Under the pieces are notes generated by a model. The model was not told where the DNA came from, searched no databases, and saw only the letters and a list, made by a program, of their open reading frames with translations. Source: Promethearchaeota archaeon (GTDB lineage Archaea; Asgardarchaeota; Lokiarchaeia; Sigyniarchaeales; SOKP01). From it: DNA of 30,870 nucleotides. The DNA is taken from contig JBHLNZ010000032.1 in the NCBI GenBank assembly GCA_048941015.1, forward strand, positions 1-30,870, in the 5' to 3' direction. A program made the translations under genes and the position numbers. This document shows, in pieces, positions 1-30,870 of the stretch; the first letter of the stretch is position 1, and the number at the start of each line of letters is the position of its first letter.

Positions 1-156
1 ATCGTAAAAGTTGAAACTGATGCTTATTGTTGTACTTTAGGTGGTCCTAATCGTCAAACTCTATTCATAGGGACTTCGATTCATGAAAGAACTCATAGTG
101 AATTCGGTCGTATCGAATTTGTAGAAGTTGAATTTCAAGGAGTAGGTTTGCCATAA
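1..156 (+). CDS. SMP-30/gluconolactonase/LRE family protein, C-terminal fragment (5' partial)
   Basis: Frame 1 is open from base 1 to TAA at 154-156: IVKVETDAYCCTLGGPNRQTLFIGTS...GRIEFVEVEFQGVGLP*. This matches the typical SMP-30 C-terminus (C.LGG.d..TLFiT...G.i..v.v...G.GLP). Not in the ORF track. Confidence 0.8.
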   Translation: MVKVETDAYCCTLGGPNRQTLFIGTSIHERTHSEFGRIEFVEVEFQGVGLP

Positions 157-212
157 TCTATTAAAAAATTATTATTTAAAATTATTCTAAAAAAATTGAA
201 AAATAAGAATTT

Positions 213-440
213 TTAAGGAACACCGACGACTTGCTTAACTTCAGGAACGAATTGTTTGATTGCTCTTTCAATACCCCATTGTAAAGTCTGCTGAGCATGA
301 ACACAACCTACACAGTGACCTTGTAATCTTACTTTGACTATTCCGTCGTCAGTAATTTCAACAAGTTCAACATCTCCACCATCCATTTGCAGTTGAGGTC
401 GTATTTTTTCAATTACTTGTTTAACTTTTTCTTTATCCAT
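213..440 (-). CDS. NifU C-terminal domain (Nfu-type Fe-S cluster carrier)
   Basis: IRPQLQMDGGDVELV...VRLQGHCVGC (CxxC) is the Nfu signature. ATG at 440 is preceded by an SD-like GAGG; the ORF track start at 452 is a TTG. Confidence 0.92.
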   Translation of the reverse strand: MDKEKVKQVIEKIRPQLQMDGGDVELVEITDDGIVKVRLQGHCVGCVHAQQTLQWGIERAIKQFVPEVKQVVGVP

Positions 441-648
441 TTTAATCCTCAAAATTTAATTTTTTATTCTTAATAATATAAATAAAATCTCTTATTTAAA
501 GCGTTTCTTAATAAAATATGGAATATACATTCATTAATGTTATTTTTAGCAAATGACAAAAAATTTTAACTAATAAATTAAAAATGAATAAAGTATTTTC
601 TTATTCAAATTTAATTAGAGTGATATTTAACATATTTTTAAGTAAAAG

Positions 649-1026
649 ATGAAATCTCAAGATTTTATTAAGCGATTAAATGATGCACAAGAACTAATGC
701 TTAAAGAAAAATATAAGGAAGCCATAGAAGTCCTTGAGCAATTAAAAGAAATAGAAAAAACTGGAGATTTTGATTATAATCTAACGCATAGATTGTACCA
801 GCTCGATTCGAATTCATATTCGCTATACAATCAACAAATTATCTTAAAAAATCTCCTTACAATCTCAAAAGAAAGAGAATCTATATCTCTTAATAAATTA
901 AATTATCTCTTAAAGGAGAATGAAGGGCTTAATATTGAAACTTCAATTTTAAGGCGAGAAATTGAGATTTTAATATTAAGATCTCTTTTATCAGCTAAAT
1001 TTGAAGGGGATAATTTATTTTTTTAA
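649..1026 (+). CDS. hypothetical protein: helical hairpin plus PCI-like winged helix
   Basis: 125 aa. N-terminal TPR-like helix pair (AQELMLKEKYKEAIEVLEQL). The C-terminus SISLNKL...EIEILILRSLLSAKFEGDNLFF resembles the PCI winged helix. Confidence 0.6.
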   Translation: MKSQDFIKRLNDAQELMLKEKYKEAIEVLEQLKEIEKTGDFDYNLTHRLYQLDSNSYSLYNQQIILKNLLTISKERESISLNKLNYLLKENEGLNIETSILRREIEILILRSLLSAKFEGDNLFF

Positions 1027-1090
1027 CAAATTTCTTAATTGTAAAATTATAGTCTTTTTTAAACTTATTTTGTAATTTTTCATTAGTATT

Positions 1091-1684
1091 ATGATAATTG
1101 ATCAATTAACACAAACTATACAATTAAAGATTGTTTATTTCGGCCCTGCGTTATCTGGTAAAACTACTTCTTTGAAAGCATTATTTAATCATTTCGGAAA
1201 AAAAGATCAAGTAGAATCTATCGAAAGTTCAGTTCGTAGAACATTATTTTTCGATTTTGGGACAATTTCATTTCAGAATCAGAAATGGCTACTAAAAATT
1301 CATGTTTATTCTACAACCGGACAAGATTTCTACATCGTCACTCGACCAATAACATTAAGCGCTATAGACGGGATTATTTTTGTCGCTGATTCTCAAAAGA
1401 AGGCATATGAAAGAAATTTGATTTCTTGGAATGAATTATGTTCATATTTTGAAGAAAAAATTATCTCTTTACCTAAAGTAATTGCATTTAATAAACAGGA
1501 TCTGATGGATAAATTTCCTCCATTTCAATTTTTACATGAAATTGATTATTATGAATTTAAGAGTATAGATTTTAAGAAAACCATAGCAATAAATGGAGAA
1601 GGAATTCTAGATTCTTTTGAAGAGATTTTGAGTCTAATTTTTAAAAATATCTATAAAAATCAATTGATTTCGGTTTTTCATTAA
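1091..1684 (+). CDS. MglA-like small GTPase
   Basis: KIVYFGPALSGKTT (G1), RTLFFDF (MglA switch I), TTGQ (G3), DGIIFVADSQ, NKQD (G4). Confidence 0.9.
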   Translation: MIIDQLTQTIQLKIVYFGPALSGKTTSLKALFNHFGKKDQVESIESSVRRTLFFDFGTISFQNQKWLLKIHVYSTTGQDFYIVTRPITLSAIDGIIFVADSQKKAYERNLISWNELCSYFEEKIISLPKVIAFNKQDLMDKFPPFQFLHEIDYYEFKSIDFKKTIAINGEGILDSFEEILSLIFKNIYKNQLISVFH

Positions 1685-1813
1685 TCTTTAAAGTGTATTT
1701 TTTTCTTTTTTTTTAAATAGATTTCAATAAAAGCTTTATATTGAAATTATTCTATTTTTTAATAAGTATTGTTTTATTCTATATAAAAGCCAAAACAAGA
1801 ATGATTAAAAATA

Positions 1814-2527
1814 TTGATTAAGAAATCATCTCCAGAGGAAATATATATTGATGTCTTAAATGAGAGATTAGCGAAAGATGCTGCTATAAATTTATTAATC
1901 TCTTTGATTGAAGCAAGTGAAGCGTTTAATATTAGAGCTAAGTCTATTGAGGTAATTAGACTTTTGAAAATAGAGAATAGTAAAGTCTTTTTATTATTAG
2001 AAAACTGCCTAGTTTCAGATGAGAGCGCTTTAGTACGTAATGCCTCTATAATTACATTAGTTAATAACTATTATAAAAAAGCAATGTTACCATTAAAATG
2101 GGCTATAGAACATGATAATTCAGTAATCTTACTTAAGACAATTTATGATTTAATCAAAGAGATTAATGATCCCAACCTAAGATTCTTGGAACTTAAATTG
2201 ATTGAAAGACTTAATGAAATTTATAATATCCGAGCCGAAGCCGACCTCTTTTTAAATTTGGAAGTCGTCTATTCTGAATTTATAGGTAATCCAAATTTAC
2301 TTATTAAAAAATCATGGTATAAAGTAATGAAGATGATTAATCTATATCCAGATTATATTGGATTGAATTCAAGATTATTTTATTTAATAGGAGGGGGAAC
2401 TAATTTGACTCCTTTGCCTGAGGATATAAATAATTTAGATTTTTTCAGATCGATTTTTTTAAAAAAGAGCCAAGTTAAAAAAGTCTTAAAGTTTCGAAAA
2501 AGAGTTAAGTTATTTCAAGATATATAG
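1814..2527 (+). CDS. HEAT-repeat-containing protein
   Basis: TTG start. IRAKSIEVI...LLENCLVSDESALVRNASIITL...LKWAIEHD are HEAT-like repeats. One LRR-like segment (NLTPLPEDINNL) lies near the C-terminus. Confidence 0.65.
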   Translation: MIKKSSPEEIYIDVLNERLAKDAAINLLISLIEASEAFNIRAKSIEVIRLLKIENSKVFLLLENCLVSDESALVRNASIITLVNNYYKKAMLPLKWAIEHDNSVILLKTIYDLIKEINDPNLRFLELKLIERLNEIYNIRAEADLFLNLEVVYSEFIGNPNLLIKKSWYKVMKMINLYPDYIGLNSRLFYLIGGGTNLTPLPEDINNLDFFRSIFLKKSQVKKVLKFRKRVKLFQDI

Positions 2528-2535
2528 GTTCTAAT

Positions 2536-3348
2536 TCATACTTTTAAAGTTATGGGATTCACTGTGTCTGTTTTTCCATAAGTTGGGATAATCCACATAT
2601 ACATACAATATTTTAGTTTTTTATATTGTGGTCTGGTAAAATTACAATGACCTAAATCACCAGGAAAAAAGAGTCCTTCTCCATTTTGTAAATCCTTACA
2701 AATTGAATATCCTTCAGAGTTTATTAAGTATTGAGTTATAGCGTAGGTAGGATCATCAATACACATAATATAAATCTCAGGATACTCTGGGTGAATGTGT
2801 GAATAGATTTCTTTCTTCCCATCCTTGGTCTCTTCTAAATTAACGCTTGTTATAGTTCCTTGTCTTAATGATTCATTAGGAATATTGGTAAAACCTGACA
2901 TGAAATACCCATTTTTAATAGCAGTCCAAACTGTTCGAAATGTTGCCATTTTTTCTTCAGAACCTCGTTCACCTCGCGGTAATAATTTATTCATATCAAA
3001 GTATTGTATTTCAAAAGCAGTGTTAGAGTTAGTCTTGATATTGTAAGAATAAATACAGATCTTTAGGTTCTTACGATTTTTTAACTGAGCTTTTATTGTT
3101 ATACTAGCATCTGAAGGAAGAAAAAAGAAATCAAATTGATTTAATTCATATAATTTTTGATTATAAATTATTTTAGTATTACCAGATAATAAGCATCCAT
3201 TTAATACTTCATTTATCTTTGTCCTAATTTTAAGATCTTTATTAAAATAGAAATATTTTATTTTTGACGAGTCTAATTTACGTATTATCGCGTTTTTAAT
3301 CGGATTTTCAAAATAAAAATCCATCATTTCTGATCTAGAGAACTGCAT
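2536..3348 (-). CDS. KduI/IolB-like cupin (sugar-acid isomerase family)
   Basis: Bicupin-like. Metal motif SHIHPEYPEIY, then GEGLFFPGDLGH and YMWI, as in the IolB/KduI C-terminal cupin. Substrate unknown. Confidence 0.6.
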   Translation of the reverse strand: MQFSRSEMMDFYFENPIKNAIIRKLDSSKIKYFYFNKDLKIRTKINEVLNGCLLSGNTKIIYNQKLYELNQFDFFFLPSDASITIKAQLKNRKNLKICIYSYNIKTNSNTAFEIQYFDMNKLLPRGERGSEEKMATFRTVWTAIKNGYFMSGFTNIPNESLRQGTITSVNLEETKDGKKEIYSHIHPEYPEIYIMCIDDPTYAITQYLINSEGYSICKDLQNGEGLFFPGDLGHCNFTRPQYKKLKYCMYMWIIPTYGKTDTVNPITLKV

Positions 3349-3386
3349 AATAATAATTAAAAATTATTTAACTAATAAAATAATAA

Positions 3387-4595
3387 TTAAAAAAATTCAG
3401 ATGAAACTGGTGTTTGAATTCTTATAGATCTTTGAGAATTATCTTCTAATATTGAAATTAAAGCCGAAATATTTTGTTTGGTTGCATATTTAATTTCTTT
3501 TTCTTCATTTGGCTTCCAACTCTTGAATCCTGTTAGGATTGGAGCAGTTTCGAATAAACCTTCTTGTAATCCTGAAACTTTAACAGTCACGCCTTCTAAT
3601 TTCTCTTTAGAGATATTCTTTACTTTAATTATATATTTTTCTAAATCTGAATCAATGGAAACAATCTGATAAGATTTTTGGAACCGCGATGAAACCCCAT
3701 CTAATAAAGTAGGAGCTGCTGAGGGTGCTCCTGAAAATAGGTCAATATCGGACTTTGAATCAGATATATTTTTTGAGATTATTGTGATGGGTAATTCAAA
3801 TTTTATCGGTTCTCTACCAAACTCAGGCCTTTTAGTCCCAATAATCATCAACGACCATTTAGTATAATCACCAAATTTAAAACCCCAATATTCTTTTTCA
3901 GTTGGTTCCCAAAGATAATTATGACTCGGTTCAGCAATTTCAGGGACCTTCAATAATAAAAATCCTTTTTCAATATTTGAAGTTTTAGCATTTCCAGCAA
4001 TAGCAGGAGGTAATTCTTCCACTTTGCGACAAGTTTGGCCATATGCATCGCAATAACAAATTAGATTCGCTTTTTGAAGTAATCTAATTTCAATTTGCTT
4101 TAATTCCTCTGAACTAAAACTAATTTTAATTGTTTCTCCTGGTTTGAAAACATCTTTAGAAAGAAGAATATTCAATCCTGAGATAGAAAATGAAATCGGT
4201 TGTGGGGTTTTTGTTTGTATACCAGAGTCCTTAGCTTTAATTTCTATTTTCTGAGTTTTGTTTACTATTAAATCATCATCGGGATTTAGTGGATTTGGTT
4301 GTCTTAAATTTAGCTTTAATTCATACTCTAAATCTCGATTCTTAATTGTTGGTACCACATTATTTTTAACCAAAATAGATCGTTCTCTAATATATTCGCC
4401 AGCTTCAAAATTTCCTTTCGAAAAGATCTCTTCTTTCGCGATTACTAATTCTTTTACGCATGGGGGATAGGTAATTAATCGAACTCCTGCCCATAATATA
4501 GAGCTGTTCTCTACAAACTTGAATTTAGTTCTAACATTCAATTTATCTCCGATAAACACAGAACCATAATTTAAATCAGTAAGCTCTAACTTCAT
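3387..4595 (-). CDS. arrestin-fold protein (arrestin N + arrestin C) with extra C-terminal beta-sandwich domain
   Basis: N-domain pattern FEAGEY...VVPT...LEYELKLNLRQP. C-domain pattern ILLSKDVFKPGETIKI...IEIRLLQK...LKVPEIAEPS...FELPITI. Followed by an Ala/Pro/Ser linker and a ~100-aa beta-rich domain. Confidence 0.7.
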   Translation of the reverse strand: MKLELTDLNYGSVFIGDKLNVRTKFKFVENSSILWAGVRLITYPPCVKELVIAKEEIFSKGNFEAGEYIRERSILVKNNVVPTIKNRDLEYELKLNLRQPNPLNPDDDLIVNKTQKIEIKAKDSGIQTKTPQPISFSISGLNILLSKDVFKPGETIKISFSSEELKQIEIRLLQKANLICYCDAYGQTCRKVEELPPAIAGNAKTSNIEKGFLLLKVPEIAEPSHNYLWEPTEKEYWGFKFGDYTKWSLMIIGTKRPEFGREPIKFELPITIISKNISDSKSDIDLFSGAPSAAPTLLDGVSSRFQKSYQIVSIDSDLEKYIIKVKNISKEKLEGVTVKVSGLQEGLFETAPILTGFKSWKPNEEKEIKYATKQNISALISILEDNSQRSIRIQTPVSSEFF

Positions 4596-4871
4596 AGTAT
4601 TATTTGACAGAGGGAGTTAATGAACACTTCTATGTAAATATATATGGTAGAATTTTATTAATACTTTTTATTTATATATTTAAGATGTAAGGATTTTATA
4701 ATCCACTTAACAAGTACTTTAAAATTTTGCAAACTTTGACAAATATTAATCAATCGATTTAAAAATTTAATAAAAATTGGTCAAAGTATAATTTAAAATT
4801 TTAAAAAGCAAACTATAATTTTAATTATTCCTTAAAATTCATATTATTTCAGAAAGTTCTTTGAAAATAAA

Positions 4872-5588
4872 ATGAAAAAAGAACATTTAAGTAAAGAAAT
4901 CAAGGCAATTCTCTTTGATCTAGATGGAACGCTAATAAATGTTGATTTAAAGCTTTTTATACCAGCTTATTTGAAGCTTTTAGCTGACTTTATGTCTGAC
5001 ATTCTACCAAAAAGGAAGATTATTCCGAAGTTGTTGCAATCTTCAGAGGCAGTTAATAAAAATAATGGGCAAAAAACTAATGAACAAGTATTTTTTGAAA
5101 CTTTTTTCCCGCTTAATGGATATTCTAAGGATGATATACAACCTCTCCTTGATGAATTTTACGAAAAAGAATTTAAAAAATTACGTCAATTTACAACCAA
5201 AAAACCTGAAGCAAGATCTGTGGTTCAGGCTGTATTTGATAACGATTTTGATGTTGTTATTGCAACTACACCGGTCCTTCCATTAACAGCAATCCAACAA
5301 AGACTCGAATGGGCAGATGTAGCGGATTTTCCTTATAATTTAATTACTAGTATTGAAAATTCATGTGCCACAAAACCTAATTTAATCTATTATAAGCAAA
5401 TATTACAATATTTAGGTCATTCTCCTGTAAATTCTTTAATGGTAGGAGATGAAGATAAAGATATGGTTGCTGCAAAGATAGGATGCCAAACCTTCCTAAT
5501 TCATAGTAATAACACTGAATTGGATTTGGTGACTCCAGAGCCAAATTATAAAGGCACTTTAAATGATTTAAAAAATCTTATTTTATAA
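4872..5588 (+). CDS. HAD-superfamily hydrolase
   Basis: Motif I LFDLDGTL, motif II IAT, motif III KP, motif IV MVGDEDKD. Confidence 0.92.
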   Translation: MKKEHLSKEIKAILFDLDGTLINVDLKLFIPAYLKLLADFMSDILPKRKIIPKLLQSSEAVNKNNGQKTNEQVFFETFFPLNGYSKDDIQPLLDEFYEKEFKKLRQFTTKKPEARSVVQAVFDNDFDVVIATTPVLPLTAIQQRLEWADVADFPYNLITSIENSCATKPNLIYYKQILQYLGHSPVNSLMVGDEDKDMVAAKIGCQTFLIHSNNTELDLVTPEPNYKGTLNDLKNLIL

Positions 5589-5623
5589 TTAGACTATAAT
5601 TGATATTGAAAGGATTAAATAAA

Positions 5624-6529
5624 ATGGATTTTCAGTCTTTAACAAAAGACAATGTAGAAGATATATATAATTTATTTAAAAATAATGAACCATTCTATTC
5701 GATCCCTTTATCATATTTCGTTAATGGCACTTTAAATGATGAAGACTATGATCCGGAGATGATGTTGACCTTAATTAATGAAGAAACCGAAAAACCAATC
5801 GCAGCGTTATTAGCAGTTATCAGGAAAGGTCTTGTTCGAAAAAATTGCTATATTAAAGCTTTGATTATTGACAAAAATTGTAGACGTCAAGCAATCGGCT
5901 CAAGAATGCTGGAAGAAATCATCTTAAGAGCAAAGAGAAAACTTAAATGGGGGGCTTCAATTTTTTATGGCGATAGTAGACCGAATTATTGGCAACCTGG
6001 AGTAGACTTACGACATACTAGTCTATTCTTTTTTCTTAAGAAGCATGGTTTTAAAACATATAGAATGCGATATAACCTTACTTTATCATTAGAAAATATC
6101 AAAAAAATTCCTAAAAATAACATAGAAGAATATAATTTTAGTAGAATTCAACCAAAATATTTTAATAAAACCTATGAATTTGTTAAGAAACAATTTCCAA
6201 TAGGTTTCTGGGCACAAGAAGTTCAATTATCATATAAAAATAATCCACCAACCACTTTTATAGCAAAAGATCCAAATGATGAAATTGTAGGATGGGCTAC
6301 TCATAGTAATCTTTTTCCCGGTTCATTTGGGCCAACAGGAGTTTTGAAATCATTAAGAGGAAAAGGAATAGGTGGCGAGCTTTTATCATGGTGCATCTGG
6401 GATATGCAACAAAATGGATTAGAAACTTGTACTATAATGTGGGTTGAGGAAAATACAATTAAGTTCTATTCTAAAGTTTTAGGTGCTTATATTCATCCAG
6501 TCTTTTATCCTATGGGTAAAAAGTTATAA
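5624..6529 (+). CDS. tandem-domain GNAT N-acetyltransferase
   Basis: Two acetyl-CoA-binding motifs: RRQAIGSRML and LRGKGIGGELL. ATG at 5624 preferred; TTG at 5600 is the alternative. Confidence 0.85.
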   Translation: MDFQSLTKDNVEDIYNLFKNNEPFYSIPLSYFVNGTLNDEDYDPEMMLTLINEETEKPIAALLAVIRKGLVRKNCYIKALIIDKNCRRQAIGSRMLEEIILRAKRKLKWGASIFYGDSRPNYWQPGVDLRHTSLFFFLKKHGFKTYRMRYNLTLSLENIKKIPKNNIEEYNFSRIQPKYFNKTYEFVKKQFPIGFWAQEVQLSYKNNPPTTFIAKDPNDEIVGWATHSNLFPGSFGPTGVLKSLRGKGIGGELLSWCIWDMQQNGLETCTIMWVEENTIKFYSKVLGAYIHPVFYPMGKKL

Positions 6530-6542
6530 AATTAAATTTAAA

Positions 6543-7541
6543 TCATTCTTCCTTTTGCAAAACAAATTTATTATCCAAATAATGAATTTTTGGTAATTGT
6601 TTTATCCTTTCTTTTTCGATTTTTTTACTTATAAGATTTAATGGATTTTTATAACCTACTTTATGCAATCCCTTTTCATTAAGTCCTCCTAAAAATGATA
6701 AGTAATTCACACATTCAAACATCATCTTAGTTGACCCCGCTAAATATTCAGAATATTGAGAATGTAATAATCCATTCTTCTCTAATATAACGGCATCACC
6801 ATGAAAGTTATACAATCCTGGATTTAATCCTGCGATATGGACTAAATCACTCGTAACTATAAATCTAGAAGATCCTTTTGAACGAAGAGAAACTTTAATT
6901 AAATCATCAGGTAAGTGGAAACCATCTGTTATAAATAATCCATATACACGTTGATCCGCAAGAATGGGCCATAATGGATTATCATGCCTATGAATCATAT
7001 TCTGAAGACCATTTCCCACGTGAGTTGCTGCTTGAATACCTGTATCTATAGCTTTCTTAATTATTTGTTTTCCTGCATTTGTATGCCCAATAGAAACAAC
7101 TATATCACTTGTATCGAGTATATTTTCAATCAAATCAAAAGCGTCTTTAACTTCAGGAGCAATAGTTATGAGAATAATTTGATTTTGAGCCCATTTTTGA
7201 AATTTTTCAAATAAATCAATAGAAGGACTAATTATATTTTCTTGTGGATGAATACCTCGTACTCCAATTTCAGGATTTATAAACGGTCCTTCTAAATGGA
7301 TCCCTAAAATCTGTGCTCCAATTTTTTGATTCATAGCTTCAGATATCAAACGAAGATTATGTTTATAAGTCTCTAAAGTAGAAGAAATTAGAGTGGGACA
7401 ATAACCAATAACACCGAATTTACAGAGCTCTTTTGAAATGAAGGTTATACTTTCTAATGTTAATTTCGGATCAGAAAAGTCAACCCCTTTATATCCATTA
7501 ACTTGAAGATCCACAAAACCCATAAATTTCAAATAAAACAC
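6543..7541 (-). CDS. nagA: N-acetylglucosamine-6-phosphate deacetylase
   Basis: GFVDLQVNG, GIHLEGPFIN, TIAPE, SIGHTNA, ATHVGNG, DGFH, VTSD and LAGS motifs. Start uncertain (7541 GTG, 7532 TTG or 7523 ATG). Confidence 0.9.
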   Translation of the reverse strand: MFYLKFMGFVDLQVNGYKGVDFSDPKLTLESITFISKELCKFGVIGYCPTLISSTLETYKHNLRLISEAMNQKIGAQILGIHLEGPFINPEIGVRGIHPQENIISPSIDLFEKFQKWAQNQIILITIAPEVKDAFDLIENILDTSDIVVSIGHTNAGKQIIKKAIDTGIQAATHVGNGLQNMIHRHDNPLWPILADQRVYGLFITDGFHLPDDLIKVSLRSKGSSRFIVTSDLVHIAGLNPGLYNFHGDAVILEKNGLLHSQYSEYLAGSTKMMFECVNYLSFLGGLNEKGLHKVGYKNPLNLISKKIEKERIKQLPKIHYLDNKFVLQKEE

Positions 7542-7654
7542 CCTTTTTACAAGAATAAATTATTATTACAATTAAATAGAAAAAAAAATACTTAAGACTA
7601 AAATATTGAAATTAATTCTTTCAATTATTATAAGTTAACTAGGGATATTAAAAA

Positions 7655-10336
7655 ATGTCTAAAAAAGCATTTGGATCAGGTTATTTTGGTGAGTGGATTG
7701 AGGATGAGCATGGATTACCAGCTTATAGATATACGTGCGATCAAGTAAACGATCCGAAAGCGATTACACCTGTTAACGAAGTATTTCGCTCCAAAACGGA
7801 TCATTCTTTTTTAGTAGGAAATGACCGCTTAGTTGGAGTTGCTTCAAATTATGGGTATATACAGGTAAGACAAGATGAAGGTGGACCCAAATATCTTAAT
7901 GATTATAATCCCGAAGAGCAGCAATATGCGGGAGGTTTTGGATATCTTACCGATGGACATGAATATTTAAGTACTTTTTTTTCAGGCGATACAGAAAATT
8001 ATGAAAGATTCTTTGGGATTGGTTATATGAGAAAAATTGTTAAAAGTCATAATTTTATCGTAGATCAAATTATATACGCTCCTTATGGTGATGATCCAAT
8101 ACTAATTTCACAAGTTAATATTACAAACCAAAAAAAAGTTGCTGTTGACTTGCGTTGGATTGAATATTGGGGTTGCCAAATGTATCAATTTACTTTAAAC
8201 TCATATGGAATAGCTTTAGCTAAAAAGGATCCATCTATTGCAAATCAACATCGTAGAAACATAAATAAGCAATTCACACATAAATTTTCAATTATCAATG
8301 AAAACCAGGGTATTTTAGAAGAGAAATTTCTGAAAGGGAAAAATAATTTAAAAAGAGATAATGATAAAAAAGCCATAAAGAAGGCTTCTTTTGAAGATTG
8401 GAATCCTCCGCCTACATTTTTAATTTCACTTGATGATAAAGCTGATGTTATCAGTACTAATGCTCCTGAGTTTTTTGGAAAAGAAAGCGTTTTGTATCCT
8501 GAGAAAATAAATGATCCTTTAAAATGGGATCTTTCAAGAAATGATGAAAAAAGCGCAATGTTTATCGAACGTAGAATAACTTTAAAACCTAGTCAAGAAA
8601 AAACTTTATATTTTGCATTTGGGTATCTTCCAGATGGGTTTAATCTAAATTCTCTTATTAATAAATATAAAGAAGAAATGTCAATTGCATGGTTGAATTC
8701 ATCAAAAAGCTGGGCTAAAAACACATTATCATTCATTGTATTAGGTGAAGATTGGGTTAATAGAGAAATTTTATGGCACTATTACTACTTACGTGGAGCA
8801 ATGACCTTTGATGACTATTTCCAAGAACATATTTTATCACAAGGTCATGTATATCAATATATAATAGGATTTCAAGGAGCTGCTCGAGATCCTTTGCAAC
8901 ATACCAAACCATTTCTTTTATCTGAACCATCAATTGTAAAAGAGATTCTGAAGTATACATTAAAAGAAGTACAACACGACGGGAGTATACCATATGCAAT
9001 AACAGGATCAGGTATACTTGCGCCATTATCGTATAAACCAAGTGATTTAGAGCTATGGTTATTATGGCTTATTAGTGAATATGTTTTATTAACAAGGGAT
9101 AAATCTTTCCTAGATGAAATGCTTCCAATATATCCTCTTCACGGACGAAAAACTAAAACTTTAAAAGTTCGCGAAATTGTCGAACTTTGTTATCTGCATT
9201 TTACTGAAGTTATCGGAAAGGGTCAACATGGGCTTCAACGTCTTTCGAACGGCGATTGGAATGATACAGTAGTTATCGGTTACGTTCCAGAAGATAAACA
9301 TACTGACATTATCGAAAAAGCTGAAAGTATTTTGAATTCAACCATGGCAGTATTTGTATTGAATTATTATAGCGAAATGCTGACCTTCTTAGGTGAAAAT
9401 GAGAAAGTAAAAGAAATTTTAGAATACAGTAACTCATTAAAAGAAGCTGTTAAAGCACAATGGACCGGTAAATGGTTTAAAAGAGCTTGGTTAACAGATT
9501 CAATTGGCTGGATTGGAGAAGATCAAATATGGTTAGAGCCTCAACCATGGAGTATTATAGCGGGAATAACAGATCTGGAAAAAAACGATATTTTAATCAA
9601 TAATATTAATGAATTAGTACGTAAACCTTCAAATATCGGTGCTATGCTTCATAGCAAAGGATTGACGAATTTAAAGAAATTGTTAGGAGTAGGAACAAAT
9701 GCAGGTATATGGCCCTCAATAAATGGGACATTAATCATGGCTTTATCATTAGTAAATAGAAATATGGCATGGAATGAATGGAAAAAGAATAGTCTTGCAT
9801 TCCATGCAGAAAATTATCCAGATATATGGTATGGTATATGGAGTGGGCCAGATACTTATAATTCTAATCTATCTAAATATCCTGGTCAAACTCTATTTAA
9901 TGAATTTCTTCTTACGGGAAATCCAGAAGATAATGTTGAAGCGCTTACTTCTACAGGATTAAATTTCACTGATTTTCCTGTACTAAATTTACATTCTCAC
10001 GCATGGTTATTATATAATTGTGTTCATTTAATTGGGGCAAAAGTTACTAAGGAAGGTATTGAATTTTCCCCCCTATTACCTAAGGATCATTACGAATTTA
10101 GTTCAAAAATTTTAGGATTCAAAAAGTTGAAAAAAGGGTATAAAGGCTGGTATTATCCTTTAATCAACGGTAATTGGAAAATTACTTTGGTCCTTAATAA
10201 TAATGAATTAAATTCTATTCAATCTTTAATAGTAAACGGTAATCCAAAGAAGTTTGATAAGGATAATAATTCAATTAGTTGGTATGGAACAAGTACAAAA
10301 GATAAGGCCCTTTTTTGGGAAATAAGTTTTTCTTAG
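7655..10336 (+). CDS. GH94-like glycoside phosphorylase/hydrolase, (alpha/alpha)6 barrel
   Basis: 893 aa. GAARDPLQH, SDLELWLLWLISEYV..T.D..FL.E and GQHGL...NGDWND (catalytic-Asp motif of cellobiose/chitobiose phosphorylases). Confidence 0.75.
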   Translation: MSKKAFGSGYFGEWIEDEHGLPAYRYTCDQVNDPKAITPVNEVFRSKTDHSFLVGNDRLVGVASNYGYIQVRQDEGGPKYLNDYNPEEQQYAGGFGYLTDGHEYLSTFFSGDTENYERFFGIGYMRKIVKSHNFIVDQIIYAPYGDDPILISQVNITNQKKVAVDLRWIEYWGCQMYQFTLNSYGIALAKKDPSIANQHRRNINKQFTHKFSIINENQGILEEKFLKGKNNLKRDNDKKAIKKASFEDWNPPPTFLISLDDKADVISTNAPEFFGKESVLYPEKINDPLKWDLSRNDEKSAMFIERRITLKPSQEKTLYFAFGYLPDGFNLNSLINKYKEEMSIAWLNSSKSWAKNTLSFIVLGEDWVNREILWHYYYLRGAMTFDDYFQEHILSQGHVYQYIIGFQGAARDPLQHTKPFLLSEPSIVKEILKYTLKEVQHDGSIPYAITGSGILAPLSYKPSDLELWLLWLISEYVLLTRDKSFLDEMLPIYPLHGRKTKTLKVREIVELCYLHFTEVIGKGQHGLQRLSNGDWNDTVVIGYVPEDKHTDIIEKAESILNSTMAVFVLNYYSEMLTFLGENEKVKEILEYSNSLKEAVKAQWTGKWFKRAWLTDSIGWIGEDQIWLEPQPWSIIAGITDLEKNDILINNINELVRKPSNIGAMLHSKGLTNLKKLLGVGTNAGIWPSINGTLIMALSLVNRNMAWNEWKKNSLAFHAENYPDIWYGIWSGPDTYNSNLSKYPGQTLFNEFLLTGNPEDNVEALTSTGLNFTDFPVLNLHSHAWLLYNCVHLIGAKVTKEGIEFSPLLPKDHYEFSSKILGFKKLKKGYKGWYYPLINGNWKITLVLNNNELNSIQSLIVNGNPKKFDKDNNSISWYGTSTKDKALFWEISFS

Positions 10337-11049
10337 CTTAATTCCTTTTCTAATCTATTTTTAATTTCTTTTAATGCAAAAACCCTAAACTGCTTAGGAT
10401 TGAGGATATCTTTTTTCAACAAAACAGGTTCATAGACCATTTCTGCTTTATGACTATTCATAGCTTTCTGAGATTTAGTAAGATCTGATTCTGCTTTTGC
10501 GACTCCAACGCAGATAGAATAAATATAATAAAAAAGAGCAACAGGATCTTCTACTTTGATCTCATTATCTTGAGCAACTTTTAGGAATGTTTCAATTCCT
10601 TGTTCGATAAATCGGAATGGACGATATTTTTTTTCATAAGGGCCTGGTTCTTTAATGCTACCATCTTTATCTACTGAATGTGGTGGAGCAGGTATAAATT
10701 GCATAATCTGAAAACGAGGATAATCAATACTAGCAAATTCTAAATACTTTTCAATCCATTTCATACAAAAATCAATAAATGACCATTTCTCTTTTTCATA
10801 TTGATTTCTCAATTCATTAAATTCATCTTGATATTCAGATAAACATTTTTGCCTTATTGCTATCCATAATTCTCTTCTACTTTCAACATAATTATAGAGA
10901 TTTGCTTCTGACATACCCAATTTTCTTGATAATTCTCTCATTCCAACTTTTCCTTTTAGAACGTATAAATCCTTTGCGATATTTAAGATTTCATCAAACT
11001 GTTTTTCTTTCTCTGCCCCTCTGGCTCGCTTATTTTTCTTTATACTCAT
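10333..11049 (-). CDS. TetR/AcrR family transcriptional regulator
   Basis: ILNIAKDLY...GMRELSRKLGMSEANLYNYVESRREL is a TetR helix-turn-helix. Confidence 0.9.
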   Translation of the reverse strand: MSIKKNKRARGAEKEKQFDEILNIAKDLYVLKGKVGMRELSRKLGMSEANLYNYVESRRELWIAIRQKCLSEYQDEFNELRNQYEKEKWSFIDFCMKWIEKYLEFASIDYPRFQIMQFIPAPPHSVDKDGSIKEPGPYEKKYRPFRFIEQGIETFLKVAQDNEIKVEDPVALFYYIYSICVGVAKAESDLTKSQKAMNSHKAEMVYEPVLLKKDILNPKQFRVFALKEIKNRLEKELS

Positions 11050-11251
11050 AATTTTGGTCCTTCTAACTTATTTTTCATTTTTATCGAGTTTAATCAAAAA
11101 GCAGATTATTAAATAAGAAAAGTATTTTAGTCCTTTTTATAATTTTTATAGAATTCATATTATTAATGTTCTTAGAAATCAAAAGAATTAAAATAATCTA
11201 ATTTCATAAAGGAGGAATATGAGAAAAAAAATAACATAAAATTGAGTAAAA

Positions 11252-11395
11252 TTAAAGAGTTGAAGAAGGTTTTTTAATATTAACTTTATTTTTATCAGAA
11301 TGAGAAGTATTATTATCTGCAATTTTACTTTTTACGCAATCTTCACAATATTTTAATAATATGTCGGAATTTTTTGTAGGTTTTCGAGAGTCCAT
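11252..11395 (-). CDS. candidate 47-aa small protein with CxxC
   Basis: ATG-started ORF MDSRKPTKNSDILLKYCEDCVKSKIADNNTSHSDKNKVNIKKPSSTL*, in an otherwise empty 557-bp gap. Not in the ORF track. Confidence 0.3.
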   Translation of the reverse strand: MDSRKPTKNSDILLKYCEDCVKSKIADNNTSHSDKNKVNIKKPSSTL

Positions 11396-11606
11396 TTTTG
11401 TTAATTCCGAAAAGTAAATTATGTTAATTAATTATAAACTTTTTTAAATTTAAAGTTATCAAAAAAGTAAAGATATGTACTTCTAACTCTCACATGAAAA
11501 TGAGTTTTATATTTCAAAATTAAGTTAAAAGTTAAGCAATTAATTTTAAAAACCAACAATATAATTATTTTGTTTTATTGAAATACCTTTTCTTTTATGA
11601 TACTAT

Positions 11607-12170
11607 TTAAACATTGAATTCTTCAAAACCTAGGTTCTTTATAAATAGGTAAGCACTTTTATTCTCTTTAGAAACTCGACATCTTAACTCCTTAAGTCCT
11701 TTCTTTTTGAAATAATTCCAGATTTCTAAACCTAATGCCGTACCGAAACCTTTACGTTGAAGATTAGGAATTACACCTAAAGCAGAGATTACCCCAATTT
11801 GATTATTTTCTCCAGTATAATGAATTATAGCAAATCCACAATCTTTATTATTTAGTTTAGCAATTAAAAAAATTACATTGGGATCTTCTATTAATTTTAT
11901 CAAAACTTCTTTAGAAAAAGGCTTATACGGCATTATTGTTGACATCCAAATTTGCTTATGTAGTTCTATAAAAATTTCGACATCTTTTCTAGTCACTTCT
12001 CGTATTTCTACATTTTTTAAAGTTTGATCGAATTTTTTTTTTAAATTTTCTTCAAATTCCCTCGTAATTTTCTTGATAGGAAGTCTCATATGAATATAGC
12101 TTTCATCATCTTTTAAGAGATCTAAAGTTTCTCCTAATGAATGCAAAATGATTGATCTAAACCACTCCAT
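11607..12170 (-). CDS. GNAT N-acetyltransferase (paralog A)
   Basis: LGVIPNLQRKGFGTALG motif A; ends NKSAYLFIKNLGF. ATG at 12170; TTG at 12176 is the alternative. Confidence 0.9.
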   Translation of the reverse strand: MEWFRSIILHSLGETLDLLKDDESYIHMRLPIKKITREFEENLKKKFDQTLKNVEIREVTRKDVEIFIELHKQIWMSTIMPYKPFSKEVLIKLIEDPNVIFLIAKLNNKDCGFAIIHYTGENNQIGVISALGVIPNLQRKGFGTALGLEIWNYFKKKGLKELRCRVSKENKSAYLFIKNLGFEEFNV

Positions 12171-12287
12171 TTTCAAAAAAAATTTGTTAACTATTAAATT
12201 ACCAAATAATCAGAAATTATATTTTTGATTTTTAATTTTTTTAACCTAATTAATTTAATTAAATTAAGAAATTTTAAGATATCTATT

Positions 12288-13688
12288 ATGATAACTAATT
12301 CTGATGTTTTAGTAGTTGGAGCTGGAACCGCTGGAACTTATATAAGTTGGATAATCGCAAAGAAAGGGTATTCTGTAATACTTATTGAGAAAGATAAAAA
12401 AGAAGATGTGGGAAAGAGATTAGATGTTATTCATTTCGAATCTGATCGGATTGAAAAAGCAGGAATACCCCCTTTTAAGATAGGAGACCCTGATTGCATT
12501 GATATTAGAGATATATCATATGTAATAACTCCAGACTTCAAAACAGAATTAAAAATAAGAGCGCTACAAACAATCGTCAGATTAACACCGTTTTTAAATA
12601 AGATGTATAAGTTACTTGAGTCTGATGGTGTTAAAATTGTATTCTCTTGTGAATTTAAAGAGCTTATATATGAAAATGGAAGAATTGTAGGCTTAATCGC
12701 TGAAAAAGATGGAACTTCTATTGAATTTCGATCAAGGTTAGTCATAGATGCATCAGGTAAGCCAGCAGTAGTTAGAACTTTATTACCAAAAAATTATGGT
12801 ATTGAAACTTTCAAATTAGAACCTCAAAATGTAATGTATGTATTATTGCAATATATTAAATGGAAAGACCCTGAAGGACACCATCCTAAAATAGATTCTG
12901 GCTATAATTGGTGGTTATTATGGTTTGGCCCATCTTATGATAAAGATGGGGCAATATTGGGAGTTGGACAACCCGGATCTTATGAAAATGCTAAAAAAGC
13001 TCGAGAGGATTTTCTTAGTAGAGCAAATATTCCCCCTTATGAGATCATAAAGGAAGAAAAGGGATTTACTCCATATAGAAGACCACCATTTTCATTAGTT
13101 GCTGATGGTTTTCTCTGTATAGGAGATGCAGCAGCAATTACTTATCCCTTTTCCGGTCATGGCGTTACTGCAACTTGGGTTTTATGCATGATTGCTACTA
13201 ATATAATTGGAAAAGAATTGAAAACAGAAGGATATATTACCAAAGAACGTCTTTGGGATATAAATGTAAAGTATTTTCGAGATCAAGGTGCCAAATTTGC
13301 AGCATTATTGACACAATTATCTGGCGTTTTAAACTTTAATGAAAAAGAATGGAATTATTTCTTGAAAAAAGGATTAATTTACCAAACTGGGAAAGATGAT
13401 GACATTCCTGAACCAAATAAGGAATATGAAGAAAAAATGAGCGTTGGTGCCATGATAAAATTCCTAATGAAAATCTTATGGGGTTTGATAAAAAGAAAGT
13501 TATCATTAAAAAATATGAAGCGATTGATAAACGCTAATGGTCTTGCCAGTAAAATTCAGAGACACTATGAAAAATTTCCACAAAACTTTGAAGATTTTGA
13601 AGATTGGGTCATCAAAACAAAAGAATTATGGGCACAGAAAAAAGTTGCGGTTAAAAAATTACCCAACGTATCTATTGAATACAATTAA
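12288..13688 (+). CDS. FAD-dependent oxidoreductase, geranylgeranyl reductase-like family
   Basis: DVLVVGAGTAG Rossmann motif, VIDASG, CIGDAAAITYPFSGHGV. ATG at 12288 preferred over TTG at 12225. Confidence 0.85.
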   Translation: MITNSDVLVVGAGTAGTYISWIIAKKGYSVILIEKDKKEDVGKRLDVIHFESDRIEKAGIPPFKIGDPDCIDIRDISYVITPDFKTELKIRALQTIVRLTPFLNKMYKLLESDGVKIVFSCEFKELIYENGRIVGLIAEKDGTSIEFRSRLVIDASGKPAVVRTLLPKNYGIETFKLEPQNVMYVLLQYIKWKDPEGHHPKIDSGYNWWLLWFGPSYDKDGAILGVGQPGSYENAKKAREDFLSRANIPPYEIIKEEKGFTPYRRPPFSLVADGFLCIGDAAAITYPFSGHGVTATWVLCMIATNIIGKELKTEGYITKERLWDINVKYFRDQGAKFAALLTQLSGVLNFNEKEWNYFLKKGLIYQTGKDDDIPEPNKEYEEKMSVGAMIKFLMKILWGLIKRKLSLKNMKRLINANGLASKIQRHYEKFPQNFEDFEDWVIKTKELWAQKKVAVKKLPNVSIEYN

Positions 13689-14269
13689 AATTTCCACGTG
13701 ATAAACTCTGTATCATATTCCTTAAAACCAAGTCCCTTTATGAAGTTATAAGAGATCTTATTATCTCGATAAACTTTACATCTTAGCTCTTTTACATCAT
13801 TTTTTTTAAAATAATCCCATGCTGCCATTCCTAATATCGTTCCTAGTCCTTTTCTCTGAAGTTTTGGAATAATTCCAAGACCAGCTATAACTCCAATTTC
13901 ATCTTTATCTCCAGTAAAATATAAAACAATAAATCCACTATCAATAGATCCAACCTTAGCAATAAAAAACTCAATCTCAGGATCATCAAAAAGCTTTAAA
14001 ATCTTTTCTTTATTTAATTGATGATAAGGCATTGGAGCTGACTTCCATGATTTATCATGCATATTTATAATACTATCAAGGTCATCTGGCTTTGCTTCAC
14101 GAACATCTGCATGAATGATATTGTGTTCTATTTTTTCTTTAAGCTTTTCTTCAAATTCCTGTGTAATATCTTCAACTGGAAGTCTCATTTGAATATAATC
14201 ATAATGACCTTGTGCAGTACGTTTCAATCCCGAAGTAATACTAGAAAAAAAATTTTTAACTTTACCCAT
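13685..14269 (-). CDS. GNAT N-acetyltransferase (paralog B)
   Basis: LGIIPKLQRKGLGTILG and NKISYNFIKGLGF. Clearly paralogous to 11607..12170. Confidence 0.9.
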   Translation of the reverse strand: MGKVKNFFSSITSGLKRTAQGHYDYIQMRLPVEDITQEFEEKLKEKIEHNIIHADVREAKPDDLDSIINMHDKSWKSAPMPYHQLNKEKILKLFDDPEIEFFIAKVGSIDSGFIVLYFTGDKDEIGVIAGLGIIPKLQRKGLGTILGMAAWDYFKKNDVKELRCKVYRDNKISYNFIKGLGFKEYDTEFITWKF

Positions 14270-14418
14270 TTTTAATTAAATCTGCTTTTATTGATATTAT
14301 AGTATTTACTTCTTTTATAAAAAAAGTTTTATTTTAATTCATAATGAATAAAATATTTATATAGCAAGATAAAATAATAGAACTTATCAATACAAAATTA
14401 TTGAAGGAAAGTCTAAAA

Positions 14419-14652
14419 ATGACTCTAAGTTTTATATTTATGAAAGTCAAAGCGGGATTTGTAGAACATGTAATCAAAACATTGTTAGAAATGCCTGAAG
14501 TAAAGGAAGCGCATGGTGTTACAGGAGGTATTGATATAATTGCTAAAATTGAAGCAGATGATATCAATATGATTTCAAAAATTACATTATCAAGAATCCA
14601 TCAAATTGATGGTGTAGAAAGGACAGCAACTCATATTGTTGTGCCATTATGA
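14419..14652 (+). CDS. stand-alone Lrp/AsnC ligand-binding (RAM) domain protein
   Basis: PEVKEAHGVTGGIDIIAKIEA...IDGVERTAT; no HTH. ATG at 14419. Confidence 0.88.
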   Translation: MTLSFIFMKVKAGFVEHVIKTLLEMPEVKEAHGVTGGIDIIAKIEADDINMISKITLSRIHQIDGVERTATHIVVPL

Positions 14653-14707
14653 AAATAAAAAATAATAATTAATTTTTTCCCTTTTTAACAAATTTATCAT
14701 TTTAACG

Positions 14708-15970
14708 TCAAAATACATTACTTTCTTCAACTTCAGCTTCTTTTACTTCATTTAACTTACGTATATTTGTAAAAAAATAGAATATACTGAATATTAAAAA
14801 CGTTAAGATACCACAAATTAAAAATAAATTCCTTGTGCCTATTATTAAAGCTAAGGGTCCTGAAGCCAATGTACCAAGTGGCATTGCAATTAAAGATAAT
14901 GTCGTATCTATTGACACCACTCTACCTACTTTATCTTTTGGTACACTCAAATGAATAATAGTGTAATAGAGTGAATTTACAGTTGGCATTGAAAATCCAA
15001 TCATTGCCATATAAACCCATATTAAAGGAAAGAATCCTAATGGTACTGTTCCCAATAGAGAATACCCTATTGAAGCAATAATATACGCGATAAAAATCAT
15101 ACGCATTTTGTATTTCCATTTTTTCTTAAATGCAGTGATAATCCCCCCTATTAACATACCTATATTGAAAGCAATCGAAACTAGAGAGAAATCTAAAACG
15201 GTGCCCCCATGAACTACTTTTACATAATATGCAGTTAATGTACCTCTTGGTTGATTTAAAAAATTAATAATCATAAATATCATCATCATTCCAAGAATTC
15301 CTGGTATAGCACGAACAATGTTAAGTCCTTCTTTAAAAGCGTGGCTGAATGATATACCTTTCTCATTATCTTTAACTTCTTTGACACTGGGAATCTCAAT
15401 TAGTAATAATGGGACTACAGCAATCAAGAATGTAATTATATCTATCCAAAATGCCTCTTGAACTGCTAGAAATAATAACAAAAATCCCCCTATTATAGGT
15501 CCAGCAACATTAATAAAACTAGTCACTAAAAAGTTTATTCCATTTATCCTACTTAATTTATCTTTTGGGACCATACTTGGAATTATAGCGTTCTCAGTTG
15601 TGAAATGAAAAGTTTGGCATATACTTCGTATCGCAATAAAGATTAATAATGACCAAAATTGGATCAGATTAAACATGAAAAATAATATCAAAATAAAAGT
15701 TGAAAATGCTTGAAGTGAATCTGATATTAGTATTATGCGTTTCCTATTATAATGATCTGTAACTATTCCCGCGATGGGTGATGTAATAGCCATAGAGAGA
15801 ATGAAAGTAAAAAATGTTATTGAGATAGCAATTGGGTCTTCTGTTGTATCGGTAATCCACCATTGTATAGCAAAAAATACTACACTTGAACCCAAAATAG
15901 AAAATAATTGCCCAATCCAAAATATTAAGTAATTTCTAAAAATCTTATTTTCCATTTTAATTTCCAACAA
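14708..15970 (-). CDS. MFS transporter (DHA3/Mef-like efflux family)
   Basis: About 12 hydrophobic segments; WIGQLFSILGS, GIVTDHYNRKRI (motif A), IPSMVPKDKLSRING. Alternative ATG start at 15955. Confidence 0.92.
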   Translation of the reverse strand: MLEIKMENKIFRNYLIFWIGQLFSILGSSVVFFAIQWWITDTTEDPIAISITFFTFILSMAITSPIAGIVTDHYNRKRIILISDSLQAFSTFILILFFMFNLIQFWSLLIFIAIRSICQTFHFTTENAIIPSMVPKDKLSRINGINFLVTSFINVAGPIIGGFLLLFLAVQEAFWIDIITFLIAVVPLLLIEIPSVKEVKDNEKGISFSHAFKEGLNIVRAIPGILGMMMIFMIINFLNQPRGTLTAYYVKVVHGGTVLDFSLVSIAFNIGMLIGGIITAFKKKWKYKMRMIFIAYIIASIGYSLLGTVPLGFFPLIWVYMAMIGFSMPTVNSLYYTIIHLSVPKDKVGRVVSIDTTLSLIAMPLGTLASGPLALIIGTRNLFLICGILTFLIFSIFYFFTNIRKLNEVKEAEVEESNVF

Positions 15971-16230
15971 TTATTCACTTTATTATAAAACGAAAAAAGG
16001 TAATTATCGATATTTCTTTAAGTATAAAATAAACTCTTAAGTTTTTAGTTTATTTTAAAGAATAAATTAATCAGAATAAAATCAAATTAAATATAAAATT
16101 TCGTTTTAATCATGTAATTTACAACATTTATATATTTTTTTAATTAATACTAAATTTATAAAATAATTTTTTATCAATTCTTTACATTTAGTGAAAAAAA
16201 TTTTTCAAAAAAAACCTATAATATTAAATC

Positions 16231-18066
16231 ATGATTGAAAATCGAATTTTATTTACTACACCAACATATCCTTACCCAACTCTTCCTGCTAATGATTCTC
16301 TTACTGATGCAACTGGTCAGAGATTTACTAAAGGTGACGATATTTTTACCCTTATTTCACATACACATTGTTATGCCAACCATATTCTTGCTCAAAACAT
16401 AGAAATCCCTTCTATTTTACTTGAATACCCTCGATGGAAAGATTTTAAAAAAGAGGTGGATAAGGGATATTCAATTATTGGTATTAGCGCATTTCCACCT
16501 CATTTAGATACAATTATAAAAATGTGTGAATACATTCGAGAAAAATCTCCTGAGACAACAATTATGTTGGGTTCTTACGCAGCTCAAGCCTTTAAAGCAA
16601 AATATGATGAAGAAACGCAAAAAAAATACGTGGACTACGTTGTTAAAGGGGAAGGCGTTAAATTTCTTCGTGAATTTTTAGGTGAAGATATTAATAAACC
16701 TATTGAACAAAAATTAATGCCTAAATGTGGGGGTGCTCCTTGGTTTATAAATAAATTTCCAATTGGTAATGTCGGTTTTGTTGTCACAGGATTAGGTTGT
16801 CCTGGTGGCTGTGATTTTTGTTCCACTACAGAAATGTTTGGATTTAAAAGAATTGAGTTATTATCTCCCAAAGAATTCGTTGAACACATAAATCTTTACC
16901 ATAAACATTTTCCTGATGTTCGATTAATTTTTGCAATTGAGGAAGATCATTTTCGCCATCCAGAATATTTATTTGAAACAAAAAAGTATTGGGAATCTAA
17001 TCCAGAGGTTGTTGAATCACTTGATTGGTTAGCTTTTGGCTCAGTAGATAATATTTATAAGTTTGCTAAAAAATATGGATGGGATACCATTGCTGAAATA
17101 GGTATAGGAGCAATCTTTATTGGTGTTGAATCAAAATTTGCGGGAGAATATGGTTATAGCAAACGTCAGGAAATTGATGCACGTAAAGTGTTCGATAAAC
17201 TGCATTCAATGGGAATAAGAACGTTGGGTGCTTGGATCTGTGGTTGGGATTTTCATAATCATTCAAATATGTATGAGGATCTTAATTATTTTGTAGCATG
17301 TTATCCAACTTTCCAACAGTTAACAAGATTATCTCCATTTCCAGGAACTGTATTATATGAAAAGATGAAAGAAGCAAATAGAGTCCGTGATGTACCTTGG
17401 GAAGATGTTCATTTCTGGAGTGGAAGTCAAGAAAATATAGCACTTGAAACTCATGAAACGCTCAATCTCACTGAAGATGGGTATGATTTATTATACAAAA
17501 CGTGGGGTCCATCAATGTTAAGAAAGTTAGACGTAACCCTTAATGGTTATAATTTTTGCTTAAATTCAGATAATCTAATCATGCGAGAACATAAATCTGT
17601 CCTTTTTAAACGTCAGGCAGCTCTTTTATGGAATCTAATTAATGCAATGGACCGTTTTGCCCCTAATGGAGTAGTGAGGAGAAGAGTTCGAAAAACTGAT
17701 GAAAAATATAGAAATTTAATCGGAGAACCTACTCCTATTATGAAATATTTAGTAAAAATAGTTGAGAAACGAGCTAAGAGGTTTAAAATAAAGACCATTT
17801 TAGATCCATTCAATCGATATCCTAAAGAAGAACCTTTTAAGCGTTATTTATATGAAAAAGATGGGAAATTGAGTAGAAAAGCAACTTCCTATAAAACTGA
17901 AGAACCAACAAAGAAACCTTTTGAGATGAAGTGGACTAATTTTCAATTAAAATTATTAGCTAGCATATTGAAAATAATTAGAACATTCAAAAGAAAAGGA
18001 TCAGATAAAGATATCGATAATTATATAATAGAAACTGTAAAAAGGCGGAATTTTATAGCATTCTAA
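16231..18066 (+). CDS. B12-binding domain radical SAM protein
   Basis: N-terminal cobalamin-binding-like domain (IIGISAF...IMLGSY...VKGEG), CxxxCxxC in GCPGGCDFC, FIGVES, SPFPGTVLY. Confidence 0.88.
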   Translation: MIENRILFTTPTYPYPTLPANDSLTDATGQRFTKGDDIFTLISHTHCYANHILAQNIEIPSILLEYPRWKDFKKEVDKGYSIIGISAFPPHLDTIIKMCEYIREKSPETTIMLGSYAAQAFKAKYDEETQKKYVDYVVKGEGVKFLREFLGEDINKPIEQKLMPKCGGAPWFINKFPIGNVGFVVTGLGCPGGCDFCSTTEMFGFKRIELLSPKEFVEHINLYHKHFPDVRLIFAIEEDHFRHPEYLFETKKYWESNPEVVESLDWLAFGSVDNIYKFAKKYGWDTIAEIGIGAIFIGVESKFAGEYGYSKRQEIDARKVFDKLHSMGIRTLGAWICGWDFHNHSNMYEDLNYFVACYPTFQQLTRLSPFPGTVLYEKMKEANRVRDVPWEDVHFWSGSQENIALETHETLNLTEDGYDLLYKTWGPSMLRKLDVTLNGYNFCLNSDNLIMREHKSVLFKRQAALLWNLINAMDRFAPNGVVRRRVRKTDEKYRNLIGEPTPIMKYLVKIVEKRAKRFKIKTILDPFNRYPKEEPFKRYLYEKDGKLSRKATSYKTEEPTKKPFEMKWTNFQLKLLASILKIIRTFKRKGSDKDIDNYIIETVKRRNFIAF

Positions 18067-18084
18067 CCTTAATTTTAGATTTTT

Positions 18085-19170
18085 ATGAAATCAACTCCTT
18101 TAATTACCCAGAAACCGGGAAATACTCCAATTGGGGGCATTCCACTAGACTATTTTCCAAATAACTGTGGATTTTGGTTAAAACTTTTCAGAGGCTTTGA
18201 TAAAGGCAAAAAATTATTTTTTAGAGATAGCTCACATGGGAATGGAAATCCAGGAAGTACAATAGTATTTGTTCATGGTAATCCAGAATGTTCTTATACA
18301 TATAGAAAAATTATCAAGTCCCTTATTAATAATGCTAAAAAACCATTTAGAATCATAAACGTTGATCATATTGGTTTTGGTTTGTCAGATCAAGCTACAT
18401 ATGAAATGGTTTGCATGGACCATTGTAGAAATTTATTTCAATTAATTGAAATTTTGGATTTAAAGAATGTTACATTGGTCGTTCATGATTGGGGGGGTCC
18501 TATTGGGATAGGGGCACTCTTGAAAGAACCATACCGATTGTCAAATTTAATAATTCTCAATAGTACTGTTTTTCCATTGTCAAAAGAGGGAAAAACATAT
18601 AAGAATTATCCGATATCTTGGTTGGGATGGGCTAGAGGACCTCATATTATTCCAAATCACTTTTGGGGGTCATTTTCTTCCTTTGCAATCTTTCTAAAAC
18701 CACTAAAACCAATTAAATTATTATTGAATATGCTTAAATATCTCTTGTTAGCAGAATTGAATATCTTTCCTTGTGAGAATCTGATCTTTCGAAAATTAGT
18801 TCGATTACAATTTCGATCAAAATTAAATACTTTAAGTTCTAAACGATTAGTTCTTCAAACCCCATACTGGGGATATGGAAATACATATAAGGAACCTAAA
18901 TTAGGTAAAAGAAGTACTAAAGAATTTTATCATTTTATCCAGCAACACATCAAAAAAGATTGGGGTCCTAGAGGACAAAACATAGGAGTTAAATTAGTTT
19001 TTGGAGCATGGGATGCCGTATGTAAGAAATCTGTTATTAGACAGTGGTTAGAGAATTTACCTCAACTTAAAGGTTCTATTAAAGTCTTTAAAGATGAAAC
19101 TCATTTTATTCAAGAAACAAAAGCTAATCATATCGCAGATAAAATTATAGAAATTGCAGATTTAAAATAA
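18085..19170 (+). CDS. alpha/beta hydrolase, haloalkane dehalogenase/OleB-like
   Basis: FVHGNPECSYTYR, DHIGFGLSD, VVHDWGG (Asp nucleophile), C-terminal HFIQE His. Confidence 0.85.
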   Translation: MKSTPLITQKPGNTPIGGIPLDYFPNNCGFWLKLFRGFDKGKKLFFRDSSHGNGNPGSTIVFVHGNPECSYTYRKIIKSLINNAKKPFRIINVDHIGFGLSDQATYEMVCMDHCRNLFQLIEILDLKNVTLVVHDWGGPIGIGALLKEPYRLSNLIILNSTVFPLSKEGKTYKNYPISWLGWARGPHIIPNHFWGSFSSFAIFLKPLKPIKLLLNMLKYLLLAELNIFPCENLIFRKLVRLQFRSKLNTLSSKRLVLQTPYWGYGNTYKEPKLGKRSTKEFYHFIQQHIKKDWGPRGQNIGVKLVFGAWDAVCKKSVIRQWLENLPQLKGSIKVFKDETHFIQETKANHIADKIIEIADLK

Positions 19171-19213
19171 ATTAACCGAAATTCCTTTTTTTAATTATGG
19201 TTTAATCCTCTTT

Positions 19214-20428
19214 TCAAGAAAAAATGTTTACTTCAGAGAGAATATCTTTTTTCTTCTTCAATAATTTATAAACTGCATCTATAAAATCCTTTTGAGTAAT
19301 TAATTCCGAATCTCTTCTTATTGCAAACATTCCAGCTTCGCTACAAATTGCTTTTATATCAGCACCAGTCGCACCTTCGGTAATTCTTACTAATTCTTTT
19401 ATATCTAGGTCTTCTTTGAAATTTAAAAATCTCATATGAATTTTGAAGATCATCTCTCTCGCTTGTTCATTTGGTATAGGAAATTCTATTATTCTATCAA
19501 ATCTTCCTGGTCTTAATAAAGCAGGATCAAGAATATCAATTCTATTTGTCGCTCCGATAATTTTTACATCGCCTCGTTTATCAAAACCATCTAATTCACT
19601 TAATAATTGCATCATTGTTCTTTGAACTTCTCTATCACCAGAGGTTGAATCTTCCATTCTCACAGCGGCAATAGCATCAAGTTCATCAATCAATAAGATT
19701 GTAGGCGATTTTAATCTAGCTAACTGAAAAATTTCTCGAACATAGCGTGCTCCTTCTCCTATGAATTTTTGAACTAATTCTGAACCAATAACTCTAATAA
19801 AAGTAGATTTTGTTTCATGAGCAACTGCTTTAGCTAGTAAAGTCTTACCAGTACCAGGAGGACCATGAAGTAAGACTCCTTTAGGTGGATCAATTCCAAC
19901 TTTTTTAAACAATTCTGGTTTAAGCAAGGGTAACTCTACAGTTTCACGTACCTCTTGAATTTGATCATCTAATCCTCCAATATCATTATATGAGGTGTCT
20001 GGAATATAATCTACTAATTCCATTCCTTTAATGAAAGGATCTAAATGGCTAGGTAAGATTTCCATTATTGCAAATGTACTTTGATTAAGGGCAACACTCA
20101 TTCCAGGGCTCAATTTTTCATTTTTTACAAATTTACTGGTTTTCACTACAAAATCAGGACCAGAAGAACTTTTAATAATTAATCTTTCATTTTCTTCGTC
20201 TAATACGTCGATTATTACTCCAGTTATTAGGCTAGGCTCTCTTAATCGGTTTATTTCATTCCTTAAACTTTGAATTTCGTGTTCTAATCGAATTGTTTCT
20301 GATTTTAGTAATTGTCTTTCAGTTTCAAGATTCTTTATTCGATTTTCAAGATGATGAGAATATGTTAACAAATACTCATCATTTTCATTTTTACGTTGTT
20401 TTTTATCATCTTTATCTTCAGTAAGCAT
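19214..20428 (-). CDS. pan: proteasome-activating nucleotidase (AAA+ ATPase)
   Basis: N-terminal coiled coil plus OB domain; DIGGL, GPPGTGKT, pore loop KFIGEG, IDELD, GDREVQRT, ATNR..LDPALLRPGRFDR. Confidence 0.95.
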   Translation of the reverse strand: MLTEDKDDKKQRKNENDEYLLTYSHHLENRIKNLETERQLLKSETIRLEHEIQSLRNEINRLREPSLITGVIIDVLDEENERLIIKSSSGPDFVVKTSKFVKNEKLSPGMSVALNQSTFAIMEILPSHLDPFIKGMELVDYIPDTSYNDIGGLDDQIQEVRETVELPLLKPELFKKVGIDPPKGVLLHGPPGTGKTLLAKAVAHETKSTFIRVIGSELVQKFIGEGARYVREIFQLARLKSPTILLIDELDAIAAVRMEDSTSGDREVQRTMMQLLSELDGFDKRGDVKIIGATNRIDILDPALLRPGRFDRIIEFPIPNEQAREMIFKIHMRFLNFKEDLDIKELVRITEGATGADIKAICSEAGMFAIRRDSELITQKDFIDAVYKLLKKKKDILSEVNIFS

Positions 20429-20648
20429 CTTAGTTAATCAATGTCATTTTTGTGCTTATTCTATATCAACAAAGTTCGTTATCATATATATGCTTTTTTC
20501 ATTCGATATTGAAAAGTCGAGATATTTTTTTTATGAAATTAAGTTTATTCTAAACACTATTTATCTTATAAATATGCATATTAAAAGATGAAAAATTTTT
20601 TACTTTTTCGACAAGAACTTCCAAAATAGGGAATAGATAAAAGTATAG

Positions 20649-20672
20649 GTTGAATTAACAGTTTAATTCAAC
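20649..20672. promoter_or_regulatory. perfect 10-bp inverted repeat, candidate operator in the divergent pan/thiolase region
   Basis: GTTGAATTAA-CAGT-TTAATTCAAC. Confidence 0.4.
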
Positions 20673-20854
20673 AAATAGAGTTACATTTCCTATAATAAGA
20701 TTAATTGAATGAATAAAGTTAAGTCTCATTAATAATTGAAAGATTTTTAATAATTATTCATTAAATCATGATATTTTAATCTTTTCAATTCCTTTATTCT
20801 TCAATTTAACATATAAAATGAGATAATATAGAAATATCAAGAAAAGGTAAAATT

Positions 20855-22204
20855 ATGCCAGAACCAATAAATATGTATGAAAAATACTATAAAGACCCTA
20901 AAAGAGAGCCCATTTTAGTTGATTATGTTAGAACTCCAATAGGAAAAAGAAATGGTACGGTTGGGCGTCATCGAGGCGATGATTTGGTGGTTCATTGCTA
21001 TCGAACAATCCTAGAACGCAATGATTTTGATCCGAATATAATTGGAGATTCTATAGTCTCCTGTAATAGCCAGATTGGTGATTGTGCGTTAGATATTGGG
21101 AGAACTGCTGCTTTAGCAGCTCATTTGCCGGTAAAGGTTGGTGGTATGTCCATTAATAGACAATGTTCAAGCGGTGCTCAAACTGCATTATCCGCTTGGC
21201 AAGCAATCGCTTCTGGAATCCATGATTGTGTTATATGTGGGGGGGTAGAAGTTCAGAACCGTTATCCAATAATGTCAGATTCTTACGTTTATGATGAGAA
21301 ACAAGGAAAACCAGTAATGATCGCTCCCAATAAGAAAATTTTAACCAATCCAGAAGTAGCTGCAAAATTAAAAGAATATAATACTACATTTGCAGGACAA
21401 ATTAATTCAGCTCATGTTATGGGTCAAGTTTGGATGAAAAAAGCTGGAAAAACCTTGGAAGAATATCGACACGAGGTCGATAGCTTATCGCTACTTTCAC
21501 ATCAAAAAGCTTGTTCCACCTGGGATGAAAGAGGAAAAGAAATTGAACCTATTTGGTGTCCAAAATTAGATGAAAAGACAGGAGAACCTTTATTGGATGA
21601 AAATAACGAAGTAGCTAAAAATTCAAGTTTTTCAATATTAACGGAAAGGGATGAAAGTCCCCGTCCCGGAACTTCTATGGAAAAATTAGCAAGTTTAAGG
21701 ACTATTATCGGGAGAAAGAGTAAGGCTTTTTTAACGGCTGGAAACAGTTGTCCTACAAGTGATGGGGCAGCAGCACAATTATGGATGACACGAGCGCTAG
21801 CAGACAATCTTGGTTTGAAAGTAAGAGCCTCAGTTGTAAATTGCGCTATTGTTGGTACAGATCCAGTATTACAATTAACAGGACCAATTGAATCTATGCC
21901 AATAGCATTAAAGCGTGCTAATATGACATTTGATGATATGAGTTTTATAGAAATAAATGAAGCTTTTAGTTCAGTTGTTTATGCATGTTGTTATGACTTA
22001 GGGCTCGATTGGAATGATCCTAGATTTAATCCATGGGGTGGTGCAATCGCGCTAGGCCATCCTACCGGTGCTACTGGAAGTAGACTCATCGGTACAAATC
22101 TCCATCAACTAGAACAATCTGGAAAAGAGTTTGCTATATCTTCAATGTGCGTTGGTTTGGGGATGAGTATCGCGACAATTATAAGAAATGAACATCCAAA
22201 ATAA
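20855..22204 (+). CDS. thiolase (acetyl-CoA C-acyltransferase)
   Basis: RTPIG, INRQCSSG (catalytic Cys), EINEAF, GGAIALGHPTGATG, MCVGLG. Confidence 0.95.
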   Translation: MPEPINMYEKYYKDPKREPILVDYVRTPIGKRNGTVGRHRGDDLVVHCYRTILERNDFDPNIIGDSIVSCNSQIGDCALDIGRTAALAAHLPVKVGGMSINRQCSSGAQTALSAWQAIASGIHDCVICGGVEVQNRYPIMSDSYVYDEKQGKPVMIAPNKKILTNPEVAAKLKEYNTTFAGQINSAHVMGQVWMKKAGKTLEEYRHEVDSLSLLSHQKACSTWDERGKEIEPIWCPKLDEKTGEPLLDENNEVAKNSSFSILTERDESPRPGTSMEKLASLRTIIGRKSKAFLTAGNSCPTSDGAAAQLWMTRALADNLGLKVRASVVNCAIVGTDPVLQLTGPIESMPIALKRANMTFDDMSFIEINEAFSSVVYACCYDLGLDWNDPRFNPWGGAIALGHPTGATGSRLIGTNLHQLEQSGKEFAISSMCVGLGMSIATIIRNEHPK

Positions 22205-22300
22205 ATAAATAATCTTTTATTTTTACATTTACTTTATTTTTAAATAATTTTTTATTATTAAATGACATGATCTAAATTAAGGAATAGAAGTGAAAATCTA

Positions 22301-23476
22301 TTGAATTCGATTGAAAGAGTTAAAGCAGCATTATATTTTAAAAAACCTGATAAAGTACCTGTTTTTAATTTAGTAGCTGGTGATGTTTTACCTTTACCTC
22401 TAATTCAATCTGAAAATTGGAAACCTGGGTGGAGAAAAGGGGAAGAAAATTTATTTCCTCATATACCAATAGGTTATAAATGGGATAAACCCAAATGGGC
22501 TAAGAAACCAGAATATGAAGGATATAAATGGAAAGCAATTCCTCATAAGGAAGTTGACGAGTGGGGGTGTATTTGGAACATGAAAGGAAATGATAAAGAT
22601 ATGGGACACCCTGGAAGGCCATCATTACCAGACTGGAAAGATTATGAAGATTATATTTCAAAATACAATCCTGATCCTAAAGATAAATCAAGATATAAAA
22701 TAGCTTTTCAATTGAAGGAAAATAGTGATCCAGATAAATATCGACTAATAGCACCAAAATATCATGGTCCATCTCAACTTGCATCTTATATTCGTGGTTT
22801 TAATAATTATCTATTGGATCATAAAAGAAATCCAAGTCATTTAAAAAAATTATTAGAACATATTGCAGATTATCATATTCAAGTCATTAAATGCTCAATC
22901 GAATACGGATTAGAACCTCATGGAGTAATGCTTACCGATGATCTTGGAGAACAAACTGGACCCTTTTTTGGAGCAAAAACATTTGAATCATTCTACGAAT
23001 CATCTTATAAAAAGATATTCGATGCTGCGCATAATTTAGGATTAGATGTACATCAACATTGTTGTGGCAAAGTAGATGCTTTATTACCAATTTTGATCAA
23101 ATGGGGCTTAAATGCGATTGAATTTGATAGTCCAAGAATGAGTGGCTATCCTGATCTAAGACCGTACCGAGGAAAAATAATGTTCTGGGGATGTGTAAAT
23201 ATACAATCAATCTACTCTCAAGGAACTCCAGAAGAAGTGGAGAGAGAAACATGGCATATGATTAGAAATTTAGGAACAAAGAATGGAGGTTATGGAGCTT
23301 ACTTTTACGATGATACAAAAGTAATTAGAGTCTCAAGAAAAAACGTAAAAGCCTTTGAAAGAGGTTTGAAAAAATTCGGGACTTATTCTGAGATTCCTCC
23401 CCATTGGTGGGATGAACCATTTATTGAAGAATGGCAAGATCATGTTGTTCCTCCTTTACCTCCCTTAAATCTTTAA
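22301..23476 (+). CDS. uroporphyrinogen decarboxylase (URO-D/MtaA-CmuA) family protein
   Basis: ERVKAAL..KKPDKVP, DEWG, TDDLG, HQHCCG, GTPEEV, GGY. TTG start. Confidence 0.85.
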   Translation: MNSIERVKAALYFKKPDKVPVFNLVAGDVLPLPLIQSENWKPGWRKGEENLFPHIPIGYKWDKPKWAKKPEYEGYKWKAIPHKEVDEWGCIWNMKGNDKDMGHPGRPSLPDWKDYEDYISKYNPDPKDKSRYKIAFQLKENSDPDKYRLIAPKYHGPSQLASYIRGFNNYLLDHKRNPSHLKKLLEHIADYHIQVIKCSIEYGLEPHGVMLTDDLGEQTGPFFGAKTFESFYESSYKKIFDAAHNLGLDVHQHCCGKVDALLPILIKWGLNAIEFDSPRMSGYPDLRPYRGKIMFWGCVNIQSIYSQGTPEEVERETWHMIRNLGTKNGGYGAYFYDDTKVIRVSRKNVKAFERGLKKFGTYSEIPPHWWDEPFIEEWQDHVVPPLPPLNL

Positions 23477-23544
23477 ATGTTTTATAATATTTTAAAAAAG
23501 TAAAAAAATTAAAAATTGAGGAAATAAGGGGAAATTGTTTAAAG

Positions 23545-24633
23545 ATGGATGCGGTAGAAAGAGTTTTAAAAGCCGTGAATCATGAAGAGCCTGATAGAGT
23601 GCCCGCATTCGAAAGTGCATTTACTAATAATACAATTGTAAGATATTATGGAATAAATCCTCGTGGTGGAAGAGGTTATAAAATAACTTATGAATTTTTT
23701 CGAAAAGCTCAAATAGATTTAGTCTTAAGTTATGTTAGTGCTTTACCTAGAATGACAATTAAGCGTGGAAAAGGATTCATTGATGAATATGGTCGAATAA
23801 TGATGTTAGATTTCCAAAAAGATGGCACGTTAATATTAGCTTATCATGGTGGTCATTTCGAATCATTTGAAGACTATGAAAGCTGGGAACGAATGGATCC
23901 TAACTTACAGGCAAGAATGGACCAGTTTTTAAATGGGAGATCTGTTCAAAAAGAACTGAATAATGAAGTGTTTTCAATTCCTGCAACAGGTAGTATTTTA
24001 GAAGATCCACTAGAAGGCTTTGGTTTTCCTACCTTTTCAAAAATTTTAGCAAAACATAAACAAGCTAAAAAAATTTTTGATGATTACGGCCAGTTTACCC
24101 TTGAGTTAGTAAAGATCTTATCAGAGAAAGATGCGAAAATTGTGCTTTTATGGGATGATTATGGTTTTAAAAATGGTTTATTCATGAGACCAATTTATTA
24201 TCAACAATATATCTTTCCATGGTTGAAAAGAATTTGCGATACTGCTCATAGGAATGATTGTAAAATAATGTTACATTCTGATGGAGATATTTTGGAAATA
24301 TTTGACGATATAGTTAAATCTGGAGTCGATATAATTAATCCAATTGAACCAACAACAAATAATCCAAGATATAATATTTTCGAGTTACACGAAAAATATG
24401 GAGACAGGATCACATTTTCTGGAAATTTAAATCCCGTATGGCTTGGTATAGGAGAAATTTCTAAAATTGAATCATATGCGAGAAAATTAATTAGAGTATT
24501 AGCTCCTGGAGGAGGATATCTTTATGGGAGTGGACACTCAATACATTCCGCAGTAACGATCGACAGATTTGAAGCGATGCAAAATATGAGAAGAAAATAT
24601 GGTAATTATCCTATTGTAAATATTCCTGATTGA
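23545..24633 (+). CDS. uroporphyrinogen decarboxylase (URO-D/MtaA-CmuA) family protein
   Basis: ERVLKAVNHEEPDRVP, DEYG, WDDYG, LHSDG, APGGGYLYGSGHSI. Confidence 0.88.
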   Translation: MDAVERVLKAVNHEEPDRVPAFESAFTNNTIVRYYGINPRGGRGYKITYEFFRKAQIDLVLSYVSALPRMTIKRGKGFIDEYGRIMMLDFQKDGTLILAYHGGHFESFEDYESWERMDPNLQARMDQFLNGRSVQKELNNEVFSIPATGSILEDPLEGFGFPTFSKILAKHKQAKKIFDDYGQFTLELVKILSEKDAKIVLLWDDYGFKNGLFMRPIYYQQYIFPWLKRICDTAHRNDCKIMLHSDGDILEIFDDIVKSGVDIINPIEPTTNNPRYNIFELHEKYGDRITFSGNLNPVWLGIGEISKIESYARKLIRVLAPGGGYLYGSGHSIHSAVTIDRFEAMQNMRRKYGNYPIVNIPD

Positions 24634-24757
24634 ACTTCTTTAACAATTAATTATAAAAATTTTGACAGAAACGGAAACTATTATATCTTTTCCTATAATA
24701 TTCTTAATTACCTTGAAATCCAAATTTTAAATTAAATCAAGTAAGGTGAAAAATGAA

Positions 24758-25066
24758 ATGGCTGTTATGATGATAACTACTTGGTATCCTCCTCATAGAA
24801 GTGGTGATATTGCAAAATTATACTTAAAACAACCTAAACAAGTTCCATTTGTGAAAAAATGGCGAGTCTTTAACGTTGCTGCTGGAAAGGAAGGCATGAA
24901 ACAATACCACTTAATTTATACTGAGGAAGGTAAAGGGGAAGAAGCAGGTATGGCCTTATTCAAATATTTTGTTCCTTTTACTGAAATTGAAGGTTATAAT
25001 GTCCAATTTGAATCTTTATTAGGTGTTTCTGATAGTTATAAACTGCTAGGAATGAAATGGGAGTAA
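24758..25066 (+). CDS. hypothetical protein (possibly dimeric alpha+beta barrel fold)
   Basis: Clean ~102-aa ORF with an alternating beta/alpha pattern. SD-like GGTGA lies upstream of ATG 24758; GTG at 24746 is the alternative. Confidence 0.7.
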   Translation: MAVMMITTWYPPHRSGDIAKLYLKQPKQVPFVKKWRVFNVAAGKEGMKQYHLIYTEEGKGEEAGMALFKYFVPFTEIEGYNVQFESLLGVSDSYKLLGMKWE

Positions 25067-25186
25067 ATAATTTAACACAATTAAAAAATAAAAAATTAAA
25101 TCTTTTTTTTTATAATTACTAGGAGAATAAAGTTAGTATTACTTAAGAAAGGGAAAAAGATAGAATAAAAATATATATTTAATAAA

Positions 25187-26095
25187 TTAATCTGTGTGAG
25201 CAGAGATTATTAAATCAGCAAATAATCTCATATCATTTAATAATGTATTCAATTTCTCTTGAGAGTCTTTATCCAATTCTCTAGTTTTCATAATCAAAAC
25301 AGAAATGATATATTTAAATATATGAAGCTCGATTTCTTTTCCATCATCATTCCGTCCTTTAAACATAGCAGAATCAGACATAAAGATGTTTTCTCTTACA
25401 GTATTGCATGAGTTGATAAAATCTCTCAAATCTCCTCTTAATGTTAACCCACTACTAACGCCTTGAACATTATGCACTATTACATTACCAGAAACATCCG
25501 ATACAATTATTTTCGCTTTAATTTCTTCCAATTTCTCCTCAGCTTTTTCAACATGGGTTTTCAAATCGGTATAAGATGATATTAAAATATCTCTGAATAC
25601 TTTTGCCAACTCATCCTGTTGATAAATGCTTGTCAGCATAAAATCGAAATCGTAATCTTTAAAAATGTCAAGAAAGATCTCTTTAGCTTTTTTAACATTA
25701 GTATCCAAAAGCTCTTTCTGATAATCCTCAGTATCATATTTATGGAGGAACAAAAAGATTTTAGGCTTTTCGTTATTTTTTCTGTAAATATCTAATAATC
25801 CAATAAAATATTCTTTTGCTTGTTCAAATGTCTTTGGATCATGTAAATCAACGATCGGAATCAAGATATCAGTGCCTCGAAAAACATCTGGCTTCTCCAT
25901 ATATTCTTTTCGATATTGTTCTTGACCTCCAAAATCAAATATTCCAACTTGAAGCCCTAAAAAGGGATGACGACGTGTTTCATATAGAATTGTTGGACTA
26001 AGACTTTTTGTATCTTCAGCACTTTTTTCAGCAAAAGCTACAGAATATAAGCTTGTTTTACCACATCCGCCTAGCCCTACTAAACTTATTTTCAT
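25187..26095 (-). CDS. Rag/Gtr-like small GTPase with C-terminal roadblock/longin-like domain
   Basis: G1 GLGGCGKTS, switch I AEDTKSLSPTI, G3 DFGGQ, G4 LHKYD, G5 TSIY. HKxD and TSI are Rag-family hallmarks. C-terminal ~120 aa begins IIVSDVSGNVIV. Confidence 0.8.
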   Translation of the reverse strand: MKISLVGLGGCGKTSLYSVAFAEKSAEDTKSLSPTILYETRRHPFLGLQVGIFDFGGQEQYRKEYMEKPDVFRGTDILIPIVDLHDPKTFEQAKEYFIGLLDIYRKNNEKPKIFLFLHKYDTEDYQKELLDTNVKKAKEIFLDIFKDYDFDFMLTSIYQQDELAKVFRDILISSYTDLKTHVEKAEEKLEEIKAKIIVSDVSGNVIVHNVQGVSSGLTLRGDLRDFINSCNTVRENIFMSDSAMFKGRNDDGKEIELHIFKYIISVLIMKTRELDKDSQEKLNTLLNDMRLFADLIISAHTD

Positions 26096-26178
26096 ATTTT
26101 ATCTTCTCTTAAGAGTTTATTTCATTTTTTATATAATTAATTATTTCATTTATTTTTTTTATAAATATCATTTCAAAT

Positions 26179-27675
26179 TTAATCTTCTTTAGGTGCTAAA
26201 TTAAATGTTCTTGAAAAAATTTTTCCAAAAGATTCTGTTGATGCTTCTACCAGCACATTTCCTTGGATTTTTTCATTTTCTTTTACTTCTAAGGGATAAC
26301 CTATATCAATTGTTTCGTAAGGAAATAATTCTTTAATAGTAGTTATCCAAGGCCTATTTTCAAATACTTCTTCTAAACTAACAATTCTTATTCTAAGATC
26401 TTCTAAAACAAAACCGATTGTATTAGTCAAGTGTATATTCAATACTTTATCTTCTTCGTCAATTTCTTTTGATACACTTAAAAATCTTTTTGTACCCAGA
26501 GCAGGTCTTGCAGCAGTTTGATCTACTTCTGGTTTGGTTTCGATCCTTGGTTCTTCCTCTTTTATATCTCTTACAATGAAAACCTTACGTTTTTGTACTG
26601 TATATTGAGAAACTTTTTTAAGTTTCGCTAAAAATAATACGGAATTCAGATTGATAGCATTAAACGGTTCAATCTTCAAATAGCCTTTGCTAGCAGCATC
26701 TTCTACTATTTCTGTACCAATTCCAGTTCTTGCAAATACTGTATTTTTATTAGGGCCACTTCCAACAGATCCAACCGAAATATCTGCATTTTCTGAGGTT
26801 AAATCAACACAAAAATTGCAACTTGAAGACTTAAATTTATCTAATTCTTTAATTGAGTAAGATTTTATTGGTTCTCCTTCTTGATCATAATAAATATGGA
26901 ATTTTCCCTTATTGATATCCATCTTTTTAATACGTGCCATATCAATACCGTCTTTTTCAAAGTAGGGATATAGCGCTTCTGGTGCGAATGAGTCCATACA
27001 AAATAATCCAATTTTTAAAATATGGGCACGCATAAAATATTTCAGCATTCCTGCTGGAGAACTTAACATTTTATCTACAGCATCGATATTACAAGGAGTA
27101 CCGACAAAAGCTATTGATCGATAATCTTGACGAATAGCATTCATTAAAGCTTCAACTGTTTGGGAATGGGAATAAATAGAACCTGAAGCTTTTATAGCAT
27201 CTTCTTTAGATGTGATGATTTGAGCTACTGGATGCCATGGGTTTTTTGGATCTTTCATTGTAACTATAGCAGCATCAATTAAGTGTTCATCAAATAAATA
27301 GCATAATAATGAAGTCACAGTTCCTCCATCTTGACCTCCTATAACTTCAGGGATATTTGTATTCGCCGCATAACCCGTCTTAAATTCTCCCATAAGTTGG
27401 ATGGGGTCTGTAATTGTTCTGGGACATTGATTATAACAAATACCACAACCTGTACACTTTCCAATAAGTTTGGGTTGTCCAGCAGCCGCATCCCATTCCA
27501 AAACAGGACAAACTGCTGCGCATGTTCCGCATTCTGTGCATATTCCTGTACGAATTATCTCTTTCATTAGCATTCCATAGGAATCTTTTTTACCTTCAAG
27601 TTTCTTCTGAATGTAATTAAAAGAATAATCATATTGAGAAGCCTTTTGTTCCTTATCAGTTTGGTTTTCAGTCAT
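26179..27675 (-). CDS. coenzyme F420 hydrogenase/dehydrogenase beta-subunit (FrhB/FdhB) family protein with N-terminal ferredoxin and extra C-terminal domain
   Basis: Two CxxCxxCxxxCP motifs, QDGGTVTSLL, VGTPC, IGLFC, CNFCVD, ADISVGSVG; about 140 aa C-terminal extension. Confidence 0.9.
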   Translation of the reverse strand: MTENQTDKEQKASQYDYSFNYIQKKLEGKKDSYGMLMKEIIRTGICTECGTCAAVCPVLEWDAAAGQPKLIGKCTGCGICYNQCPRTITDPIQLMGEFKTGYAANTNIPEVIGGQDGGTVTSLLCYLFDEHLIDAAIVTMKDPKNPWHPVAQIITSKEDAIKASGSIYSHSQTVEALMNAIRQDYRSIAFVGTPCNIDAVDKMLSSPAGMLKYFMRAHILKIGLFCMDSFAPEALYPYFEKDGIDMARIKKMDINKGKFHIYYDQEGEPIKSYSIKELDKFKSSSCNFCVDLTSENADISVGSVGSGPNKNTVFARTGIGTEIVEDAASKGYLKIEPFNAINLNSVLFLAKLKKVSQYTVQKRKVFIVRDIKEEEPRIETKPEVDQTAARPALGTKRFLSVSKEIDEEDKVLNIHLTNTIGFVLEDLRIRIVSLEEVFENRPWITTIKELFPYETIDIGYPLEVKENEKIQGNVLVEASTESFGKIFSRTFNLAPKED

Positions 27676-28054
27676 AGTGAATTTTTCATTAACTACTCCA
27701 AATTATTTTTGATAATTTGGTTAAAACCTTATGTGAAAGGAATGGATTACTTATAATAAAATTTATGAATAAATTCAAAATATTAAAGAAATAGTCTACC
27801 TAATTTCAATAATTTAGATTATAAAATAATCTTTTTTTAAAATTTGATCAAAATCGATAATTTTTTGTAATATTCACTAATAATATTCTTTATTTTAAAC
27901 GGAATTTTTAAACATAAAAAATACCGAGAAGAATTTAACGGTCAATTCTTTCTCTAATTCTAATTTTTAAATATATTTTAACGAATTTATAAAATGTGAA
28001 AGAATTAATTCAATTTATGATAATAGATATTAAAACAAATAAAAGGTTTGAATT

Positions 28055-29515
28055 ATGGTTGATTTTGAACCAAAAATTGTATCTAAAGAAGAATTAAGAA
28101 ATATTTCTGCGGGGGTTAATGAGGAAGAATTATTAGTTTTTGATAATCATTGCTTAAATGTCCATTATGAAAATAAAGTTTTGATTGAAGCAAAAGAGCC
28201 TGGATCTCCATGGGTTATAACAAAAGATTTTAAGACTGGAGAAATATCAGAAATTCTTGACTGTACTTCTCAGAACTGGACTTTAGCATTAGGATTTGCC
28301 AACCCAGATGTCAATTATGCTGTTGCTGAGCAAATGAGGAGATTAACCCATATAAAATCTAGTGTAATATCTCCTTCACGAAGTAAGTTTTATAATAAAT
28401 TAGCTGAATTAGCACCGGGACGATTAAAAGGAGGAAGGGTTCACGTTAACAGTGAAGGAGGTGGTTTAGCTATAGAAGCTGCTTTAAAACTTGCTATGGT
28501 AGCATCGAAGGATGCTGACCATTTTCTAACCTTCCGTGGCGGTTATCATGGGAATACATTAGCTACAATTACAGCGTCTCAACCTATTCATTCAATAACA
28601 AGGTTTAGACCATTTGGAATTGAATTTTTCACTAGAGTACCACAACCTTATTGCTATCGTTGTATGTGGAATTATAAAGATGGACTCAATGGTAATAAAG
28701 ATCCAAATTGCAAATTAGAATGCTTTAAATTAGTCGAAAATTATTTAATGGGATTGACTACTAGAAAACTTGCAGCAGTACTATTAGAACCGTGGCAAGC
28801 GGCTGGGGGCCATATACCTTTTCCTCCCGAATTTTTAATAAGGTTAAGAGAGGTTTGTGAAGAAGAGAAAATATTGATAATATATGATGAATCTCAAACT
28901 GCTGTGTGGAGAACTGGAAAATATTTTACATTAAGTGAAAAATATGAAAATGAACTGGGATTTGATGTATCACCTGACATGATGTGTTTCACAAAAGCAA
29001 TTGGAGGGGGCTTTCCGCTTGGAGCAATGATTGCATCCCCTAAAATTCGGAAGAGATTTACTCCTTCTGAAGATCATACAACCTTTTGCAATACCCCAAT
29101 TGGTTGTACAGGTGGACTTGCTGCATTTAAAGTCATAGAAAAAGGTAAAATAGGAGAGAATTGTGAAGAGAGAGGTAAACAAATTACAAAAAGACTATTG
29201 GAACTTCAAGAAAATTATGAAGTTTTAGGAGATATTCGTGGTCCAGGACTATTTATAGGGATTGAATTAGTAAAAGATAAAAATTCAAGAGAACCTTATA
29301 CTGAACTGATGGAAGAAATGCTTTTAGAAGCAGTAAAACAAAACATATTTTTTGGACCTAGTATGCCTTATATGAGCGGAACAGGGAAAATTCTGATGCG
29401 AAATTTAATAAAAATTAAACCTCCTCTGAATATTACCAAGGAAGATGCCGAATTCATCTGTAATAAATTTGAAGACGTACTAAAAGCGTCTTTAAAAACA
29501 GTGAAGAAAAACTAA
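28055..29515 (+). CDS. class III PLP-dependent aminotransferase
   Basis: GGYHGNT, LEPWQAAGG, DESQT...RTG, PDMMCFTKAIGGGFPLG (PLP Lys), RGPGLFIGIELV. Confidence 0.93.
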   Translation: MVDFEPKIVSKEELRNISAGVNEEELLVFDNHCLNVHYENKVLIEAKEPGSPWVITKDFKTGEISEILDCTSQNWTLALGFANPDVNYAVAEQMRRLTHIKSSVISPSRSKFYNKLAELAPGRLKGGRVHVNSEGGGLAIEAALKLAMVASKDADHFLTFRGGYHGNTLATITASQPIHSITRFRPFGIEFFTRVPQPYCYRCMWNYKDGLNGNKDPNCKLECFKLVENYLMGLTTRKLAAVLLEPWQAAGGHIPFPPEFLIRLREVCEEEKILIIYDESQTAVWRTGKYFTLSEKYENELGFDVSPDMMCFTKAIGGGFPLGAMIASPKIRKRFTPSEDHTTFCNTPIGCTGGLAAFKVIEKGKIGENCEERGKQITKRLLELQENYEVLGDIRGPGLFIGIELVKDKNSREPYTELMEEMLLEAVKQNIFFGPSMPYMSGTGKILMRNLIKIKPPLNITKEDAEFICNKFEDVLKASLKTVKKN

Positions 29516-29541
29516 AATATTTATCATTTTTTCCTTAATTT

Positions 29542-30870
29542 TTAAGAATCTGCATCTAATTCCAATTTTTCTTCGATTTTTTTGATTGCATTAGAAGCAT
29601 AAATTCTTACAACACGATGAAAATCATTTACTCTTTTTAATAATGCCCCTAAACATTTTTCGTCTCCATAGGTTTCTAAAAATTTAATTAAACTTAATTT
29701 AACTTTATAGTTTTCTCCTTCATTACTTCCTAAGTAATCAATTAAAGAAGCCATATATTTATTTAATTCTCGTTTTAAACCTTCTTCTTCAGTTTTCACC
29801 CTATACCAATTTCTATGAAAAATATTAAATATAGCATCCGCTGCAACCTTTTTAATAAGCCAATATATATCTTTATTTGTCAAAATCATAATTAATTGGT
29901 GTAATGCTTCGATATTTCCAATTTTTCCAAGAGCTATAGCCGCGTTTTTCTTAACATCTAAATTCCGAATCTTTAATAAATCAATTAAAGGTTTTACGAA
30001 CTCTTTACTGCCAATCTCTCCAAAGATAAAAGCAATACTCTCTCTTATTGTATCATTGTCTTTTTGTAAGTATGTAAATAGATGGTCATAAGGAGCATTT
30101 TTATTAATTAAATAGATATTTTTAACGGCATCTATTATTTGAAATTTCATATCAATATCCGTGTATTCAAAACTAACATCTTCGATATTAAGTATATCAA
30201 GAAGCTCTGGTATAGCAGATAAATCACCTATCTCTCTTAATGCTTTTATTGAAGCAAGACTCACTTCATTATAGATGCTATCTAAATTTTCTACAAGTAA
30301 ATCAACAGCATCAACAATCTTTAATTTTCCACTTATAATTATAGCATTTTCTTTGACGATAAAGTCATCAGTCATTAGTAAATTAAGTATATCTCTATTT
30401 ATTTCACTCCCAAATAATTTTAGTATCCTAATAATAGAATCTAATAATTCTTGGTCTTCTTCTTTTAAAATTCTAGAGACTTCTTCTAGGATAAATTTCT
30501 TATTATTCTTTAAATCCGAAATCACTTCTGGATATTTAACCTCTAAATAACTAGTATCTTCATAAGGAATATCTATAGCTGAAAGTTGATAACCAATTAT
30601 TTTGATTATTTCGGATTTATGAGAGTCAGATAAATTCTTTTTTATAAGGACTGCTAAACAATTCTTTATTAATGTATCAAGATCAAGAGTGAGTAATTGA
30701 TTTCTGACAAATTCTTTTACATCATTGAAATCACTGTCTAATTCTTCTATGAATAACCCAATTTCAGAATCATCGAATCTAATTTTTTTAATCGCTTTTA
30801 AAGCAGAGATTTTAAGATTGGCATTAATTTCCTTCTGCTCTAAAATCCAATTTAGAGGTTTTAATGCCTT
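29542..30870 (-). CDS. HEAT-repeat (PBS lyase-like) protein, 5' partial
   Basis: Repeats such as VKKNAAIALGKIGNIEAL, IRESIAFIFGEIG and VRIYASNAI. The frame has no stop from 30526 to the window end (KALKPLNWILEQKEINANLKISALKAIKK...), so the GTG at 30525 is probably internal. Confidence 0.88.
   Translation of the reverse strand, partial: KALKPLNWILEQKEINANLKISALKAIKKIRFDDSEIGLFIEELDSDFNDVKEFVRNQLLTLDLDTLIKNCLAVLIKKNLSDSHKSEIIKIIGYQLSAIDIPYEDTSYLEVKYPEVISDLKNNKKFILEEVSRILKEEDQELLDSIIRILKLFGSEINRDILNLLMTDDFIVKENAIIISGKLKIVDAVDLLVENLDSIYNEVSLASIKALREIGDLSAIPELLDILNIEDVSFEYTDIDMKFQIIDAVKNIYLINKNAPYDHLFTYLQKDNDTIRESIAFIFGEIGSKEFVKPLIDLLKIRNLDVKKNAAIALGKIGNIEALHQLIMILTNKDIYWLIKKVAADAIFNIFHRNWYRVKTEEEGLKRELNKYMASLIDYLGSNEGENYKVKLSLIKFLETYGDEKCLGALLKRVNDFHRVVRIYASNAIKKIEEKLELDADS

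Follow-up and report, generated by a model that had tools for sequence, protein, structure and literature searches.

The window, that is, the whole 30,870-nucleotide stretch of DNA here analyzed, from a Lokiarchaeia-type Asgard genome, carries two genes on the minus strand whose products, an arrestin-like protein (P0001) and an FrhB-like protein (P0002), both end in an additional domain of about 100 residues, hereafter the tail. The features considered, together with two further genes of the same genome that were recovered on other contigs with the merged tail HMM, are the following:

2536-3348, minus strand: uncharacterised protein of 270 aa, encoded by the next gene downstream of the arrestin gene; no Pfam family
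3387-4595, minus strand: arrestin-like protein P0001, 402 aa
3390-3701, minus strand: tail domain A, the C-terminal ~104 aa of P0001 (residues 299-402), with a predicted 7-strand sandwich core at ~3408-3671
3702-4595, minus strand: arrestin/Vps26-like, putatively two-lobe body and Ala/Pro-rich linker of P0001 (sub-threshold Arrestin_C, ESM Atlas neighbours)
4872-5588, plus strand: HAD-family hydrolase (Pfam HAD_2, 8e-13)
5600-25066: ~19.5 kb of unrelated genes that split the unit (Pfam)
25187-26095, minus strand: Rag/Gtr1-like GTPase (302 aa), separated by 83 bp from the upstream FrhB gene; centre of the conserved module
26179-27675, minus strand: FrhB-like protein P0002, 498 aa
26182-26505, minus strand: tail domain B, the C-terminal ~108 aa of P0002 (residues 391-498), with its sandwich core at ~26200-26481
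26506-27675, minus strand: 2x[4Fe-4S] ferredoxin module, FrhB_FdhB_N, FrhB_FdhB_C and linker of P0002 (Pfam)
29542-30870, minus strand: HEAT-repeat protein, truncated where the window stops (Pfam HEAT_2, 4e-24)
C87:24201-25244, other contig of the same genome: third-family carrier of the tail
C53:8727-9758, other contig of the same genome: third-family carrier of the tail

P0002 matches PF04432 (6.9e-41), PF04422 (1e-20) and several Fer4 families of Pfam, its FrhB_FdhB_N and FrhB_FdhB_C domains being above their cut-offs and ending near residue 340, behind an N-terminal 2x[4Fe-4S] module. Both FrhB_FdhB domains and the Fe-S module liken it to FrhB/FdhB, the beta subunit of F420-reducing hydrogenase and related F420/FAD Fe-S modules, from which it nonetheless differs in standing alone next to a GTPase, without catalytic subunits and with the extra tail. 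Genes for FrhA/FrhG, formate dehydrogenase or another catalytic partner were found neither in the window nor in the conserved cluster described below, and the other eight-plus FrhB paralogs of the same genome carry no tail.

The body of P0001 matches Pfam Arrestin_C below the cut-off (E 0.0095, 16.7 bits versus 27.7), a few of its ~250 close homologs, of ~402 aa, carry PF02752, and a profile of the family retrieved nothing significant among PDB sequences (E 0.35). In the ESM Atlas, all ten named best feature matches (10/10) belong to the arrestin/Vps26 clan, with scores of 0.90-0.91. Its likeness to proteins of the arrestin/Vps26/Spo0M fold consists of this weak Arrestin_C match of the putatively two-lobe body and of these Atlas neighbours; known arrestins and Vps26, on the contrary, lack the third, C-terminal sandwich domain carried by P0001. 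To our knowledge, receptor or retromer partners of arrestin/Vps26 proteins are not known in archaea.

The final ~100 residues of both proteins are devoid of Pfam coverage, and a merged tail HMM recovers them from their own genome at E 1.6e-38 (tail A) and 1.6e-34 (tail B). The original prediction had placed Ala/Pro-rich linkers and RF dipeptides ahead of C-terminal domains of ~100 aa, and these elements are indeed found in both proteins, the linkers reading GAPSAAP and AARPA, although an alignment of 66 tails reveals them as poorly conserved and not retained in distant orthologs. The AlphaFold model of tail A displays low pLDDT in its first residues. The tail thus sits C-terminally behind a flexible hinge, as in adaptor appendage domains.

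Homology of the two tails

Compared directly, the window's two tails show no likeness better than chance (BLASTP E 0.35), and searching their own genome with either of them does not recover the other at E<=10. Using Loki-only profiles, hhalign yielded a probability of just 7.6% (P 0.0046), in a register identical to that of the hand alignment put forward in the original prediction. The register of that alignment is correct, its 14 identities over 44 columns (one gap) were confirmed by recounting, and the peptides quoted with it are present. These Loki-only profiles, built on 120 and 119 close homologs of low diversity (Neff ~2), are inadequate because they are too shallow, and homology becomes established through distant intermediates and diversified profiles rather than from the window pair alone.

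Within a tail search that covered 301 genomes of the phylum, a single FrhB tail reached, in distant Asgard genomes, the tails of arrestin-like proteins (E values per genome of 1e-6 to 2e-3), and a single arrestin tail reached the FrhB tails found there (1e-4 to 8e-3). Every cross-family match corresponded to the C-terminus of the expected neighbouring gene in those genomes: in distant families the arrestin tail matched the end of a ~500-aa frame located 2 kb from the arrestin ortholog, these frames being FrhB orthologs, and the FrhB tail additionally matched a third frame, of ~360 aa. The reciprocal HMM comparison that had been proposed gave the same picture, with Loki-only HMMs producing cross-family matches in both directions at 8/8 distant loci. 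Once distant orthologs were added, hhalign aligned arrestin and FrhB tails over 93 columns with a probability of 97.6% (E 2.8e-12), arrestin and third-family tails at 97.3% (E 2.5e-11), and FrhB and third-family tails at 99.5% (E 9e-23), while controls with the N and C lobes of the arrestin body, also beta sandwiches, and with a reversed profile remained at P 0.05-0.39.

In the alignment of 66 tails one Asn is invariant and the F and E of the FE pair each occur in 90% or more of the sequences; the consensus reads N.S...L..V.I.I....ELFET..W.T.I..W.P.EE.E..YP. The FE, P/W..T and P.E positions singled out in the original prediction are among those retained across the family. Of the outcomes that were to speak against that prediction, neither a non-significant profile score nor a lack of conservation at the motif positions was obtained. 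A chance likeness between two unrelated beta-rich tails would agree with the BLASTP value of the pair and with the low Loki-only probability, but it is ruled out by the reciprocal matches at all distant loci, the diversified hhalign score and the clean controls, to which the shared third host family and the conserved motif positions are added; its probability is practically negligible. Altogether, the profile comparisons indicate that the tails of the arrestin-like and FrhB-type proteins are true, paralogous copies of one domain.

Fold, family and distribution of the tail

AlphaFold predicts 7 strands for each tail, with a mean pLDDT of 84.5 for tail A and 89.6 for tail B, and the domain is confidently modelled as an Ig-like 7-strand beta sandwich of ~95 residues. 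The mutual likeness of the two models does not constitute independent evidence, since both were built on the same alignment. Foldseek matches of both models are generic Ig-like ones (E ~4e-4 to 3e-3, TM ~0.5) that include GH3 Fn3-like domains, RhoGDI, NPC2, archaeal FlaF/FlaG and pilin, transglutaminase C-terminal barrels, and also UNC119 and PDE-delta (E ~1e-3, TM ~0.5). The appearance of RhoGDI, NPC2, UNC119 and PDE-delta in the matches of both models might suggest binding of a small ligand, of a lipid or of the membrane by the tail, as in these proteins, so that its hosts would be directed to a common site and not to a common protein. Such matches are, nevertheless, no better than those to dozens of unrelated Ig-like domains, and we consider a role of this kind very unlikely.

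The exhaustive VIA structure search, also carried out with both models, placed factor XIII/transglutaminase barrels at Z ~10, many GH2 Ig domains at 9-9.8, arrestin-like lobes (ARRDC3, Spo0M) at 8.2-8.8, and BBSome GAE domains at 9.1 (96 residues aligned, rmsd 3.2) and 8.3, the latter being level with unrelated sandwiches. Entries for COP/AP appendages are absent from the best 50 matches listed in the fold search of either tail model, a listing that may leave out lower-ranking entries, and nothing among the matches listed stands out from the background of unrelated Ig-like sandwiches. No tail among the 66 reaches the threshold of any Pfam model, including Alpha_adaptinC2, GAE and related ones, although GAE_BBS1 matches 6/66 weakly (best E 0.0023); a profile search of PDB sequences with the tail retrieved nothing significant. 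The tail resembles adaptin and BBSome ear (GAE) domains in being a 7-strand sandwich located C-terminally after a flexible linker, but differs from them in lacking the platform subdomain as well as a threshold Pfam match.

A connection in sequence was found elsewhere, as the tail profile reaches long DUF7507/DUF11/CARDB/NPCBM_assoc/ASH repeat proteins at E values of 2e-13 to 1e-3, by matches that mostly span only the first two strands of the tail; the Pfam CARDB and DUF11 models matched none of the 66 tails at E<=1. Judging from these profiles, the tail is tied to CARDB/DUF11-type repeats remotely, at superfamily level only. The invariant Asn falls within the two-strand signature common to generic CARDB-type repeats, and its conservation is hence partly related to the fold. 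On the contrary, the family-specific FE, W.T and W.P.E positions fall outside that generic signature, are common to all three hosts and are absent from CARDB/DUF11/NPCBM_assoc/ASH/GAE-type domains. The tail is a private family within the CARDB-like E-set group, in itself an ordinary Ig-like fold. Regarding the two folds initially guessed, the CARDB-type sandwich is the closer one, through a remote profile tie, and the likeness to the coat-adaptor ear (COP/adaptin) is generic rather than specific.

Among 1.84 billion representatives, the tail profile identified 139 clusters at E<=1e-3, which comprise 38 third-family, 18 arrestin-like and 7 FrhB-like clusters, 39 short fragments, 31 long CARDB/DUF11-type repeat proteins and 6 other proteins of 216-600 aa. 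This survey points to three host families worldwide, namely the FrhB-like, the arrestin-like and a third one of ~350 aa, and in the searches run the tail appeared in Asgard-labelled records only. In the own genome (8586 frames) the merged tail HMM detects exactly four carriers, P0001, P0002 and the two third-family proteins of contigs C87 and C53. In a tree of tails the sequences group by host family, with the arrestin tails set apart from the rest by a branch of SH-aLRT 94 and with no rejection of monophyly for either the FrhB or the third-family group, so that each fusion is old and predates the split of these lineages. The domain is rare and specific to the module here described, and the notion of a portable domain holds well, since homologous copies lie behind flexible linkers on three otherwise unrelated host families.

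A conserved gene unit around a Rag-like GTPase

The GTPase encoded downstream of P0002 matches Pfam Gtr1_RagA at 9.7e-24 (84.5 bits versus a cut-off of 22) and extends ~110 residues beyond the G domain, where Rag/Gtr GTPases carry the roadblock domain through which they dimerise. Across classes its orthologs share 44-93% identity, and in every case they neighbour FrhB with tail; a second Rag paralog (genus g4; G259) has no tail-bearing neighbours. A profile search of contigs with the Rag alignment returned close Promethearchaeota-labelled relatives only.

The core trio of FrhB with tail, Rag/Gtr1-like GTPase and arrestin with tail is adjacent in Jordarchaeia, in Helarchaeota-labelled genomes (Helarchaeales) and in other families, the third family and a C25/GIFT protein being frequent companions. 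In families f10 (Jordarchaeia-labelled) and f21 the order is third family with tail, a C25-peptidase/GIFT-like gene, FrhB with tail, Rag-like GTPase and arrestin-like with tail, and the core trio is also retained in f3 (Helarchaeota-labelled), f4 and f20. Loci of f24 (heimdall/hodarchaeal-labelled) contain two third-family genes, FrhB with tail and Rag. They have no clear arrestin-like member, an observation that counts against the assembly role of the tail considered below.

In several genera of the window's own family, FrhB with tail, Rag and arrestin with tail are adjacent, with gaps of 31-170 bp or with the HAD gene alone intervening. The 80 Loki-type loci collected display the order HEAT, FrhB with tail, Rag, HAD (not in all loci, and on the opposite strand), arrestin with tail and the 270-aa protein, followed on the opposite strand by a small GTPase and a 125-aa protein; the HEAT homolog is present upstream of FrhB with tail in about half of these loci, the HAD homolog separates Rag from the arrestin gene in many of them, and the homolog of the 270-aa protein follows arrestin with tail in several. 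The window has the same flanks and differs by ~19.5 kb between HAD and Rag, which leaves the arrestin gene ~20.6 kb from the Rag gene, plus an aminotransferase between the HEAT and the FrhB genes. The intervening genes, of metabolic and housekeeping kind, encode GNATs, an amidohydrolase, a GH94-like protein, an FAD oxidoreductase, MFS and radical SAM/B12 proteins, a hydrolase, a PAN ATPase, a thiolase and two URO-D-like proteins. Given the same flanks and the inserted genes, against adjacency in relatives, the separation of 22 kb between the two tails reflects a derived state, in which, as gene order indicates, an ancestrally adjacent trio was split by inserted genes in this genus. Sequencing runs matching positions 25100-27700 are all metagenome DNA, from sediment, mangrove and other sources, with no RNA run listed.

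Rag orthologs (E<=1e-40) occur in f1 (57/68), f3, f4, f10 (5/5), f20, f21 (6/6) and f24 (18/21), and are absent from the 23 further families that were sampled. These seven GTDB families are also the ones with the arrestin tail, and the FrhB tail occurs additionally in f15 (1/3) and f25 (1/1); neither the Rag ortholog nor either of these tails was found in f2, f7, f9, f14, f16 or f29. As related genomes are not independent, this family co-occurrence is a pattern and not a statistic. It shows, together with gene order, that the tail carriers are inherited together with one highly conserved Rag-type GTPase across several Asgard classes. Asgard small-GTPase genes are seldom arranged in operons with their regulators (PMC10933270). 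The carriers lying within one conserved Rag-centred unit, the "undescribed Asgard signalling module" of the original prediction becomes a fair reading when understood as a conserved Asgard unit around a Rag/Gtr1-like GTPase, and no description of the FrhB-Rag-arrestin cluster or of the shared tail domain was found in the searchable literature.

Putative role of the tail

Gene order and co-inheritance are the grounds from which a common docking role, with recruitment to one partner or membrane site, is inferred. The reading we favour, to which we give an even chance, is that the tail serves as a shared assembly or address domain, by which a redox enzyme, an arrestin-like protein and a candidate GAP longin are gathered around the GTPase. 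FrhB, the arrestin-like adaptor and the longin would thus join a single complex centred on the Rag GTPase, whether their tails dock on the GTPase itself or pair among each other, and redox or energy state (sensed through FrhB and, in some lineages, CBS domains) could in this way be coupled both to the switch of the GTPase and to an output of arrestin type. Complex prediction for the Rag-like GTPase with the FrhB tail gave a median score of 0.31 versus a mark of 0.32, which counts neither way on binding.

The longin component of this proposal comes from the third family. In the ESM Atlas model of the C87 protein, the front 240 residues match clusters of NPR2, NPRL2 and Folliculin with TM 0.47-0.53, although no Pfam match to the front and no PDB sequence match in a profile search were found. 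The family alignment displays F-[DH]-E-x-x-G-H..LF (one member has GP), and 'KS' is followed by an Arg that hardly varies; the GH position of most members is here presumed to be equivalent to the 'GP' motif of eukaryotic FLCN. On the basis of these models, the front looks folliculin/NPRL2-longin-like and the protein might be a candidate GAP, which we regard as a lead. GAP-type longins, characterized by a GP motif and an arginine finger, have been described in Asgard archaea, and which GTPase they act on is an open question (PMC12290439).

The same gene-order and co-inheritance data apply to an arrangement in which the tails pair with each other, homotypically or heterotypically, assembling the FrhB, arrestin-like and longin proteins, with the GTPase engaged through the longin only and not through the tail. 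Ig-like domains commonly dimerise via edge strands, in line with such pairing. Moreover, a third-family front like a GAP-type longin would itself contact the GTPase, as FLCN and GATOR1 do with Rags (PMC12290439). Yet the data here presented fit docking on the GTPase equally, and pairing without tail-GTPase contact is judged unlikely.

Some features of the tails weigh against the favoured reading of a common assembly domain. Tail identity between classes is ~20-30%, versus 44-62% for the GTPase, and such a faster divergence is unusual for a tight common interface. Besides, Ig-like domains are often mere spacers, and part of the conservation of the tail, that of the invariant Asn, is owed to the fold. 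The carriers are also dispersed in the own genome, the arrestin gene being far from Rag and the third-family genes on other contigs, which implies that co-transcription is not required. This dispersal, the quick divergence and the exclusively generic fold matches would all suit a passive appendage (a spacer, or an aid to solubility or stability) derived from an old duplication within one operon, the homology being real and a shared partner lacking. On the contrary, the domain occurs on no more than three host families, which are inherited along with one GTPase and have all kept it across classes, and the FE, W.T and W.P.E positions common to these hosts go beyond what the generic CARDB signature comprises. 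A passive role appears, in consequence, decidedly unlikely.

A more specific version of the favoured reading can be outlined by comparison with the eukaryotic Rag/Gtr systems, including GATOR1 (NPRL2-NPRL3), FLCN-FNIP and Ragulator/EGO. Rag-like GTPases, arrestin-like proteins and folliculin/NPRL2-like longins are counted among the Asgard 'eukaryotic signature proteins'. The likeness consists of a Gtr1_RagA match well above cut-off, a co-inherited family whose front matches NPRL2/folliculin models at TM ~0.5, and a theme of nutrient and energy sensing. The Asgard module differs in lacking TOR kinase, Ragulator and a lysosome, and in having as partners an FrhB Fe-S flavoprotein and an arrestin-like protein, all with a private Ig-like tail. 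Tentatively, and as a rather doubtful extension, the tail might act as address tag for a sensing complex built in archaea around a Rag GTPase, with FrhB and CBS sensors, a folliculin/NPRL2-like longin GAP and an arrestin/Vps26-like output adaptor. Were the tail such a tag, the module would represent a prokaryotic forerunner of the eukaryotic link between Rag/GATOR/FLCN signalling and sorting of the arrestin or retromer type, and the GTPase on which the GAP-type longins of Asgard archaea act would be identified.

The interest thus resides in the Rag-centred module that the domain marks, and not in an ordinary Ig-like fold. The domain marks a short list of candidate partners, four proteins in the own genome, for an archaeal relative of the nutrient switch known from eukaryotes, and, since it can be deleted or swapped, it offers a simple biochemical handle. 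The composition of the module suggests that redox metabolism may feed into a Rag-type switch. Regarding such inputs, P0256, a Helarchaeota-labelled protein, has the third family with its tail fused to four CBS domains, a CBS-pair gene adjoins the third-family gene in Jordarchaeia, and the C53 third-family paralog of the own genome lies directly behind HdrA/MvhD and NiFe-hydrogenase genes.

Redox and peptidase genes around the tail families

L065:4072-9758 (contig C53 of the same genome), same strand: third-family paralog with tail, and upstream redox genes
L036:7127-9655 (-): ~845-aa peptidase C25 protein, with orthologs in L037-L043
L036:1892-3313 (+): second FrhB paralog of ~475 aa without a tail, also with orthologs (Jordarchaeia)

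On contig C53, genes for an HdrA/MvhD fusion and for the small and large NiFe-hydrogenase subunits are directly followed by a paralog of the third family, with its candidate folliculin/NPRL2-like front and C-terminal tail. This arrangement is a second tie of the tail family to redox enzymes, after the FrhB-like protein that carries the tail. In Jordarchaeia and family f21, the cluster also contains the gene for the ~845-aa protein, combining peptidase C25 with ABC_transp_aux/DUF4350/GIFT-like domains, which is flanked by the third family on one side and by the tailed FrhB-like gene on the other; the genome under study holds only a distant homolog, away from the cluster (C91:48403-50559). The tail-less FrhB paralog of Jordarchaeia adjoins the arrestin-like gene, on the opposite strand and in convergent orientation.

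Gene order in the window

649-1684 (+): 125-aa protein and 197-aa Arf/Roc-like small GTPase, a pair near the arrestin-like gene
2536-3348 (-): 270-aa protein, immediately downstream of the arrestin-like gene
5600-25066: block of unrelated genes (~19.5 kb), between the HAD and Rag/Gtr1-like GTPase genes
28055-29515 (+): class-III aminotransferase, between the HEAT-repeat and FrhB-like genes

In relatives, the Rag-like and arrestin-like genes are adjacent at the position of the block, or have the HAD gene alone in between. The block, which comprises tandem GNATs, an amidohydrolase, a GH94-like protein, an FAD oxidoreductase, an MFS protein, a radical SAM/B12 protein, an alpha/beta hydrolase, a PAN-type AAA ATPase, a thiolase and two URO-D-like proteins, looks like a genus-specific insertion or rearrangement. 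In about half of the 80 related Loki-type loci compared, the HEAT-repeat gene immediately precedes the tailed FrhB-like gene, and no homolog of the aminotransferase (E<=1e-10) was found at the same place in any of the 80. The pair of 125-aa protein and small GTPase is conserved near the arrestin-like gene in several Loki-type genomes of this comparison, and several also keep the 270-aa protein, without a Pfam family, after that gene.

Rag-like paralog and CBS domains

L146:6711-7616, also L147 and L148: second Rag-like paralog, genus g4
P0256; L048:4986-6263 (-); L036:10847-11302 (-): tail/CBS cases

Heterodimers are the working form of eukaryotic Rags. Genus g4, from the same family as the window genome, encodes a second Rag-like paralog with ~63% identity to the query Rag; its neighbours in L146-L148 lack the tail. 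CBS pairs usually sense adenosyl ligands. In the Helarchaeota-labelled P0256 (641 aa), the tail is followed by four CBS domains, and in Jordarchaeia the gene for a 151-aa CBS-pair protein adjoins the third-family gene.

Follow-up and report, generated by a model that had tools for sequence, protein, structure and literature searches.

A tailed FrhB-type redox protein and a Rag-type GTPase form a conserved gene pair in Asgard archaea

The locus and its redox protein

The window analysed here, a stretch of 30,870 nucleotides from the genome of a Promethearchaeota archaeon, harbours two neighbouring open reading frames on the minus strand: P0001 (26179..27675; 498 amino acids), annotated with Pfam and NCBIfam as a ferredoxin–FrhB protein with a C-terminal tail, and, 83 bp downstream in the same orientation, P0002 (25187..26095; 302 amino acids), a Gtr1/RagA-like GTPase. 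Near its N-terminus P0001 carries a 2x[4Fe-4S] ferredoxin domain (27406..27558, minus strand; residues 40–90) that includes two CxxCxxCxxxCP motifs, is matched by the Pfam Fer4 families and aligns with the ferredoxin domain of the closest solved relative, 8RIU chain B (E = 5e-46 over residues 36–355). This is followed by the FrhB core with its predicted FAD/[4Fe-4S]/F420 site (26659..27372, minus strand; residues 102–339). Both halves of the core place the protein in the FrhB/FdhB family, FrhB_FdhB_N (residues 102–177, E = 1e-20) scoring 74.1 bits against a Pfam cut-off of 22 and FrhB_FdhB_C (residues 186–339, E = 7e-41) scoring 140 against 23.3. Residues 341–498 have no Pfam match; alignment resolves them into a variable linker (26494..26643, minus strand; residues ~345–394) and a tail domain (26182..26493, minus strand; residues ~395–498) that an AF2 model predicts to be a seven-stranded Ig-like beta-sandwich.

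Full-length orthologs within family f1 share 64–98% identity with P0001. Towards the distant orthologs the identity of the linker drops to 13% and that of the core lies at 45–65%, with the GGQDGG, SGSxY, GTPC, FC, CxxC and ADISVGS motifs of the core all kept; the cysteines 195, 226, 286 and 289 are retained even in orthologs of 41–48% identity. The cofactor cysteines and motifs of P0001 also align with those of 8RIU chain B and of Fsr. Within the family, conservation of the core (88%) exceeds that of the tail (70%). Such strong conservation of a catalytic core fits a metabolic enzyme and a sensor equally well. The same genome encodes CofH (469 bits, above the cut-off), CofD and two CofE proteins, likewise all above their cut-offs, and is on this count predicted to equip the organism for the synthesis of coenzyme F420.

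P0001 falls well below the NCBIfam equivalog cut-offs, with 166 against 331.5 bits for TIGR03289 (frhB) and 125–130 against 444–475 for the FpoF models, and the window contains no hydrogenase, formate dehydrogenase or glutamate synthase genes; its neighbours there encode a class-III aminotransferase, a HEAT-repeat protein, two URO-D-like proteins and a thiolase. We rejected an identity as FrhB proper (of an FrhAGB complex) or as FpoF on these scores and on the lack of adjacent genes for partner subunits; FpoF-like docking onto an Fpo/Nuo-type complex is unsupported, NuoD not having been found in this 95%-complete genome. The original prediction, of a ferredoxin–FrhB protein without such enzyme partners, extended by a linker and a domain of about 100 residues and encoded 83 bp upstream of a co-oriented Rag-like GTPase, is thus borne out by the open reading frame coordinates, the Pfam annotation of the window, and the alignment and profile matches of the extension.

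The Rag-type GTPase

P0002 matches the Pfam family Gtr1_RagA (PF04670) with E = 1e-23 and 84.5 bits against a cut-off of 22, and the motifs GxGKTS, DFGGQ, HKYD and TSIY are invariant in 14 orthologs. A profile of the GTPase retrieves LokiRagO, Gtr1 and RagA at the top of a PDB search, and its match to Gtr1/RagA (E = 5e-21) lies well ahead of that to Arf/Arl (1e-10). These features, a Gtr1_RagA G domain with G3, G4 and G5 motifs of the Rag type, assign P0002 to the Rag/Gtr family at the level of sequence. The C-terminal domain (residues ~190–302), a candidate counterpart of the roadblock domain through which Rag proteins dimerise, is highly conserved, and sequence profiles align it in part, reaching position 237 against Gtr2. 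Each cluster contains one GTPase ortholog, and a second paralog occurs only in genus g4, elsewhere in the genome; the single gene in the cluster does not conform to an obligate heterodimer of the RagA/B plus RagC/D type. A search at E ≤ 1e-10 found neither a fused FrhB–GTPase nor any other long fused form of the GTPase, a negative that counts as weak evidence.

The gap between the two genes

The intergenic gap (26096..26178, minus strand; 83 bp) is A-rich on the sense strand and contains two copies of AAATGAAATAA (26141–26151 and 26117–26127) on either side of a TATA-like TTATATAAAAAA. This element recurs with at most one mismatch in 45 of 64 related gaps, 48–66 nt ahead of the GTPase start, and runs of five or more T residues are present in only 12 of the 64. 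The gap looks like an internal promoter, and the two genes probably have separate promoters. It had also been suggested that a T-rich tract in the gap might be a terminator, which does not hold: the tract is T-rich on the plus strand only, and the coding strand is A-rich with no T run longer than three, so that the two genes have no oligo-T terminator there. Scans of the region for sigma-70 promoters and hairpin terminators, which are ill-suited to archaea, gave no more matches than shuffled sequence. Since the gap in family f1 carries the conserved promoter-like element, and since the two genes are convergent in family f24, a link between their products does not require co-transcription.

Conservation of the gene pair and its cluster

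Gene order was compared around 82 orthologs of the tailed FrhB from 300 Asgard genomes, which are metagenome-assembled and in which relatives are not independent samples. The GTPase ortholog lies directly downstream on the same strand in 60 of the 82, at a distance of 76–170 bp, and adjoins the FrhB gene convergently in a further nine, bringing the adjacent cases to 69. Adjacency spans families f1, f4, f10, f20, f21 and f24. Overall at least seven Asgard families keep the pair, with identities down to 41–48% for FrhB and 45–64% for the GTPase, and it is present in 70 of the 76 Lokiarchaeia-type loci that have enough upstream sequence (80 loci are named). The expectation that the pair would be conserved across Asgard genomes has clearly been upheld, and the pairing is not a matter of chance.

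In the less rearranged genomes the pair is part of a larger cluster, which encodes in order a CBS protein, a longin protein, a C25-peptidase-like protein, FrhB, the Rag GTPase and an arrestin-like protein. This order looks ancestral. Between families the cluster genes alone are conserved among the flanking genes, and within f1 the cluster is dispersed with only the FrhB–GTPase pair still together. The vicinity also repeatedly contains genes for a polyferredoxin and for another FrhB paralog. Orthologs of the arrestin-like protein (cluster c4) adjoin the GTPase in loci of genus g4 of f1 and of families f4, f10, f20 and f21. In the window the arrestin-like gene lies at 3387..4595 on the minus strand, and its product has a weak Pfam match to Arrestin_C (E = 0.0095); in other lineages the gene is directly downstream of that for the GTPase.

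P0001 could also be an ordinary stand-alone ferredoxin:F420 oxidoreductase of central metabolism that happens to neighbour a GTPase. The genome does encode about eight FrhB paralogs, and the tail-less sister forms in families f9 and f11 stand alone in variable and uninformative gene contexts. However, 69 of 82 orthologs adjoin the same GTPase ortholog across distant families, and the tail is found on this one paralog and otherwise only on proteins of the same cluster. The coincidental reading is disfavoured, and we consider it highly improbable.

A tail domain shared within the cluster

The tailed FrhBs form a single clade in the tree (support 100/98). The AF2 model of the tail has a pLDDT of 85.5 and seven strands, and fold comparison (VIA) gives Z ~10 to the Ig-like domains of transglutaminase and GH2 proteins; the model is in keeping with an Ig-like/E-set beta-sandwich, for which the fold matches are generic. 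The remotest sequence matches are CARDB-type proteins. The top Foldseek matches are the lipid-binding sandwiches RhoGDI, UNC119 and NPC2, but matches of this weakness (E ~1e-3, TM ~0.5) do not justify the conclusion that the tail binds lipids.

The domain was predicted to be shared with the arrestin-fold protein, and at the level of profiles this proves correct. Comparing the tail by pairwise BLAST with the arrestin-like and all other open reading frames of the window misses the relation (nothing significant; E = 0.73), whereas an HMM built from the tails of FrhB orthologs alone, searched against all 8586 open reading frames of the genome, matches the arrestin-like protein with E = 1.4e-5 and two longin proteins with E = 4e-13 and 3e-9. 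The copy on the arrestin-like protein occupies its final ~100 residues (3390–3698, minus strand), and the longin and arrestin-like families align with each other in the tail only (hhalign; 96%, E = 2e-9). The tail is thus common to three protein families of the conserved cluster, FrhB, longin and arrestin-like. It is also rare: 1.84 billion representative sequences (1.84e9) yielded 138 matches at E ≤ 1e-3, in three length classes. Proteins with the tail are present in families f1, f3, f4, f10, f15, f20, f21 and f24 and in none of f2, f7, f9 and f14, and seven of these eight families also possess the GTPase ortholog.

The exception is f15, where three genomes, two of them closed, encode the tailed FrhB, with neither a GTPase ortholog nor another tail-bearing protein found in them; the tail can hence function without the Rag module. 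This agrees with a reading in which the proteins are not directly coupled, the tail being a self-association or localisation domain of three otherwise unrelated proteins and the neighbourhood a product of shared regulation or slow rearrangement. The closest solved relative uses its C-terminal extension to form a homodimer (PMC11493965), the tail resembles RhoGDI, NPC2 and UNC119 at low scores, the pair alone has stayed together in the dispersed f1 cluster, and the separate promoters that the two genes probably have point the same way. Yet the two genes have stayed adjacent through the inversion in f24 and through divergence to ~45% identity, in surroundings where every other neighbour differs, and the tail and the GTPase agree in their distribution in all families but one. 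We regard an absence of direct coupling as rather unlikely.

The longin protein and links to hydrogenase

The longin fold of the cluster's longin protein is clear, with folliculin and NPRL2 as the best matches of its longin part. Fold comparison (VIA) gives Z = 11.1 to FLCN (6nzd_H) and NPRL2 (8fw5_B), which is within ~1 of generic longins such as Sec22b, and all 50 matches listed are of the longin or roadblock type; the ten best Foldseek matches are all Npr2, NPRL2, NPRL3 or FLCN chains. One relative of this protein is fused to four CBS domains. A paralog that combines longin and tail closes an HdrA–MvhD/[NiFe]-hydrogenase operon in 9 of 30 loci of its family, a second redox link.

The FrhB protein might be an output rather than an input of the GTPase: the Rag-like switch and its longin partner would control the assembly, docking or activity of the FrhB module and of the hydrogenase linked to the longin paralog, and so determine how electrons are routed between ferredoxin, H2 and F420. 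FrhB-type modules are known as docking subunits, namely the zeta subunit of CODH and FwdI (8RIU, 8RJA; PMC11493965). The higher conservation of the core relative to the tail is expected of a catalytic enzyme, and both the longin paralog at the end of the hydrogenase operon and the polyferredoxin and second FrhB paralog near the cluster accord with such a role. No partner enzyme, however, is conserved beside FrhB across lineages, a NuoD-type complex was not found in the genome, and the fusion of CBS domains to a longin and the CBS gene of the cluster resemble ligand inputs, which favours a sensing module. Regulation of FrhB by the GTPase is in our estimation rather unlikely, if to be reckoned with.

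A possible redox-sensing Rag module

The sequence comparisons lend good support to a functional link between P0001 and the Rag-type GTPase, since the pair is conserved, the tail is shared within the cluster, genes for F420 synthesis are present and the cofactor motifs are kept. To the fuller proposal, that P0001 is an F420/ferredoxin oxidoreductase module which belongs to a Rag-centred module by virtue of the shared tail, with redox and adenosine sensing through the longin, we give a little short of an even chance. P0001 would be a working FrhB/FpoF-type module whose ferredoxin domain exchanges electrons with a [4Fe-4S]/FAD core, the site of F420 reduction or oxidation, and to whose C-terminus a flexible linker and the Ig-like tail have been added. 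The tail would most likely be the shared element by which the FrhB, longin and arrestin-like proteins dock or assemble on one platform, candidates for which are the C-terminal domain of the GTPase, the tail proteins mutually, or a shared scaffold or membrane site. On the reading we favour, the GTPase cycle would be informed of the redox state of F420 and ferredoxin by FrhB and of adenosine ligands by the CBS protein, both acting via the longin as a GAP-like subunit in the manner of the sensors that feed GATOR1 or folliculin. We infer physical contact, the direction of signalling and GAP activity within this module. It is conceivable, but on the unlikely side, that the Rag–GATOR/folliculin system has a prokaryotic forerunner or parallel in this cluster, in which FrhB and CBS sensors set the activity of a longin GAP, the longin paralog provides the link to hydrogenase, and a lineage-specific Ig-like domain provides docking; candidates for its outputs would be an arrestin-like adaptor and a peptidase of caspase fold.

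Asgard genomes encode many Rag-, Arf- and Rab-like GTPases alongside many longin and roadblock proteins. Gene order in these genomes rarely shows which regulator pairs with which GTPase (PMC10933270), and the GTPase partners of the folliculin- and NPRL2-like longins are not known (PMC12290439). The Rag–FrhB cluster is an exception in that its gene order names candidate partners for one Rag-type GTPase: one longin, arrestin-like, CBS and peptidase-like protein each, together with one redox enzyme. The shared tail can be used as a handle, and all the cluster proteins are small, soluble and amenable to expression and to assays of binding and of GAP or GEF effects. Should the link prove real, archaeal relatives of a eukaryotic nutrient switch would be connected to the energy metabolism of F420, ferredoxin and H2, which is central to syntrophy models of the origin of eukaryotes; were the forerunner reading true, energy and redox sensing by Rag GTPases would predate the eukaryotes.

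Comparison with known systems

8RIU chain B is the zeta subunit of the F420-reducing CODH component of Ca. Ethanoperedens thermophilum, and 8RJA contains the related FwdI (PMC11493965). These modules have the same order of elements as P0001, a 2x[4Fe-4S] ferredoxin domain, an FrhB-type F420-reductase domain and a C-terminal extension, the last of which is used there for protein–protein contact. The extension comprises ~20 residues in the solved modules as opposed to a linker of ~50 and an Ig-like domain of ~100 residues in P0001, and where the former are attached to CODH or Fwd, the conserved neighbour of P0001 is a Rag-type GTPase and not a catabolic enzyme. FrhB of the [NiFe]-hydrogenase and FpoF of the F420H2 dehydrogenase share the Pfam FrhB_N and FrhB_C domains and the cofactor motifs with P0001, and FpoF likewise has an N-terminal ferredoxin domain; unlike in those systems, no FrhA or FrhG gene is adjacent and the genome yielded no NuoD-type complex.

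The PDB entry that scores best against the GTPase profile is the Asgard protein LokiRagO (8YL2; E = 3e-29, over the G domain only), and P0002 belongs to an ortholog group other than those of LokiRagO and of LokiRagM (8ZLA, 9M28). Asgard longins with a GP motif have been proposed as possible GAPs for Rag or Arf-like GTPases, with the partner not known (PMC12290439). The published accounts consulted here make no mention of FrhB, F420 or a shared tail.

P0002 resembles the eukaryotic Rag/Gtr proteins in its Pfam assignment, its PDB ranking and its HKxD and TSI[WY] motifs, and the cluster resembles the GATOR1 NPRL2–NPRL3 and FLCN–FNIP systems in having a longin protein with best fold matches to FLCN and NPRL2. 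It differs in its single GTPase gene, in place of a RagA/RagC-type pair, and in the Ig-like tail, which has no counterpart in the eukaryotic system. In eukaryotes the sensors upstream of Rag include SAMTOR, Sestrin and CASTOR; the Asgard module similarly has putative small-molecule-binding proteins attached to it, the CBS protein and FrhB, whose proposed inputs would be redox state and adenosine ligands where the eukaryotic Rag system responds to amino acids.

The redox protein and its GTPase neighbour

A ferredoxin–FrhB protein lacking partner genes, co-oriented with and 83 bp upstream of a Rag-like GTPase, was the observation behind the original prediction, and it is correct in view of the ORFs, the Pfam domains and the absence of partner genes in the window. 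Both genes lie on the reverse strand, that of the redox protein (P0001, 498 aa) at 26179-27675 and that of the GTPase (P0002, 302 aa) at 25187-26095; the window contains no gene for a hydrogenase, a formate dehydrogenase or a glutamate synthase. Pfam assigns to P0001 a two-cluster ferredoxin domain (residues 40-90), FrhB_FdhB_N (102-177, E 1e-20) and FrhB_FdhB_C (186-339, E 7e-41), and has no match for residues 341-498. The protein falls well short of the NCBIfam equivalog cut-offs of hydrogenase FrhB and of FpoF, and a search of the 95%-complete genome for Complex1_49kDa (NuoD) homologs found none. Its closest solved relative (8RIU chain B, E 5e-46, residues 36-355) comes from Ca. Ethanoperedens, where it serves as zeta subunit in the F420-reducing CO dehydrogenase; this chain combines a ferredoxin domain with an F420-reductase domain that binds [4Fe-4S] and FAD, and ends in a short extension serving as a dimer contact (PMC11493965). 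The cluster cysteines 195, 226, 286 and 289 are kept in FrhB orthologs down to 41-48% identity, as are the motifs GGQDGG, SGSxY, GTPC and ADISVGS, and F420 is available in the organism since CofH (469 bits, over the cut-off), CofD and two CofE genes are encoded. P0001 accordingly looks like a functional redox protein, and among the roughly eight FrhB paralogs of the genome it is the only one with the C-terminal extension.

P0002 matches Gtr1_RagA in Pfam (E 1e-23). A profile of 14 orthologs has as its top match LokiRagO, an Asgard RagA-like protein (8YL2, E 3e-29), followed by Gtr1/RagA (5e-21), well over RagC (1e-12) and Arf/Arl (1e-10). The elements GxGKTS, DFGGQ, HKYD and TSIY are invariant in the orthologs and residues ~190-302 are strongly conserved; the sequence places P0002 among the Rag-type GTPases.

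Conservation of the gene pair

Both proteins were searched in 300 genomes sampled across the phylum and the coordinates of the matches compared. Tailed FrhB orthologs numbered 82, and in 60 cases the GTPase ortholog lies immediately 3' on the same strand with a gap of 76-170 bp (48 in f1, the window's own family, 5 in f10, 6 in f21 and 1 in f4). It adjoins FrhB convergently in nine (f24) and lies within 5 kb in three (f1, f20); most of the remainder lie on other contigs or at contig ends. Of 80 named Promethearchaeota/Lokiarchaeia-type loci, 76 extend far enough upstream to be judged, and in 70 of these FrhB is upstream of the GTPase. Identity between families is as low as 41-48% (FrhB) and 45-64% (GTPase), and, as a control, the window's other genes beside the pair are conserved only in close relatives. 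The expected conservation across Asgard genomes is thus present and goes far beyond chance.

In a catalytic-core tree all tailed FrhBs form one clade (support 100/98) whose sister is the tail-less forms of f9, consistent with a single gain of the tail. The three orthologs of f15 come from genomes without a GTPase ortholog, and a tailed FrhB alone there speaks for independent use of the tail, with no direct coupling of FrhB to the GTPase; we regard this as rather unlikely, the least probable of the three readings considered here. A GFO/IDH/MocA-type oxidoreductase gene lies 5' of tailed FrhB on the same strand in f15 (L051-L053) and at an f3 locus (L040), a different conserved neighbour in lineages whose GTPase is missing or located elsewhere; a TrmB regulator lies 3' in f15. 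In genus g3 of f1, tailed FrhB occurs in 0/4 genomes; GTPase matches in two of these (G019, G030) begin at residue 53 and miss the P-loop region, and no ortholog was found in the other two (best E ~1e-24). FrhB and GTPase look to be decaying jointly in this genus.

The intergenic region

The T-rich tract of the 83-bp gap, previously considered a possible terminator, lies on the opposite strand and so cannot terminate these genes; the coding strand is A-rich with no T run longer than three. The gap contains two direct copies of AAATGAAATAA (26117-26151, reverse strand, 24 nt start to start) flanking a TATA-like TTATATAAAAAA. Of 64 related gaps, 45 contain the element with at most one mismatch, 48-66 nt upstream of the GTPase start and often trailed by a GGTG ribosome-binding motif; only 12 have T5 or longer. 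Because of this conserved element and the rarity of T5 runs, the GTPase gene probably has its own promoter. Given this probable promoter and the convergent genes of f24, co-transcription is not needed for the association. Each AAATGAAATAA copy spells out a minimal start-stop frame, ATG-AAA-TAA, of which the middle codon varies in relatives and ATG and TAA tend to persist; it could be a regulator site, a promoter part or a start-stop element.

A rare C-terminal domain shared by three protein families

An HMM built from FrhB tails only finds four matches among the 8586 ORFs of the genome, each confined to the C-terminal ~100 residues: FrhB, two longin proteins (family c2; E 4e-13 and 3e-9) and the arrestin-like protein (c4; E 1.4e-5), which bears out the sharing noted earlier with the arrestin-fold protein. 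Families c2 and c4 are alignable in the tail only (hhalign 96%, E 2e-9). Against 1.84 billion representatives the profile retrieves 138 proteins at E<=1e-3, mostly in length classes of ~495, ~340 and ~390 aa, and by sequence the tail is one rare domain common to all three families. Its AF2 model is a seven-stranded sandwich (pLDDT 85.5) matching generic Ig-like domains (Z ~10 to transglutaminase and GH2 domains); Foldseek gives weak matches to RhoGDI, UNC119 and NPC2.

Across the phylum the extension is present in f1 (65/68), f3, f4, f10, f15, f20, f21 and f24, and it was not found in f2 (0/7), f7 (0/28), f9 (0/76) or f14 (0/19). Tail-bearing families are those holding the GTPase ortholog, f15 excepted. 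A further tail-bearing architecture, in an open frame of 581-588 aa, is seen in f24 (e.g. G139:C30:21176-21466 and G265:C328:1311-1613).

Remnants of a larger cluster

One strand in f10, f21 and f4 carries, in order, genes for a CBS-pair protein, c2 (~350 aa), a C25-peptidase-like protein (missing from f4), FrhB, the GTPase and c4 (~390 aa), to which the arrestin-like ORF 3387-4595 in the window is orthologous. Genus g4 of f1 has FrhB, GTPase and arrestin-like genes in that order, after which come genes orthologous to 2536-3348 and 649-1026 of the window. Gene order marks the FrhB–GTPase pair as a remnant of this larger cluster. At the g4 locus L038 no gene separates the arrestin-like gene from the GTPase, and ~20 kb of unrelated genes (4872-25066) therefore came between them in the window's genus, an insertion or rearrangement in its lineage. 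The block includes HAD, GNAT, amidohydrolase, GH94-like, MFS transporter, radical SAM, PAN, thiolase and URO-D-like genes. In the window's genome c2 and the peptidase gene are on other contigs.

A polyferredoxin gene recurs beside the cluster, adjoining a second FrhB paralog with an N-terminal winged-helix domain (L043-L045 in f10; L038), near a shorter tail-less FrhB paralog (L046), or by itself (L039). Polyferredoxin and second paralog are possible electron partners or regulators.

The longin protein and a hydrogenase operon

The N-terminal 240 residues of c2 (modelled at pLDDT 77.7) best match folliculin (6nzd_H) and NPRL2 (8fw5_B) at Z 11.1 and rmsd 3.1-3.4 over 138-144 residues, by a small margin over generic longins; every one of the 50 chains listed is of longin or roadblock type, and the best ten Foldseek matches are Npr2, NPRL2, NPRL3 and FLCN chains. 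Given that margin only the longin fold is established, and the model suggests one of the Rag-GAP kind. A published study reports Asgard longins that carry the GAP motifs found in folliculin and NPRL2, and raises the question of which GTPase they serve (PMC12290439). P0146 (641 aa) fuses a c2-type longin and tail (38% identical to the f10 form) to four CBS domains, a Rosetta-stone link tying the cluster's CBS gene to the longin protein.

The second c2 paralog of the genome is the last gene of an operon (G000:C53:4072-9761; L059 346-6035) that also holds an HdrA-like/MvhD fusion and the small and large subunits of a [NiFe]-hydrogenase. The adjacency of hydrogenase and c2 is repeated in 9 of 30 related loci, with three genera represented, and on gene order would constitute a second redox link.

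A candidate redox input to a Rag-type switch

Taken together, these results speak for a functional module that would tie a working F420/ferredoxin oxidoreductase to a Rag-type switch via a shared docking domain, and which would also take in the GAP-like longin, CBS and arrestin-like proteins. Our literature search found no paper linking FrhB or F420 with Asgard Rag GTPases. FrhB may be a regulated enzyme, which we hold to be rather unlikely, if slightly less so than independent use of the tail. We tentatively favour a sensor role for FrhB because the CBS fusion and eukaryotic precedent both put small-molecule sensors on the GAP.
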